Part shown: positions 1-64,000 of the stretch, in pieces
How the letters are laid out: each line of letters begins with the position of its first letter
How positions within the stretch are numbered: the stretch's first letter is position 1
Assembly: GCA_008632985.1 (NCBI GenBank)
Contig: QPGO01000013.1
Location: forward strand, 744,001-808,000
Direction: 5' to 3'
Origin: Psammoneis japonica
Taxonomy: Eukaryota
DNA: 64,000 bases
The notes under the pieces: model-generated
Told to the model about the DNA's origin: nothing
The model's input: the letters and a program-made list of their open reading frames with translations, nothing else
The model's database searches: none
Made by a program: the position numbers and the translations under genes

Positions 1-2012
1 AAGCCCGAAAATGCGCTCATTGTGATTATCGATTCCGATTTGGACAAAGAGGATGAAAACGGAGAGGGCGAATGGCAGTCGGAGAAATGGTACAAAGCTA
101 AATACCGAGAAAAGAAGATCCCTGAGGCCTTGGCGAACAAGTGGAGATCTCAACAAGTAGACAACAGGTTGCAACTGCCCGCGCTCAACGCGTACATTCC
201 CACCGATTTTTCCCTTCGCTGCGATGACGAAGAAGAGGCTGCAAAGGCAACGCAGCAAGCATCTGGAAACGGTGAACGGGTACCGCCCAACTTGTTAGAG
301 ACGCGTCCCGATCTTCGATTGTGGCATAAGCTCGACCGAACGTGGAAAGTTCCGAAAACGGCGATTCGTCTCAGCCTTGCTTCGCCGAACGTTTATCGAT
401 CACCACGAACCATTACGTTGAATCGGATATACCAACGAGTACTCAACGACGACCTCAACTCCTTTGTTTATGACGCTAGCGTGGCCGGTTGCAACTACGG
501 GTAAGTGATTCACCGTCATTCAGAATGACGCCACAAAAACTTCCATCTGACTGCTCACAAATTTCTAATTTTTCTTCCAAAACCCACCAGTGTGACTTGT
601 ACTCCAAATGGATACCGCGTGTCTGTGACAGGTTATTCGGAGAAGCTGCCTTTCCTTCTCGATACTCTCACTTCACGGATGCTAAGCCTTATCCAAGAAA
701 TGAAAGAAGGGCGTGTCGCTCATCCAGGCATCGCATCCAAATTCGACAAGGCTTGTGAAAATCTGCTGAGAGAGACACAGAACTACAGATTGGATTCGCC
801 TTACGAAGTGGCAAGCTACAATTCGCGCCTCCTAATGGAAGAGCGTGTGTGGTATCTTGACAATTACATGGCTGAAATGGAAGGCGAGTACGCCGAGCGA
901 GACCCTCTTACAATGGAGGAATGCGCTTGCGTTGCCGAAGAGAGTCTTCTAGGAAGAGTTCACGTAAGTGCGTCTCATTTCGTCTTTTGGTGCGTTCTGA
1001 TTCGCGAAAACTGAATGTTTCTTATTCTGATCTTTCATGAAAGGCCGATGTGCTATGCATCGGCAATATCAACGAAAAGGGCGCCCGAGAGGTTGCAGAA
1101 GTTGTGGATAGTCACTTCCTACGTCCCTCAAGGCCGCTCCTGGAAGTGGAAACGCCGTACTTTAGGTCTCTAATGCTTCCAACTAAAGCAGAAGCGGCGA
1201 GAATATTTGGACCAGATGTAGCCGACTCCACTATCCCCACAATACAGCAGGAGCTAGCATTCAACGGCTCTGAAGAAAATAACGCGGTAGAAGTCATCAT
1301 GCAAGTTGGAAGTGATTTAGATCTGGGCTACGAAGGAGTAGCAATTCTGGATCTTATTGCCCACATTGCATACAACTCTGCATTCAATCAGCTTCGCACA
1401 AAAGAACAGCTCGGCTACTTGGTTAGCGTTTTTGCACGAAAGACTGTTGGTTCGTCTTGGGGTTTGAGTGTAGTCGTTCAAAGCAGTGTTGCACTCCCGG
1501 ACAAGCTCGAGGAAAGGATAGAGGCATGGCTCGAAAGTTTTCGCAAGGAACTTGAGGAAACAAGCCCGGAAAGAATTGCCATGGAGGCGGGTGCAGTTGT
1601 TGCTCAGTTAATGGAGCGCGACACGAAACTGTCGCAGGAAATTTCACGAGTATGGGGCGCTATCTTGATGACTGGGTCGATGTCAGGAACCATGAGAGAT
1701 CCTTCATTTGATCGACTCGAACGCTTGTCTGCAGAGTTGACGGTGGACACCAACGGTGCAGGGAGTTCTGTAACCGCAGAGGCATTGAAACAGAAATTGC
1801 TTGATTTCTTTGACAAGCACCTTGCCGCAGATTCGGAGCACCGACGGGCCATGTCCGCCCGAGTTTACAACTCCAAAGCGAAGAAGGAGTTCGAAGCGAA
1901 CTCGGGAAAGCCAGGTGTTCTCTCCAACTACGACGAAATTAGAAATGTCAAGCAATTTTTCCCATCCTGGCCAACCGCACCTTATTGGCGTGGCGACCAG
2001 ATTCCAAGATGA
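1..2012 (+). CDS. Insulinase/peptidase M16 (insulin-degrading enzyme-like), 3' part; introns 501-590 and 964-1043
   Basis: IDE-like motifs (EKWYKAKY, LPALNAYIPTDF, LWHKLDRTWKVPK, FNQLRTKEQLGYLV). GTAAGT...AG introns join ORFs 22-504, 592-1014 and 1050-2012 in frame. The gene starts upstream of the window. Confidence 0.9.
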
Positions 2013-2269
2013 CTCCAATAGATAACATGTATAGAACAGGGACGCAGACGATCTCTACGGTGGCACACCCTAATAGATTGGTCCGAAGAGAGACACCGGC
2101 CATTTTTCTACAGGTCTAAAGTGTATCTGCAATGTATGCACGCGGCAGAGCGCCAGATATATTGAATATCTCGGTTTTAAGTAGGCTTTACTATCAGGAT
2201 GTGAATTCTGAACTGGTACAAAATGAGACATGCGCTTTGGGTATATAAGCGTGGTGTTCTATCATGCAA

Positions 2270-2429
2270 CCCTGTCGGCGCGTTGCTGCCTCTCCAGGAG
2301 CGCATATTATGTATGGCGTTTTGGTAAGCTCGTTCTTCAGGCGTCATTCCCTGTCGGCGCGTTGCTGCCTCTCAAGGAACGCATATTATGTATGGCGTTT
2401 TGGTATGCTCGTTCTTCAGGCGTCATTCG
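2270..2429. repeat. Tandem direct repeat, 2 x 79 bp
   Basis: cctgtcggcgcgttgctgcctctc...gttcttcaggcgtcattc starts at 2271 and again at 2350, with few mismatches. Confidence 0.9.
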
Positions 2430-3053
2430 AATTTTGCGTGCAGTACGTTCAGGACTGAGGTTGTACTCATCCTCTATATGAACCATAGGCATATCGATGC
2501 TTTGGGAGAAGTGCAACTCATCGCGAGTCACTTCAGCGTCAGAATCAAATAGACTCGGCCATTTCCTGATGAGATTTTGGTATGCTTTTTCTTCAGGAAG
2601 CATAGCGACACCGCACTTTCCTTTAGTAGCCGCCGATTTCTTTCTCTTCTGTTGATTCGCCTTCAGTGCACGGCTCTCTTTGCGTTTCATCTTGGAAGCC
2701 TTCTTGTTGACTGCGGGGCCACGGTTCTTTTTGACTTCCCCCTTCGTCGATGCGGTTGTCTTCCTTACAACAACGGGAACATTCGCCCCCTTCTTGATTC
2801 TCTTGTTCTTTTTGACAATGTTCCTTTTCTTCCGAGCGTTCTTCCCTTTTTGTTTCTTATCCGGGAGCGATCCTTTCTTCCGCAAACCGCCCCGTCCACC
2901 CGAGAAGTCGTTTGTCATGCTACTGCTGACCATGTTTGTGAACCCGTTCCCGCCGTGTCCGAAGCCGAGGGAGACATCGTTCGTTAGCATCGGATAGACG
3001 CAAATCGTATCGGGACAGCAAAGAGAGAAAGTGAGAGAACGGGTAGCCGACAA
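2337..3053 (-). CDS. Hypothetical Lys/Arg-rich protein
   Basis: 238-aa ORF with a basic low-complexity centre and a repeated (M)xPEE(K/R)AYQN motif; no recognised domain. Confidence 0.4.
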   Translation of the reverse strand: MSATRSLTFSLCCPDTICVYPMLTNDVSLGFGHGGNGFTNMVSSSMTNDFSGGRGGLRKKGSLPDKKQKGKNARKKRNIVKKNKRIKKGANVPVVVRKTTASTKGEVKKNRGPAVNKKASKMKRKESRALKANQQKRKKSAATKGKCGVAMLPEEKAYQNLIRKWPSLFDSDAEVTRDELHFSQSIDMPMVHIEDEYNLSPERTARKIRMTPEERAYQNAIHNMRSLRGSNAPTGNDA

Positions 3054-3688
3054 CTAGCTAGCTATCTCTACTAGCTAGTAGAGAGATAGAGCGATAGACA
3101 TGAAAGCAACCCAAATCACATCGTTGAAACGTGTGAGGGAACAACGACATCAAACAGCCCGCACCCCGCGCGCACCCCGCCTCCTACATGTTCTTCGAAG
3201 CTCCATGATAGCTACGTAGCCCCAATACTGAATCTACGCGGAAGTATTCAGTCGTGTGTGCGTGTCATAAAGCAACTCAACGGATTTGGGTCGTGGATTG
3301 AGTTCGGATACCGATGAGAGTTGCGAACCGCTCCATGACAACAGGTCTCGACTGCTTTATGCGACCTCTCTACAGTAGTGTGGTCCCTTTTCTAAAACGA
3401 AACGAGGATCAGTCGATGCGACCACCTCTCCAGGGTGAGAGTTGCGGAAAAATTGAATTTCTCTGTGTGCTCCAGACCCATTTTTTACCTAACGAGAGAA
3501 GCACAGAGTGATTCAGCGAAGAAAGAAAAAGGGAAAAGTGGCTCGTTAAAGGACGCGTTACGTCCTCTACCACGAGAAATTGCGTTGAATCACTGCTAAC
3601 TGTGCATTGCAACAGTTTAAAATCCCGTCCGAGCAACTTCTTAGTCTCCTTTAAGCGCCCGTAAAACGCCAACGCAGGCCCAAACATG

Positions 3689-4627
3689 TCAAGAAGCTGG
3701 CGCTCCTACCTCTTTACATGCATCTTTGTGACCGGCTTTCCAATGGATACGCTGACAATCCTTTCCACAATAAAGAACCTCTTTGCAGCGAATGCAACGA
3801 AGAAGTGGGCTTCCTGGCTATGGCTCACCAAGGCAATGCGCGCAGTACTGTTTGCCGTTTTCATTCTTCCAATTCTGCAGAATTCGCAAAGCCAACTTGT
3901 CAGGACGTTGTTCGGTGTTATGTGTCATACGCGATGAGCTACGATCACGCTCGATCTGATCATCAATCTCTCGCTTCGACAGCAACCAGCTATGCACAAT
4001 ACGCCCAATGTTTGTGGAAAAGAACTCGGAGAAGCGGTCAAATGACGAGAAAACGCGAGGTTTCGTATCACCAATGAACTGACCTAGTGTGATGTCGATC
4101 ACCGTATCTGTTTCCCGACCAAGAAGCAAACTGTGACTGGAGACTGAGCCCGCCGCCATCTCAACAATTTCTTCCCTACGAAACAATCCGTGATCAAGAA
4201 TGATTGCGTGCTGCTTCAACGCCACGAAACGAATCTCTAGAGGATCGAATTCAGTGAGATCCACTTGCTTGTCGAGAGTCTCTGACCAAAGCTGGGAGGT
4301 AATCTTCTTCTTCTTCACTGTGGGAATGAGATAACGCGGCCACAGGGTAACGACAGTCGAACAGCTGTAGCGAGTGCGAGACCTGGCGTACCACGGAAAA
4401 GCTTCTTTTGCAGTCATTCCAACCTTCTCTGCGTGCTTGTAAAAGCTATCAAAGTTGAGAGGTGCTCCATCGGAAGTTGTCTCTGGTTTCAATGAAATGG
4501 CTGCGACAGCCCGGTCGTCTACCGTAATTTCACGGACGCCTCCAATCACGCGGCCGGATGGAACCGACGTTGTATGCATGTAATCACAAAGAATCTGCTC
4601 CAGGAAGGCTTCCAAAGACGATGCCAT
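3689..4627 (-). pseudogene. Protein with C-terminal MYND zinc finger interrupted by an in-frame TAG (3818-3820)
   Basis: Reading through the stop gives CAHCLGEP*PGSPLLRCIRCKEVLYCGKDCQRIHWKAGHKDAC, a complete MYND pattern, ending at TGA 3689-3691. Confidence 0.75.
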
Positions 4628-4947
4628 CCTTGATTTGAAAGAAACGTGCCTTTGGCTGTGTCCGTGTTTCGGGTTCCTGTATCATACTAATGCTTGTCTC
4701 CTTCTCGAGCAGAAGAAAATCCGTGTTGAAACTGGTAGATATTACTTTTTTCAAGTTTTCGTGTATCCAACCTGCCATTTGGCTGCATGTGAGTACACTT
4801 TACTCTAGTAGATACTAGATAGAGAGGTCTCAATAGCTCGCAGTTTCCGAACGACTGGACTATCTCTCGTCGAGCGTTAGCAACCAGAATAAATTAGCGT
4901 CACGTCTATTCTCTTTCTGTGGGTATTAACCTCAAACTAATGCAGCG

Positions 4948-5979
4948 TTAAGATTGAGATGAGGCAAGAAGAACTCCTCCCAATAGTAAGACCGCGCCAC
5001 TCATCCAGAACACGGCTATTGTGACACCCAGTTTGATTTCCTTGAAGACATAGATACCAATCAGTCCGCTTACGAGTATTGCGCACTGGTAGATTGGATA
5101 AGCTACGCCATAACCAACAGCGGGAATTGCAACAATGGATAAAAGATTCCCGGTATTCCATAGCAAGCCCGAACACAAGCCGGTTGGCAATGCCTCTCTG
5201 ACGTGAAACTCAGGCATGTCGCCACGACAAAGCGTATGAATATAAAACACAATCGGGGACAGCAGCATGGCGCCAATGCCAAATGAAGGCAGAAATACCA
5301 AGCCCTCTTGTGAAGGAGGGACGAAATGGAGAGGAGCCAAGTTCGAGCCGCCCGTGAATCCTACGGCACACGCCAACAACACACCACGGGTATATCGGTG
5401 TGATGAACTTGAATTTGAATCCCCGAATAATGCTGAAGAGCTATCGTCCTCTGAACTCGTCAGTGGAACATACTCATCACCGCTACTGTTTCTCAACGGT
5501 ATCATTCTTCCAATCTTGTCGCAAAAGACAATCCCAAGCACCCCGACAACCAGCAACACCAACCCAAACACGGACAAAACCGGGTGCGCTGGAACTTCAC
5601 CGAAAATCACTCTACCCCACAAATAAGCAACAATCATGGCTCCTCCACCCCAAATACCCTGGGCAAGGGCAACGCCAATGCAGTCAATAGCGCTAAAGCT
5701 CGCCGCAAGCGAAAGTACCAATAAAAAGCCGCTGACCATTCCAAGCGGGCTAAAGCGAAACTCTGTCCCGGCGGAGGCAGAGTGAACAATTTCAGCATTT
5801 TTCGATAAAAAGGGCAAGACCAACCACGAGGAAAGAAAGACGCCCATGGATACATAAAGCTGGAATACCATGGGGTCGAGGGATAAGGCTGCTATTTTCC
5901 TAGTCTTGAAGAGAGATGCGAAACTACCGTTGAATATCGCACTTCCAACGGCGAAAACAGTTCCAAGAGCAGCCGACAT
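4948..5979 (-). CDS. TMEM144-like DMT-superfamily (sugar) transporter
   Basis: About 10 hydrophobic segments; motifs AIFNGSF, DPMVFQLY, IGVALAQGIW, SGLLWNTGN, VGYGVAYPIYQ, GIYVFKEI. Likely ATG at 5979; intronless. Confidence 0.8.
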   Translation of the reverse strand: MSAALGTVFAVGSAIFNGSFASLFKTRKIAALSLDPMVFQLYVSMGVFLSSWLVLPFLSKNAEIVHSASAGTEFRFSPLGMVSGFLLVLSLAASFSAIDCIGVALAQGIWGGGAMIVAYLWGRVIFGEVPAHPVLSVFGLVLLVVGVLGIVFCDKIGRMIPLRNSSGDEYVPLTSSEDDSSSALFGDSNSSSSHRYTRGVLLACAVGFTGGSNLAPLHFVPPSQEGLVFLPSFGIGAMLLSPIVFYIHTLCRGDMPEFHVREALPTGLCSGLLWNTGNLLSIVAIPAVGYGVAYPIYQCAILVSGLIGIYVFKEIKLGVTIAVFWMSGAVLLLGGVLLASSQS

Positions 5980-6298
5980 AATTATTAGAACCTTGACAAG
6001 AAAGACAAAACTTGATGCAACGACCTTTTCAGTTCGTCGTTTCAAAGTAGAAGTAGCCCAACAAGGCGATCACTTCCCGGATGATATGATGTCCCTTCCC
6101 CTTCAGCAGATAGTTGCGCGTTGATGAGTTGATGAGCATGCAAGACGCGCTCAGAAGGATGTTTTTATTTTGAAAAATTGGCTTCGGCTGGCGCGATTAT
6201 TGTAGAAAAGATGCCAGTGGCTACCGGTACACAAAATTGGGACAGTGAACAGCAAATCTGCACACAACACACCAAAACCGCACTCTCTACTTTCTAGT

Positions 6299-6300
<2 letters not shown>

Positions 6301-6335
<35 letters not shown>
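6301..6335. repeat. (AG)n microsatellite, about 17 units
   Basis: Perfect AG run in the divergent intergenic region upstream of the ceramide synthase. Confidence 0.95.
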
Positions 6336-6337
<2 letters not shown>

Positions 6338-6401
6338 CATTGTTACAACTTAAGCCACTCCTTACGAGTGTTGAGTATGATACACTAGGTCCCTAGGCAA
6401 G

Positions 6402-7403
6402 ATGAACAAATTCACTTTAGCGGTGAGGTCTTACCAAGGTCTTTCTCAAGCTTTTCTTAACAAATTACGTGGCCACGATCCAGCGTTATCGTTGTTGGAG
6501 AGTAATGATTGTTTCTTGGACGGTGAAACAACCCGATTCTATCTGAACTGGACAGATGTAGATGCGGGAGAGTGCGCTGGGACGGACTGGATTGCAATTT
6601 TTATTTTATTTCTAATGGTTCATACAGTCAGTTGGTGGAGCCGATGGCTCGTTTGGGAGCCTGTCGCAAACTGGTTGTCGCGAGAGAATCGCAATTGGGA
6701 CCATGACACATGCAAGAAACTCTCCATGAACATGACAGCTGCTATGTTCTTTACAGTGTCGGGAATATTCGCGCAAAATATCATCTTTGGGAAACCGTGG
6801 CATCAAGACCCATCTCAGTGGAGTCATCCTGTTATCGCCGTCGAACCTGATTTCAAGTTTTACTATTTGCTCTATGCGGCCAGGTTCTTTTCAGATGCAA
6901 TTTCCCTTCCATTTGAGGATAGACCGAGACAGGCGTTCATTGCGAGCTGTATTCATCACTTTGTAACTCTTTCACTGGTGTTTTTGTCAGCTCATTTCGG
7001 CTACAATCGCATAGGTGGCGTCATTATGTCTTTTTTTGACTGGGCAGACCCCCCGCTACTTATCGGCAAGGCGTGCAAATACCTGAGTACCGGCAATGAT
7101 GCCTATCAGCTTGCCGCCAATCGACTCTTTGAAGTGTTCGCCCTTGTCTTCTTCTTGACTCGGATCATTCTTTACAACTATGTTTGCTTCATTGTATGGC
7201 GGGATTTCCAACCCATGTCATCGCCGGTGGGCATTATTTGCTTTGCGTTTCTTGTTGCGCTGGCAGCCTTGCAGACCTACTGGATGGGGTTGATTGTTCA
7301 AGCTGCAATCAGAATGAACGAAAGTGGTGGTAACGTGGAAGATGTCCGAGAAAAAAGAAATCATCGTAGCTGCTGCTTTCGGAGGTTTGACTTAGGAAGG
7401 TAA
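6402..7403 (+). CDS. Ceramide synthase (Lag1/TLC domain)
   Basis: Lag1p motif equivalent HHFVTLSLVFLSAHFGYNRIGGVIMSFFDWADPPLLIGK, plus FKFYYL, FFLTRI and C-terminal YWMGLI...EDVR; multi-pass membrane; intronless. Confidence 0.9.
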   Translation: MNKFTLAVRSYQGLSQAFLNKLRGHDPALSLLESNDCFLDGETTRFYLNWTDVDAGECAGTDWIAIFILFLMVHTVSWWSRWLVWEPVANWLSRENRNWDHDTCKKLSMNMTAAMFFTVSGIFAQNIIFGKPWHQDPSQWSHPVIAVEPDFKFYYLLYAARFFSDAISLPFEDRPRQAFIASCIHHFVTLSLVFLSAHFGYNRIGGVIMSFFDWADPPLLIGKACKYLSTGNDAYQLAANRLFEVFALVFFLTRIILYNYVCFIVWRDFQPMSSPVGIICFAFLVALAALQTYWMGLIVQAAIRMNESGGNVEDVREKRNHRSCCFRRFDLGR

Positions 7404-7542
7404 CAATAATAGAATCTTTTACTAGAGTATAATTCTTGTTGTGATATTTGATGTGACGTACGTGGCGACCGAGCTTTAGACCAGCTATTATGTCCTCGTC
7501 ACACCTCCAAGGAGAAGGTAACTGACGGTGGACTAAGACCTA

Positions 7543-9191
7543 TTACTTCTTTATCATACCACCGTATTCTAACTCACACCACTTGGTCAACACTTGGCCT
7601 ACATAAACGACTTGCGTTGGGGTCATTTCAAGGAGATTCGGCAAATATATGAGACTCTCGTTGATATCCGCTCCGACACACTTCGAGTTGGTATAATCCC
7701 ACGTGGTGTTGATCAAGGCTATCACAAAGTTGTCATTCAAGAATTCGACTAGCTTCTCCCTGCCCCCAACTTCACTAGCAAGCCACGTCAATTCAGAGAT
7801 GCCAAGGTTTTCCTTGTGCTGATGCTGGACTTGTTTTGTCAACCAGGGAAACAACTTTGAGTGAAACTTTTTGGGAGTATGACGGAGCAACAGATCTCGG
7901 TTGGCTTGCTCCTTTATGGCGATGATTGCATACTCGTCTGCTTTGCTCAGTCCATACCTCATTGAGAGTAGGTGAGGTACGGATGGCCGATGACAGAACT
8001 TCTCAACAGCGTGTTCGAATGGGGTAATTGATTTGGTTTTTCGGCTGTGACAATAAAGAGAAGCACTATGGTTAGAAACCACCAGAACACGAGCCCCCTC
8101 AATAAAGCAACAAGTCTCAAAGCTAATGGTAAAGTGTAACACAGTACTTACACTTTCAGGGAGATTGCATAAAACTTGATGTGGCCACCAGCCTGTCCCA
8201 ACAAAAAGTAAGCGGCAAGGGAAACAATATACACCATAAAGAAAGTATTGTGAGAGATCATCAGATGCACCGTCTGCTTCAAGACACTCATGAGTCGGTT
8301 GCCATAGGTGTCAAGGGTGAACCCTTCGTGACGAGCAAGACATTTTTCATAGAGCCTTTGTCCATGCTTTGTAGCACGAAAGGCACCAAAGCCCGCTCCA
8401 ATGCACGAAGGCGTCTTGTCAATGCCACCACTCCACACACAGATATCAGCTAAGGCGTGCCCCTTGTATTGGCCAAAGAGAGATCCGCATTGAACATTAT
8501 CTTCGAAAATTGGAATATCAAAGCGTTTCCCCAACTCAAAGATAGAGTCTTGCTCCAGAGGAACCCCGAATATGTGCATACCCAAAATGAGATCACACTT
8601 CTTGACTAGCTCTGGATCGATATTCTCTAGATCTAAAGTCAAGTCACTCGGCTTAAAATCAATTTCATAGTAATCGATTTCTCCGATACCCGAGTTCTGA
8701 ATGTTTTTCAATAGAGTGTGAAAGGATCCAAAGTGAACCGATGGCAGGCAAATGCGGATCTTTCGCCGACCCGTCCGTTCCTCTGCTTCGTCCAAGAGCG
8801 TCTGGATGACACACAAAAACAGGACACGACACGAATGCGTAATCAACACGTTCGTGTCAGGAGCCGGCTTTAAGATGCTACGAAAGGACTGCTCCACGAC
8901 ATTGACGAGCTTGTCGCGATCCTTGACAAAACAGCCCTGAAGAAAGCACCTGCAGTGATGGATCAAGAGCTCGCTGAACTTGGTGGAAACGCCACAAGCT
9001 GTCACAGGGACGACTCGTACAAGAGAGACCAAACAACGCCAATGAGCTTTAAGAAAGAGGATGCAGCAGGTGCCGAACCCCACCAATGCGCAAGAAATGT
9101 TGAGCGGAAAAGGGTCCAACAGAAAAGCATCCGTCATTTTGCTGCTTGTGTGAATTGCAAGTGCCCTTGATCGTATGGTTGTTCCCTTCAA
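7543..9191 (-). CDS. DegT/DnrJ/EryC1/StrS-like PLP-dependent enzyme with N-terminal hydrophobic segment; intron 8045-8151
   Basis: HIFGVP, PIFEDNVQCG and VWSGGIDKTPSCIGAG resemble fold-type I sugar-aminotransferase PLP motifs (Asp and catalytic Lys present). A GTAAGT...CACAG intron joins ORFs 8148-9191 and 7543-8142 in frame. Confidence 0.7.
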
Positions 9192-9555
9192 CAGACATGT
9201 CAGTATTTCTAGGGAAGAGACAATGCGACTAGCTCGGAACGAGATAGATCTCTCATTTCACTTGAAGTTTGCTGCACGGAGCACCAGCAACGGAACGCAT
9301 CATGGGAAAATTGTGGCGCAATTTTCTGCTTTGGGTATCTATTTTATTCATTCGTTTATACTATTCATTGTTAGATTTGCGCGGGAACATCTTCTGAAAA
9401 AAAGAATACTCAGTATATCGGTACTTGAATATACAGTATGAATAGAACGGAAAACTGAATCAATGGGCACTCACATGCTGTAATACAGTGTCGTAGAGGA
9501 GTCATGTTGCTTCAATGGAATGTAGCACAGGTAAAACGGAGAACGGAGGGCCAGC

Positions 9556-11081
9556 ATGGAGCATTCCAATAATAACAACAATAGCACATTCTCAATTCAA
9601 GATGTGGAGTCTCACTGTAGAGCAAATGACTTTTGGACCGTAATTGACAATGTTGTCTATGACTTGTCGGGATATCGCGACGATCATCCTGGAGGGGTCC
9701 TGATTATGAATGCCGCCGGTGCCGACGCGACGGTTTTGTTTCACCAGTATCACATGTGGGATCCAGAAAAGGCCCAGAAGGTGCTGCGAAAGTTCCGCAT
9801 TGGAGTCTTGAAAAAGGAGGACGATTCCTCTTTTGTTAGTCCCAGTATGGGAGAATTTTGGCACGTGTCGTCTCAGCGGGTCGTTGCTCATTTGAAAAAG
9901 GAGAAAATGGAGCGTCGTCCCTTCTACGCCAAATTGTTGTGGTTTGTTGATTTGGGAACTCTATTTCTCATGTACTGTACGGCACTTACCTTCTTGATCC
10001 TGAAAAGAGACGAACAGCACCACTCTGGCTCATGACGGTTTTTCACCTACTCATTATAAGCATGACCACGCTGAGAGTGACGGGTCAAATGCACGCCAAT
10101 GGGCATAGTCAGTTGTGGCAACCCAAGAGCTCAGCCTGTTGGTTCGCAGAGGTGTTTGGCCTATTCATGGGATTGCCGGGAATGTATGGCTTCTCGTTGC
10201 CTCATCACGATGAAAATGGCCGCCGGCTTCTCAATGAACCCCGGACTATTTCGCAGTACGAACTTCCCGCTGGACGCGGCTTTTCCGAACACACCGCCGT
10301 CCATCACGTTAAGGGAGTTCAGTTGGAAGAAGATCAGTGCCACCTTCAAGCTGCTGCCTTTGGTGTACAGCGCTTGTGCGGGACGGCCCGATACATGTCC
10401 GTGATTCATCGCTTTCAAGCTACCTTTGTTTTTCAGACCGCCCTGAATGTACTTGGAGAATTGGTGGATTGCACCCGTGTGTCTCTCATTCCTCCCCGAC
10501 TTGTTTATGTGGCCAAACACTTGGTCCCGAATGGGGAATATGTACGAAGTTTAGCCATTGTAATTGGATCTTGTGCGGCTCCCTTATCGTCGTGGTGCTA
10601 CCTGGCACTTCCTTGTAGCGGCACGTATGGCTTTGGCTTCTTTATCATGCTGGCTTTGTTGCGTAACTACTTTGGCATGTTCTCATTGCAGGTCTTTTGG
10701 GCGCAACACGTATGGGATTATCCGGTAGTGTCAGAAGCTGAAGTTCATCGAGATTGGGGCCGTTACAATGCCGAATCTAGCTACAGCTGGCAACCGAGCC
10801 GTGCTGATCAATGGCGACACCCATTTTTGTGGGGCAGCCTCAATGGTTCCAGTCCCGCGACGCTGACCTATCACTTGGAACATACCCTATTTCCGGGCTT
10901 GAATTACCACCTCCTGCCGCACATTGCTCCGATTGTGCGTCAAACTTGTCGCGAATTTGGTTGCAAATACCACGCCTTTTCTTCAACGCAAGAGCTGCTG
11001 CAATGTCGTCAACAAAAGTTAAGGCTGTATGCCCATGGTCAACCCAACATTATTCTTGACAATACCAAGAAACGCACATGA
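9556..11081 (+). CDS. Cytochrome b5-fused membrane desaturase (front-end/sphingolipid-type), split by a frameshift near 10000-10035
   Basis: HPGG heme motif in ORF 9556-10035; His boxes HANGH, HTAVHH and HLEHTLFP in the overlapping ORF 10032-11081; no intron signals at the junction. Confidence 0.8.
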
Positions 11082-11416
11082 GGAAACGATCATCACTCTA
11101 CAATTGGTCGTGTAAAGATCCACACAAGATACCTTTCTACGGCAACGCATGTGGTAGTTAAAATAATACTTCTATGCTCTGTTTGCTGCTATGACCCAAG
11201 CCAGGCTGCTAAAAGTAGATTTACAACAGTTTACTCTTTCTTATTTTGTGTATAAATATGTACATAAAAAATGGTGTTTGCCCGGATACGAAGACACAGA
11301 GAACAGAGACAACGGATCTCTGGCCACCGTTGGCAGAAACTATGATGAGACCCGGGCCACAATTTAACCGACAACCACTGTGCATGTGACTTTGTCGCTG
11401 CTGCAATACCCACTGT

Positions 11417-12112
11417 CTACGATGCCCTGCGCTGGGTTGTTTTTGGGCAAGTGCCAAGCGCTTGGTCCCAGAACGTGAAGAACGGCTGCTGAAATGCAAC
11501 AGCTTCCTTTCCAACCTGCATGTGGTGATGACGGTGGCATTCAGCATTGTTGGGAAAGCACGTGAAGGGGTCAAATGGGAGCATGTGTCCGCAGTGGGCC
11601 GACACTGTCTTTGCAGAGGCTGCAGTGGCCAAAAGAGCACTTTCCTCTGCGTGCAGGCTGCAAACCAATGTTGCAAAAATGATGCATCCTGCGTCTGCAA
11701 CGAGCAACTCCCAAAAAGAGTTGTGGAGAGCTGAAAAGGTGAGCGGCTGGCGAAACTTGTGGTGGGCCTTGTGCGTGGTTTCATGCAGCAGCGGCACCGC
11801 ATGCAACGTGCAATGAACAAAGTGCTGGTGCGTGTCAATGGCGACAGCTCCGAGCACCATTCAAAGAAATCTGACCCCATTGCCCTTGGCATGCATGGCA
11901 TCATTGCCAAAGAAGTGTTCTGTGAGAGAATGCATGAGCTGAAGCTGCAAGCACCGGATGATCGCCTCGTTCACGTGCTCATTTGGAGGGTCAGATTTGG
12001 CGATCTTGTGGCGGCGGAAGAGGTCGAAGTGCTGGATGGCCGTGTGCACGCACGAATGTGCCATGTAGGACACAATCGGCCATGACGCTGTCACGAAGCG
12101 AGTGAACGACAT
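11417..12112 (-). pseudogene. SUR2: Sphingoid-base C4-hydroxylase (SUR2/SBH, fatty acid hydroxylase family), hypermutated, in-frame TGA at 11861-11863
   Basis: DTHQHFVHCTLH, HKAHH, KTVSAHCGHMLPFDPF, FPNNAECHRHHH and QPFFTFWD match the Sur2 pattern (DTWQYFxHR..H, HxxHH, KTVDDHCGYxLPxDPF, NNAxYHDxHH, QPFFTFWD). Probable ATG at 12112. Confidence 0.88.
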
Positions 12113-12538
12113 TCTATTGCTGTGTGGGGCAAGTACGAGCACCGGTGGCTGTTCGATTCTCGACAGTGATTGATCACCATTGTACCGTAAGTGTCGACAC
12201 TCTCGCTCACACGCGACTGCAAACGGCAACGACTCTAATTTCCGGTTGAAGTTGAGTACCGCATGTGCAACCCAAGTTTGGCATGCTCTATCAATGGCTT
12301 GCATGTACGTATGATAATAGATACTAATAGTTGTCCGTTGCTTTTGTCTTTTATGCACTCTTGAAGTTTTGGTAAATTTACTTAAATGAAGTATGAGTAG
12401 GGCCATGCTCGCTCTGGCATACTTGAATATGCATGTTCGCCAATTCTTTTATTGTTAGCGATGCCTTGCTGGCAATTGCGTAATCGAAGATAACTTTACA
12501 TACATACGCCGCACACCACATCTACTTCGTTCGCCACC

Positions 12539-15121
12539 ATGTTAAATAGCTTCGATGCCGATGGCCCAAGAACTTGGTCTGTTGAGAAGAAAGAGAACGT
12601 CCATTGTGCTTCTCGTCGTTTTTTGGATGAGAATCGGTGGTATGCTACTTTGGCGTTGAGCCTGGGTATTACCTTTCTCTGCCTACTGTTGGTGTGCATG
12701 TTGCACCAATACCTTAGAATGGTTGTTACTATGTGGGATTGCCTCTTGCACATCAAACTGTGGTTTGCCTCCGGGATTTCCGTGCTCGTTACACTCCTGT
12801 GCTTGTGGAGAGATCGCGCACGCTGCCAAAGGGTCCGCTCATCTTATATCCATCAGAAGAAATTTGCGCTGGTTCTTGCAATTTGTATATCCCCGGTTTC
12901 GATTGTCCAAGAAATTTTCACCCTTTCGTTTCCCTCATTTGCCATCCTGCTGAATCCAGGAGCATGGGGCTCGTTCAAGGTTTATGATCCTGCTCATATC
13001 CAACAGGTTCGTCATTGGTGACAGATAGTTCTTTCTTTCTTTCTTTCTTTGAAGTATTTCCTCATCTGTGATCTTTCCAACGGTTTGCCCTATACAAGGA
13101 TTTGTTGGGAATATGCCTCAACGATGAAGAGATTGAAAACGAAACTGTTCGTAATGACTTATGCCTTTCCGAAGCAAGCTGGAGTTCCTTAAGGTCAGTT
13201 CCATGTCCCAGTGGCGTTTCATCTCACGACAGTGTAGTTTACAGACTCTTCTGACCCCTTTTCTGCTGTACTTAGCTCTGGAGCTCTCTCCATTCGAAGG
13301 TCTCAAGATGTGCAAACTGTGTTCGAGGGTGTTCAATACGCTCGGCAATCCGGTGGTTTGGTCGTAAACATTCTGGCACGTGACACGGCACGTGCCATCA
13401 ATCCTTTGCGTCAAAACATTGAGGGTCTGATGCTATTCTTTTCCAATGTATCAGTTGTGGTTTTTGAGAATGACAGCGAGGATGACACCAGGGAAGCCTT
13501 CAAGAAATGGTCGTCTGAAGCGCAAGGGTATTCTGTTGATTTGATCGAGTGTGAGGAATCGAAGGACTGCATGTTTGGCGACATTCACCGCTACGATACA
13601 GACGATGATAGCTTCGAAAACAGTGTTATCGGGAAAATGGCTTACTATCGCAACAGGGCTCTGTCGTATATACTCAACAAACCCGTGTACCAGGACTACA
13701 GTCACATATTGGTCCTTGACATGGATCTGGCGATCTCCATTTCGCCTCTCGGTGTCCTCCATACGTTGGGATCCAAGCCAGATAATGCCGTGGCGAGTTC
13801 AGGAAGAGCTATCCTTAGAGGGTCCTTTGGAACTCGACGTCTTCCTTACGATATGGTGTCATTTGAACCACAACTAAAGAGAAGTAACAGGTGGCTTGTG
13901 CATCTACACCAAAAGTATTGCGAGGTGATGCCACAAGGGTCTCGATGGAGGAACCTTTGCGAAGACGTAAGTCCCATGAAATCGATGCTAATGTCCATCG
14001 AGGATGCCCATACGGAACTTTATCAGGTACAGTCTGCATATAATGGCGCCGCACTGTATCCGTTGCATGCGATTCGTCAGGCCAAGTATAACACCGGGAG
14101 CTACGGACAGCGCTGCGAACATGTTGGCTTCCACTTATCTCTAGACGAACCTGTCTTCGTCAACTCCAAGTGGAACATGAATTTGAGTCTAGAACGTCCT
14201 CCTGGACCATCCGGGGAACAAGCTTGGACTGACATAACCTATGTTTTGTTGTCGTTAAAGCTTTCATTGCTGGTGCTTGGGCACAGGATACTAAGCCTTT
14301 TTCTAGTGGCATGGTGCACAATCCGGATGCTGTTGGCATGTCTCAGCCAAAACGAAGCTAGGGTGCTGCCCACTACTCATACCTCCACATTTCTTCATTC
14401 TTCTAGTTGGATGACAAGACGAGTATTCGAGCTAGCCTTGGCCTACCCAATTCTCACCTGGATTGCTCGGTTTGTCAATTTGTTGGTAGACGACGTTTTT
14501 TATTATCCTGTTCTCTTTATGGGTTGGTCGGTTTCGACGGGTGGGAGCTGGGGCGAGCCTTGTTTCTTTCAAAGCCTGTTGACACGGACTGGTTGGTGGA
14601 TGGTTACTGAATCAGTTCTAAAGATGATAATTCAGATGCCCCGACCAGTGCACTGTGAGGAACCAACAGTGATTCTCCCCGGCGACCATTTCGCATTTCC
14701 GTCTGGTCACTCCTTTCGTGCCTTTGCACTAGCTCGTGTGCTGGCTCGTGATCCTTTTCTCGGTTCGAAATTGCCGTCTGCAGTTTTTCTGGGATTGCCA
14801 ATGTCCATTGCTTGGGCTCGCGTGGCCCTCGGCAAACATTCAGTGTGCGATGTTGTATTTGGTTCCATTCTGGGAATGATGTTTTCAGATTATTTGGAAC
14901 CGGCTGTTGGCTTGCAGGCACTGTCCAGTAACTTCTGGTGCTGTGTGCTCTTCTTTAGCATAATTGGGATGTTGTGCCTGGTTGACCCATGGATGCCCAT
15001 TTGCAAACAAGTTTGGCAAGTCACGGGTTTGCGGAAGCAAAGCGAAAGACTACTATTTCTCTCTTTGTGTTGTGGTGGCTCTTGGGTTGTTCTGGTTGGT
15101 TCTAGTTTCAGTGGCTGTTGA
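12539..15121 (+). CDS. Membrane protein: N-terminal TM region + GT-A glycosyltransferase (CAP59/GT69-like) + C-terminal PAP2 lipid phosphatase; predicted exons 12539-13006, 13099-13193, 13276-15121
   Basis: GT motifs FENDSEDDT, MAYYRNRAL, VLDMD, SAYNGAALY, CEHVGFH; PAP2 motifs KMIIQMPRP, FPSGHS, ARVALGKHSVCD. Two GT-AG introns give one 803-codon frame; the intron calls are by eye. Confidence 0.8.
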
Positions 15122-18100
15122 ATGCAATGCAATGCGGAACCCATTTTGATAAGAACAAGAACCCATAATTGGTAAATGGTGTGGAAAAAGTTAAATTCCG
15201 TACAAAAATGTCCTTTTTCGGCCAAAATTTTCTTGAACGCCCTGTGCCCTGCACCGGGCTTTGGAATGCCCTCGCCCGTTTCTCTTCACTTTTCACTCAA
15301 AAATCGAAAAGCATCATGTTGACCATGGCAAGTTGCAGCCACCCCTGCAGCACTAACAATGATGGTGACAGAGGGCAACCCAACCAAGAAGAAGAGGATG
15401 GATTGGGAGGGGTGGCGTGAGTCGTCATGATGACTGCAGCGAGGCAGAAGGGGGCGATGCTGCCAATGCCGCCTCACCTCAAGTCATCAACTCCAACCAC
15501 CATTCACCGGGTGCAAGCAACCCAGCAATCTCACAATCACAAGTTGCTGTCAGCCTGTCAAATGAAACAAAGGTCGCTTCATGAGATCATGCAGCCACTC
15601 TGGTGTTGCTCGAAGCAGCTCTGAAGCATGCGAGCAATGTCGTGACAGCCAAGGACACAGAGGCTGATTTGATGTTTGTGGTGGAACTCATCAAATTGTC
15701 CCCAAAACAATGGCAAGATGAGCACTCAAATGGCTGCAAGGTGGGCACAATGAAAAGATTTAGATCTGGCATGATTCAGAGATGCAGAAATCCAAGAGCT
15801 TGACAACATGTTCAGCTCTTTGGTGGAGTCTAAAAAGAGCCATGTCAAAGCAGGAGACAAAGGCAGATCACTGCACAAGTTGAGGTTGTGGCACCTCAAT
15901 GATGATGGCAGCTGCACACATGATGATCTGCCACTCCACTGTGGTGGGCTCTGCAACAACTTTGTCAACTGTGCTGACACAAACACAACAAACGGGAAAG
16001 CAGCAAGAAATGACATTTGCCTGGAATGTGGGCACATGTTGAACAAGAAGAGGAAAGTCTTGTTTCATTGGATGCAAGAGGAGGTTTCAGAAACAGCACA
16101 ATCTGTGTCCTCATTGCACTCTGTGATGTTCTGATTCAATTGAAAACCCCAGGGGCTGAAAATTTGACAAGTTTGTTGCTTTGTGTTTTGAGACAGATGT
16201 GACAAAATCAATGAAACCCAAATGGCAAAGATTTGCTTGACAGCAAGATCCCATCTTTGGTCGCTGTTGAAGTGAGTTGGGGCTCAGCTAACTTGCTTTT
16301 TCTTTGCAAGGTGTCTTCAAATGTGTTGCAAATTCTGCAACCATGACACTGTCCCAACTGAGGGAGAATGCAGTGAACAAGACATCAGTTTTGACATTGT
16401 TGTGATTTGTGACATTGCACCAGAGCTGTGTGAAGTGATGTTCCACCATTGAAGAAGAGAGTGATTTTGAAGAATTTGATGATGCTCCACCTGATGTTGA
16501 GAGTGGAGATTCTGCCCAGAAGAAAAGTGCCAACTTGCACTGCTGCTGACTGCAACAATTGTGCAAGTCAAAACCTGTGCCACTCTTTGGAAGCAACGTT
16601 CATCAGAAATTTCAGTGCAAGACAAGTGGCTCATCACTGTGGAAACTTTTTTACAAGAATTTTGGAGAAGGCTTGAAAAATGTACTCCACTCTCTTTTGA
16701 CTCAAAACAGAGGAGCAAAGGGAATGTGGTGAGTGCCTCATGCCTTCCTTTTGAATTGTTGCCATGGACTCAAGTCCAGTCATTTGTTGAGATTCAAGGC
16801 TGCTGGAAAGCAGTGCTGAAAGGTTGGGGCAATGCAAGTGTCAGCAACCAAGCTGGCAGCCAGATCAATTGCAAACAAAAGGAAGCCAGCTGGCAAAACC
16901 ACAGTTGCCACAAAATGGGTTGCTTTGTTCTCTGATGCTTCTGTGGCTTGAGCATTGTCACTTGCAATCATTGCTCTTTTCAAGCACACAAGGCCTTGGT
17001 GCATTTGTTGGCCCAGTGCATTGGGGTTGCTTGGCCTCAAATTTTGATGAGCTGCAGCTTCCTTCAGAGCCAACCAAAACTTGTGCTGTCAAAAGAATGA
17101 AAGAATTGCCAACTCTTTTTGAACAGGACAACCACTTTTTTCTTGTCTCCAGAGTGCTGCTCCTCTTTTTCCTGCTGGATGCCATGGCTGCACAAAAGAT
17201 GATGATCTTTGACATTGGTGCAAGAAAATTGGAAACTCAAATGTGATGACTGTTGTTGAGTCATGATGCAGACAAGTGCACATGACCTGCTGGCAGAGCA
17301 ACATTTGGTGTCACTTGGTTGGCCATGGCAAAAAGGAGATGGCATTTTTGTGACAAAGGAGGGTGCAGGGCATCAGTTGCTGGTGGCACATTTGAGCCTT
17401 TAGAGTGTCAAATGGGGCTGCTGCAATCATCAGCAACCAATGCCCCCCACCTTCCTTTGTTCTCAAAATCATGACAGAATGACAGCACCATTTTGCAGTT
17501 CATTGTCACATGGCAAAGAAGACCTGAGAGGTCACAAAAATTCGTCATCTGACAGATGGAGGACAGACCAAACATTCAGTCATGAAAAAGGCTGCATTTC
17601 AACCTGTGCAAAATTGTCCCAAGCTGTGGATGTTAAATGTGCACCCATTGGACTTGAGACAACATGCCAGTCCACGTGTTTCTTGAACTTGAGCTTGTGG
17701 TGTGATTGCAGTGCAGCAACTCATGCAAAACATCAGAGCCACATGTTGACACAAAAAACATGTTTTTCTGCTCCAACAGCTGTTCATCCTGAGCTCAGCA
17801 ACTGATGATGCTTTTGGCCTGTGGCACCAGCAAACAAGGCATTGACAAGACTGTTTTTTTTTTTTTCAGTGTGAAAATCCACAATGAGCTCATCATTGAG
17901 AAAGATCATTGTGCACAACATGCCAAATGGTGCTGTGACAGCATGGCACATGATGAGAAGAAACTGCCAAAAAGTGTGCAGAGACTGTGGTGGAAGAAAA
18001 ACTGCAGACAAGGCATGACCGGAGCATGCACAGAAGGATGGTTGGAAAATCCAAGATGTGAGGCTGCCAAGTGGCACACAGTGACTTTTGACAGCTGGAG

Positions 18101-18144
18101 TTGGTTACAGAAAACCCAGAGAAAGCTGTTTTTGTTGACAAAAC

Positions 18145-20278
18145 AGCAAAGACAAAACAAGCCATGAGACTGTTCTGTCCTCACACTTTGTTTTTTTTGT
18201 TTGCAGTTGTTTTGCTACATCTGCAAGATTGGGCTCTGTCATGTGGCGTTGAAGATTGCAGACCTCCAATGGCACTTCTCAGCATGGTCATTGAGTGGCA
18301 GTGACTGCCTCTCTGAGCAATGCCGTGGATGAACAAAAGGTGCAAAAAATGCAGCAGAGTGGAGACAAGAGACTCAGAATCCAGAGCCCTGCACAAGCAT
18401 GGCAGCGCAACAGGCAGTTTTTGGCCTTTTCACTCCCAGCTTCACAAACACTGCTTCAGGGGGACATCCACCATGATTTTGATTGCCTCTTTTCTCTGTG
18501 TTGCAACCACCAATCATGCACGCTGACTTTGGCAAGGGAAGATTCTCCTGAGACATGTGTGTGCAGACTTTTTTGAGTGAAAGTCACTGTTTGTGTTGGA
18601 GCATGAGCCTTGTCTCATGGGTTTTCATGTTGGTGTGGTGCCACAGAATTTGTTGTTTTGTCACATGGGCCATGATGTCAGTGCACTCAGCCTCACTTTT
18701 TTACGTCATTGTCAAGGACAAAGTGAGTTGATTGAATTCTTTGGAAGGTGCATTGTCCCATGTTCAATGAGCTGGCAAACATGCCACACGGTGCAGTGGC
18801 CCAAAAATGAGCAACAAAATTTCTTTTCATGATGGCTGAGAGAGCCACTTTGCAAGATTCAGCATGTGGTCAAAGAGACCAACAAGATGATGAAGATGTG
18901 ATTTGGCACTTCTCCACAAAATGACAGCAACAAAATGAAAGAGCAGCCACATTTTTGGGAACACTCAACATGCAAGTGTGTGCAAAACACACTAAAAAAG
19001 ACCTTTCTTGATCTCACCATGGATTTTTACATTGTCTGCTGAGTTGCAACACTCAACTTTGCCCCACCCCCTGTTCAGATGCAGCAACCCACATTGAAAA
19101 TGAGGCATGTTGTTGACATTGAGCCACAGCTTAGGATTCAATGATCTGAACAGGATCTGCTCTGGTGCATTCAAGGCAGGCAAAGTTTCTTTTTGTGCTG
19201 GAAAAAGATGTTTCACTTTGAATTTTTCAGAGCAGGGATCTTGGCACAAACAAGTCATCATGCACAATTGAGTGCACTTGCCACAGCATCTGTCCATTGT
19301 GGCTCTGATGGCACATTTGTGTGTTTTTCTCATTTCTCAAGTGTGGTTTTTGTGGAGTGTGATCATTGTCTTCCTGTCACATTTCATGGCAACAGCAGCT
19401 GAGTTGCTTGCTGCACCAGGGGAGGGCAACATCTTTGGAGAGGCAAAAAGATGGGGCACAATGCATGAAGGGGGGGGTTCTCCTGCAGAGCTCAGCACTG
19501 CACGCACAACTGGTTGAATGCAGCCAGGCACTGCTGTGTTGCTGTGGCACACAATGACAAAAAACTGAAAAAGGAGCATGTGGAGACTGCAATGAAAAAA
19601 CTTGGTGAAAAGGCATGGCAGCATTCATGGAAGGATGGTGGGAAAATCTGAGATGCAAGGTCAAGTGGCAAGGGCACTTTTGATGGCTGTGGAGTCATTT
19701 TTAGAAAAAAAACAGAGGAGAGCAAAGACAGAACAAATGACCAAACTGTTCTGTCCCTCACACTTTGTTTTCTTGACTGCAGCTGTTGCCATGTCTGCAA
19801 GACAAGACTCTGTTGGATGGCATTGAAGATCACAGACCTCTGGAGGCATTTCTCAGCATGATCATTGAATGGCAGCAACTGTCCATCTGACAAGTGATGC
19901 AGATGAATAAAAGACATGTGCGGCAGAGCGGTGCTTTAAACAAGAGACTCAGAATCCTCCAGAGCCCTGCACAAGCCCTGCAGCACAACATTTTTTGGCC
20001 TTTTCACTCCCAGCTTCAAAACACTGCTTCAGGGGGGTGCTGACTGCAGCAAGGGAAGTTTCTGCTCAAGCATGTGCATGTGGACCTTTTTGAGTGAAAG
20101 ACACTGTTTGTGTTGGAACACATTGGCCCAGTCTCATGGGGTTTTCATGCCAGCACGGTGCCACAGAATTTCTTGTCATCATGTGGGCCATGTTGTCAGA
20201 GTGCTCAGCCCAACTTTTTTGCTTCATCGTCAAGGACAAAGTGAGTTGATCAAATTCTTTGGAAGATGCATTGTCCCA
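18145..20278 (+). repeat. Diverged direct repeat, ~18145-18760 and ~19721-20278
   Basis: Shared blocks in the same order: ctgttctgtcc(c)tcacactttg, caagagactcagaat, ttggccttttcactcccagcttca, gtcaaggacaaagtgagttgat. Confidence 0.85.
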
Positions 20279-20441
20279 TTTTGTGCTCAGATTGTTGAAT
20301 TTTGAGCTTTGTCACCTGGGGCTGGCTTTGAAGAAATTGAAACTGTGGCTCAATGTTGACAACACACCCCATTTTCAATGTGGTGGGTTGCTGCATCTGA
20401 ACAGGGGGCGGGGCAAAATTGAATGTTGCAACTCAGCAGAC
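19035..20441. repeat. Inverted duplication of ~100 bp (19035-19130 minus; 20340-20441 plus)
   Basis: Both copies translate as KLWLNV(N/D)N(M/T)PHFQCG(G)LLHLNRG(W/R)GK(V/I)ECCNSAD on opposite strands. Confidence 0.85.
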
Positions 20442-21532
20442 AAAACCATGTGTGATTGTGCCAGACAACTGGCAATGGTTGGCAAGTTTTGAGGCAGTCT
20501 GTTCAGCCCATTTCCCTGAATGAGACAAGCACTGTGTTGTTTCATGCAACAACATGCAGCCAGTCTTGTTCTGGTTTTGATTCTTCATTTTTTGTGCCTG
20601 CCCACCACCTTTGGTGTTGTCATCAGACTGTCTCCACATTGGCCTGCTTGTCTTAGTGACAAATTTTTCTGAGCCTTCACTTCAATTTTGGTCAAGCAAT
20701 CTGAGGACTTTGTGGTGTTTTCTCTCTGAAAGCAGCGCAGCTCAGATGACCCAGTTTTCTCAGACTCAAGCCTCTCAAAAATGCGAGCATCAGCACTCTA
20801 AATCATGCCAATGCAACCCACTGCCACTTGCTGCCATGTCTTGGTGGTTGTCTTGATGTCTTCTTTTTCTTTGGCAATCTTGCATTTTGTTGCCTCTTTT
20901 CTGCTCATCTTGCCTCCTCTCCTTCTTGTTGCCACCACAATGTTTTTTTGTTCATGTGTGGCCGGCACCACCAAGACAACAAAACCCACAATCAAGGAAC
21001 AAGAAAAAACACAAACACACTGTCACAGCCTTGACACATGGATGCTGTGGCAACCACATGAGTGCACCTGGCCACATGCAAAGATTTCATGATGCCGAGA
21101 CCCCTGCTCTGAAAAATTTTCCAAAACTCAGTGCAGAGGGCAGAAGACAACAGTGCGAGACAGAGAAGAAGCATCAAAATGTCGGGCATGCCGGACCCAG
21201 AGGTGAATTGGGTGAGAGTGACAACATTCGCTGGAACATCTCATCTCTCAAAGTGTGGACTGAAAGACCGAAGTTAGCGGTTTTGTACTAAGAGCTGCAC
21301 ATTTGAAGCCTCAGAGGCAGGTCAAAATGACATGATGACAAGCGTGGGAAATGCGAGCTATTTTTTAAATTAGACCTCAACTGGAACAAGAATGATCATC
21401 AAAGATACGAGATCGATCGGATTATCGCGTTTGATCCAGATCTTTCTGCTTCTTCCAACATCGTCACTTTGCAACAACCGAACAACAAACAACAACTCCA
21501 TAATCAATACGTTGTAGTGCATAAGAATCATC

Positions 21533-22372
21533 ATGAGCAAAAGCATCTTGGTTAGCGGTGGCAACTCTGGCATTGGCCTTGCATTGTGCAAGCTCCTTGC
21601 GACTCAACACGGGTGCCGTGTCTTTCTGGGCTCTCGTTCCGAGCAACGCGGCCATGATGCCGTCAAGAGCATTGAGGAAGCAATTAGTGGATCTCCCAAA
21701 CCGGGCCAAGTGGAATGTGTGCAACTCGATATTACATCCGAAGAATCCGTAAAAGCTGCTGTCGAGACAATCAAGTCGAAAACCAACGGCGATCCTCTGT
21801 ATGCCCTTGTCAACAACGCTGGCGCTGGTTTGAGTCACGGTACTGAACCCAAGACTATTTTAGACACTAATCTGTATGGAACCAAACGTGTTTGCGATGC
21901 TTTCATGGATCTTGTGGATCCCACCGAAGGACGTGTTGTCAATGTCGGTTCTGGAGCTGGACCAATGTACGTTGCAGAATGTGACGTGGAAACGCAGAAG
22001 AAGCTCTGTGATCCCAACGTAGAATGGGCATGGATCGACGAGCACGCCAAGTCGGCTCTTGGATCCGAAGCGGACAAGATGGGAGGATACGGTCTCTCCA
22101 AGGCACTCGTTACTTGCTACACCGCTTGGTTAGCAAAGCAGCACCCTTCAATTACCTACAGTTGCGTTACGCCTGGATTCATTGCAACAAACATTACCAA
22201 GGGATATGGCGCAACCAAGACTCCTGAAGAAGGGGCTGTCCCTTTACTTCACTGTTTATTTGAAAATCTAGACGGTAATGGTTGGTACTATGGATCTGAC
22301 TGTGTTCGTTCGCCTCTCCACGTTCTGAGAAACCCTGGAGAACCGGCATATGACGGGAAATTGCCGTTTTAA
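21533..22372 (+). CDS. Short-chain dehydrogenase/reductase (carbonyl reductase-like)
   Basis: SGGNSGIG Rossmann motif, LVNNAG, catalytic YGLSK, TPGFIAT; intact 279 aa. Confidence 0.92.
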   Translation: MSKSILVSGGNSGIGLALCKLLATQHGCRVFLGSRSEQRGHDAVKSIEEAISGSPKPGQVECVQLDITSEESVKAAVETIKSKTNGDPLYALVNNAGAGLSHGTEPKTILDTNLYGTKRVCDAFMDLVDPTEGRVVNVGSGAGPMYVAECDVETQKKLCDPNVEWAWIDEHAKSALGSEADKMGGYGLSKALVTCYTAWLAKQHPSITYSCVTPGFIATNITKGYGATKTPEEGAVPLLHCLFENLDGNGWYYGSDCVRSPLHVLRNPGEPAYDGKLPF

Positions 22373-22490
22373 CTCGTTCTTCAATCAGCACACATTTACC
22401 GTGCTGTTCCAGCAGACGTCAAGCGTAACTTTGAAGCCTTTTGTTTTCTATGAGGATTGTCTTGCGACGTTTTAACATTAGTGTGTTTTC

Positions 22491-23358
22491 TTACTTTCCT
22501 CGTGGACCAGTGTACTCCCCGTTCGGTCCCATGTGATGCCACGGTACAGTGGACTGCCCTAGATCTGATATATGCCTCAGGTATCCATTCATACCACCCT
22601 CTCGAGACCAATGGTCGAGATGCCACTTGTCGTCCGAGAACTCGATCGAGTCAATTGATAAATGCCACACGGTCCGGCAGCATTTACTTGTGACAAGTCT
22701 GTTTGAGCGGCGGCCCTTGCTAGGCATAGACAGCCCGCAGCGTGTGTCACGATAACAATGCGGTTCCTGGTTTGTATGGAAAGCGCCGATTGAATTCCAT
22801 CATGGCACGGTCACATCGTGCTTGGAACTCTGATTTGTGTTCTGGTATCGGTGGTATGAACAAATTTTGGTGGGATATGTCAAGACGTGGAAAGTAGCAC
22901 TGACGCTCTTGTAGCGACGGCAAGCAAAGTGGTGCATCGCTTCCGTCCAAGTCAATTTCCCATACGCTGCATTCAGGATTAATCATGATTGATTCAGCTC
23001 CTCTGGTTGCAACCATTGCATTGAGCATGTCTGTAGAGGTTTGTATGCATCGGAGAAAGGGAGATGATAGCCAAGTAATATCCTCACAAGTGTATCCTTC
23101 TCGAGAAAAGATTGAATCCAAAAAAGCCCCCGTTTCACGTGCCTGTTGATGTCCCAGTGGACTCAGGGGAGGATCGCCCTTGCGCAAGGCCGAGTCCAAC
23201 CATTCTGGATGTTGATAGTCCCATCTCGCACCGTGCCGAATAATGTAGAGCGATTGTAGTCTTTCAGCAGGACTTTTCCATGATTTTTGCCGTAACTCCT
23301 CGTGTCCCAAGCCATTTCTAGATGCAAGCAGTGAGAGGACTAGCGTAAGCAAACCCAT
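22491..23358 (-). CDS. Histidine phosphatase (phosphoglycerate mutase superfamily) with two apparent frameshifts (~22760, ~22640)
   Basis: IIRHGARWD, DPPLSPLG, SSPFLRCIQT; the second catalytic motif IVIVTHAAG and the C-terminus lie in other frames; hydrophobic N-terminus. Confidence 0.8.
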
Positions 23359-23581
23359 TGTCGAATGACATTATGCAGTGTGTAGTGCGAAAATGCCGTC
23401 GCCATGGCCCATTATCATACGTACTGTACACTGTACGGTGTACAGTAGCACCGGTACTGCTCATCGGTTTTGGAGCTGTGTGCTGCAGCGTTCCTGCGCA
23501 TCTGCGTGCGTGCGAGCGCGCGAGACCCTCCCAAGCCGGGAGTGCATCACGACTAGACGGCATCACTCACAGAAAAAGACC

Positions 23582-24690
23582 ATGACGACGGCGACAGCAA
23601 TGAGGAGCGAGAGCATCGTAACGGAAGCTGACTCTGATGATGATTTTTTGATTGTTAAAACAAAGCAGAAGAAACATGGACGACCTTCATACAAGGGTGC
23701 GAAGTTCTTGCTTCTCCTGATTGCTGCGTTCCTGCTTGTTCAATTCGGCTGGAGACGAGGTGTCGCCTGGGAAGGGCAAGTAGAATCAAATGACAAGGAG
23801 AAAGCCATGGTTCAGATAAAACGAAACCCATTCTTTATGTTCATTTTCACAAGAGCGGTGGTACGACTGCATGCAAAATTATGAAGACCGACGTGAGGAA
23901 TGGCGGGACAGCTGGCGGCTGCAACAAGCAGCAGAACACTGCAACGTGAGCTCGTGGAGGTTTCAATCGAAACAGGGGTTGGACTGCCGCCCGTTCTCGA
24001 AACAGAACTGCCACAAATTGTAACGTTACACCCATTGGTCCTAAATTCAATGTGGGCATCTACAAGGACCAACAAAACTGCAAACACATTGAGCGCTTTG
24101 CGAATGAAAATCCTGATAAGATGTTTCTCGCAATAGAGGTGCCATTGACCGAGGCCTTACCGTGCAGCAATTCCGAGTTTCGATCCATGGCAATCATGAG
24201 AGACCCGGTACAACGGGCCTTGTCCCACTTGAATGTGCACAAGGTTTCAGAGCAACAGGCACTCGCTTGGATACAGAGCAAGGCGCCCTGCCCTAGTTGG
24301 AGCTACGTGAGCCGGTACCCTATTCTTAATAACATGATTACTCGGCAATTGATAGGACGAGACCGCTACAATGATACACAAACACCCATCAACGACCAGG
24401 ACTTGGTTCGCGCAAAAGAAATTGTGGATCAGTTTGACGTGTTTGTTCCTTTGGAATACTTGAGCCACACCAAGGTTCAAGATGTGCTTGAGGCAAAGGT
24501 TCCAGAGTATTATAAACGCTTTCGAGATCATGGTGGTGGAGACTTTGCCGCTAACAAAGCCAAGGAAGAAAAGAAAATTCCTAGGACCGATGAGTTTGTA
24601 AAAATGCTGGAGAAAGAGAATGCGTATGACAGAAAACTGTATAACTACATGCTTCAAAAGTTGGGAATCCGCGAGAGCGCTGCGGAGTGA
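23582..24690 (+). CDS. Type II membrane sulfotransferase-like protein, with a frameshift (~23805) and an in-frame TGA (~23948) or unresolved intron
   Basis: N-terminal TM anchor; ILYVHFHKSGGTT (5'-PSB-like) in an alternative frame; MRDPVQRALSH (3'-PB-like); C-terminal NAYDRKLY. Confidence 0.65.
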
Positions 24691-24774
24691 CGAGAATCAT
24701 ACGAGATTGGACTTGTTGTTCTAGTCAGTTGGTGTACAAGCTCGCTATCGTTAATGCTACGTATAATATGAACC

Positions 24775-25641
24775 TCACGAGTCAAGTGTTCGGGAGGCAA
24801 GCCCCTTCAAGTGGAGAAGGTCGCGGTTTCTCTCGAGGAATTCACAGATCGAGCCCCAGTGGTCTCGTCTAGCATACGAAAGGGGAGTGTGTCCACGCTT
24901 GTCACTCATGAGAAGCAGGTCAGGACAACGCTCAATCAAGATGGTCAAGACGCCAAAGGCTGGCTCTTGGGCCCAACAAGCATCGTGAGCAGGCGTTCTT
25001 CCGTAGTCGTCTCGAAGGCGAATCGAGACGTCGGCCTCCTCCATGAGAAACTTGAGCACATTCTCCGATCCTCGACGACATGCCATGTGGACAATGCTCT
25101 CTCCAAAGCGGTTGCAACACTGAAGATTCTCGCCGGAGTGCATCTTGCTTCGTAGCTCTTGGATGTTCTCTGTCTTGATGGCGTCGATCATGTCATGGTC
25201 GTAGCCCGAGAAGTTGTCCGTTGTCATCTCCAAGAAGAAGTTCTCAAGAGATAAAGAGTCGATTGATGCAGTAGAGTATCCATTTGACTTGAGGATTGAT
25301 TTGAGCAACTGCTCTGGATTGGTGTTTCGGTAGATGCTTGTATCAGTTCTCGTTCGTGAAGAGGCGGAGGCGGGGCCCTGAATCACAACCATTGGAGACA
25401 AGCGACCGGTGCTTGATTTGGAACTCGTTGGCATGGGGCCTGTTTCCATTCTTCTTCTCTTGTTACACGTGTTTGATGAATGGAGTCTTGAGGTAAGGCT
25501 TGACGTGGACGATTCAGCCTCGTCACAAAGCACTCGTTTGTTTGGCCGGCAATGTTGCGGACACGACATGGACGCATCCGTTAGATCATCGTCAGAGACA
25601 ATGCGGCATTCTGGAGGTTGAGTGGACGTAGTAGATGTCAT
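24775..25641 (-). CDS. Ankyrin repeat protein
   Basis: NRFGESIVHMACRRG, DDYGRTPAHDACW, DKRGHTPLSYA; Ser/Thr-rich N-terminus. Confidence 0.9.
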   Translation of the reverse strand: MTSTTSTQPPECRIVSDDDLTDASMSCPQHCRPNKRVLCDEAESSTSSLTSRLHSSNTCNKRRRMETGPMPTSSKSSTGRLSPMVVIQGPASASSRTRTDTSIYRNTNPEQLLKSILKSNGYSTASIDSLSLENFFLEMTTDNFSGYDHDMIDAIKTENIQELRSKMHSGENLQCCNRFGESIVHMACRRGSENVLKFLMEEADVSIRLRDDYGRTPAHDACWAQEPAFGVLTILIERCPDLLLMSDKRGHTPLSYARRDHWGSICEFLERNRDLLHLKGLASRTLDS

Positions 25642-26448
25642 TGTTATCGAACACTAGCAAAAATAATAAGTGCAATGCAAACATGTGACGACGCATTTCA
25701 ATCTGCCTCCTGCACTCGCTAATCGTGATTTTGTGGGCGACGTGGTGTCGTGGCACAACCACGACGCTCAGCGAACGTGTTCGCTGATCGGATGCTTAAA
25801 TAGGTAACCATCTGTTCAGAAATGCGACATTCTTATGACAATGATGACATCATAGTACCATTAATCTCATGTAGCATGTACGTGGAAGAGAAGCACTCAA
25901 GACATTTTTGACGTCATCTCCCTACGTGGCTTCGGCAGGACAGAAAGTCATCTCGCTCCCCGCCATCTGCTCCAAAACATTTGCGGGCGCCTTTTGTTCT
26001 GACATTTTGAAGTGCGCCATCTTGACCAACGTTGACGTCGTTTTTCTCTTCTGCTGGCGGCTGGTTACCTGGCGACACGCGAGACGTCAGATTGTCTCAA
26101 ACCCCTGGTTAAGGAAGTAGGTCTACCGGTATCCAGTAGGACCAACCTTAGGACCTAGGCCCTAGAGTGATACAATATCTAGTATTCAGTAGAAGCCTAA
26201 CTTAAAACGCAAAATTTCGAACACCTCTACACTTTCGCTCGATAATGTATACATCGACCTAGAGGAACTATCTCGATATCGAATATCAGTCCTAATCCAG
26301 AAGTTATCAAACAAGCATGGAGGTCACAGACTGCAAAGCATTTGGAATGCTCAACAGAGGAACAAGCGCATGTCACGGACGTATCCAAGCTACAAACTCA
26401 TCGAGGAAACAGTAGCACACAGGTCTCATCCACACAAGCGTAGCCTCG

Positions 26449-26931
26449 TCAGCTGTTCTCCCTTTCCCCAACTTTCAACAACGCTACAACTTCCACATCT
26501 TTACAAATAGCATCATTTCTCCTGTCGTTGTGTCTTGTTGCCTTGATGTCTTTTTCTTCGTCTTGTTCTTGTAGGGTTCGTGTCGTCTCTTTTCTCGGAT
26601 TGCTGACGCCTTGTTCGGAACGATACTGGCGAACCATGGAGTGAATGGGGCTCCTTCTCTTTCGTTTGATCAGTTTCCTCCACGCTATATTCCTCGTTGG
26701 AATCCAAAAGACTGGCTAGAGCGCTAAATGAGGATTCGATGCAAAGTTTGAATTTGACAAGCCATCCATAAAGAGTGGACACGGATGGGAGTCGTCCTTC
26801 TCTTCAAGTTGTTGGCTGTCTTTTGTTGATGCGCCAGTCAACGTGTTCGAGTCGGATTTCAGCGAGCTTTGTTGCGAGTCTGTCTCGACTGCCACATCCA
26901 TCATATTGGTCATGACTGTTTTATCCTCCAC
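26449..26931 (-). CDS. Small hypothetical protein (frameshifted) with a CPLFMDGL motif
   Basis: Overlapping short ORFs read as a coherent acidic-then-basic peptide across frameshifts; function unknown. Confidence 0.35.
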
Positions 26932-27692
26932 CAGTACTTGACGACAGCTACAATCAAAGCCAGAGAAATAGACCCAGTCACAAACAAAAGGAGCAGCAGC
27001 CGTCGTTCGAAAACAGGGTCGAACGTGGAGTTCTGTTTGTTTTGACCCACTAAACGGGAAAAGGGATGTTTAATTCGTTTTCGGTTAGAATCGATGGCTT
27101 TGCTTTGGTTCTTGCGATCTACGGGCATTACAAGCGAGATACTTTCGCAGGTTAGGATCCAAGAGCGTAAATATTATAAACATACACTACCACAGCACTA
27201 GATCACAGGAGAGAAAGGCAGAGAAAGACGGGAAAAGGAAATTGAACAACATAGAAAACATCGCGGAGGAGGCGGCACGACCACCGGGGGAAAAAAGTGC
27301 GCGGAAAGGAGCAGAAGCGAGAAACAAGCCTGCACCGCCCCGCCCCGGCGCGGCGCCCGATGCGTGCGTGACGGCATCGTTTATCAAAATATTCAGATAG
27401 AAGGATACGGAATGATCGGAATCGCTGAAGGTCTAATCCAATATCTAAAAAAATCGATGGTACTGATCTTCCTATACTTTTACATACGAGTTCCTCTGTA
27501 TGTTTTCTACGAAATCAATTCGGCGGTATGTTTTCGCGCCTAATTTGAGCGATGGGAAATGGCACACAACAACGCACAGCAAACGATACCGCCCAACAAG
27601 ATCGAAAGGAGGTGTGTGGTTGCTATTGTGGCACTCTCTTTACACGATCGCACTCTTGATTAGGAGTTCATAAGCGTCTTGTTGTGTCAACC

Positions 27693-28960
27693 ATGGGTCA
27701 AGAAACGAGTAACGTGCAAAGTTTGGGGACGAAGAATCCTTCTACGACGGCAATGACGACACCTCAAAATTGCAGTCGACGCACCGTGTCACCAGAACGG
27801 CGGAAGCAAGTTCGTCGCCGCCTCACAATGGGCTTTCGACAAGAGTCCCCGAGAGTGCCAGTCGAGTCGTTTTTTGCGACTCCGAAAAGAAAGAAATACT
27901 TGAAAACAGATCCTCCAACGAGAAGGACGACGACGACGATGCTCCTCTTCCCACGAAACGTCGCTTAGCGTTTGGACGTCCAGTCGGCGCAAGCTCCCAA
28001 ACCTACGTCCCTCCCCATGTCAAGGAAGTATACAGGGTGATTCAGAAGCAGAGTGGGGCTATCGGGGGAAATGGTAGCTTTGGTGCTATCTATGGGGAAT
28101 TAACAATGGGTTCCATGCAAAAATGATTGACCTTATGAAGCTTCACACGAACCTTGACGAAACGTCCAAGTTTGTAGATGTAGGCTCTGGACTGGGGAAG
28201 CCCAATATCCATGTTGCACAGGATCCTGGTGTAGCTTTTAGTTTTGGGATTGAAATGGAACGCGTGAGGTGGATGCTGGGCATGAGCAATTTAGATCAAG
28301 TCTTGGCACTTGCCGCCAAGAAGCAGCGACTTGACTCTGAGCAACAGTCTCCTATTGGACACAACTGCATGTTTTCCCATGGGAATATACTGGATGCGAC
28401 GACTTTTGACCCCTTTAGTCATGTTTACATGTTTAGTATGGGTAAGCTTCTTCCGTGTGCTTTGATCGCTTGCTCTTTGCCGGTGTAGCACTGTCTCTCA
28501 ATCTCCCTTTGGTTCTACGCTTCTTCAGATTTCCACCAAACTTATGGGTTGGACTATCGAGAGGTTCAACAGGAGCGTCTCTTCAGAGTATTTGATTTGT
28601 TATCATGCGCCAAAGGCCATCATTGATAGATATGGCTTTGACGTGGAACTTATCACACAGACTAGCACCTCGATGCATGGATCCAGTGAAGGCCACATGG
28701 GCTACATTTACAGGCGTACACCCGGGCAACGAAAGCGCAAGTCGCCAAAATCTGAGCTATGCGATGCACTTTTCAAAGACGCGTATGAGCTGGTGAAGAA
28801 GTCTGACCTGAAGCAAATGATCGATCACGTCACCTCTCATGTTGAGGAGCAGTGTCTATCCGGCCGTCGGACGAGATCCAGTGGCCTCGTCATGTCTGCG
28901 CTACCCGCCGCAACTTCACAAGAAGAGGAAAAGCGAAGCAAGAGGAGACTGACATTTTAA
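27693..28960 (+). CDS. DOT1-like SAM-dependent (histone H3K79-type) methyltransferase; intron ~28442-28528; several 1-bp frameshifts
   Basis: YGELTMGSMQK, FVDVGSGLGKP and SFGIEME match the DOT1 family core. Confidence 0.75.
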
Positions 28961-29103
28961 CGTAGAGAAAGGGGGTGGGGTCTTAAAGTATAACTAGTTT
29001 AACACGATTGCAATGTTCTAATAGCTTGCCAGACGAAGTAATACTTCTTCTTTTCTATTTGTTACATTTCTCTATCGTCTAGCTAGCTACAGGCTGTCAA
29101 TGC

Positions 29104-31423
29104 TTATGGTCGCTCCGATCCCTTCTTCAGTTTCAGTGCCCAGAACGCCATGGTTCGAGGGACAACAATTAGAACGAAAAGCATTCCCAATTGAAACCAA
29201 CCGAACCAGTCACGCTGAGATAATCTAGCACTTGGTCGGGAGTGGCGTATTCGGCGTCTCCGTCTCCACAGACCAATTCTAGTACGTTGCTGTCGTCGCA
29301 GGGGACAGGTTCATTGAAACCGAGCTGGACAGAGCCATTGTATGCATATTTGAAGGGCGACAAGTATTGAAACCACGTCATGAATGTGGGAATATTATCA
29401 ACGTAAAACCCAGATGCGACCATGAGCGTCACGCTCGCAACAACGAGGATAGCCATTGCTCGTTCAAAGTCCAACACTGTCGCACCAACAAACAGACCAA
29501 TCGATTCACCAGCAATCACGCCGAGTAAGGTGAAACCAAGCGTACCGATAAACACGACAAAATTCGTGTTTACATTGGCCATCCAATAGGATATCACAAC
29601 GTAAATGAACGGCAGGACCAAAGTTACCGGTGCCTCACTCAGAGTCTTGGCCATAAAGTATGCGCTCAAGTGATAGGATCCACTTGCTCGCTCCTGAGAT
29701 CAAAGCCACAAACGTCAGTCAGTGCTTCACAATTGAATCTTATGATCTTTGTTATTTTTCAATGTACTACGTACCTTGAGAATAATGACTCGTTCCTCGG
29801 GAAAGGCAAACAGGGCGCCAAAGAGACTGTCGAAAATAAAGAACGTAGTCGTGAAGAAGTAATAGGAACTGCGGTCACTCACGTACTCTTCCGTGTAGGG
29901 CATGTTGAACCAAAGCAAACCCGCAAGGATTCCCAAACAGACACTCTTGACAATGTTGAGCAATGTAAAGATGGCTGATCGACTGTTCTTCATGGAGCGG
30001 TGCGTCAACACGACAAACTGAGTCCACCAAGACGTGTTAAATTCAATCTTGGTCTTTTTCCCTTTAGGCTTGGACGAAAGCTGGTTTTCCTGGCCAAGTC
30101 CAAGGGCACCACGGTGGCTTTCATTCCTTCTCCACGCATCAATCAAGACGGATTTACTGGTTCGCGGGGCAGTCAAGGTTGCAATGGATGTTTGAAGCTG
30201 TTGATCGAGCATTGACGATCGTTGCGATTGTCGACTCGACTTGCGTTGCCAACTCATGAGCGACGATCGCCTACGCGAAGCCGTTGGCTGAGAAGGATCC
30301 TGATTGCTCGTGCCAGCCATGTGTCCGTTTTCGATATCCTCGATAGCATCTTCGTCTTGTTTGGAACTGCTGCCAGTGTCACTCCCCTCGGGTTCGTCCT
30401 TGATGCTGTGCTTCTCTGCTGGCTCGTCGTCCAAGGACATTACCAACAGATCCATCCAGTAATCCGCCACATTGTAACCAGGAGGGCACGGATACCCTTT
30501 GTCTTGAAGATAAGACAAGGAATCCATGGGACTACCATGATAGACAACACACCCGTCGGTGATCCAGAGTATGGATGAAAACATTTGATACATTGCCGAG
30601 TTGGGTTGGTGAATGCTCGTAATGATTGTCTTTTGCTGATTTGTTGCCAAGTTTTGCAACATTTGCAAGAGCGCAAACGCAGATGTACTATCTAATCCTG
30701 TCAGAGGTTCATCGAGCAAGATCAAAGTTGGATCCGTCAAGAGCTCCGTGCCAATGTTGACGCGTTTCTTCTCTCCCCCACTTAGCAGTCGAATCTGAGT
30801 GTCGGCGCATTTATGCAGTCGAAACAGGGTCAGCATTTGATCGACAAGCTGGTGCTTATCTTTGGTGCCACCTGGTAGCCTCAAAAGCGCTGTATAAGTA
30901 AGCTAAACGAACAACACGGGATACTCTGGGTGAGCAGAAGCATTCAGAACCGTCGTTGAAGTAGACTGGAGCAAAGAAATAGCCTTCGTATAGAACTCAC
31001 CTGATCTCGTACAGTCAAGTGACCAAAAAAGGAATCTGATTGGGTAATATACGCAATTCTTCGTTTCAGCTGCTTGACAGTCAAGAGTGATGACTCATTG
31101 TTCCCTCCCTCCTCGGCCGAGATGGTACCAGCGTTGTAAGCGCGACGCCCAGCCAGCACGTCCAACAGCGTAGTCTTTCCGGAACCAGAAGGTCCCATGA
31201 TTGCAAGCACTTGACCCGGGTAAGCCGCACCCGACACTTGATTCAATATCACCTTTTTGCTATTCTTTCCAGCAGTTCCAGGTTCTTGAGTTTTTGAAAT
31301 TGAAGTTCGCATCAACCCCTGAGAGGCTTCTGCGACTTGTACAGTTTTGGAAATGTCTGCCCATCGTAGAGTACAGAGAGAAGATGGAGAAGAACCGCCC
31401 CCTTCTATAATACTTTCAGCCAT
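29104..31423 (-). CDS. ABCG (White-type) half transporter; introns ~30905-31000 and ~29696-29774
   Basis: Walker A GPSGSGKTT, signature LSGGEKKR, Walker B LLDEP, H-loop SIHQP and a C-terminal ABC2 membrane domain; apparent frameshift near 29180. Confidence 0.92.
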
Positions 31424-31930
31424 TGTCGCTGACTCTCTTTCCTTACAACCAACTTCGCTTTGTGTGCTACTGTTGCATGCATCTCTTACTTCTCATCTCT
31501 GCGCCATGTCATTTTGACGACGACGTTCACCTTGGGGCTGACGCAGAACACAGAAGAAGCGAGCGAGCGCCAACAGTTTGACACGATTGGCCATGCGGAG
31601 CTCGCGCTATCTCGTAGATATTCTACTAGAAAAGAACGTATGTAGGAAATACAAATATGTCGTACTGTACGAAATTGAAATAAAAACGGAGCTTCCCGAT
31701 TCCCAGCCCCACTTACTAGCCTGCTGAAGCATCATCCATCCAACATACCATACACATTTTTCATTGTCTCTACTCTACTCTCTCTACTCTAGAGTAGAGA
31801 AGGCCCCTCTCTAGCTAGCTAAGAAAGCGGGTAGTGCTACCGCATGACTTTCGAGCTCTACCACATTCCACCGGTATACCGGTAGGGAGCTCTGCTAGCT
31901 AGAGAGCCTACCATAGAAAGTATGGTTGTT

Positions 31931-34900
31931 CTACAACCAAGCTTGGTAGTTAGGTGCCATCATGCAGAGCCTATTTGGATCCGTCGCCTGTTCCAGCAGC
32001 TGGGCGACACGATGATCCACAGGCTCTTCCTCCAACTCACTGCTGTTTTTTGCGGGCTTCCTCGGCTGGCACTCTTCAAATCGAGACTGAATCATGGACA
32101 CATTCTTGGCGACTCGATCAGAGAGTTGCTTTTCCAGTTCCTGCGTCTTGACGTCGCTTTTAGCCATGGACTTTGAGGTATACCAAGACACAATGTCATC
32201 ACGCAACAGTAAGCGAAGGGCCGAGTCGAGTTCCTCTTTATGACTCGTCACGGCGGCTGCAACCGTCGCAACGGATGGAATGAAGCGACCCTCCATCATG
32301 GTTGGACCTATGAGATTAGAAATATTGGCTGTCATCCGAAATGGAATTTCATTGCCGTCAAGAAACCCTAGATTGAAGCGAGCAAGTGCAAGGTGAGTTC
32401 AGAAGCTCAGTTTGGATGCAGAAGTACTCATAAGCAAAAGTACCCTACCTTGATTGCTATAAGCAAGGCGAAACTCTGGTGATACCACCCGCCCATTTTT
32501 GACGCTAAACACAACTCTCGACGGAGTTCGCTCAACAACGCACAATGCATGTTGCATCAAGGAATCAACCGCCAGCTGCTGCGCAAATGACCGACGGAAT
32601 TGAAACAACCGCTCTGGACCATCTATCCAGGAATGGACGTGCTTCAAAAGCATCTTGTCATCCACCTTACTTTCGCACACCTCCTTAAATACCTTGAGCC
32701 TTGTAGCCTGTTCGATATCTTTTGGCGATGATTCGGCATTCTTGCTCTGTTCTTCTGTGTTCTGCGCTGCGTCTTCTAGAATTTTCGCCACTTCTTCCTG
32801 AAAGTACGTTGCGACACTGTCAAAAGACGTCCCATCGTTTTCGCAAGCTTCTCTGTAGGCATCATCCAGAGATATCCTCCCGTCGGCTTCCGCCGTCATT
32901 CGCAACCTTTGGGCAATCGGAATAACAGCACTAGGTTGTACCGACAAACTCTTGCGACAACTCATCATGTCACGGCGAAGCACTGTGTCCAATAAATAGT
33001 GTAGCTGTGTGGTGCGCTCATCTGTGCGTGTCCAATACGGGATAGCAAATTGCAGCAAGAAGCGGTAGCTGCCATGGCGGAAAACAGGATCAGAGAAAGA
33101 ACGCAAAGTAAGCCAACGACAGCGCAAGGGAAGGCAAGTAGCGTGAAAAACGTGAACTAGGAAGTCTTACCTTTTCCCATCGCTTCCCACCATCCCTATC
33201 CGTCGAACTAACTGTTCGTTTCGTCGAATAACATGAACGTTCGATTCAAATTTCACAAGTTTCGCATGGAGCTCCGGACTCGGTTTCGAATCTTGCACAC
33301 TTATACTGTTTGGAACATATTGGCCCGGGATTTCGATGCTCGCGGATCCGCCTCCATAGTGACCCCCGACTCCCTCTAACGCAGCCGCAGCCGCCACTGC
33401 GGATGCGGCCGCAGCTGCAGCTGTACTGGCAGCCAAAGCGGATGATGCGGAAGGCTGACTGAGACTTCCACTCGACGACTCTCGTGCCCGCTCCCGGGAC
33501 GAGCTCGATTGACGAGGATCACAAGCCCCAGCCCAGAGATCTGGAGTGTCACTCGCAAACAACGCCAGTGAAGGAGATGATTCAACCAGAGGCAGTGAAC
33601 TTGGTGTTGATGACACCTGAGATTCCAAGAGTCGTTTCCACTTCTTAAGGCGAGAAAGGAAGTCCCTTAGACTTGGCTTATTTGGTTGCTGAGGACTGTT
33701 CTCAGCATCCCCGATAGCGAAGTCGGATTCAAATGCGTGTCTGTATTTCTTCTTAAACTCGGCGGTCTTTCTGGCTCTCTCGTCCGTCTTGTTCGGATTC
33801 GAGTCTGATGGAGATGTATTGAAGAACTTAGCAGATATTCGCCCTAATGTTTTTGCGACTGACGCCAGAACTGCATCTCCGTCATCATCGCTTTTTTCGG
33901 GATGTTTCGACTCTGCACGTTCCAGAAGGGCCGATATCGTAGCAAGGAGCTCCTCCTCGTATGAAGGGCGAAACCTAACTATGAGCTCTTCGAGTATGGC
34001 CTCCAGTGAGGTCCACAGTGTCGGGTGTGCCCGACGCAACGACGACATGAGTTCTTCCGCAAGAACCACTGATCCTTGGTCCTTTTCTGGCACTGTTGCC
34101 GACCCCCGAGATCGCACCACGTCCCTTCGTTCAAGGTAGAACGCCCGGAGCGAGAAGTAAAGCGCCTGAGGGTGAGATTTGACGATCCCGGTGAGAATAG
34201 CTTTCGCGGCTTTTCCTTCGATTCTGCACAAGCTTGTGAGCAGCTGCGGTATCCATGGAAGCCATACCCAAGGCGGAAGAGTCGCTCCGCGTGTCTCGAG
34301 CGTCTGGCAAAGCACGCCCGGAGATGATCCGTCTTTCGCAAGCATCCATAGACATCTTGCTAGGTGGATTCGAGACCACTCGTGAGCATCGCACTGAATA
34401 GCTTCAAGGTAGCATCCCATAGATTGGGCCAAGTAGAGTGCTACTTTTTTCGTAGCAGCCGCAGAAGCATCCTGCACCATACTCAATGAACGCGTGCATG
34501 AGATTCGACGATAACGGAAAACAACAGAGACTGCCAGACCTTACCGCCCCGGCTTCCGCACTCGAACTAGCAGCTTTGCTTTCATTCTGCTTCTCTGTCA
34601 AGAAACCGAGCGAGGCACAGAGACCGCCCCAACTCACCCACGCTCTAGAATAGGAAGGACAAATTTTGATTGAGTGACAATACGCCTGATTCGCCTTAGA
34701 GCGCCCGCCAAGCGAAGCGAGAAACATAGCTTTCAGACGAAAGAGTTCACTTTTCTGCGCCGTGTCGAAAAAAGATAGATTGGTTGTGTTCACCATATTC
34801 AATCCCCCAGTTCTCTTTTATCAGACTCAGGATTGTCGTATATGAGGATTTGTTCCCGGAGTTTGGAGAATGCATCTGACACGTCCATCGCGCAGTCGGT

Positions 34901-37900
34901 CAACTTATTCAGAGCGAGCAACGCAACCTTAACAAAACAGAAGCGCACGTTGCTTAAGATCACAAACGAGTATCAAAAGGCAGCTTCATGATAATGAACT
35001 CACTTCTCGCAATCCCTGTTTCCGCGCCGTCTTGGCCATTCGAATTGCTGTCCATGGACGATCGTGAAGGGTGGCAAGCGTGCCGGGTTCAACGACGGCC
35101 TGGAAATTAGATGTGATTGCACTGAACATATGTGTTCGCCACAGGAAGAGGTCTTCCCACACGGAAAGCCTTTCGAATTCATTCGGCAAACGGTGTCGCC
35201 ATGCGCTGCGCGAGCAATAGGTATGCCAACCAACAGCGTTAGATCTCCAGCCCTTCAATAAGACTACAGCAATAAAGACCCACAACCAAACTCACCTGAG
35301 CAAATTCTTTAAATCCGGGAGTGTCCGTCCACTTGCGTGATTCTTCGTTTCCACCATTATTTGTCCTGACTCTCTCAATTCAACGAGACGATGGAAGAAT
35401 TGAAGCAAACAGACATGAGCGTCACTACCACGAGATATGTCCGGCAGCAGCTGCCATTGGTGAAGAGAGAGCTGAGCCGTTTGGGCGTGGAGGTTTTCAA
35501 CTTCACTTAATTTTCCTTCGGCGATCGCAAGAAGAATTTCACTCATTTTAATACATGGATCCCCCATTTCCACTGCGGCTACAAGAGAGGATTTTGTGCA
35601 TAGTCTTCGAACAGAGTCCCAACTTTGCGATTTCCACGCAGCTTCCAGGAGAAGTCGCGGGTTCTGCGATGATTTGGCATACTCTGATACTACCTGCCAC
35701 TGGCCCATTTCTTTCTGTAGGCCGATCCATCTCTCCTCCCAAAGGTCCAGCTCGAAATCAGACGGAATTGGCTTGTCGGACGCTTCGGCTTTTTCGATAA
35801 GAGCCTCATATGCGTTAAGAGCCTCAATGACCATGCCGTGACGATCCAGAGAAAGTGCCCACTTGCTCTCCTGCATCACGCAAGACTTGGCTGCTAGAAC
35901 CAAACCCGAGTCAGACTCTCCGAGGCGATTGTAGCAGGTGCGAACCGCTGCTTTCGTCTTTTCCTTCACAGCAGAAACTTGCGGATTAGCAGTGTCCATA
36001 GACGACATCACTGAACCTTGCCTCTCGAGAATCGACAGCACCTCATGCCACGAGCTGTAACTATCTGCAAGAGTTAGCAAGAGATCGGTGTCAATTGATG
36101 GCGTGGGTCTCAATTCCCCAATAGCTCGAAGTGTCGTTTTCACAGCGTTGTGTCTGGCCGTTCTTAGCCTGCACCAAAACCCCTCATCGGAAACAGCTGG
36201 TACGGCTGGCGACTGCTTTAGAAACTGGGAATGAAACGGACGAGCCAACAAGGATTCCATCGCGGGCACTATTTCCAGTCGTATGTAGTCATTGGGAAGC
36301 TTCGCCCACGCAGAAACAAGCAAGCTTTTGAACAGGCGTTGGCAAAGAGAAAAGTCACCGTGTGCGAGAACTCTAACGGAATCAATGCACTTCCCACGTG
36401 CATCCGTCAAAGACGACTTCTCTTCATTCATCTGCTTACAAAAAGCACTGTAGCAGTGATCGAATTTCTCCAGCCTTTGTACGTAGAACGAAGAGGAAAC
36501 TTCGTCGCTTTGACGAGGTTGAGGCAACCACGTCCCGTCCAGTCCGTCGACAACGGAGTGTACCTTAGAGCATAAACGCACACCACCAGCGCGTTTGCTG
36601 GTAGCCAACAACGAATCGACGAACACTGCATTCCAATACCTACCACCCAAGCCTTCGTAATCGCTGTGAAAGAGTTGCCACAAGACATCCAATGGGCTAC
36701 GGCTACGGTTCCGTGCGCCTTCAAGGGGAGTGTTGTTGGCGTCGTCTACACCGCTGTCAGAGAATGAGGTACTTCTTGAGGCGAAAAAGAAAGCTTGCAT
36801 GCCATAAATATCGAGAAGTTTTGACCGTATCGATGGGTTGGCACTTAGCAGACAAGCGACAACCGTCCTTCCCATGAAGCAGTCACGATTCACAGTTCGT
36901 CCGAAAGTCGAGCCACGTGGAATGGAATAGCCATCTCCCCTTCGCATCGCCATTACAACACACGCAACAAGATCAGCAACTGGCTGCGCCGTAACGTCAG
37001 AGAGCCCATTGAAGTCGAAGGAGGAGAGCTTCCACAGAAAACTATCCCTTTCTTTTGACGTCAATAGCCCGTCGGATTCCTTCGCGACCAACCATTTGCC
37101 GATAATACTGACACAGGTCATCAATATCTGTACATTGTCACTGAGGTCAAGCAGGTTGCTGACAACCTGAAAGAAGGTTCGTCTGTTCACTGTGAAGGAC
37201 AATGGAACGCTGCTACTGGCGACAAGGCGCAGGCATTTAGTTAGACTTCTCAATGCCGTACCCAGCGGTTGCACATTTCGCCCTTGTTGCCCGTCGTTCA
37301 CTACCGCGGGCTTAGAGTTGCCGCTTACAACCGTCTGTATGTGCTCCCCGGAGCATGCGTCTGAAAAAATACCGGCCGTCGGCGTTACATGCATTTCATG
37401 GACGACCCGCGATCCCATTTGTTGAGAAGACGAGGAAAGATGCCTCTGGTGTGAAGACGCTTCTTGCGCGTGCTTCTTTGCCAAGTTCTTTGTTAAAGAA
37501 GACAGGCTACCAACAAACCTCTCCACGAACTCAGGGTTGGACATGCATATTTTCTCGACCACTTCAACGCAAAACCACGCAGGGCAATCATCGCCGACAC
37601 CCTTGTAAACGCCAGGAGCTGTCTTCTCTTTGGTTCTGGCGTCGCTCTGTCCAGCGTTGTCTGAGCCTCTCCCGTTTGAGCCTGTCAACTCTGAGGCGTC
37701 TGGATTGGTCGCATCAACAATGGCCTTCTCCATGATAGCCGAGATTTGAAAAAGATCTTCCTCGTAGAAAGTGACGCCGCTGTGTCGAGAGAACACCTGG
37801 ACAAGGAATCTTCGAAGCTGCTCCCTGATACTTTTGCCTTCTTCGCTGCCAGCTCTGGAAATACAAGGCACCATAATTTCTTTTATCTTCGAGGCATTGT

Positions 37901-40900
37901 CGCGCAAGAATGTATTTTGAGGCGCGTCTTCGGCGAGGCTCACAAAAATGTCTAAGCATGCACTAAGGAGCTGAGTCGATACACTCCGCGAGTCGTCTTT
38001 GCCTCTACTATTGCTGGACTCCTTCGAGGGTTTTCCCGCTTTGCCGCCTCCCTTTCCACCAACGACCTTCGTTTTAGTCGTCTCCTTCGACGCCTTTTCG
38101 TTTCGGTCCGAAGTTGACTCAGGAGCCATAGCGGCTGACGCACTGTCTTGAACGCACATTGCAACTACCTTATCGAAATTCATTGGGTGTATCGCAAACC
38201 TTTTCCACCTTTTCAGGATAGTTCTGAACAGTGCGTTGCTCCTTTCTGCCAGTGGTCGGTGAGCACCTTCAACTTTTGAGTCGGCAAGCAGAATCCTCAG
38301 ACGAACCAGAAAGTTTAGAATGGTATCGATCTGCAGCCATTTTCGATAACAAAGGGTTAATGACGGGGCGAAAACTGCCGCAATAGTGGCGACGAACGAG
38401 TACCTACCATGCTATTGTCAAGACTGAAAAGCTCTTCAACAGTTTCGTCAGTTGGACAGGTCGTATCTACATTGGAAGATACTGACTTCCCGTCAAGATT
38501 CTTGCGTCGCTTGGCATTTGCGCTATTGTCATCTTCATCTTTCGAATCGCGACGGCGCTTTCCGCGGGTGACGGCAATACTCGCAGCATCGGCAGAGTTC
38601 TCTTCCACCTCGCATTGGGCATTTTTACTCCGCTGTCTCTCATCCCACTGCAAAACCAGTTCTAATATTGACAAAGTCAGTTCCTTGTTTTCTTGAGGAG
38701 AATTGGGTGGCAGACCAAGTCGATGCACCGAATTAATCATGTGTCGGACAAAGCGATGGCGATGACTGTAGAATATGTCTGGACTCTGCACAACAACATG
38801 CCAGATATGCGCCAGCTGAGGTACCGAATTGCCTTCTTCGTACATAATTTTATTTGTAAAGTCAATCGCTTTCCGAAATTCGCCCTCAGAAAGTCTCTCG
38901 GGAAGCACGGGAACAAGAACCCCAAGAGCAGAGCGCACCAGATCCTTCCCATCTTGGTGTGCACGTAGCAGCGCTACATAGACTTGAAGAATGATCTTCG
39001 GCGGGGCTTCATACACAGCAATGAATTGACATACATTCACATAAGCCCAATTCTTGCAGCTCGCTTGCTCACTCTTGAGAATGTTCCAAGGAAACTTAAT
39101 CAAATCCGTTCGGTATTCAGACATATGCTGCCAGCTATTTTCAAGGAGGACCGTCGACATCTTCAGCAACTCGGCCTTCAAAGGAGAGCAAACGTCGAGT
39201 TTGTGAGGATGGAGAGGGTTTGACAAAATGGCGAACGCGAAATCGTACCTTCAGTCGTTCGCCACACTTTACAGGATTGCCGTCACGGAAAAGCACGTTT
39301 TTAACAAACTTGCGCGTCATAGCACCGTCGAGGACGGACCCGCCATGATCCTCCCCAACAACATTATTGGCGCCCCCAAGGCTTGAAACTATTGGCATCA
39401 CAAGCAGCTGAATAGTGAGGATTTTGGTTTCTTCAGAACCCTCGCCAGTAAGTAGTGCAAAGAATAGTTGTATAACCTTCGTCTTTCGTTCATGTGCGAG
39501 AACCGAAGAGACAGTCTGCGCCAGATAACTCCGAACAAAGGTGAAATCAGTGGTGGTAGTCTGAAGGAAGATACGAATTAACTCAAAGAGAACATCGACA
39601 TCGCTGGGGAATGCCTTTGAGTAATTGACCAGAAATCTTGCGAGCATCTTGGATTCAACATGGAACCGAGGCGCCATAGATTCCTCATGCTGTAGTCGCA
39701 GGTGTCGACCCTTTGAACGCCAAAGCCACCGAAACGCTCTAACGACGTCATTGTGGTCACGGAGATAACTCGAATCGTTCTCAACGAGCGTGTCCACCAG
39801 TTTCAACCCTTGATACTGCAGTTCGAGTGCATCGATTGTCATTGGTCGCGTCACGGGATACTTGCTATCGTTAGAATTCGAAGGCGGACTAGTTGCCTGC
39901 GCTAGCTCAGTAGCATATCGTTGCTTCGACTTGTTCAGGTCTGACTGCGCCCGCTCGTACGCAGCCTGGGCCATTTGAATTTGCCTTCTTGCATCTTCAA
40001 CGACTGGTCCAGGCTGCTCGGATGCTGCCAGTTTTGCCTGGAACTTCTCCTTTGTACGAAGAGCTTCTTGTTGCAGAACCGCCACTTTTTTCTGTTGAGT
40101 GTCAATATCTTGACGCATAGCCGCCGTTTCTTCTTTTGACTTCGGGCGGGATGTGTAGTCAGGGGCTATGCCGTGCATAGTCAGAATCTCACTGGCAGTC
40201 TTTTGAGATGAAGTCGGAGCCGTGTTCGATGAAGGTGCTTTTTCTGACCGAATGATTGCCAATGGCCGCTCAAAACAAACATTAAGCAATGTAACGGAGC
40301 ACTGCCTACCGCTAAGATAGGACCGAAGCTCCTGCGAATCTTTTCGAGATACGACATCTTGGAAAAGTTCACTGTATATGGGATTTGATAGCCTGGAGAA
40401 GAAGAAGCCGACTGTGTACTGACAGTATTTGTTCAGGTACCTCGCAAGCGGATCTCTATACACCGAGCGCACATGGCGAGGCTTGTACCTTGGCAACGCA
40501 TGCTCAAGCTTTATGGTGGTTTTCACAAGTGGTTCCACGAAGTGAGATGCGTGAGGGAGCAGCGAAAACAAGTCAAGTATCGCCGCAGCAACATCCGGCT
40601 CTTCGCCTTTCCTCCAGATCCGAAGAGAGATCACCCGCTCCGGGTCAGTCCATTTCTGCAAATGATCTAACAGCTTCTCGCCCAGAGTCTTATTGAACCA
40701 TGTTGACAACAGAGAGAGAAGCCTCGAAAGTCCGTTCAGCAACGGAACTGTGAGCCTTGCATAGTCCCTCAGATTCAACAGCACTGGCCGAATGCAAGTT
40801 TGCAGCAACTCCTTGGGTAAGCGTGACTGCGCCTTACCTCCTTCGTCTCCGTCTTTCGTCGTCAAAATGCTAAGCGATAGAACATCGCGGAGAGCCTCGT

Positions 40901-43900
40901 GGGCAGCCAATACGGACTGCGCGGGATTTGCCACTAGCGACCGGAACAGTAGACTAACTACATGCGGCCGTATGTTACCTGAAGAAAGAATCGCGGTGAT
41001 GTTAGGAACGAGGCAGGCAGGGCAAAGCAAACAAAAACGACGTGACATACCGATGGGAGTTGCAGCATCAGCGTCAAAGAACTCATCTGCGTTGTGCCTT
41101 ATGATTCCTCTGAACAGTTTCAGAGATGAGACACGAAGATGGACTCCTTGGGGCATCTCCTCTGGCACAATAACATATACACCATCTGTCTCAGTGTCTA
41201 CGATACACTCCTTTCGTAGGAACATTCCAGAAGCATGAGACAAGGATGTCAATTTCTTCGCAAACAACGGTACATTCTGAGCCGGGAGAGTAGCATACCC
41301 GTTCTTGTCCACCGCTACGCCACCGAGCGATGCATCGGCGATTTCTCCGTCCGCAATTGATGACATCTTCAAAAGTTCGGATAGAAATGCAAGCAGGTGT
41401 TGGTCTGACAGAGGGACGAGACCAGGAACACATCCCATAAGGAATGCCAACCCTTCCACCACTCCAGCTTGCTCCGGAAGAGGCAATATTCGAAGCGACC
41501 GAGAGAACAAGACTCGTTTCACTGTAGCTGTGTGACTCGACAGAACATTCTTTATATCGTTCTCAGAGCAACCCTGTAAAACGAAATGCCGAAGAGCAAA
41601 CCGAACAGCGAACCTGCAATAAAGGAAAAAGAAAGATAGTAATGAGTAAGAATTTACCAGATATTTCGAGCCACAACCACATAAAAGTTACCTACCGAAG
41701 GAGATGCTTTGAAGACCCCATTTCACCGAGAAGTAGGTTGACAACGTCGTCCCGAGGCCGCGCGATCCCGTCCTTCTCAGAAGATGGCTCCGACTTCGCA
41801 GTCACTACATTGCTGGTTTGTTCGCCTTGTTTCGCATGGTCGCTGATATCTTTCCCGCTTGTGCTGTCTTTATCAATGTCTTTCAAGTTCGGGGAGGCCT
41901 TGGCATTCGGAACTTCCTGCTTTGTATCCTTGCCCAAACCTTCACCAATCACTGTAGAACAGCTTAATTCCTTGACAGCCTTCCCAGCAGCCGGGGAGGC
42001 GCCGCCCGAACAATCACTCTCAGGATTTTGCCCCGCGGAATCTTTCAATTCTACCGCATGCTTCTCGGGAGACACACTTTTGTGTTTCTTTTCGCTAAAA
42101 AGCGAATCATATATAATCTCACCATTTCTATCTTTCCAGCTTTCTGGATGTCCATAAAGTGTCACACAGACGCGAAATAAGAACTTAAAAGAAGAAGAAG
42201 CAGCAGCAGCAATCTCCCGCGGCGAAATCTTCACCGCAGATATTGCAACTTCCATCAGCTCCATTTCGTATCGCCTCGCCCACGAGGACCCAAGCCCGTC
42301 GAGGATAACGCAAATGGCCTCAAATGCCCCGCGACGCGTATTCCATGGGCGAGATGAGCATCTTTCGCACAACACTCTAAGCAAGTTTTCAAAGAAGAAG
42401 TCGATTCCATCTTCAGGAGCGTCTGTATCGCCTGATCGTAGACACCGCGAAAGCGAAAGCAGGTGCCTTACCAAGTTCAGTGCAACATGCCTCGTTTCAT
42501 CATTCTGCACACACAGGAATTCCGATATCGATTTGTTTAGCATAAACAGATTCGCTTTACCGCGAAAGGGCCCTGTCCACCTGAAGTAACCAAACGGTTT
42601 CACGGAAGGTTGGGCTTTTTTTGAATGGCCTTCTTCAACCGCCGCTGCCTTGCCTCCTTTCTCACTTTCCTTCATCTCTTTCGAAACAGTGCTGTCCGAC
42701 GGAGTGGCCTTGGCAGGGTCTGCCCGATCCTTGAGAGGCGATTCATTTTGTTCTCCAGTTTGATCTTTCTTCAATGCTACCGTCGTAGCAGACGGAATCA
42801 ATGAGCCATTAGCGTCGATGCGCATAACGTGGTGGCGTAAACTCATCGCCACAAACAAAACATGGGTGGAAAATCCACGCAACAATATCCATGCTTCCTC
42901 TTTGGTAGACTCAATGACGGAAGCATATAAGAGGCCGGTACAAATCAACACAAGAGTCGAATCACGGGCTCTAGCAAGGCGAGACGTAGACGACAAGCAA
43001 GAATTATCGGTCAAGGCTGACTTCGCAAGACGATTCACGTCTCCTTGGCTCATTTCTTCCAAGTCGCCTCTTTCGTCTAACCTGTTTTCAGATTTTCCTG
43101 ACGAACCAAGCAGCTCGATTTTCGACAAATCCCCATCATCGACCTCAACAATCGCAGCAAGGGAAGATCGAACAACAGCGATAGCTGCCTCAGCCTGGTG
43201 GCGCATAGTCTCTTCCGTGACATTTTTGCAGTACGCCGCAAAGTCAACTTCCTCCATGTTTGCGGTCCAGAGCTCATTATAGTCGTTCCATGAAAGGGTG
43301 CGAAGCTTGTCACCATCATTATTGCCACCCTCAGCTACACCGTCTTTGTTCACTGTTTTTTCTATTTCCGCTGAAGTTGCAACCATGCGAAGGACCTCAA
43401 CTGCTCGATCAAGGGGTAAGGGGAGCGCGAAACGGTCATCGTTCTTCTCACCGTTTTCATCTTCAGTCTTCGAGTGGGCATTTAATGGACTTCCCTGACC
43501 TTCTGCTTCATCTGTTGACTTTTCAATGTAATGAGCCTTGGATGGAAACCATTCGCATTCCAATGTCAAAACATCGTCATTTATCTTGTCGTAAGGATCG
43601 AGATCCATCGGTTCGCGTAGAAACCTTCGATTCTTCCCGCCCAACTTCCCTAGCAGTCTTACAGTCAAGAGGCCGTAGGGATATGGTGCCGGTCGTAGGT
43701 GACCAGTCAAAGCCGCCATTAGTTCGGTGAGGATGTCAGTTTGCTTAGACAGAATCGGGTAGAGGAAATCTGGATTGAGATTGTCTACCCAAAACTCCAA
43801 CGTTCGTAATCTGAAGCAGAGCAGCAAAACAAACCACATAAATCAACTGTGTCAACGTTATTCAAATCACCCCGCAAAAGCAATCACTCACCCCAAATTG

Positions 43901-46876
43901 ACCAGTTCGCCTCTTCTAGATTGGAGCGAGGGTATGATGACACGCAAGAGCAGCGGCATATGCGGCAGCAGTGAAGAGAGCCGAGCAGGAATAGTGAGAC
44001 AGAGCTCCAGAATTGAAAAGCGGAAGATCTGGCGTTTCGCAATATATCCGATACAATCCATTGAGCGCGGTGGGAATCAGCGGCAGTAACTCTTTGTAAG
44101 AATCTTCAAACTTTCCGGCCGATATGGAACGAAACACAATCGTAAGGAGGGAATAGTAGTTGCTTGGAACCACATGTGGATGATGCATAGCGTTACCAAG
44201 GCACGTTGCAACAATTTTCTGCAAGTGAGGACGTAGCGCCGTTTCGTTTTCGGGATACACCGACAACGTCTTGAGGACACGCTCAAACAAGGACAGAATC
44301 GTGCTTGCTCGACGATTCGCCAAGTCCATGGTCTCTTTTGTTTTATCTGCCTTTAGGCGTTTCAAGCTTTCCTCGTATCTCTCGGCAATATTATCTGAAA
44401 CGGACACTGGCTTGATAAACAAGTACTTCTCTGAGCAGCTCTGAGCGACAGCAAGATCATCCATCCTTTCGACTAGAAATGCCAGAAGCACTTGACTCAA
44501 GTCGAAGCTGACTTGAGGATTCGATGCTAGCAAATGCCGAGGAATCACCATGACATGCGGGTCTTCGACAATGGCGTCAAACAGCATTTCGACCCGCATC
44601 CCAACGGTTCGTTTGAGATTGAACCCGTCCAACGCTTCAAAGGCTGACGCAAAGAATGCCAGGACATTACGGTATTGTTCGTCTGAACTTCGTGGCGATG
44701 ACTCGCTTTTGCCGTGGTCGTCATCCTTGTCTTTGAAAATCGCCAGACACGGCAAACCATTTACAATGTACCTGTCAATGAGTTCTCTTTCCCAATTTGA
44801 CAGTTTCAGCATGGCTGTTGCTACTTCGTCATTGTTGGTCGTTAGTGCCGGAGGTGCGGTGGCAGACGAGCTCCCCGACGAAGACTGCTGCTCCTTTAGA
44901 AGCTTTTCTCGCTGATGGCGGTAACTGACGATATAAGACATGACCGTCTTTAGTCCCACCACGATGTACTTTACCATGGACTGCACATCCCGTCTAGTAG
45001 AAGGACTGACAGAATCACTGGTACCTTCGAGATTCGGATTCGTCATCATGTCCTTCCACTTGGAAACAAAGGGCTCATGGTCTTGCGGTTGCGCCTTATC
45101 CGTATCACCGCTTGCGTCTTGTGGCTCGCTTGCCGTGGTGGTCTCGTCTCCTTTACCTTCTGACGAATCATCGACGTCCATATCTCCTGCTTTGTCCTTG
45201 TCGGTCATCGCAGGTGCCTTGTCGACGGTCTCGGTTTCTTCATCGCCCTTTCCAGCTCCTTCCGCTGCTTTGTCCGAGGCACTCGCGTCTGGTCCTAGCT
45301 CTCGAGCTGTCTTTTCGGCGGGCTTGCTTCGAGCCATGTCAATACATTCCTCTCGAAGCATTTCCAGTTTATCCACAAACGTGTGCAAGATCCGTACTAG
45401 TATATCCCGTCCCGTTTGTGGATTTGGGTGCTTGTTTTGCAAGGCAACGTCTGCCAAAGTGAACAAGAGCCGTGTGGCGTTGATTTGAATCGACGCTCCC
45501 AAGGTACAATCGTGCAAGACGGCCGAAAACATGTGCACCACACGAGACAATTGATGAATGTTAAAGAGACCACGAGCACAGTGACAAAAGTCCGCGAGTG
45601 CGGAATAGGCATAGGGCCGAATGGACGGTGGATGCTGCAAAGCGGCATTCTTGCTGCTGGTGGTGGAGGACCCAAACAAGATGCGTTCATCCAACATGGC
45701 ATCAATGTGACGATAGAAACCCTGTCGAAAATCCGTCGCCAGCACATGGCGGGTGCTGACGAGCAATTCTTTTCGAATCGTGATTAAATCCCGTGGACAA
45801 CACTTCATGAGTGCGACAACGTGCGATGCAATCTTGTCTTGATAAGCCTTCATTTGATCCGCAAAGCCTCGAAATAGATACGTAAGAAAGGATAGAGTTT
45901 TGGATTGTGCCGCCAAGAGTTGTTGAGACCGAATGGTATACAAACGCTCCAAGCTCTTGTCCTTCTTGGTCAGTGGCGGTGGACGCAACGCCAGGGCTTC
46001 CACCATGAGATTGATGAGAGGCGGAATGTTGGTCTTGAGAAACTTGGGGTATAGCTGAAGAAGCAACATGACGGTCAAGGGACACTCCGTCAAGACACGA
46101 AAGGAACAAGTCGATTTTAGCGCCAACCGCACCACGGGCGTTGAGGAGGAGGACGGCAGAGAAGACGACGAAGAAGAAGATTTCAGCAGTGGGGAATCCA
46201 TGTCCATACTATTCGTACTCGCATCATCTGTCGTTGTCTTGCTGGACAGAGACGAAGCGGCAGGAGCTTCTGCTGCTGCTGCTGCTGTGGACGCGTCTTT
46301 TGTTGTTGCTGTTGGTTTAGCTTCTGCAGCAACAGGTGGCGATGGTTGGAAGTTACGTTGAACCGCGGTGGGTAATGATCGCAAACAATTCTGAACAAAA
46401 TCCAAAAATGGTTGAACCTGGTCTTGATGGAGCGGTCTGTAATTCTTGTGTAAGTCAAAGACAATTCTCGACGCCACAAAGGCATTATCTTCGTAGTCCT
46501 TGATTAGAACGTCCATGGCCACAGCCAGAATAGATTGCGCATGAGGCCGAAGCACCTCGTTGTTGGGCAATCGACTGAGCAATTCCAACACTGAGTTTCG
46601 TAATAAGTGTTCCTTGGACGTCACATCGGGGTTGGGTCGAGTCGTATGCATCAATACAGACACAAAGACTGGCAATAGATTGCTCAGCATGGAGGGAAAC
46701 TCGGTTGTATGGACGATATCCATGCGCTGCTCACGAATCTCATTCGCTGCTTGTAACCCTACAGCGTGATCCGCACCCAACAAGCGCTTGCGAACCGGTT
46801 CCCAATCCACATTGGTACTCGCTCTGGTGCTGCTAGCATCACCAGTGCCTTGCGCTTCAGTCGGCGGCGGCGCCAT
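31931..46876 (-). CDS. TRRAP: TRRAP/Tra1, PIKK-family scaffold of SAGA/NuA4; multi-exon
   Basis: Tra1 motifs SFRVLTECPLTVMLL, RKELLVSTRHVL, LRTLEFWVDNLNPDFL, RLLGKLGGKNRRFL, LPKELLQTCIRPVL, FAT-region WRHRLPN, C-terminal DPNRLCMMAPNYQAWL. About ten GT-AG introns; one apparent frameshift near 44020. Confidence 0.95.
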
Positions 46877-47285
46877 GGTTCTTCGATCTTCGATCGGTGC
46901 GTGTTGATTTTGCGCTTGCTGTTTGGGTCGACACCAACGCACTCATGGACGGACGACTTCGCGCCTTTTTGCGCGCATGCTCGCGCGTCAGGAGTTGACA
47001 CGCGCGCCAAAACGGCCGTACGTCCTTCGACCGGATGGAATGGTAGACGACGCGCGGACCACCGAACGCTGTTGGTGTTGACCACCATGATGGGACCATG
47101 GCGGCTCGATGATCATCACATCACTCCTGAGCAGGTCGGTCAAGCATCCAGTTTGAAAGAATCGTCTCGCACTGAACTGAAACGAGGTGAAATCAAATTA
47201 CCATAGAAGAAGTCATTTGAGGCGGTGAAATAACAGTTGCTACGTCGAAGTAAGAAAAGGTTGGTATTCTTTTTGCGTGAGCACC

Positions 47286-49421
47286 ATGATGTGCTGGTGG
47301 CAAAAACGGTTACTTGTCGCGATGGTATTATGCGAAACAACAGTTTCGGCATTTACTTCCTTGATTAAAACAAACTTCAAGCATTTTACAGTACAACAAG
47401 AGCCGAACCCACTTGTGTTGTCACTCAGTTTGTACGAGGAAGAAGAACGAACCACACGTCGAAGTAGAAGAATACGTCCGATGCGTCCCAACAGCGTAAA
47501 TCAACAAGAAGCAGAAAAACAACGTGTCGCAGAACAAGCTCAACGCGAGGCTCGACAATTGGCAGCACTACAGGATCCCACCTTGCTTTCTCAAACCAAA
47601 TTTAACGACATTCCCGGATTAGACAAGCGTCTTGCGCGAGCGTTGACGGATCAAATGGGCTTTGAGAAAATGACAGACATTCAAGCAAAAACGTACGCAC
47701 TCATTCTAAACGGATCAAACGTCGTTGGTCAAGCGCGAACCGGAACAGGCAAAACCCTGGCGTTTCTAGTTCCAATACTGCAGCAACTCTTGCAGGGAGA
47801 AACAACCTACATGGCGGGACGCAACATTGGCGCCTTGATTGTTGCACCCACCCGTGAATTGGCACAACAAATTGCTTCAGAGGCAGAGCTACTCCTGACT
47901 CATGTCAATACCGAAAACATTTCCGTTCAATGCTGTTTTGGTGGAACCAAAATGTCTCGAGACATTAATGCCTTGCGGAAACGACTGCCGACGCTCTTGG
48001 TGGCAACGCCGGGTCGATTAAAGGATCACTTGGTTCAAAAGACAAACATCAAGGGACGCAAGTTTGCCAGCATTTTACGAGAAACATCCATCTGTGTCTT
48101 GGATGAAACGGATCGTTTGTTGGATATGGGCTTTCGTAAAGACATTCAATCCATTCTGAACCACTGTGCGCGTCCCGAGAAACGACAAGTATTACTCTTT
48201 TCGGCAACCATTCCAAGAAACATGCAAATGCAAAGCATTTTAGGAAAAGAGTCGTATCAGCACGTTGACTGCTGTACTGGTAGTGCAGTAGATGATACGG
48301 AAAATAGTCGGGCAAGAACAAGGCCGCAACGACAAGATACAAACGTTCGAGTAGAGCAGTCTCATGTTGTATTGCCATCCATGGATCGATACGTATCAGC
48401 CCTCATTCAGATTCTATTGGAGTTTACTTCCTCTCAAAAACAAAACAGCAAGATTGTCGTGTTTTTGCCAACGTCAAGGACCGTATCCTTCTTTGCTATG
48501 TTTTTGGAAATGGCTCTCGACAATTCCATCCCAATCTTTGAAATGCACTCGCGAAAGTCACAGTCCGCTCGAAACAAGGTTAGCAGTGACTTTCGAAGGT
48601 GTAGACGCGGTATCCTACTAACCACCAATGTGTCAGCACGAGGTGAGTATCGAGAGAAACGGTTGGGTAAGGAGAATTGCATTGTTTTATTGTATTGTAT
48701 TACTTACACCGAATGTTTGTCTCGATTTTTACCTTTTCAGGTATTGACTATCCTGACGTGACGAATGTCGTGCAGGTAAGCCGTGTTGTTGGGAGACTGC
48801 TTCTACCATCATCGGTTCGATTGTCAAATCTTTGATTGCTCACAATATCCATTTTGTAATCTTGTCAATCACAGTATGGAGCACCCGACAGCAAGGAAAA
48901 CTACATTCACCGCTTGGGCCGCACAGGTCGAGCTGGAAAAGAGGGCCAAGGTTTGTTGGTGTTATTACCCTTTGAAGAAAGCTTTTTAAGACAACGGCGA
49001 CGAGGAAGACGCATGGATGGCATCCCGGAAAACGAGCGCATCTCACAAATGCTAAATGAACCGGTTCCAGAAGAAATGGTTGACTTGCTGGAGCCGCTAC
49101 AACGACGCATTGCGAGCGGCGACGCCAAACTTACAATTGGCGCTCAAGGGGTAAGTGGGCCAGAATGACTTTCAAGCTTATCTGTACTGTGTCTCACTGA
49201 TTGTCGATACTTTGTCTTTTGTGTTTCAGGCATATCGAGCCTTCCTAGCTTACTATGTGGAGCAGAAGCAACAATTAGGTCTTCAACCTATAGACGTTGT
49301 TGAGAACGCCAATCAATTTGCAAAGTGTACAGGACTGAAGTGGATACCATCAGTATCCGAATCAATTGTCTCAAGACTGAAGCTAAAAGGAGTTCCCGGA
49401 CTCGTGGTTGAAGATGACTGA
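47286..49421 (+). CDS. DEAD-box RNA helicase (Mss116/Has1-like, DETD variant), probably plastid-targeted; three introns in the 3' part
   Basis: GFEKMTDIQ, ARTGTGKT, PTRELA, TPGR, DETD, SAT, HRLGRTGR; N-terminal signal-like segment ending TVSAF. Confidence 0.88.
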
Positions 49422-49707
49422 AGTTCGGTCAGACTCATCTTCGAGAGACGCAACACAAAATACTGTAGTACATTAGCAACTGGCGTTTTGGGTCATGACT
49501 GCTCTTCGTGGTAGTCTCTCGCTTGGGTAGCTTTTTTGCTTTCCCCCAGCAGACTACCCAAAAGTGCGTACTTGAAAAGGTGCTGGTGGGGACTTCAAAC
49601 GGCAACTTAGTGGCTAAAACTTAGAAAGTGAATTCGTGCAGGACGGTATTGACAATCCCAGGAACAGCTCAAGCCAAGTGTAACGTGACAGTTTCTTTCA
49701 CGTGTTC

Positions 49708-52700
49708 ACACAACAGAGGCAACGGCGTGGGCTGGAAACTCTCTTCGTCGCTCACGAAACAATTTGTCATGCGGCTCGATCCGTGAGCCTGTCATGAGAG
49801 TTATTGGCTTAATGCGTGGTTTGGACTTTCAAATGAGGGACAGTACGCGGAAGGGTGAAACTCCATTGGCTGTGTTCAGGGATTTGAACGAATACATTGG
49901 ACAAATTGCACACGAGCACACGTCTGTTTTCAGCTTCTTTCTGCCGGAGTTTGCACCTGAAGGATCTCTATCGAGTGCGTCACTTGTGGCGCCCGAAGCA
50001 CGGATGCTTGACATGCCAAAGAGTATCGACCTTGTCAACGGTTTGCACGGTTTAATTCAATACTACCTCTCTCCTTGTTTCCATGATATGAGAACTGGGC
50101 GTCAGTTTGGTTTTGGCGTTGTTTCCGTCCCTCCGGTGGGCTACGGAGGCTGCCGGGACAACGGGAAGTTTAGCAGAGCTTCAGGAATGTCCATGTATAA
50201 ACCCTCGGGTGAAACTTGCGAAGCAATTGTAGATGAGCTCGCCACTCTTCTGACATCAGGAAGGCTCAGCACCGAGAATAGGAAACATATTGCTGCTGCT
50301 TTCGATGCTGCGGTGATTGACGTTCATTCACGTGCTGGCTTACGTATAGCGCAACAATTGATCACCACGACTGGGGAATACCACACAACCAATACAGTAA
50401 AGCAGACAGCGGAGTCTCTGCCGGAGATCCTACCTCCCCCGCCCAGTGTGAACGAGTTCAAGGCAGTTTTGTTGTTCTCATGCTGGCGGGAGGATGCGAT
50501 TCTTTCAACATGCTCGTTCCCAACGAATGCTCTGCGGATGATGGCGGCGTCGACGCATAGACACATTATGCTGAAAGTCGAAACCCTGCGTATCTCTTGC
50601 CGGAGAACCTTCTTCCAATTGACGCCAGCAGGCAGGTGGGCTGCAGCACCTTTGGTGTCCACGAAGAGCTACCCATTCTTCAAGACCTATACAACGACGG
50701 AGACCCCGTCTTCTTTGCAAACACTGGAGTCTTGGGCAAGAGCTCTACAAAGTCAAACTACAGATTCAATACACTGACGCAAGTGTTTGCTCACAACACT
50801 ATGCAATACGAGACACGAGCTTTAGACGTTTTCAGAGAATCCGCTGGCGCGAGTGTACTGGGACGTTTGACTGACGCACTAGGGAAAAGCGGTGTAACTA
50901 CTGCTTCTACCGCTTTGGATGCAACATCCAGTATCTTGGCTGGAATCCCTGGTCAATCACCAATCCCGTACGTTGTCAGTCAGAATGGGGTCCGCCAATT
51001 CATGCCACAAGATGCAGCCACCATGAGCAGATCCGAAAGGATTACTGCAGTCAAAAACCTCAACAATGCCACTACCCCGGATAGCGGCTTTATGGCCAAG
51101 GCATGGTCAAAATAGTTTGATTGAATCGCTCTTTCAAAATGAAGAGCTCCACGCGGCACTCGAGGGTGCCGAAGTAACTTCCGATTTTTGTGACACCGAG
51201 TTGGGACGGAAATTCGATATTGTTTCAAAGATGATACAGACTCGACACACGCGTGGAACAGATACTGAATTTTTCTTTGTAGAACTGGGCGACTTTGGTA
51301 CGCATTCAGATGTGGAGGTGAATTTGAAGAATTTGTTTAGCATGTTTAACTCTGGCATTCAGAGTCTCGTTAAGGAACTGAAATCCATGGATTTGTGGGA
51401 CAATGTGGTAATAATACGAACGTCGGAATTCGGTCGGACACTCTCTCAAAACTCTGGCGATGGTACGGATCATGCCTGGGGTGGCAACTACTTTATGGCC
51501 GGCGGAGCTGTTAAGGGTGGCAGAATCTTGGGAGAATATCCTTCCGACATGTCTGAGAATAGCGACATTAATGTTGGAAGAGGACACCCCCACAACGTCT
51601 TGAGATCAGATCTGGCCTGGCATTGCGCAATGAACCGGCATCACCAAGGCTGAAGATTTTGACAATATCTGCCCGAATCGCGGCAATTTTGATTCCGTAT
51701 TTACTGCGTTTGATTTGTTTGGGAATACACCTCAAGATCCAATTCCCCAACCCGTTCCCGAAGGCGACGGAGAGACGTCTACACCTGGAGAGCAGCACTG
51801 CCAGCAGCCTGGCGAAAGCCCCTCTCCATCACCCACGGCGTATCCCAGTGCAAACTCTGAATCATCCGCAGTACCCCACATGGTTGTCTCCTTTGCTTCC
51901 AGCATACTGGTCCTTTTGGTCCTGACAGGGATTCAACTAGTCTAGTATCTTTCGGCAAGTGCACATTGGATGCACATTTGTATGAGATAAATTAGTGAAT
52001 AACTTTCGAACGAATAACAACAAGAAGAAGCTGCTACTTCTCAATGGATAGTTCGGAGATTGGAATGCGCTCAACAGACAAAACCCCACACAATTGAGGT
52101 ATTGTAGCTAGCTACTTTAGAATATAGATGGCTCCGATAAACTCCCAGAGGCCTTGTCGTCGGCGTTCTACTACTAGGGTAGTGCCCCGCTATTTCGGCA
52201 AACACTTGAAACTACTCCCTAACAACAAGTGAACGCGACGAATCCATAAAATATGCAGGCGATCATCGCCCAAATAGTCCAACACACATCTTTGACAAGC
52301 CTCGGGGAATACCGTGACGATTACCCCAGCGTTGACCCCCCCTGAAAGAAAAAGAGCAGTGTGGTACGAAAACAGAAACCATGACATCAAAGTAGAAGTA
52401 TGCAACAACATCGCAAGCGCTACGACCGTCATCGTCGTCCACTGACGTACGTACGGAATGAATAACACGCCAATAAAGATTGCTATGCTGTACTTTTAGT
52501 ATTTCTAATTCTATTGTTTTGTTCAAAGCGTGTTTCAAATATTTGAAACACGCCAATATCAAAAGTTGATAGAGATCGGTCGCGTAGGACAACATTTGCC
52601 TAAAAAGCGCCATCAGAAGATGGAGCTCGAGCTTTTACATATCTTCAGGTGACGGGGATGGAGTGGGAAAAGTGCAGCCGGAAAACAACTTACGAGAACA

Positions 52701-54417
52701 GATGTCGCAAAATGATAGGAAAGAAATGGATCGGTCCAGTGGCTCCTAGCAATGGTGCATCCCATCGAAGTGCATCTTTGGTTTGATTCCGTTTTTCTTT
52801 CCTTGTACATCTTACGATACATCGTTCACGTTCATCGTCACAGCACGAAGTGCTTCCAAACATCGCTTGGTTCTGCTGATGGTGCTTTTGATGGCACGTC
52901 ACTTGAGCTGCACTTGGCATTGCAGAGGGAAGTGCCGAGGGCTCCGTCGAAGGGTTGGTCGTCACATCAGCTGCCCGAGTGGAAGGGTCAGTCAACGGGA
53001 CTCTGCTGGTTGGTAAAATCGGGAAAGCTGATGGACAGGAATAACATGGACTCCAGGCCGGAGACACTCATTCGATTTGCCCCGACCTCCGGACTTAACT
53101 GGCAACACCTACGCCACCTAGAGACAACACTTCGTGCAAGCAAATGAGTTGTATAGCTGCCAAACAAGAGAAGACTTTCTATTTTTCCGGAGGAAGGGTA
53201 AGCCATCCTCGGCGATCGCTGCATTCCTGCTTGGCAAACAACAACATCGTGCGAGACGTCGAGTTGTGAACGAAAAAACGACGAGCGCGAGAAGACGAAG
53301 CGCTTTCGAGAGATTTCTTGTGTCGTGACCGTTGCTAAATTTCTCAATCACTATCATTTTTGTGTATCTTTGTAGAACTAATACCATGTTTTCGTATGTA
53401 AAACATTCGTAGGAACTTGGTGCTGTCAAAATTATTACTTATTCCTGCGTAAACTTTACGTACGGTGTAACCGTACCGTATGTACTGTAGAAAAGAAACT
53501 GCCGCCGCGGTGACGAGGTCCGAGCTCCAGAATTAGCAGATAGCACAACACTGATATCTCTGATCTCTGCCATGATGGCCATGAGCCATGATGCCATGAT
53601 GCCACAAGCACGGCATTCAGCATGACGATGACAAAGCTCCGGATTGAGATCATCACAGATCACAGTAGTCGACAGGATGCGTTGGCGTGTTGTTTTGTCG
53701 ATTGATATTGTATTCCGGACAAAGAAAGTGAAAAGGACCTTTACCGTGGTACGTTGAGTGCTGTTGATTGTTGAGCTTCACAGAAAAAGCATTTGATTGC
53801 AGCAAAGTATGCTTTGCTCTGACGCCTGCTTCTACTTCTACTTTTACCTGTTTTTAATCATACCTCCAATCCATCGACTCGTATCGGTTTGTGGTGTACC
53901 ATGTCGGGTATTGATGTCCCGGTATTCACTTTTCGGGAAGCATTTCCGCTTTTTTTCGATTTGCTTTCTCAACCTACCTCTGGCCAACTGCATATCGTCG
54001 AGACTTGGAATGACTGCATAACAAGCCCTATTCCAAATAATCAAAAAGAACTTGCAGTCTTTTCGGATTCAAGTCATCTTGTTGATTTTGCTCGTGATAC
54101 TCCATTGCTGTGGGCGTCGTACGTACTCAATCAAGTCGTCCTGGGTCGGCACCTTAACAATGGTCTGGCGCTGGATTTGCTGGACTATTATGGAAATGCC
54201 AACAACACCACGACTATTGACTGTCCAGACCGTATTCACTGACGAGTAATTCACTCGAGGGTGATGGAGACATACCCGTCAACAATGTGTTGTCGCTCTA
54301 CGCGGCAGAATATAAGAAAACCGTGCAGTAGTGAATTTGTTCGAGAAGAACACAACAGAGGCAACGGCGTGGACTGAAAACTCTCTTTGTCGCTCATGAA
54401 ACAATTTGTCATGCGGT
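49708..54417 (+). repeat. ~68-bp direct repeat pair (49708-49775 and 54350-54417)
   Basis: acacaacagaggcaacggcgtgg(g/a)ctg(g/a)aaactctctt(c/t)gtcgctca(c/t)gaaacaatttgtcatgcgg occurs at both sites. Confidence 0.9.
49770..51945 (+). pseudogene. 5'-truncated, frameshifted DUF1800/DUF1501 family protein with C-terminal hydrophobic tail
   Basis: GSIREP, LLTSGRLS, (shifted) MLAGGCDSFNMLVP, FGVHEELP, TSEFGRTL and DHAWGGNYFMAGGAVKGGRILGEYP spread over several frames; no start exon seen. Confidence 0.75.
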
Positions 54418-54474
54418 TCTTTCTAGCTAGAGTTAGTTGCTAAGACATTGCGCCTATCGTCGTGCAGTTTCTCG

Positions 54475-54864
54475 TTATGCATTATTAGATTTCTCAGTGG
54501 TTGGCGACTCGCTGCTGAGCCTTTCACGCTCCTCCGTCATATGATCCATGATACATTCGAACCACTCATCGTATCGGTAATCGCAGGACATCTGTCTCGG
54601 TCGGATCGTCCTTGGCGTGAAGAAACTGTCAATGTACTGTTTCTTGACGCACCTGTCGAAGTGGCTTCGCTCGAAAGTACACCGGCGCCGCGCCCTACGA
54701 TATAGGGCCCTGTCACTTAGTCTTACTTCTTGGCGTCTCTCGCCGCTTCCAGAATCTTGTTTAGATGAATCATGGTCCTTGTGATTCAGCGGTGGAAATG
54801 AAGGCGTGCTGCTTGGCGAAGCCGATGGTGGAGTGGAGGAAGGAGAGCTTTGGTTCGACCCCAT
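54475..54864 (-). CDS. Twin CX9C protein, Mdm35/TRIAP1-like
   Basis: C-TFERSHFDR-C and C-DYRYDEWFE-C; MGSNQS N-terminus (possible myristoylation). Confidence 0.65.
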   Translation of the reverse strand: MGSNQSSPSSTPPSASPSSTPSFPPLNHKDHDSSKQDSGSGERRQEVRLSDRALYRRARRRCTFERSHFDRCVKKQYIDSFFTPRTIRPRQMSCDYRYDEWFECIMDHMTEERERLSSESPTTEKSNNA

Positions 54865-55371
54865 GATGATTCCTGAAAGTATAAAGAATAATACCGTAGC
54901 GGCTTCTCTGGAGTAGTCTCAGACGTGTGGGCAGTCAAAGGAGCTTTATTTGACATTTGGGGAGATGGCGAGTCAAGGAACTTCTTTGTGACTTTCCGAT
55001 TCGTGATTCGTGATGCACGTTTGGGGAATGGCACGTGCGACCGCATCATCGTGATTCGTGTTTCGTGAGCTCTTCGAAATTGATGGCTCCAGGTTGAAGG
55101 TCGAAAGAAGTAGCTCGTCCTTGCTTGAGGATTTCAAATTGTTCAAGGTGTACGCTAAAGGAACTACTCTACAGTTCTGATGGAAAGCATTTAAAAATGC
55201 AGTTTTGGAACTGGTCTCTGTAGTTCTGTCCGACCTGGATTTAGTTTTTCATACAACGCCCTCAAGGTTGAACATCGCAAAAAGCTACAACTGTCAAGCA
55301 CTGCAGCTATGGCATCGTTAGAGTCTCCAACAGATTCACTCGCATTGTGACCTCTGCTACGTCAATTCGTT

Positions 55372-56638
55372 TCAGTTGAAGCCACCGTTTCGAGTTTGCG
55401 GACGTGCTACTGCAATGAGCTTTTTCATATCGCACCAGCGTCTCTTTTGCCTTTCAAGAGCATCTTGGTAGTACAGACGAGTCTTTTGTATGGATCTTGC
55501 CTTAGATTTGCGTACAGGTGTTTGTAGAGCTACTAAATCCGTACCATACTTGAGAGAAAACCATGTTTCCCACCCGCACTGAGGTGCTTGGCTCAAACAG
55601 ACAATCATGGACGCAAGTGCTCGTCCGTCAATACATCGTCCCAGGTACTTCGTGAGTGGTAAGGTCCCTTGACGAGGCTGCTGATATCGCTTTCCCCTTT
55701 TGTGGAGCTCGGTTGCGATCTTTACTTCCTTACAAAACTCAAACAAACTGTAGTTAATAAGAAGACCTTCTTCCTCAGCTGATATGCTCTCTCCCTTTAG
55801 AAGCTTGTAGGCAGCAACAATTCCACTTGCCTCGCCCCTGGCTCCAATTTTGCTGGGCGCTCAGCTCCTGCAAGGTCAACGACATGAAAGCAAGTCTCGC
55901 AAAAGGTATCATTGTCGCTCGCTTGCAAGATTGTAAACATGACTGAACAGTGCGACCGACTCGATCCAGAATGAACGTCATCTCCAACATTCATGCTTGT
56001 GCTTCTCGCTGCTCGGTTCTCTCGAATTTGTTGAATTAACGCAATTATATCATTCGGATGATTTAAAATGATTCGAGCGTATCCAGCAGGCTTGTTTTCT
56101 GCATCAATGCCAATGTCTTGATTTTCTGTATCTAGCAGTCTAGAATTTGAGCTTGGTAGAATTCAATCGCTGACAGAGCAATTGTGACGCGGTGGCATAC
56201 TTGAAATTGTCTGAATAAGTCATGGGCAAGTCTCGGGATTACGCCCCAGCCTAGATCAATATCCGTACTGTTGTTGCACCAAGTTGAACTACTCAGACTA
56301 CCGGCGAATCCAAAGAGCGTCGTTGTCTTGCCTGAACCTGTTTGCCCATAAGCCAGCAACAAGACATCTGAGTGTTTGACTTGAGTCAACAATCGCGGTA
56401 TGATTTCACTGTAGACTGCCTGTTGAGAGTCTTCCAGTACACGTGTAAAGCAGTAGTCACATGAGCCCTTGCTAAAGGAATACTGGGTATCCAACGTGAC
56501 GCTGGTGTCCGTAAAGGACGTGAGGGATTTCGCAACGCCCGCTCCAGACTGATCATGCCCAGAACCATCATAAACAGCCGGCCTCATACGAATGTACACC
56601 TGAGATGGAAACAATTCTGACTTATGCTTCGATTTCAT
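55372..56638 (-). CDS. Kinesin motor-domain protein, broken by frameshifts (pseudogene or assembly errors)
   Basis: LAYGQTGSGKT (P-loop), SSRSH (switch I), VDLAGAER (switch II), LTKYLG and ETWFSLKYG in successive ORFs. Confidence 0.8.
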
Positions 56639-57032
56639 TGTTGATTTTGTCTTTACGAGTGCAGCGTTTTCATGTTACAGTATTTTAATTTGCGACAGGA
56701 GATGCCCAGATCATTTTTCCCACATCGCTCATCGCTCATTGGCCATTGGAGCTAGCATGAGACACCAGAAAATTTTTTAACCCTGCTTCGTATATGTATG
56801 AATATTCTTTATTTCAACAATTTACGTTGTACGTTCCTTATTTATATTAATTTTCTTTATTACTGAAGTTGTGTATTGATTTTTCATCCTAAACACTGAA
56901 TATGATATTAGATGTAAATATATATTTGCATAATAAATATTAGTATATATAGATGTATACTAATGTTTATTTTGTAAGCCTCGACCTCTGTTTTTCGATT
57001 TTTCGATTTAATTTTTCTGAAGCTCTTCTTCA

Positions 57033-59669
57033 ATGGCGCGGAACCGGCAAAACCACTATCAGAAAGGGCGAAACACCCAATATGTTTTGACCGCAGGTGT
57101 TCTCCTGATAGGTCTCGTTGTTGTAGCCCTCTTTCCTTTCTTCAGCTTGCTGATCTTTCAGGTCGACCATGCCGTTTCTCCATTCCCAGCAAGTACCTCT
57201 TTCAATACTCATCAAGTGAGGCGACCTAGTTCAAAGAAAAATGACCGGAAACTTACATCGGGAAAAGCACAGAACGATTTGGAAACGTTCGAAATACCAC
57301 CGTCATCATGGACGCCTCCGGTTCCTTCCTCAAAAAATGTCGTGATTGCAATTCCGTTTCGCCAAGAAGCGTCCGAAAACTACGACTTGGTGGTACAACG
57401 AATTCTGGTATTGAATGATACTCTGGATGATGTCGCATTCCATACCATAGTTGTGAATGAGGAAGACGCCAGTCACCATCGACGGGCGTGGTTGCTGAAT
57501 GTCGCTCTACAACAAGCTAGGAAGCTCTTTTCTAACGAGACTTGCTTTGTGGTTCACGATTTAGATGTGATTCCGAGTAGTGTGGATACTGCTTCTTACA
57601 TGTCGTGGTGTGATGAGCCGACCCTTGTCTCGTCAGAACTCTCGTGCTACAATGGATCATTGCCGCATGAGAAATTCTCTCGCGGTATCATTGCGGCGAG
57701 ATTAACTGCCTGGGAAACCATCAACGGATTCACAGACTCGTTGTATGACATGGTGGGAGATGATGAGGACATGTACTGGCGCTTCCAACAGAATGAACTT
57801 TTGACAAAAGAGGGCACTTTGCGTCGCCCTCCCGATGGAAGTGGGAAAACCATTTGTCTTCCCGCATCCGTCTGGACTCATCAAGGTGCGAATCAATTCC
57901 ACACTGGAGATCAGCATAGAATCATGGATCGCATTGAGCGTATAGCATCTGGGTCCAATGAATGGAAGAATGATGGGCTAAATAGTCTCTTCTACAATGT
58001 GATCAACCACACTGTCGACGAGCATGGATCCTCGTGGTTGCATGTTACGAGGAAGCGTGTCGTTTCACTTGAAACGCATTACCCGCCCTACTCCAACAAG
58101 GCGGACCATCGAAAAACCGTTGTTATCCTGATTCCTTATCGTGACCGAAAAATGCACTATCAAAAATTTATGGCTCACATTCAACGACTACGCCAAAAGG
58201 CGTATTATTTTGATTTGCATGTGTTTGTTGTGGAACAGATGAACGATGACTTCTTTCGACGAGGCTGGCTTGGTAACGTTGGATTCCATGAGATTTCAAA
58301 ACAATTCAAGGCAAATGAGACGTGCGTTGTAATTCATGATGTCGATTTGCTACCCAACCTGGATACCGTTGACTACGCATGGTGCGAGAAGCCGCAGCTC
58401 GTTTGTTCCGAGGTCCCGTGCTTCGGAGGGAGCGTTCCCTATAATGCCTACTCCGGAGGAGTCGTGACTGCTTCTCTTGCTCACTGGCGATTAGTGAACG
58501 GCTTCACGAACGAGGTGTGGGGCTGGGGCGCTGAAGATGATGAACTTTTTTACCGTTTCAGAGCAAACAATCTTCTAGAAAGTCCAGAGAATGAGCGCTT
58601 ACGCCGTCGCCCGCAAGGCATGGGATATTGTGACTGCAATCACGATAATCATCATACGGGGCGCGGTATACACTTGGCAAGCTACAATAGAATCAAAGAC
58701 CGCGTCGAGCGTATGCGCATAGGAAAGGACACTGACTGGAAACGTGACGGGTATAACACCACAAAATATCATGTGGTGAAGACTTTTCGAGATGAGTATC
58801 AGACAATGTGGATCCAGGCGAACTATTCTTCTGACCAGTATGCTCCGCCATGTCCTGATCCCAATGGCCCAGTCCCTGTCCTTCTCATGTCCGCTGATTC
58901 AGAAAGAGCGATAGGAATTCTACATTCCGCAGCTTCGACTGCAGTGTGGACGGCATTAAGCGCACGCGCCGGAAAGGTTACGCTTCCTGCAACCTTCATT
59001 GGAAACAAAGAGGCTCAGGTGGAAGCCTTCTTTCAGAACCATACGGACGGCTCATATTTTGCCGATGAGATTTGCAAAGTACAGGCAGGGGCTCCGTATG
59101 CTGCTCTTGCTGCCTTGAAGTGGATCCCCTTCCCCAAATCTCTCACAATGAGTGGATTTACGGAGGCACTTCGTTCAATGCGCACGATGAACCCCCCTGT
59201 GAAGATAATCCGCGTTCTTCACAATCCACTGGATATAGCCATGTCAGCGTTCAAGTTCTGGAAAGGTTTGGGTGGATTGCCGTGCGGTGAAAACCAAACA
59301 GGATGCATTGGATATCAAAATTTGTCATTGCCTGTCAGCTTCATTGTGGACAAGATAAGAGAACAAGTAGACTGGGAGAATCAGGTGGATGAAGTGCTGG
59401 ATAAGCACAAGGTGTCCCATCTCAAGCTTGAACCTTTGGGCTCTGATAGTAGCGAATTCGAGTGGGAACGAATATTCAACTTTCTCGGCGTCGCCCCGTC
59501 AACGAAGTACAACCAGAAACAAGTTAATTCATTGTCGAAAAAGTACACCCCAAGCAATCTGAAAAGACGGCAGTCTAGCTACAATGAAATGAGGAAGGCT
59601 CTGGTAGAATCTGGAGCTGACAAGATGCTTTTGAACTATACCAGTTCCAAATCGAACTCCAAAAAGTAA
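57033..59669 (+). CDS. Type II membrane protein with two GT7 (beta-1,4-galactosyltransferase-like) domains and a C-terminal sulfotransferase-like region
   Basis: Domain 1: IPFRQ, RAWLLNVA, HDLD, GDDED. Domain 2: IPYRDR, FRRGWLGNVG, HDVD, WGWGAEDDE. Intact, intronless, 878 aa. Confidence 0.85.
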   Translation: MARNRQNHYQKGRNTQYVLTAGVLLIGLVVVALFPFFSLLIFQVDHAVSPFPASTSFNTHQVRRPSSKKNDRKLTSGKAQNDLETFEIPPSSWTPPVPSSKNVVIAIPFRQEASENYDLVVQRILVLNDTLDDVAFHTIVVNEEDASHHRRAWLLNVALQQARKLFSNETCFVVHDLDVIPSSVDTASYMSWCDEPTLVSSELSCYNGSLPHEKFSRGIIAARLTAWETINGFTDSLYDMVGDDEDMYWRFQQNELLTKEGTLRRPPDGSGKTICLPASVWTHQGANQFHTGDQHRIMDRIERIASGSNEWKNDGLNSLFYNVINHTVDEHGSSWLHVTRKRVVSLETHYPPYSNKADHRKTVVILIPYRDRKMHYQKFMAHIQRLRQKAYYFDLHVFVVEQMNDDFFRRGWLGNVGFHEISKQFKANETCVVIHDVDLLPNLDTVDYAWCEKPQLVCSEVPCFGGSVPYNAYSGGVVTASLAHWRLVNGFTNEVWGWGAEDDELFYRFRANNLLESPENERLRRRPQGMGYCDCNHDNHHTGRGIHLASYNRIKDRVERMRIGKDTDWKRDGYNTTKYHVVKTFRDEYQTMWIQANYSSDQYAPPCPDPNGPVPVLLMSADSERAIGILHSAASTAVWTALSARAGKVTLPATFIGNKEAQVEAFFQNHTDGSYFADEICKVQAGAPYAALAALKWIPFPKSLTMSGFTEALRSMRTMNPPVKIIRVLHNPLDIAMSAFKFWKGLGGLPCGENQTGCIGYQNLSLPVSFIVDKIREQVDWENQVDEVLDKHKVSHLKLEPLGSDSSEFEWERIFNFLGVAPSTKYNQKQVNSLSKKYTPSNLKRRQSSYNEMRKALVESGADKMLLNYTSSKSNSKK

Positions 59670-59759
59670 ATATTCACATCGTCATTTGTCAAGTAACTAG
59701 ACCCAAAACCTCGAATGGGTAGCCTAACATTTGCAAGCTTTAGTTTGAGTCTCTAGATT

Positions 59760-61590
59760 CAATGTTGGGTTGTGAGCAGATGATGTCCTGTCTTCTTTCC
59801 TGCAACTGCAACAACAGAATCATGTATGACAACCAGCCAAACACTTCTGGCTTGCTTCTTCTGTGGCATTTGCAAATCTCTTGCCCTTCTTTGACAATCT
59901 TGGAGTGCTGAGAGTGGTCCATAAAAGGTGTCAGAAAAGTTCAGAATGTTGGTGTTGCCAAGTCATGCAGCAACCAAGCATTTGGAGGTTGGTCCACAAA
60001 TCTGAATGAACAAATTGCATCAGCAAAGGCCTGCTTGTCAGCACATGCAGGGCAAAATGTAACAAAACTTGATCAAAACAGCACATCCACAGAGACTTCT
60101 TGCCATTGAGAAAAGAAGCGACCAGCTGGTTGACCAGGTGAGCCCATTCAGCCTCACTCGAGACTTCTTCAGGATGTTGCAAAAAAAAAACAGACTTGGC
60201 AGCAGATCTTGCCTTGAGAAAGATCACGTCAGATCCAGATGCCTCGCAGCAAAAGGCACAAGAGGGCCCAGAGTGGCAATCCCTGACACCAGACTCCACA
60301 GCATTTTGTTTGGGGAGCACAGGTGCACCATCCAAAAGTGCCTGATGCAGAGCTTTCTTGAGCAAGCATGAACTTCAACAACCTCTGTCACACAATTTGC
60401 GCTCACATGTCTTCACTCCTGTTCCCTTGCTCTTCAGAGATGATGTTGCTGCAGCAAAGAACTGCGCTCATGATTGCAGCCCGCTGGAAAAATTTTGCTC
60501 TTCACCCCCAAAAATGTGTGCTTCAAAAAATGAATGTCATGACAACATCATGATTGCTTTGGTGTCAGCATGAAGCACCAAAAGCAAGAGAGTGAGTGCA
60601 GGGGGGCAGTGCAAAAATTCTGCAGCAGCACGCAGGGCTTGCGTGCAGGCTGCGCCACACACTGCGGTTGCTGCCACCTTGAACAGCATGGCCAACTCTA
60701 GCTCCAAACTCCAACTGGGTGGCAGAGGTCCACTTGTGGAGCTCAAGCTCCAGACCCTGTTGCCAGGAGCCTGGCACACATGGGAGGCTCCTGGACAGGT
60801 GAGATGGGGGGTCCTTCCAGCTGTCTGCCAGCTGTTGTTGCAAAACAACAAACAGGAGCACCTTTGTTGGCTGGTGAAGGCACCAGTGATTGGTGGTCAA
60901 GCAAATGGCAAAGATTGGACACATGTCCTTTGAGGGACAGACTCAAGCCAATCAACAGCCCTTGCACCATCTTTCCTGCTCTGCAGTGGCTGCCACTGCT
61001 TCGAGGCAGCAGCGCAGCAAGCTCCAGCTCCAAACTCCTCTGATTGGTGGCAGAGGTTCATTTGCAGAGCTCAGATCAGGAGCCTGGCACACATCCTCCT
61101 GGGGTGGGTGGCAGGGTCCTTTTGGCCATCTGGTGCCAGTTGATGCTGCACAACAACAGCACAGAGGGAGAATGACCCCTTGTGATGGGGGCTGGCAAAG
61201 GAGGCGCCAGCGATTGGCGATTCTCAAGGAGCAAGCAAACATTGGATGTCTGTCCTTTGAGGGGCAGACTCAAACCAATCAACAGCCCTTGCACCATCTT
61301 TCCTGTTCTCCAGTGGCTGCCACTGCTTTGAACAGCACAGCCAGCTCAAACTCTGGTTGGTGGCAGAAACCAGTTTGCAGAGCTCGAGGGGGAGCTGCAG
61401 ACCCAACAATCACCAGGAGCATAACACACAGCCTCCTGTGGTGGGTGGCATGGTCCTTTTGGCTGTCTGCTGGTTGATGTTGCAAAAACAACAAGGAATG
61501 ACCTTGCCAGCTGGTGAAGGCATCTGCGATTGGCGGTCCAGAAGCAAACAGCAAAAGCGGCAAACGTTGGACGTCTGTCCTTCGAGGGAC
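59760..61590. mobile_element. Second TpA/CpG-depleted degenerate block
   Basis: Same TG/CA-rich composition as 15200-21270; no credible ORF. Confidence 0.55.
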
Positions 61591-61595
61591 TAACT
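60660..61595 (+). repeat. Three diverged tandem units of ~326 bp
   Basis: Anchor gtcctt(t/c)gaggg at 60925, 61252 and 61577; shared g(g/t)(t/c)tgccac, ggtggcaga, caggagc and gattgg blocks in each unit. Confidence 0.8.
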
Positions 61596-61737
61596 GAGCT
61601 GAACGCTGAGCGCAGATAGCGCGCGGGAAAAAAGAATGCGAACCCCACATCCAACATCAAGGGTGCATTGGAGTGTCAGGAGTTGTCACGAAGCGAAGGT
61701 ATCTTCATGCACAACCCCATCGACTGTTACGTACACC

Positions 61738-63303
61738 ATGACGAAGACTTCCGGCGAATCATCTGAAAAAACTGATGCTCCTGCAATCAGGCAGTCAGGA
61801 GAAAAGAAGGAGGAATTCAGTGGCATGCACAAAATCCGAACCAGTCAAGACAAGCGAGTTGTTGGCATCACGGAGGGAATGGATGATGATGGAGACGAAT
61901 TTCTTGCGCAGCGAGAGCAGGCCACGACAGTGGAAGACTTATTCCAGGATGCACAAGCCGGTGCAACACCAGTGGAAAAATTGGAAGAGGAAGCTCGAGC
62001 TAAAAGTATCAAGAACCCCTTTGCGTTGTCAACATTGGGTTTCTGGGCGGCTTTGAAAATCATGATACTGTATCTTCTCACTTTGGAGACCGTACTCACA
62101 TGCTGCCTCACGGCTGGCCTTACGGCTTACTGGTACTATGAAGATGCTCAGTACCAAAATAAAACGGGCTGGGATGGTGGTGGTATGGACTTTGTTTTGT
62201 TGGGTTTCGCGGTCACCACTCCTCTGTCTGCTGCAATTGGCATGGCATTCACGCGACGTGAAGACGCACTTTTGAGTATCTCAGAATTTCGAGGCTCTTG
62301 TTATCAGCTTTACTTGGCCCATTCTCTCTGGGTTTGGAAGAAGTGGAATACCGCTGGCGACCGCGATACTCTCCTGGAACACTGCGATGCTCTCTTGGCG
62401 CAACTAATTGGTACGATTTCTTGTCGGCACCACCCATATGTTTGCTTTGTCCGGAATGATCGAACTCTCACTTTTCTTTTGAAAAACAGGCATCGGCGAT
62501 GAACTTGCTAGGTTTCTCAGTCTTCCTACTTCCTCCAGAGGAAGACATCGCATGACGATACTAGGACGAAGGGAGGCGCGTACGACAATGATTGCTGCCT
62601 ACCGCCTGTTTGCATCCTACGGAACAAGGCGCTTGGCATGCGTCAATGCCTACGGCGAGAAGATGAAGGACTTGGGCTTGTCTGGTTCGGAAGCTACACG
62701 CATACACTCTTATGAACGTCACATTTCCATAAGCTTGGAAAAGCTACGAAACACCAAGATGTATCGGACACCGCAAGCGCTTCGTTCTTTTGTACGAGTC
62801 TTTACGATACTCATGCCTCCATTCTACGCTCCAACTTTTGCCCAGCTCAGCTATGACCTTGGATCTGTTGGGTATGGTCTTGCTTTTGGAATCTTTACGG
62901 CGCTTGGTCTTTCTGCCTCTTTGAGAGTCTTGAAGTTCTGGAAGATCCGTTTGTCGCCTACGTTACATTGGATGGAATCAATGTTCAAGAAGAATTGGAA
63001 GTACTTCACTATTTGCAACTCGTAAATGCTCGAAAGCTCATCTTCCCAGATGCATCGCCCTATCCTTTAGGGCGGAGAGCTGCCCTGACTGGAAACCAAG
63101 GGCGCGTGGAGGAGATTCTATTGCCTGATCCAAAGGCCTTGTCAGATGAATCCAAGGGTGTTGCTGCAAGTAGCGGTTCAAAGGCAGATCAACCAAAACA
63201 GTTAGCAGGTGCTCCAATTGAGGAGCAGGAACATGGTCAGAAGCGGCGTTACAGTGTTTTCAAGTCCAGCATTTTTAAGAGGAGACCCCGTGTCAACAGG
63301 TAA
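61738..63303 (+). CDS. Bestrophin-like (UPF0187/YneE-type) anion channel; intron 62411-62489; apparent frameshift ~62915
   Basis: FAVTTPLSAAIGMAFTRREDAL, EKLRNTKMYRTPQALR and (shifted) ESLEVLEDPF; TM segments. Confidence 0.7.
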
Positions 63304-63499
63304 AACTTCAGCCTTCCGATTAGCCTTACTGTACCGTATGCATAAAATTCTATAATACATTCAACTACCGGTGTCTATTGTAGGTATGGGTGACAACGCG
63401 GAATGAAATGAGTTGGTTTCTTTTGCTATGCAAGATTTCATTGTCCAGGCGGTCGAGCTGTGAAAGACGACGTTACTGTGCATGCTCTCTGATCGCGTC

Positions 63500-64000
63500 A
63501 CAAGGTGCCACAGCCAGATAGAAGCACCATTGCGGCTGGAACGGCCCAGTGTGGAATGGAAACTCTCTCTGTCCCTTGCTCTGTTGTTCATGTAGGTAAT
63601 CATCATTTACCACCAATTAGTTGGAGACAGTGCCAGTTCAGTGGAAATGGGTACAACAAGCAGTTGGAGTTTTTTGTGGGTTTTGTGACAATCTGGTGCT
63701 CAACTGTTTGCTTCCCCCAATCATTTCCACTAAAGCCAACTGGAGCTGTTTTGTACATTGCCTGTCAACTTCATGCCTCAACATGAACATTGCAATGAAA
63801 TGCCGCCACCCCAACAAAGAAATCAGGCTCACTTTCCTGGCCATGCACACCTTCCATTTCTCCTGGAAATTTGAAAAGATGCAATGAATCACCTTGACAG
63901 GAGCAACACATGGCTGTTGGGATCAGCCTCTTTGACTTCTCCTCTGGCATCATGCACAACTTGCCACTGCCCCTGACACATTGCAGTGCACTCCAAAATT
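63500..64000. other. Start of a third TpA/CpG-depleted block, running off the window
   Basis: CpG almost absent after ~63545; no TpA seen after ~63756. Confidence 0.55.

Follow-up and report, generated by a model that had tools for sequence, protein, structure and literature searches.

Why should six genes with the appearance of a lipid pathway stand side by side in the genome of a diatom, Psammoneis japonica, when in yeast, plants and animals the genes of sphingolipid pathways lie scattered? Within the window (the whole 64,000-nucleotide stretch of DNA analysed here), positions 4948-15121 hold six adjoining genes, g1 to g6, with no other recognisable gene in between: a sugar-type transporter, a ceramide synthase, a DegT-like PLP enzyme, a cytochrome b5 desaturase, a SUR2-like hydroxylase and a glycosyltransferase fused to a PAP2 phosphatase. 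The original prediction had drawn the same outer limits and called the same six families, and both hold against Pfam, profile and fold matches. Its claim that nothing unrelated lies among the six was also borne out, as an extra open reading frame (ORF) at 12539-13021 is aligned by homologues of g6 and is thus the first exon of that gene. Its gene list, correct in families, had missed an in-frame TGA in g5, a frameshift in g4, an intron in g3 and two introns in g6. On evidence drawn from one genome, we consider g1-g6 to be a genuine and probably lineage-specific physical cluster of ER/Golgi membrane genes, partly decayed, in a nuclear genome resembling that of a raphid pennate diatom. Its likeliest role is to build or remodel a glycosylated ceramide-type lipid; to this reading we give a probability of about 45%. 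If so, clustered genes for such a lipid would be a rarity among algae.

The layout of the locus is regular. The pairs g1/g2, g3/g4 and g5/g6 are all divergent, with spacers of 422 bp (5980-6401), 418 bp (9138-9555) and 426 bp (12113-12538) respectively. No k-mer or promoter word of at least 8 nt is common to all three spacers. Introns (one in g3, two in g6) and a GC content equal to that of the flanks mark the region as native nuclear DNA; ordinary eukaryotic genes encoding an M16 peptidase, TRRAP and a DEAD-box helicase surround it. Unlike the dispersed genes of eukaryotic sphingolipid pathways, those of the cluster are adjacent, with neither a linked serine palmitoyltransferase (none within the window by Pfam search) nor a ketoreductase (none in the cluster).

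Families and catalytic motifs are nevertheless held in common with the eukaryotic sphingolipid enzymes (Lag1/CerS, SUR2, b5-fused sphingolipid or front-end desaturases and PAP2 phosphatases), namely the HH motif of g2, the His clusters of g5, the HPGG cytochrome b5 and desaturase of g4 and the tripartite PAP2 motif of g6. The single-exon gene g2 (6402-7403, forward strand; 333 aa) encodes a TLC/Lag1-type ceramide synthase (Pfam TLC, 9.9e-30), and its family profile finds human CerS6 (3.2e-24) and, more weakly, yeast Lag1/Lac1 (~1e-9), the HH and FDxxD motifs being in alignment; the HH motif is intact, and all of 16 sequences compared share H185, H186, D213 and D216. In g4 (9556-11081, forward), an N-terminal cytochrome b5 domain bearing HPGG (Cyt-b5, 1.9e-19) is fused to a fatty-acid desaturase domain (FA_desaturase, 3e-9) that is very divergent from the known enzymes at 37.4 bits against a cut-off of 29.7, and whose third His box, HLEHT, departs from what we take to be the consensus. 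The reading frame of g4 shifts by 1 nt near 10012 in the assembly; the sole X1 contig there has one more A just after 10012, supported at full depth, which restores a single ORF.

The SUR2-like fatty-acid hydroxylase g5 (11417-12112, reverse strand; Pfam FA_hydroxylase, 2.2e-17) has as its closest named relatives the fungal SUR2-type sphinganine C4-monooxygenases and KEGG K04713. Compared with known enzymes it is short (231 codons) and broken: codon 84 (11861-11863) is an in-frame TGA, both in the window and in a read-based second allele (X1 contig 7). Two relatives, P0115 and P0116 (61% identical), align straight through the stop with R and Q at that codon, and relatives have Arg, Gln or Lys at this position. 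Whilst g5 keeps all nine of the His residues invariant in a 9-sequence alignment, interruption of the gene makes a C4-hydroxylated product doubtful in this strain. The subfamily, known from environmental data only, has 3 representatives at E<=1e-30 among 1.8 billion. Its close relatives P0116 and P0267 are single proteins carrying both FA_hydroxylase and GT25 domains.

A second fusion is found in g6 itself (forward strand), whose 802 aa comprise a transmembrane N-terminus, a GT-A glycosyltransferase and a PAP2 phosphatase, the last of these not being fused to a glycosyltransferase in the known sphingolipid enzymes. Exon 1 (12539-13006) encodes the N-terminal membrane region, with homologues aligning to 12635-13006 and a GT donor at 13007; exon 2 (13099-13193) lies within a homologue-aligned segment (13075-13197), and both its splice sites and the translation across the joins agree with the family consensus CL...LCL.E..W..LS.G.LS. 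Following introns of 92 and 82 nt, exon 3 (13276-15121) is a single uninterrupted ORF with the GT-A domain at ~13268-14340, then membrane helices, and PAP2 at ~14603-14884. An AlphaFold model (pLDDT 85.4) has COLGALT1, Mnn9 and LH3 as its top fold matches, and D151 and D153 are invariant; the PAP2 domain (Pfam, 3.3e-13) retains K..RP, PSGH and R..H..D. No PAP2 domain was found in homologues of the glycosyltransferase (0/65), but one relative, P0054, carries a HAD hydrolase in the same protein, an arrangement that parallels the PAP2 fusion of g6.

In the DegT-like gene g3 (reverse strand; 495 aa), exon 1 (8152-9137) encodes N-terminal helices and the PLP-binding core, and exon 2 (7543-8044) encodes the C-terminal domain, to which P0045, P0046 and P0048 align with their C-terminal halves. 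The 107-nt GT..AG intron between them (8045-8151) is skipped exactly in a spliced X2 contig that joins both exons. Its Pfam DegT score of 19.2 bits falls under the 19.8 cut-off; the family profile, however, matches 40 PDB chains with E no higher than 1, and the 27 with E of 0.11 or less are without exception aminotransferases, the best being sugar aminotransferases (1.4e-7). A homologue sharing 45% identity, modelled with pLDDT 84.9, adopts the sugar-aminotransferase fold, with WecE, perosamine synthase and 7n63 among its matches (Foldseek probability 1.00, TM-score on target 0.65). Like the bacterial DegT/DnrJ/EryC1/StrS aminotransferases (WecE, ArnB, perosamine synthase), g3 has the Asp/Gln and Ser-x4-Lys PLP-binding motifs, lying in a family with invariant ED.VQ.GS and WSGG.DKTP, yet identity in structural alignments is only 11-16%, and g3 is eukaryotic with an extra N-terminal membrane-helix region and a bigger C-terminal domain. 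From sequence and modelling, it is predicted to be a divergent membrane-anchored DegT-fold PLP enzyme. A search of 5.8 billion clusters gave 7 matches to g3, which is known only from environmental data, as 7 proteins and 7 metagenome loci; the rarity and environmental-only occurrence of g3 and of the g5 subfamily fit the pattern of accessory genes. A putative TMEM144/GlcU-type (DMT) sugar transporter, g1 (4948-5979, reverse; 343 aa from the first ATG), begins the cluster, identified by Pfam (TMEM144, 1.2e-19; Sugar_transport, 3.1e-13) and matched by an X2 contig; an NCBIfam match to RhaT/GlcU (2.3e-9) is far under its cut-off.

How might these proteins act together? We infer a route in which g2 would N-acylate a long-chain base with acyl-CoA and g4 would desaturate the base or the acyl chain, drawing electrons via its own cytochrome b5 domain, whilst g5 would formerly have C4-hydroxylated the base before being cut by the nonsense codon in this strain. 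The GT-A domain of g6 would then add a sugar and its PAP2 domain may dephosphorylate a lipid phosphate, either the substrate or a by-product of the glycosyl step, with g3 and g1 perhaps supplying a modified, possibly aminated, sugar. The sphingolipid pathway of the original prediction is supported in part: families that fit ceramide modification and glycosylation, the alignment of the g2 motif with CerS6 and the fusions in relatives all speak in favour, but its C4-hydroxylated product is in doubt; for the proposed amino-sugar head group, the one line of evidence is the remote DegT fold of g3.

The same arrangement could reflect co-location with no common product, local rearrangement or shared chromatin having brought together ER-membrane genes with housekeeping or unconnected functions: a general ceramide synthase, a PUFA-type front-end desaturase, a decaying hydroxylase, a Golgi glycosyltransferase fused by chance to a phosphatase, and a sugar transporter. 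This we think somewhat unlikely. As g2 is widespread in diatoms (one orthologue apiece in several sequenced pennates) and the glycosyltransferase domain of g6 comes from a large family with multiple copies in diatoms, g2 may be simply the housekeeping ceramide synthase; the broken g5 and the spacers without a common promoter motif point the same way. Nor is the linkage of g3 conserved in two other organisms: on their metagenome contigs, g3 relatives sit beside a proteasome gene at L003 and L007 and a ribosomal gene of L27A type at L004, with no TLC or b5-desaturase gene alongside. Against this must be set the regular run of three divergent pairs, fusions in relatives that join the hydroxylase subfamily with a glycosyltransferase and, in one case, the glycosyltransferase family with a hydrolase, and the improbability of so many lipid-enzyme families (four) beside a ceramide synthase. 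Under random gene order, in a genome of ~12,000 genes with a few members to each family (rough figures, assumed rather than measured), a TLC gene with desaturase, FA_hydroxylase and PAP2 genes within three genes is expected well below 1e-5 times per genome.

Distinctly improbable, in our view, is a common product outside sphingolipids, such as an N-acylated amino-sugar lipid or a polyprenyl-phosphate-linked glycan, for which a keto-sugar or keto-lipid would be aminated by g3 and the resulting amine, rather than a sphingoid base, N-acylated by the TLC protein, whilst the GT-A domain would transfer the sugar and PAP2 recycle a polyprenyl or lipid diphosphate. The retention by g2 of the full ceramide-synthase motif and its CerS6 match, the sphingoid-base hydroxylases closest to g5, and COLGALT1 and Mnn9 rather than polyprenyl-phosphate transferases as top g6 folds all argue against it, despite the nucleotide-sugar aminotransferase fold of g3, the missing serine palmitoyltransferase, ArnC and GtrB among the g6 glycosyltransferase fold matches, and a g6 PAP2 domain whose only PDB matches are bacterial LpxE and PgpB and whose only NCBIfam hints, far under cut-off, are undecaprenyl-diphosphate phosphatases. 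Acquisition of the island from a giant virus or a bacterium is very improbable. The available text of PMC5371807 describes in coccolithovirus EhV a comparable set of serine palmitoyltransferase, sterol desaturase, elongation protein and lipid phosphate phosphatase; EhV and the cluster thus each unite several sphingolipid-type enzymes, including an FA_hydroxylase-family member and a lipid phosphate phosphatase, but the key EhV enzyme, serine palmitoyltransferase, is absent from the cluster, which adds DegT-like, glycosyltransferase and transporter genes. The genes g2, g3, g4 and g5 had no relatives in a giant-virus and viral contig collection, and distant relatives of the g6 glycosyltransferase (20-32% identity) occur on 73 of its contigs, some of them giant-virus genome bins, with another cluster gene at 0/73. 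No prokaryotic relative of g3 was found, and the spliceosomal introns, GC content and flanking genes noted above also count against such an origin.

The experimentally validated reference for a diatom metabolic gene cluster is the domoic-acid (dab) cluster of Pseudo-nitzschia, which, as far as the accessible part of PMC12843257 describes it, likewise brings together, in the nuclear genome of a pennate diatom, a small number of biosynthetic genes that are not homologous, though its chemistry (terpene cyclase, dioxygenase, P450) is unrelated to that of g1-g6, a cluster known from sequence. Run X2, which includes the spliced g3 contig, also matches the bodies of g1 (4832-6042), g2 (6343-7356) and g4 (9564-10011, 10049-10309 and 10303-11121) and part of g6, suggesting that five of the six genes are transcribed; together with the fusions in relatives, this lends indirect support to a joint pathway. 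Among the allelic differences listed between the window and X1, those that are non-synonymous number 6/6 in g5, against 3/9 in g3 and 3/6 in g4.

The window consists of ordinary nuclear DNA of a eukaryote, with Pfam matches among its open reading frames (ORFs) to M16 peptidase, ABCG transporter, DEAD-box helicase and kinesin families and to TRRAP/Tra1, the last a very long gene, and with an even GC content along its length (0.43–0.52). Positions 4948–15121 hold six adjacent genes of six non-homologous families (at least three adjacent non-homologous genes being one criterion for a eukaryotic biosynthetic gene cluster), as the original prediction had it and as Pfam matches bear out. We interpret these genes, with a probability of roughly 45%, as a lineage-specific cluster that builds a glycosylated ceramide-type lipid, an interpretation in which substrates and product are inferred and which draws on one genome. 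The genes, g1 to g6, are arranged as three divergent pairs, separated within each pair by 422, 418 and 426 bp respectively, and the best relatives of their products come from raphid pennate diatoms (Nitzschia, Bacillariaceae, Amphora, Cylindrotheca, Seminavis) at only 40–55% identity. Nothing unrelated lies between them, in line with the earlier claim: the ORF at 12539–13021, between g5 and g6, is the first exon of g6, since family homologues of g6 can be aligned with it as well as with a further small exon.

The first pair joins a TMEM144-type transporter, g1 (5979–4948, minus strand; Pfam TMEM144, 1.2e-19), to g2 (6402–7403, plus strand), whose TLC domain (PF03798, 9.9e-30) scores 104 bits against a cut-off of 24.6. 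Combining g2 with 15 homologues gives a profile that matches human CerS6 (3.2e-24) and yeast Lag1/Lac1 (about 1e-9); against human CerS6 and yeast Lag1, the two neighbouring His of g2 fall on HH and its FDxxD stretch on D..D, and H185, H186, D213 and D216 are invariant in an alignment of 16 sequences. We take the HH and the downstream Asp to be the residues of the Lag1p motif, and domain score and motif together uphold the assignment of g2 to the Lag1/TLC family. It is thus a predicted ceramide synthase, which would carry out acyl-CoA-dependent N-acylation of a sphingoid base. The desaturase g4 (9556–11081, plus strand) combines a cytochrome b5 domain that contains HPGG (1.9e-19) and an FA_desaturase match that is weak yet significant (37.4 bits against a cut-off of 29.7), so that its description as a cytochrome-b5-fused desaturase is sustained by both domains. 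Its first two His boxes are HANGH and HTAVHH, and the third reads HLEHT, the canonical form being (Q/H)xxHH. In the window the g4 frame shifts by 1 nt near 10012; the sole contig from sequencing run X1 at this point has one more A, supported at full depth, which restores the frame, and a codon-by-codon reading joins both frames, so the frameshift is probably an assembly error or an allele. For g4 and g5, the Protein Atlas gave generic family names alone and PDB sequence searches returned nothing informative.

Between g2 and g4 lies g3 (minus strand; exons 9137–8152 and 8044–7543), with a 107-nt GT..AG intron that a contig from a second run, X2, skips precisely. Its score for Pfam DegT (19.2 bits) falls below the cut-off of 19.8, as does that of the homologue at metagenome locus L004 (19.1), and the homologue at L003 lies above it (21.1). 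In a PDB search, a profile of the g3 family matched sugar aminotransferases of the DegT type (1.4e-7 at best). Fold comparison was made on an AlphaFold model of a 45% identical homologue, P0045 (pLDDT 84.9), rather than on the window protein; the top Foldseek matches listed for that model were overwhelmingly DegT-family sugar aminotransferases or close relatives, including 7n63, GDP-perosamine synthase and WecE, with probability 1.00 and a TM-score on the target of about 0.65. Two motifs, ED.VQ.GS and WSGG.DKTP, show no variation in the family (D213, Q216, S236 and K241 in the window protein), the latter with a Ser-x4-Lys spacing, and both fall within the stretch that aligns to the PDB aminotransferases; by motif, D213 and K241 are presumably the PLP-binding Asp and the Schiff-base Lys. 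Fold and motifs thus support the initial call of a DegT-like PLP enzyme. The family comprises only 7 proteins among 5.8 billion clusters, all of them environmental, with relatives on seven metagenome loci at 43–46% identity and none recovered by a scan of prokaryote genomes (0/20 stretches); g3 is a member of an uncharacterised eukaryotic PLP-enzyme family. At 9127–9132, in the first codons of g3, about half the X1 depth lacks 1 nt at 9127 and gains 1 nt at 9132, so that on the other allele the frameshift is compensated.

The hydroxylase g5 (12112–11417, minus strand) retains a complete FA_hydroxylase domain (PF04116, 2.2e-17), but an in-frame TGA at codon 84 (11861–11863) means that its coding sequence is not intact. 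At this position eight aligned relatives have Arg (6), Gln (1) or Lys (1), and P0115 and P0116, both 61% identical to g5, align across it without a break. Removal of the TGA by a 51-nt intron was considered and ruled out, as homologues align continuously through the segment; the stop is therefore a nonsense change within the coding region. The TGA recurs unchanged in X1 contig 7, which represents a separate allele, since six positions within g5 distinguish it from the window. Across 10911–14195 all six differences between the two sequences fall in 333 bp of g5 (11419–11752) and all are transitions, one of which makes the other allele read Gln in place of the natural stop. Among the allelic differences listed, the non-synonymous fraction was 6/6 in g5, 3/9 in g3, 3/6 in g4 and 8/13 in g1. 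All nine His residues invariant in a nine-sequence alignment are kept in g5, and its deviations at 5 of 41 conserved columns, four of them Tyr to His, lie within the range of its relatives (1–14), so they do not indicate broad decay. We read the inactivation as recent, and the broken gene is possibly a snapshot of cluster decay.

With the stop read through as X, an exhaustive search for g5 found 3 representatives at E ≤ 1e-30 among 1.84 billion, and the subfamily is very rare and confined to environmental data. Of the 19 top representatives, ten were examined: for P0131 and P0133 the cluster name is sphinganine C4-monooxygenase or sphingosine hydroxylase, and the cluster of P0117 carries K04713, these names being source annotations of relatives at 35–39% identity, the named ones fungal. 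By similarity, SUR2 is a reasonable label for g5 in preference to ERG3, ERG25 or FA2H. As to the SUR2-type C4-hydroxylase first proposed, then, the domain, the His clusters and the nearest named relatives bear it out, and the reading frame is interrupted.

The last gene, g6 (plus strand; exons 12539–13006, 13099–13193 and 13276–15121, modelled from splice sites and family consensus), encodes 802 aa. A model of its glycosyltransferase domain (pLDDT 85.4) has a GT-A fold whose best Foldseek matches are COLGALT1, Mnn9 and LH3, at probability 1.00, and the DxD residues D151 and D153 show no variation across 25 sequences; placement in CAP59/GT69 was not obtained, CAP59_mtransfer scoring 23.8 bits against a cut-off of 28.8. 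PAP2 enzymes are defined by the motifs K..RP, PSGH and SR..H..D, and the downstream domain of g6 (PF01569, 3.3e-13) contains KMIIQMPRP, PSGH and RVALGKHSVCD. Fold model and PAP2 domain together vindicate the glycosyltransferase-PAP2 fusion. None of 65 homologues of the g6 glycosyltransferase carries PAP2, and none aligns beyond window position 14428, from which the fusion looks unique to the Psammoneis japonica genome. One relative of the glycosyltransferase, P0054, carries a HAD hydrolase domain, and is a second, independent fusion of the family with a hydrolase-family domain, parallel to that with PAP2. Two environmental relatives of g5 in ENA, P0116 (546 aa) and P0267 (608 aa), combine FA_hydroxylase and GT25 domains in one protein, a fusion for which we know of no precedent in the literature, and these tie the g5 hydroxylase subfamily to glycosyl transfer. 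Taken together, the glycosyltransferase-phosphatase and hydroxylase-glycosyltransferase fusions suggest coupled steps, and the fusions in relatives are indirect evidence of a shared pathway.

Glycosphingolipids govern the outcome of virus-host encounters in coccolithophores, and the original prediction compared the cluster with the enzymes of the coccolithovirus EhV. A similar sphingolipid enzyme set is indeed encoded by EhV (PMC5371807). Scans of a viral contig collection returned no relatives for g2 (0/158 stretches), g3 (0/30), g4 (0/2) or g5 (0/40), although such scans depend on short patterns and could miss relatives as distant as the EhV genes. The glycosyltransferase domain of g6 alone has distant relatives (20–32% identity) on 73 of the collection's contigs (L008–L080), some of them giant-virus genome bins, and no other cluster gene was found on these contigs. 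The viral scans, the introns and the native GC content argue against a transferred island, and acquisition of the cluster from a virus is disfavoured.

In the preferred reading, g2 would N-acylate a long-chain base, g4 may desaturate, and g5 would formerly have hydroxylated C4; the GT-A domain of g6 would glycosylate and its PAP2 domain take off a lipid phosphate, with g3 and g1 perhaps supplying a modified sugar. Sphingolipid genes are normally scattered in eukaryotes, and a rough estimate, with assumed family sizes, makes random adjacency of the cluster families very improbable. This estimate and the fusions in relatives count against the main rival, that the genes are co-located without a shared product, which we consider somewhat unlikely. 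Against a functional cluster, PAP2 is absent from the 65 glycosyltransferase homologues, g2 and the glycosyltransferase family of g6 are both widespread in diatoms, and words of at least 8 nt common to the three spacers were absent (they share three 7-mers, a number that 31 of 200 shuffles also attain). Synteny in relatives, looked at for g3 alone, also fits co-location: the g3-relative loci with flanking DNA represent two organisms (L004; and L003, L006 and L007) where g3 sits beside a ribosomal L27A-type gene or a proteasome subunit, a search of the g3-relative loci by tblastn with every cluster protein matched g3 alone, and the linkage is therefore not kept in either organism. The rarity and environmental-only occurrence of the g3 and g5 subfamilies is, for its part, as expected of accessory genes. 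Contigs of X2 coincide with the bodies of g1, g2, g3 (spliced) and g4 and with part of g6, none covering 11178–13403 (g5 and g6 exons 1–2), a gap to which we attach no meaning; this single run, available as contigs and with no conditions, is labelled 'DNA?' and is treated as RNA-like solely for its spliced contig. A bolder departure, in which the product is an amino-sugar or polyprenyl-linked glycolipid outside the sphingolipids, draws on g3 and the g6 PAP2 domain, both of bacterial-type affinity, and sits less readily with the ceramide-synthase prediction for g2; we hold it to be quite improbable.

The fullest version of the glycosylated-ceramide reading is itself unlikely: that g2, g4, g5, an undescribed membrane-anchored eukaryotic DegT-fold aminotransferase and the unique g6 fusion would constitute the first nuclear sphingolipid-type biosynthetic gene cluster in a photosynthetic eukaryote, yielding an amino-sugar-bearing or otherwise unusual glycosylceramide, accessory and being lost in this strain. 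Metabolic gene clusters are, to our knowledge, very rarely found in diatoms, and that for domoic acid is the reference case. As the original prediction had supposed of a cluster like g1–g6, no description of a diatom sphingolipid gene cluster was found in the literature, looked at in outline; in a 2026 review of diatom natural products, gene clusters are mentioned for domoic and kainic acid only, and the words sphingolipid and ceramide are absent (PMC12843257). A cluster centred on a ceramide synthase could point to an unknown algal glycosphingolipid, and would offer a direct handle on the uncharacterised PLP family of g3 and on steps that the fusions may couple.

To the left of the cluster lie two soluble ORFs of no recognised family, and to its right 6.4 kb (15122–21517) lacks any Pfam-recognisable ORF and may mark the cluster's edge with decayed repeat DNA; the single hint within it is a copia-gag-like DUF4219 match, itself weak (E 0.011). 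An SDR beyond this interval, 6.4 kb off (21518–22372, plus strand), was not counted as the missing ketosphinganine reductase, being carbonyl-reductase-like: its best PDB matches are menthone reductase and CBR1, and nothing points to a ketosphinganine reductase. Further along, an 882-aa ORF (57021–59669, plus strand) with the galactosyltransferase domains Glyco_transf_7N (2.9e-29) and Glyco_transf_7C (8.3e-20) and a C-terminal Sulfotransfer_1 match exactly at the cut-off is a possible glycosyltransferase-sulfotransferase fusion. ORFs at 49689–51653 (plus strand) match DUF1501 (7.6e-28) and, weakly, DUF1800, a pair typical of bacteria and hence unusual in a eukaryotic nuclear window.

Follow-up and report, generated by a model that had tools for sequence, protein, structure and literature searches.

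What could strip a single dinucleotide from almost the whole length of a gene, and do so within such sharp limits? This question is raised by a short tract (T1, positions 11419–12065) within a 64-kb stretch of DNA from Psammoneis japonica (hereafter the window). An earlier note on this DNA had reported that TpA is absent from 646 bp in which many CpG remain, and the counts bear this out: the body of the tract (11420–12065, 646 bp) contains 0 TpA and 32 CpG, and the nearest TpA steps, at 11418 and 12066, enclose a gap of 648 bp. With the observed-to-expected ratio (o/e) found elsewhere in the window, 0.58, T1 should contain about 19.5 TpA, and the Poisson probability of finding none is about 3.5e-9. 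By comparison, the longest TpA gap in first-order Markov simulations of the window (n = 200) averaged 226 bp and reached at most 445 bp. The edge of the tract is abrupt, with TpA dropping from 13 per 200 bp (11200–11399) to 0 (11600–11999).

T1 is one of three TpA-poor tracts in the window, the other two of which did not figure in the earlier note. A 5.9-kb block (T2, 15354–21275) contains 19 TpA (o/e 0.04), with CpG at o/e 0.12 and TpG and CpA at 1.82 and 1.86, respectively; an intergenic block (T3, 59800–61591) contains 3 TpA over positions 60060–61591 (o/e 0.04), with CpG at o/e 0.22. In T1, TpG, CpA and CpG stand at o/e 1.88, 1.56 and 0.68, so that TpG and CpA range from 1.56 to 1.88 across the three tracts versus 1.17 and 1.16 outside them. 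Loss of CpG thus accompanies loss of TpA, mildly in T1 and more severely in T2 and T3 (0.12–0.22). The mirror dinucleotide ApT has o/e values of 0.98, 0.79 and 0.71 in T1, T2 and T3, compared with 0.92 outside the tracts; for AA in T1 the value is 1.51. GC-biased gene conversion was considered as a cause and rejected, since T1 retains ApT, AA and TT despite its loss of TpA. Within the window, TpA erasure is limited to these discrete blocks, and the other 20 long open reading frames (ORFs) are normal in this respect (TpA o/e 0.29–0.71).

The tract was said to sit in a recognisable SUR2 gene, an identification that the protein evidence confirms. A reading on the reverse strand (11417–12112), with its ATG at 12112–12110 aligned to Met1 of the homologue P0001 and a TAG stop at 11419–11417, matches the Pfam family FA_hydroxylase (PF04116) over profile positions 1–132 of 132 (E 1.2e-16; 61.8 bits against a cut-off of 31). 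It belongs to the eukaryote-type FA_hydroxylase family and lies among clustered sphingolipid genes of normal appearance. The three His boxes are retained, comprising the residues H100, H104, H114, H117, H118, H193, H196 and H197 that are invariant in the alignment, and the reading shows no indel or frameshift relative to P0001 over 224 aligned residues. It is intronless, and the tract is about as long as the coding sequence, starting 48 nt into it, just past the sole surviving Tyr codon (Y16), and ending no more than 1 nt from the stop codon. A HMMER scan for hydroxylase relatives returned 1294. A word-based protein search with the T1 reading recovered one relative (P0001) among 289 candidates, the same search with P0001 recovered only P0001 itself among 189, and a metagenome scan with alignment A1 gave 318 pattern matches and no relative. 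No viral relatives were found in three IMG/VR scans, whose queries were A3, P0002 and the TLC protein encoded nearby.

The imprint of the missing dinucleotide on the protein is most legible in its tyrosines. As the earlier note had claimed, Tyr is absent across the tract (0 of 215 in-tract codons), and His makes up 11.2%; in the window's 20 remaining long ORFs Tyr ranges from 1.3 to 4.3% and His from 1.1 to 5.7%, and all 161 proteins surveyed in the family (150 listed homologues and members of four of their clusters) contain at least 2.4% Tyr. P0001 and P0002, each 60% identical to the reading, both have Tyr where it has His or Cys. All 15 in-tract Tyr residues of P0001 are replaced, by His (10), Cys (2), Phe (2) and Thr (1), and 12 of the 15 codons now read CAY or TGY, while the only Tyr beyond the limits of T1, Y16, is retained. 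The motifs singled out earlier (DT-H-Q-H-F, LL-H, AL-H-N, HCG-H, NNAE-C-H and GT-C) are all present in the translation, and their His and Cys residues all align to Tyr in the homologues. Tyr is 74–98% conserved at the sites that are now His or Cys (among the 150 listed homologues); at positions 97, 110, 130, 176 and 192 it occurs in 110–147 of 141–150 aligned listed homologues, and the residue found in the window occurs in none. The proposal that CAT GAA stands in for TAT AAA fared less uniformly: His does replace Tyr, but the expected Lys finds no match in Tyr-Glu of P0001 or Tyr-Arg of P0002, and the Glu, being common to P0001, may be ancestral.

The direction of these substitutions, read at the codon level from protein alignments to homologues, points to a predominance of TpA-erasing changes. 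Neither outcome that the earlier note had named as refuting its idea, His or Cys at these sites in intact homologues or the lack of an excess of TpA losses, was observed. A three-way comparison yields 22 changes unique to the window's branch and 28 and 25 unique to the two homologues; Tyr losses account for 10 of the 22, and two changes at Ile, to ACA and GCA, are compatible with a lost ATA. Transitions at TpA dominate these window-unique protein changes. C-to-T and G-to-A changes at CpG are also present in the tracts (CpG o/e 0.12–0.68), as illustrated by two Arg changes (CGC to TGC and CGC to CAC) and, by our reading, by Ala125 to Thr, which would be a CpG change spanning two codons. The low level of ordinary divergence in this comparison suggests that the hypermutation is a recent overlay.

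An allelic view of the locus is provided by contigs of a sequencing run, X1, taken from the separately made Logan assembly; window and X1 apparently share their sample and belong to a single study. These contigs span the tracts at a depth of 55–65 and differ from the window at no fewer than 40 positions over 13 kb, differences that may reflect haplotypes, distinct strains or remaining errors of assembly. In the contig covering 10911–14195 (3285 bp), all 6 listed differences fall inside the 647-bp T1 (Fisher p = 5.7e-5) and all 6 alter the protein, a concentration that makes the process look recent or ongoing. At 11559 and 11587 (reverse strand), this contig keeps the Tyr codon TAC (codons 185 and 176), where the window reads TGC and CAC, respectively; because Tyr is conserved in the family, these two sites are TpA losses on the window's lineage, and they separate the two alleles. 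The window's TAG stop reads CAG in the X1 contig. Diversity, judged by comparing these two assemblies, is raised in T1 and in T1 and T2 combined, where 28 listed differences in 6569 bp compare with 12 listed over 6432 bp beyond the tracts (p = 0.017). In T1 and T2, 19 of 24 listed transition differences interconvert YpR steps versus 48% by chance (p = 0.0018); beyond the tracts 6 of 9 do so (p = 0.23), this class of change not being specific by itself. CG to TG or CA interconversions make up 10 of the 28 listed tract allele differences, and one TG/CA disagreement is found among the listed differences (19616–19617).

The reading is also interrupted at codon 84 by an in-frame TGA (11861–11863, reverse strand), a feature that had previously gone unremarked. 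The homologues have Arg (P0001) and Gln (P0002) at this place, and a CpG-to-TpG change, CGA to TGA, would explain it; no difference at 11861–11863 is among the listed differences of the X1 contig. The reading is therefore not an intact ORF with family-conserved residues. With His or Cys in place of near-invariant Tyr and this TGA in the frame, the gene is most likely dead, and its death was probably recent.

Whether the erasure occurred in place, as opposed to having been inherited with the DNA, can be judged from the repeats within T2 and T3. T2 contains a direct-repeat pair on the forward strand (17944–18764 and 19545–20282, 77% identity) and an inverted repeat (left arm 19032–19132, partner 20340–20443, 91% identity over 101 nt). 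The two direct copies differ by 28 double differences of the CA/TG type, with any other double class numbering at most 4, and share no retained CG/CG and no retained TA/TA. T3 includes about three diverged tandem units of 327 bp, whose pairs, in units aligned by hand-set coordinates, show 8, 9 and 2 CA/TG double differences; Tandem Repeats Finder returned no rows for T3. This discordance, CA in one copy and TG in the other, demonstrates that the conversions took place in situ, after duplication. Homology searches gave no identity for the two blocks: six read-through frames of T2 and T3 matched no Pfam family at E <= 0.1; a tblastn comparison of both blocks with 200 window ORFs and 281 stored proteins (481 queries) gave 4 marginal hits (best E 6.5e-4), which were treated as chance; and Rfam gave no match at gathering score over the entire window.

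Several known systems bear comparison with the tracts. Repeat-induced point mutation (RIP) of ascomycete fungi targets duplicated DNA and changes C to T mainly at CpA, creating TpA. The tracts share with it regional, both-strand, dinucleotide-specific transitions that inactivate selected DNA, with repeat copies mutated independently, but run in the reverse direction: TpA is erased, CpA and TpG are raised, the changes relative to homologues are T to C and A to G, and T1 is not detectably duplicated. APOBEC3 enzymes act on retroelements, turning C into U in single-stranded cDNA, which shows up as G to A, strand-specifically and in TC or CC contexts; the resemblance would lie in deaminase-type editing as defence, which leaves hypermutated relics in the genome. 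Methylated-CpG deamination is familiar from silenced repeats of vertebrates and plants. It is echoed here by the CpG depletion and TpG/CpA gain of T2 and T3 and by the CG to TG or CA allele differences, but it leaves the TpA loss unaccounted for and could do no more than accompany the erasure of TpA on this DNA. Diatom transposons have been reported to be CpG-methylated (PMC9998398). A-to-I editing by ADAR- and ADAT-derived enzymes has in common with the tracts the UpA/TpA context and the A-to-G outcome (PMC11156358; bioRxiv 10.64898/2026.01.13.699255), but it acts on RNA and leaves the genome unchanged, whereas here DNA is altered heritably and on both strands.

The closest parallel comes from Bigelowiella natans, whose mutation-accumulation lines show an A:T-to-G:C hypermutation restricted to TpA (Mettrop et al., April 2026, bioRxiv 10.64898/2026.01.13.699255). 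In that preprint, transitions occur at TpA only and in selected regions only, at about 1000-fold the background rate; in two hypermutable regions, 230 of 231 mutations were A to G or T to C, all at TpA. The process is tied there to viral or foreign DNA, with likely host Pfams also among the low-TpA coding sequences, and its authors propose an ADAT2-type enzyme, ADAT2 enzymes being cited as acting on both bases, A and C, in DNA (Mettrop et al., 2026). The two cases have in common TpA as the only target, TpG and CpA as products, discrete regions in an otherwise normal nuclear genome, coding sequences low in TpA and high in CpA and TpG, kilobase-scale clusters, raised diversity and many unannotated targets. 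They differ in that T1 is a host-type lipid gene with no viral relative in the IMG/VR scans, which we count against a match, where theirs is a viral insert; in that T1 is saturated (0 TpA), where their NCLDV region still has 3.3% TpA dinucleotides; and in that their rates were measured in mutation-accumulation lines, where our signature is read from assemblies and homologues. The organism is probably a different one as well: for a DEAD-box helicase, the one gene searched, all matches with a named organism were diatoms (42–50% identity), the top match overall reached 51%, and a database drawing on NCBI, JGI and MMETSP contained no near-identical protein. CpG is moreover erased in the same tracts here, and the word CpG does not occur in the preprint; C-to-T and G-to-A changes at CpG, unreported there, imply either that two processes overlap or that the process differs. 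In a full-text search of a limited literature collection, this preprint was the sole report of the TpA signature, and none concerned diatoms. The earlier description of the process as distinct stands in relation to 5-methylcytosine deamination and RIP, given the destruction of TpA and the T-to-C and A-to-G direction, though with the Bigelowiella natans case on record the process is not a new one.

We consider it probable that T1 is a chromosomal SUR2-like gene in which essentially every TpA has been turned into TpG or CpA by a locus-restricted mutational process acting on DNA, that the same process, together with CpG decay, saturated T2 and T3, and that the gene is most likely dead. Mechanistically, a targeted deaminase, directed perhaps by silencing marks or a guide RNA, would convert the adenine of TpA on either strand to hypoxanthine, and CpG would be lost from 5-methylcytosine on the same silenced DNA; the CpG-to-TpG/CpA changes may thus come from a separate process. 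Adenine deamination as the chemistry and genome defence as a possible purpose, both raised in the earlier note, are inferences. Of the regional, strand-symmetric TpA-to-TpG/CpA process proposed in the earlier note, regionality and action on both strands are upheld by T2, T3 and the CA/TG discordance of repeat copies; full symmetry within the gene is not, as sense-strand CA and TG in the T1 reading stand at 83:55 and Tyr-to-His outnumbers Tyr-to-Cys by 10 to 2. Further observations count against the account. T1 appears to be single-copy at a likeness of at least 90% in X1, its depth being that of a single contig, and the Tyr-to-Phe (2) and Tyr-to-Thr (1) replacements are not TpA transitions, Phe/Tyr exchange being common in the family.

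The same outcome could also be reached through thymine chemistry, with T at TpA oxidised or modified (5-hydroxymethyluracil or base-J type) and then mispairing with G or undergoing error-prone repair. TpA being self-complementary, T to C on one strand and A to G on the other are indistinguishable in sequence comparisons, and 5-hydroxymethyluracil in dinoflagellate DNA is reported to favour TpA and TpC. With such a preference TpC, too, should be scarce, yet its deficit is mild (T1, o/e 0.78; T2, 0.94), and we know of no thymine-modifying enzyme or modified base in this organism. The Bigelowiella natans authors favour adenine deamination, as a proposal (Mettrop et al., 2026), and on balance the thymine route seems to us unlikely. 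A gene-sized, intronless tract that begins 48 nt into the coding sequence and ends at the stop codon also evokes a retrocopy, in which RNA hyper-edited by an ADAR- or ADAT-like A-to-I editor (U at −1) was reverse-transcribed and inserted, and known A-to-I editors do favour a 5′ U (Mettrop et al., 2026; PMC11156358). Yet TpG and CpA are both enriched, which means that each strand was hit; the prevailing Tyr-to-His change, T to C in the sense strand, would require editing of antisense RNA; copies in T2 and T3 were converted independently and in place after duplication; additional TpA losses distinguish two alleles of this locus, which requires a DNA-level process there; and the start of the reading, outside T1, is collinear with the homologues. 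A retrocopy is accordingly quite improbable.

Could the gene instead be functional, with TpA kept rare by selection, for instance against RNase cleavage at UpA, a transposon that targets TA or a restriction site that contains it? The intact frame and His boxes, and the under-representation of TpA across the entire window (o/e 0.51), would agree with this, but highly conserved Tyr residues have given way to residues found in none of the 141–150 listed homologues, the frame contains a TGA, every listed allele difference in T1 changes the protein, the same erasure extends to non-coding, repeat-containing T2 and T3 with copies discordant for CA and TG, and the 20 other ORFs retain their TpA; such selection is very hard to credit. 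An artefact of assembly or of base-calling at modified bases, or the misreading as G of a DNA base like inosine, might be suspected from the many positions at which X1 departs from the window. The separately assembled X1 contigs carry the tracts all the same and, among the listed differences, depart from the window at 28 of 6569 tract positions, agreeing at the others; an A misread on each strand would split reads between TG and CA and leave about half of the sites discordant, where a single TG/CA disagreement is listed; and the homologue comparison gives a coherent protein-level history, all of which makes error a highly improbable source. Ordinary pseudogene decay with methylated-CpG deamination alone, for which the CpG depletion of the tracts and its TpG and CpA products speak, is scarcely credible: it is unable to remove TpA, and C to T at CpA would create it; T1 lost all of its expected TpA and kept 32 CpG; and Tyr to His or Cys requires T to C or A to G, the opposite of cytosine deamination.

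Beyond the locus-restricted TpA process favoured above, a bolder reading, which we hold to be doubtful, would merge both signatures into a single silencing-coupled DNA editor, for example a dual A/C deaminase of ADAT2-like type, that turns TpA, by adenine deamination, and CpG, by cytosine deamination, alike into TpG and CpA. Aimed at individual transcription units, perhaps through an RNA:DNA hybrid, it would permanently silence host genes and invaders in at least two distant branches of SAR. Such targeting would agree with the preponderance, 10:2, of changes at template-strand A in T1.

TpA-specific regional A:T-to-G:C hypermutation was already known from one chlorarachniophyte preprint, without a mechanism, and the present locus is probably a second case. 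It adds a host-type gene with intact homologues that make the direction and completeness of the change legible codon by codon; an erasure of TpA that is saturated; repeat copies that prove conversion to be in place and copy-independent; and, in the tracts themselves, a loss of CpG that ties the process to DNA that is silenced and probably methylated. For annotation these tracts are a hazard, since TAA and TAG are impossible within them and long false ORFs result, yielding Tyr-free pseudo-proteins. Base-editing research would likewise be interested in an enzyme from nature able to deaminate adenine at one particular dinucleotide of duplex DNA. A second case in a diatom-related stramenopile would mean that the process is not peculiar to one species, and a second lineage would permit comparative genomics, in the form of a search for deaminase families common to both and absent from relatives that lack the signature. 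Should the single-editor reading prove true, these protists would harbour a widespread counterpart of fungal RIP that runs in the opposite chemical direction.

The interval 11420-12065 of the window contains no TpA and 32 CpG, as the earlier note had claimed from a manual scan. The gap without TpA spans 648 bp (11418 to 12066), and simulating the window 200 times with a first-order Markov model gave longest gaps of 226 bp on average and never above 445 bp. At the TpA observed/expected ratio (o/e) of 0.58 found in the rest of the window, outside the TpA-poor tracts, where CpG o/e is 0.97, this first tract (T1) would hold 19.5 TpA, and the Poisson probability of none is 3.5e-9. TpG and CpA are in excess (84 observed versus 52 expected, and 55 versus 41), and neither ApT (o/e 0.98) nor AA and TT are depleted.

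The minus strand of T1 encodes a fatty-acid-hydroxylase (SUR2-like) reading that matches the full profile of Pfam PF04116 (E 1.2e-16). It runs from an ATG at 12112-12110, aligned to Met1 of the nearest homologue (P0001), to a TAG at 11419-11417, the stop codon at which T1 ends; an in-frame TGA lies at 11861-11863, where P0001 has Arg, and the two align over 224 residues with no indel. T1 begins at codon 17, directly after Y16, the sole remaining Tyr. Among the 21 long ORFs of the window this reading alone has TpA o/e 0, Tyr 0%, and His 11.2%, the others ranging over 0.29-0.71, 1.3-4.3%, and 1.1-5.7%, respectively, which bears out the proposed lack of Tyr across the tract. The genes adjoining T1 are untouched by TpA erasure. 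The SUR2-like gene is single-copy at 90% likeness or above in sequencing run X1, and three IMG/VR scans (with a homologue alignment, with the further homologue P0002, and with the neighboring TLC protein) found no viral relatives of it. The genes around it are of sphingolipid type and may form a lipid-pathway cluster at 6402-22372: a TLC/LAG1 ceramide-synthase-like ORF (6402-7403), a cytochrome-b5-fused desaturase in two overlapping frames (9535-11081), a glycosyltransferase-PAP2 fusion (13238-15121), and a short-chain dehydrogenase (21533-22372).

The direction of change can be read from homologues. A word-based search yielded a single relative, P0001 (BLASTP identity 62%), and a full HMMER scan with it found 1,294 (E ≤ 0.001), including P0002; in a joint alignment P0001 and P0002 are each 60% identical to the window's reading. 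All 15 in-tract Tyr of P0001 are replaced in the window, by His (10), Cys (2), Phe (2), and Thr (1). At positions 97, 110, 130, 176, and 192, Tyr occupies 127/141, 137/146, 147/150, 110/149, and 119/144 of the aligned residues among the 150 homologues listed, none of which carries the window's His or Cys; the claim that family-conserved Tyr had become His or Cys is thus upheld. Conservation is weaker at positions 19, 23, and 35 (29/94, 28/84, and 45/80, with His in 3, 0, and 17 relatives). Every one of 161 proteins, comprising these 150 and members of four of their clusters, has a Tyr content of at least 2.4%. At several sites where homologues have Ile, the window has ATG, ACA, or GCA, which fits an ATA origin, and two Arg sites besides the TGA read TGC and CAC, CpG-type changes; Ala125 to Thr is, on our own reading, another CpG change, across two codons. 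A three-way comparison within the tract assigns 22 changes to the window alone, 28 to P0002, and 25 to P0001, and those of the window include 10 Tyr losses, 2 changes that fit ATA loss, and 2 CpG-type Arg changes. We conclude that ordinary constraint acted on the gene through most of its past, and that conversions of pyrimidine-purine (YpR) steps came as a later overlay.

The TpA profile of the window contains two more tracts, both intergenic and both with repeats. T2 (15354-21275) has 19 TpA in 5,922 bp (o/e 0.04) and CpG o/e 0.12, and is symmetric across its whole length in TpG (o/e 1.82) and CpA (o/e 1.86); T3 (about 59800-61591), measured over 60060-61591, has 3 TpA (o/e 0.04) and CpG o/e 0.22. 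Six read-through frames gave no Pfam match in T2 or T3, and no credible similarity to other ORFs of the window was found. The borders of TpA and CpG depletion coincide, except at the left end of T2, whose first 300 bp resemble T1 in having lost TpA but kept CpG; TpA erasure thus precedes CpG erasure. As TAA and TAG are impossible in such tracts, stop-free stretches are long in every frame of 11390-12085 and of T2 (for example, 249 aa at 11221-11970, minus strand), which would lead gene-calling programs astray. In X1, summed contig depth climbs to 154 at 16878-17311, from about 64 on either side, and loose ends lie at 17119, 17205, and 17320; a portion of T2 appears to be dispersed-repeat sequence in that run. 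Of the ORFs that are otherwise normal, one with ankyrin repeats (24775-25641) is the poorest in TpA (o/e 0.29) with normal CpG (0.96), which could be chance or a mild form of the same process.

Repeat copies within the tracts record conversion in place. The direct-repeat copies of T2 align over 728 positions at 77% identity. Between them, 28 double differences oppose CA to TG, the second most frequent double class numbers 4, and no CG/CG or TA/TA pair is retained. The T2 inverted repeat has 2 such differences and none of any other double class, and comparisons among three T3 units give 8, 9, and 2. The simplest reading is that TpA or CpG steps were ancestral when the copies arose and that each copy then independently went to TpG or CpA. 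Elsewhere in the window, an 80-bp unit is duplicated in direct tandem at 2270-2428 (96% identity), and a 70-bp direct repeat is dispersed at 49708-49777 and 54350-54419, 4.6 kb apart (93% identity).

The window stretch is present in DNA runs of one sample, and comparison with X1 extends the argument to recent time. X1 contigs cover T1 and T2 at a depth of 55-65 with few differences, so more than one assembly carries the tracts; the window and X1 share one sample and study, and their differences may be haplotypes, strains, or residual errors. For the contig spanning 10911-14195, all six listed differences fall inside T1 (Fisher p = 5.7e-5) and all six alter the protein. Codons 176 and 185 are TAC (Tyr) in X1 and CAC and TGC in the window; since the family has Tyr at 176, and P0002 and a further homologue, P0003, have it at 185, TpA was lost in both codons on the lineage leading to the window. 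X1 has CAG in place of the window's TAG stop, and two more differences oppose CpG to TpG/CpA, with CpG ancestral by homologue comparison. Among the differences listed, at least 28 occur in 6,569 bp of T1 and T2 versus at least 12 in 6,432 bp outside (p = 0.017), and 19 of 24 transitions in the tracts interconvert YpR steps, with 48% expected by chance (p = 0.0018), as do 6 of 9 outside (p = 0.23). TpA conversion looks recent or ongoing, and appears still to separate alleles. Outside the TpA-poor tracts, four differences from X1 that fall in a 17-bp stretch (9836-9852) inside the b5-domain ORF may reflect either local misassembly or a complex variant.

These data demonstrate heritable, DNA-level conversion of TpA to TpG/CpA in sharp-edged blocks, independent in each repeat copy and accompanied by conversion of CpG to TpG/CpA. 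The regional process proposed in the earlier note is supported by the Tyr losses relative to P0001, by T2 and T3, and by the CA/TG discordance of repeat copies; its proposed strand symmetry holds for T2 and is incomplete in T1, where sense-strand CA:TG is 83:55 (p = 0.02; 0.52-1.31 as a ratio in other ORFs) and Tyr-to-His versus Tyr-to-Cys is 10:2, or 10:3 with codon 185 (p = 0.09). Read as changes of A, this bias puts more of them on the template strand, and could stem from an RNA:DNA-hybrid substrate or from selection while the gene still worked. Mechanistically, the A of TpA may be deaminated on either strand, with targeting via silencing marks or a guide RNA, and 5-methylcytosine in that silenced DNA might account for the CpG loss.

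The window belongs to a eukaryotic nuclear genome. Its genes include Tra1, a DEAD-box helicase, and lipid genes, and long single-ORF genes occur. The Tra1/TRRAP gene (35292-46876) consists of five long minus-strand ORFs separated by gaps of 76-253 bp, with one 20-bp overlap, and the short gaps imply that introns are few and short there. The best of 7,359 scored relatives of the helicase is 51% identical; eight of the organism-named relatives listed are 42-51% identical by local BLASTP, within the span seen between distant diatoms, and all 10 organism-named matches listed come from what we take to be diatom genera. Nothing near-identical to the helicase turned up in this database, whose sources include NCBI, JGI, and MMETSP. 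Judged by this one gene, the window is very unlikely to derive from Bigelowiella natans and resembles a diatom or another, related stramenopile.

A precedent exists in mutation-accumulation lines of Bigelowiella natans, where a pair of integrated viral regions has a mutation rate about 1000-fold that of the remaining genome; of 231 mutations in these regions, 230 are A-to-G or T-to-C, and all 230 lie at TpA. The genome holds 324 low-TpA coding sequences and 124 clusters of 1-kb windows depleted in TpA and enriched in CpA and TpG (Mettrop et al., bioRxiv 10.64898/2026.01.13.699255). Its authors suggest a defence role and, as the enzyme, a DNA adenine deaminase resembling ADAT2, both hypothetical, and the preprint text mentions neither CpG nor diatoms (bioRxiv 10.64898/2026.01.13.699255). 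The tracts match the B. natans signature in that TpA becomes TpG or CpA within discrete regions, whereas a host-type gene target, saturation, and CpG erasure in the same tracts are features of the window that the preprint does not describe. Besides this preprint, we found no other report of a TpA-hypermutation signature in the literature searched. Given this one precedent, the phenomenon is not categorically new, and the window is probably its first instance outside chlorarachniophytes.

Follow-up and report, generated by a model that had tools for sequence, protein, structure and literature searches.

What removes nearly every TpA and CpG from several kilobases of DNA lying between two genes? 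We met this question in a 64,000-nucleotide stretch of the diatom Psammoneis japonica (hereafter the window), in which a block of about 6 kb is flanked by a PAP2/CAP59-type gene that ends at position 15121 and a short-chain dehydrogenase gene that starts at position 21533, as assigned by Pfam analysis of the open reading frames. The named homologues of these two genes came from diatoms in every case. Uninterrupted reading frames of 2-3 kb are present in the window, and the longest stop-to-stop reading frame of the block encodes 151 amino acids. A six-frame Pfam search of positions 15200-21270, with stops written as X, returned 0 families, leaving no recognisable coding domain in the core. As neither a viral nor a transposon domain can be recognised in the block, the target may or may not have been foreign DNA.

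To set background rates, we used 54,099 bp from the rest of the window (TA 3.96%, CG 5.66%), with background coding DNA serving as a stand-in for the ancestral sequence of the block. Counting dinucleotides between 15200 and 21270, we found exactly 20 TpA where 240.6 were expected (Poisson P 6e-76), as the original manual count of about 20 had it, and 43 CpG where 343.6 were expected (Poisson P 1e-93). TpG and CpA together reached 1375, compared with 1456 expected on full conversion of TA and CG to TG or CA. In the core (Table 1) their sum was 1263, compared with 1319 predicted by adding every background TA and CG to the background TG+CA. Observed/expected ratios (o/e) in the core were 0.04 for TA, 0.08 for CG, 1.83 for TG and 1.88 for CA, versus 0.57, 1.01, 1.14 and 1.16, respectively, in the background at 21501-59000. 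GC content of the core was 45-46% versus 48%, the predicted shift being about -2 points. Conversion in the block is ~92-96% complete and its edges are sharp. Given that CpG decay leaves TpA untouched, the deficit of TpA exceeds what base composition and CpG decay can give, confirming that the depletion is genuine and extreme.

Table 1. Depleted tracts, pseudogene and internal repeats in the window (positions count from the first nucleotide of the window)
Feature	Position	Strand	Remarks
TpA-depleted tract, whole	15202..21274	.	19 TpA in 6.07 kb; TA-free gaps of up to 718 bp versus a median of 17 bp
Core, CpG lost too	15651..21150	.	TA 18, CG 22, TG 652, CA 611
Left edge of block	15202..15650	.	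1 TpA left; 16 CpG, largely kept
Right edge of block	21090..21274	.	TpA 0, CpG 6
Second block, both losses	59851..61600	.	TA 5, CG 23, GC 51.7%
Further depleted block, start	63755..64000	.	TA 0, CG 1; cut by the window end
Fatty-acid hydroxylase pseudogene	11417..12112	-	PF04116, Pfam E 5.6e-16
Direct repeat, copy 1	17922..18761	+	partner 19523-20279
Direct repeat, copy 2	19523..20279	+	partner 17922-18761
Inverted repeat 1, arm	19032..19132	+	partner 20340-20443
Inverted repeat 1, partner arm	20340..20443	-	pairs with 19032-19132
Inverted repeat 2, arm	19220..19353	+	partner 20979-21119
Inverted repeat 2, partner arm	20979..21119	-	pairs with 19220-19353

Several TpA-poor tracts lie within the 64 kb (11419-12065, 15202-21274, 59851-61600 and 63755-64000), and in some of them TpA is gone while CpG is intact. 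At the left edge of the block (15210-15650) we counted 1 TA versus 17.4 expected and 16 CG versus 24.9 expected; at the right edge (21150-21270) no TA was left and 5 CG remained versus 6.8 expected, in line with the earlier description of CpG persisting at the edges and being rare in the core. The TA-free stretch at 11419-12065, which spans nearly the entire reading frame of a fatty-acid hydroxylase pseudogene, holds 32 CG versus 36.6 expected and is not depleted in CpG. The reverse pattern, CpG gone and TpA kept, was seen in no tract of the window. Since the pseudogene tract and the block edges retain CpG, the two losses are separable, and the view that two superimposed processes had acted was upheld. 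It could be argued that a single enzyme or repair defect turns both CpG and TpA into TpG/CpA, given that three of the four tracts show the two losses together, with identical products, and that a recent preprint cites ADAT2-type deaminases reported to be active on both A and C. We consider this unlikely, because TA-only tracts exist, and because the mutated base is the 3' one in TpA and the 5' one in CpG, so that no single sequence preference fits both. The preprint also argues against it: in mutation-accumulation lines of Bigelowiella natans, two viral regions yielded 231 mutations, of which 230 were A>G or T>C, with the AT>GC changes all on TpA according to its text and no burst at CpG (bioRxiv 10.64898/2026.01.13.699255).

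The pseudogene, a copy of a host-type (cellular-type) gene among the targets, also bears on the direction of change. It carries an in-frame TGA at 11861-11863, and a single Tyr is left in its 231 amino acids. Tyr is encoded by TAY only, His by CAY and Cys by TGY. At the eight columns where 65% or more of 34-60 homologues have Tyr, the pseudogene reads His five times and Cys, Leu and Tyr once each; at the 15 columns with Tyr in at least two of the four closest homologues, it reads His nine times, Cys twice, Phe three times and Tyr once. In addition, Arg101 (93% conserved) is replaced by Cys. Judged against the homologues, the change ran from TpA to TpG or CpA, as the conserved tyrosines now reading His or Cys show.

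The TpA that survive are not a random sample. Seventeen of the 20 at 15200-21270 have a pyrimidine on the 5' side, which agrees with the earlier claim that nearly all do. The accompanying claim of only one R-TA-Y site holds in that RTAY is rare but not in the number, as a second one (g-TA-c at 15201, on the boundary) lies within the coordinates originally given. Pooling 19 survivors from 15202-21270 with five from the second block at 59851-61600, we found YTAR at 14 of 24; its share is 17.1% among the 2122 TpA of the background (binomial P 6e-6) and 22% among core TG/CA contexts (P 1e-4). RTAY stood at one of 24 versus 31.7% (P 0.001). The context bias is therefore confirmed, most survivors being YTAR, and the proposed preference for RTA/TAY gains support from which TpA survive. 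A half-site model, in which the struck A is the one adjoining a 3' pyrimidine, fitted the core (ratio 1.46 versus 1.58 predicted) but was rejected in the TA-only tracts (P 0.0015), where a model of no strand choice fitted (1.13 versus 1.17 predicted), so this account of the flank preference is inconsistent across tracts. In the pseudogene, two Tyr sites only discriminate the struck strand.

ADAR hyperediting and APOBEC3 hypermutation likewise yield context-dependent transition clusters of the deaminase type, there used against selfish nucleic acids. The substrates of ADAR and APOBEC3 are RNA or single-stranded cDNA, and the tracks of both enzymes are strand-pure, whereas here both strands of resident DNA were struck evenly: TG and CA stand at 652:611 in the core, they are randomly ordered by a runs test (z 0.4) and their ratio shows no heterogeneity across 250-bp bins (P 0.92). 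This balance bears on the possibility that transcripts of an element underwent ADAR-like A-to-I hyperediting and were then reverse transcribed and inserted. The TpA context agrees with the preference of ADARs for a 5' U noted in the preprint's discussion (bioRxiv 10.64898/2026.01.13.699255), and the TA-free tract of the pseudogene is restricted to the reading frame, as in a retrocopy. Nevertheless, we find this route very unlikely: an edited RNA fixes one strand only, while TG and CA are equal and interleaved in the core and both His and Cys replacements occur within one pseudogene; copies duplicated in place diverged afterwards; and the six-frame Pfam search of the block disclosed no reverse-transcriptase remnant.

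The block was described as repeat DNA, and it does contain one direct and two inverted internal duplications (Table 1), and the single DNA sample in which it was found also has paralogous contigs for parts of it. When the block was compared with the window by BLASTN, with and without collapsing purines and pyrimidines, only its own internal repeats were recovered, the remaining BLASTN matches scoring no higher than a reversed-sequence control (top score 66). Identity of the direct-repeat pair is 71-80% and rises to 86-93% once purines and pyrimidines are collapsed. The first inverted repeat goes from 88.5% to 97%, nine of its nine substitutions being transitions, and the second is clear only after the collapse (87%). 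Neutral alignments of these three pairs gave 137 transitions and 58 transversions. As many as 74 of the 137 transitions form 37 adjacent CA/TG doublets, while the other five double-transition types together number 8, indicating that, once duplicated, each copy independently resolved sites that had originally been CG or TA. The mutation thus happened in place. For the 6-kb block itself, the sole pointer to the direction of change is these doublets, which suggest that TA and CG came first. A special AA/AG mutation class was considered and dropped, as the non-doublet transitions (63 versus 58 transversions) have the appearance of ordinary divergence. In the second block, BLASTN detected some three units in tandem, each about 315 bp long, at 60662-61590; doublets between them are few (10, making up 20 of 91 transitions), a weak signal. 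Tandem Repeats Finder gave 0 rows for 59500-64000, and a six-frame Pfam search of 59700-61700 gave 0 families.

The duplicated copies speak against an imported composition, in which the scarcity of TA and CG would have been a pre-existing trait of a virus or other donor. Some viruses suppress both TpA and CpG, and the block has no homologues or domains to anchor its origin. We judge this origin highly improbable, however, since the 37 doublets place the conversion after the duplication and since a host-type gene carries the Tyr to His/Cys changes. The paralogous contigs argue the same way: at five listed places (15348, 15360, 19615, 19628 and 20788) they have TA or CG opposite a CA or TG of the window, the first two of these lying in the left edge, and at one listed place (15355) the reverse holds, with TA in the window and TG in the paralog.

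A public DNA run provided a second assembly (Logan contigs). Its contigs span the block at a depth of 64 (flanks 52-64) and give the same sequence with 23 differences in ~6.9 kb, although the run is possibly the sample behind the window's own assembly, and hence not independent, and its library type is not on record. Among 21 listed differences of the 23, 13 are CG/TA versus TG/CA, in both directions and unpolarisable, and diversity within the block is not clearly higher than in the flanks. Metagenome contigs searched with the window protein P0002 yielded no DNA of relatives. That modified TA and CG bases in heterochromatin were miscalled as TG/CA by the platform or in polishing, for which the provenance of the run leaves some room, strikes us as extremely improbable, given the agreement of the contigs at flank-level depth, the near-complete conversion with sharp edges, the different fixed outcomes in duplicated copies and the incompatibility of systematic miscalls with a stable random choice of CA or TG site by site.

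Together, these observations lead us to think it likely that repeated or silent DNA underwent a targeted A:T>G:C hypermutation of TpA, accompanied in the core by ordinary methylation-type decay of CpG. The block would be repeat DNA of the diatom nuclear genome that has decayed, its sequence altered in situ by two processes that produce transitions. The first would be an A:T>G:C hypermutation confined to TpA, which turns it into TpG or CpA, strikes both strands within bounded stretches where the DNA is repeated, duplicated or silent and leaves YTAR until last; chemically, an enzyme most likely deaminates adenine in DNA, and the resulting inosine is read as G. The second would be decay of CpG to TpG/CpA, most likely from 5-methylcytosine on repeats, over a narrower domain or at a slower pace, so that TpA was lost and CpG kept at the tract edges and in the hydroxylase pseudogene, which would be a younger target. 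Jointly, the two would erase both self-complementary pyrimidine-purine steps and ruin coding capacity, turning Tyr into His or Cys, and Arg into Cys, His or stop.

Methylation is the most likely source of the CpG loss in the core in view of published diatom biology, according to which CG methylation in these algae falls chiefly on transposable elements (DNMT5a; PMC9998398). As in methylation-driven CpG decay of transposons, the CpG deficit with its matching excess of TpG/CpA is limited to repeats (o/e 0.08), and genes keep a CpG o/e near 1. Such decay accounts for the CpG half of the pattern only.

The TpA half has its closest parallel in B. natans, whose genome, as the preprint describes it, holds 124 TpA-poor, CpA+TpG-rich clusters, and in which integrated viral and other foreign sequences are targeted, with local de novo rates raised about 1000-fold and episodically between lines (bioRxiv 10.64898/2026.01.13.699255). 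Applying the cut-offs given there (1-kb windows, Rho TpA at most 0.43, CpA+TpG at least 1.52, at least three in a row), we found that six 1-kb windows at 15001-21000 pass, with TA o/e of 0.16, 0.04, 0.03, 0.05, 0.07 and 0.03, TG o/e of 1.66-2.00 and CA o/e of 1.60-2.03. Both systems, as far as the preprint's text goes, share the change of TpA to TpG/CpA on both strands, kilobase-scale tracts poor in TpA and rich in CpA+TpG, and low-TpA reading frames without annotation. They differ in host, B. natans being a chlorarachniophyte (rhizarian) that averages 8 introns per gene according to a separate source (PMC13746701) and ours a diatom (stramenopile), and in degree, the NCLDV region reported there having a Rho of 0.45 and the core here being near saturation. 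The diatom cores lose CpG with TpA and spare YTAR, whereas the preprint's main text contains neither the word CpG nor a flank preference. Moreover, one target here is a copy of a host-type gene, no viral domain was found, and the diatom case is known from sequence.

Compared with the fungal process of RIP (repeat-induced point mutation), the chemistry is a mirror image. RIP, found in ascomycetes, changes C to T mainly at CpA, creates TpA and lowers GC content; the diatom change is A:T>G:C, removes TpA and makes CpA/TpG. The signature of RIP, an excess of TpA with a deficit of CpA/TpG, is absent from the core, where TpA is depleted and TpG/CpA are in excess. The two nevertheless resemble each other in being dinucleotide-specific transition hypermutation that inactivates genes, can run beyond the repeat and leaves a footprint in dinucleotide indices. 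RIP acts on duplicated sequence and depends on a sexual phase; duplication may be a trigger here too, and the block contains duplications and has paralogous contigs. It is possible, and we advance it only tentatively, that diatoms or this lineage possess a RIP-like defence, a mirror of fungal RIP in which a DNA adenine deaminase aimed at TpA in duplicated, foreign or silenced DNA works beside 5-methylcytosine and also kills duplicated host genes.

Our literature search found no targeted A:T>G:C hypermutation of resident DNA described for diatoms or for lineages beyond B. natans. The window presents the end-state of such a process in a diatom: over kilobases, TpA is erased by more than 90%, and a gene copy is inactivated through Tyr to His/Cys, and the presence of the signature in a diatom means that the phenomenon is no peculiarity of a single species. 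As the sole other case is a rhizarian, a RIP-like defence, if true, would be ancient in the stramenopile-alveolate-rhizarian supergroup or would have evolved repeatedly. It would also mean that a natural adenine editor of double-stranded DNA exists, with a T-A (YTAR-averse) preference. The nesting of the TpA and CpG losses bears on the relation of the process to DNA methylation, the sparing of YTAR constrains the sequence preference of the enzyme, and a host-type gene as target bears on what marks targets. Tracts of this kind defeat homology-based annotation of repeats and genes, and long spurious reading frames arise in them because the TAA and TAG stops disappear. The process may be widespread in ecologically dominant algae, as a counterpart of RIP that has been overlooked.

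Direct counting in the TpA-depleted block (15200-21270) gave exactly 20 TpA, as against about 20 in the original prediction, and 43 CpG, whereas background rates, taken from 54,099 bp within this window, predict 241 and 344 (Poisson, P 6e-76 and P 1e-93, respectively). The GC content of the window is 48%; apart from its odd tracts, TpA stands at an o/e of about 0.57 and CpG at about 1.0. In the core of the block TG and CA reach o/e values of 1.83 and 1.88, and TG+CA were observed 1263 times versus 1319 predicted by adding all background TA and CG to background TG+CA; the gain of TG+CA balances the loss of TA+CG. The longest gap without TA spans 718 bp, the median gap being 17 bp. As had been proposed, the edges are nested, with TpA lost and CpG kept at 15210-15650 (TA 1, CG 16) and at 21150-21270 (TA 0, CG 5). 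Base composition together with CpG decay does not explain the loss of TpA, because CpG decay alone cannot remove TpA. The depletion is real and its first interpretation essentially right.

The direction of change was read from a fatty-acid hydroxylase pseudogene, in which 11419-12065 carries no TA and 32 CG versus 36.6 expected. This stretch is the hydroxylase reading frame (PF04116, E 5.6e-16; minus strand), with one in-frame TGA and 1 Tyr in 231 aa; its nearest protein relatives are P0001 (62% identical by BLASTP) and P0002 (139/231 aligned positions). Eight columns have Tyr in no fewer than 65% of 34-60 homologues; there the pseudogene has His at five and Cys, Leu and Tyr at one each. In 15 columns Tyr occurs in two or more of the 4 closest homologues, and at these the pseudogene has His at nine, Phe at three, Cys at two and Tyr at one. 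Arg101, 93% conserved, is replaced by Cys. As TAY>CAY amounts exactly to TpA>CpA, and TAY>TGY to TpA>TpG, the pseudogene indicates the direction of conversion. P0002 (546 aa), the closest intact relative, extends about 300 residues past the hydroxylase domain at its C-terminus. Since TAA and TAG vanish along with TpA, depleted tracts yield long spurious ORFs, such as one of 249 aa lying out of frame over the pseudogene (11221-11970, minus strand), that gene callers could annotate as proteins.

Coordinates of depleted tracts, repeats, paralog differences and lipid-type genes in the window
Feature	Position	Strand	Remarks
Both dinucleotides lost, core of block	15651-21150		TA o/e 0.04, CG o/e 0.08
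Both dinucleotides lost, second block	59851-61600		TA 5, CG 23
Both dinucleotides lost	63755-64000		TA 0, CG 1
Direct repeat	17922-18761 and 19523-20279		internal duplication of block
Inverted pair	19032-19132 and 20340-20443		internal duplication of block
Second inverted pair	19220-19353 and 20979-21119		internal duplication of block
Paralog TA or CG, window CA or TG	15348, 15360, 19615, 19628, 20788		listed places, DNA-sample contigs
TLC-domain ORF	6402-7403		lipid-gene run
Weak aminotransferase-like ORF	8148-9191		lipid-gene run
Fatty-acid desaturase	10032-11081		lipid-gene run
Hypermutated fatty-acid hydroxylase pseudogene	11417-12112	minus	lipid-gene run
CAP59-like + PAP2 ORF	13310-15121		lipid-gene run

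The two superimposed processes originally suggested, the TpA one being wider, are borne out by tracts that lost TpA and retained CpG, namely the pseudogene and both block edges, while no tract with CpG lost and TpA kept was seen in the window, indicating that the TpA process has a longer reach or a higher rate than the CpG process. Diatom transposons are described as methylated at CG, a methylation that disappears when DNMT5a is lost (PMC9998398); repeats that decay at CpG are thus nothing unusual in diatoms. The acting enzyme, the rule of targeting, the part played by methylation and the current activity of the process are matters that we infer. To the right of the second block, at 61600-61940, TA is low yet present and CpG is normal; a 208-bp gap without TA lies at 61732-61940. 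An unannotated ORF of 288 aa (61636-62502) begins within the low-TpA stretch, and the TpA process may have spilled over into this neighboring gene.

Six-frame translation of the block, with stops read as X, matched no Pfam family, and its longest stop-to-stop ORF is 151 aa. Identity between the copies of its three repeat pairs is 71-88% and climbs to 86-97% in a purine/pyrimidine-collapsed comparison, indicating that most differences between copies are transitions. Neutral alignments of these pairs contain 137 transitions and 58 transversions; 37 adjacent CA/TG doublets make up 74 of the transitions, as compared to 8 other adjacent double transitions. CA opposite TG is the pattern left by independent resolution of an ancestral CG or TA in the two copies; the conversions therefore came after duplication. 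In contigs of one public DNA sample, which may be the assembly's own, the block has a depth of 64 versus 52-64 in its flanks, with short stretches at higher depth plus paralogous pieces. Paralogous contigs carry TA or CG against CA or TG of the window at five listed places, and the opposite case occurs at one, 15355 (window TA, paralog TG). Just right of the block, at 21330-21364, the depth of contigs from X1, a public DNA run covering the block, leaps over some 30 bp to values of about 230-700, and several contigs terminate there; this short high-copy element or element terminus has normal TA content and adjoins the depleted tract.

The flanking-base bias reported for the surviving TpA was confirmed: a pyrimidine precedes 17 of the 20 in the block, and among 24 survivors pooled from both blocks YTAR accounts for 14, versus 17.1% in the background (2122 TpA; P 6e-6) and 22% of core TG/CA contexts (P 1e-4), and RTAY for one, versus 31.7% (P 0.001). 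The claim of a single RTAY holds for the block interior (16683), whereas a second one, the TpA at 15201, sits on the boundary of the original coordinates. In the core, TG and CA are equal (652:611), randomly ordered (runs z 0.4) and homogeneous among 250-bp bins (P 0.92); their equality and random order exclude a single strand-specific event. The ratio of YTGY/RCAR to RTGR/YCAY, which monitors flank-dependent strand choice, is 1.46 in the core and 2.14 in the second block versus 1.23 in the background, the core value being near the 1.58 that a model with hits on the A beside a 3' pyrimidine predicts. In TA-only tracts the ratio of 1.13 agrees with the absence of strand choice (1.17 predicted), and the 3'-pyrimidine model was rejected there (P 0.0015); the core asymmetry may therefore belong to the CpG component, e.g. 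a 5'-pyrimidine preference, or it may reflect ancestral composition.

Within the block the window and the main X1 contigs differ at 23 sites, of which 21 were classified, with a direction that cannot be polarized: eight are CG versus TG/CA (CG in the window at 3, in X1 at 5), five are TA versus TG/CA (TA in the window at 3, in X1 at 2), and the others listed are 4 other transitions and 4 transversions. The internal RTAY at 16683 is TG in X1. Diversity in the block is not clearly higher than in the flanks, and the unpolarized differences are compatible with continuing turnover, of which they are no proof.

The best named relatives of the Tra1 ORF (43916-46942; Nitzschia, Seminavis, Fistulifera, Mayamaea, Pseudo-nitzschia and Cyclotella) and of the DEAD-box helicase (47277-48761; including Odontella, Thalassiosira, Cyclotella, Discostella, Skeletonema and Cylindrotheca) are all diatoms, with identities of 38-51%. 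These relatives, together with uninterrupted ORFs of 2-3 kb, show that the window comes from a diatom and not from Bigelowiella natans, whose genes have 8 introns on average (table in PMC13746701). The Tra1/TRRAP-type gene, used here as a taxonomic marker, extends over about 14 kb (33167-46942, minus strand) in roughly six long ORF pieces separated by short gaps. An unusual fusion is seen at 57033-59669, where one 878-aa ORF combines domains of galactosyltransferase family 7 with a sulfotransferase domain. The run of lipid or sphingolipid-type genes at 6402-15121 is probably the cluster said to lie beside the block.

The nearest classical analogue, fungal RIP, acts in the opposite direction, creating TpA by C>T. 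In B. natans mutation-accumulation lines, 231 of 302 mutations fell within two integrated viral regions and 230 of these 231 were A>G or T>C, the AT>GC changes being all on TpA according to the text; the genome has 124 clusters of TpA-poor, CpA+TpG-rich 1-kb windows, low-TpA reading frames are enriched in reverse transcriptase and DDE domains, and a DNA adenine deaminase similar to ADAT2 is proposed by the authors (2026 preprint, 10.64898/2026.01.13.699255). Six 1-kb windows here (15001-21000) pass the cluster cut-offs of that preprint, the main text of which makes no mention of CpG, flanking bases or trinucleotides. Beyond it, the literature searched gave no report of a TpA-loss signature in diatoms or any other lineage. 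The block is a second-lineage example of this newly described type of targeted hypermutation. The process has reached saturation here and is coupled to decay at CpG, its flank preference can be measured, and one of the sequences it has struck is a host-type gene.
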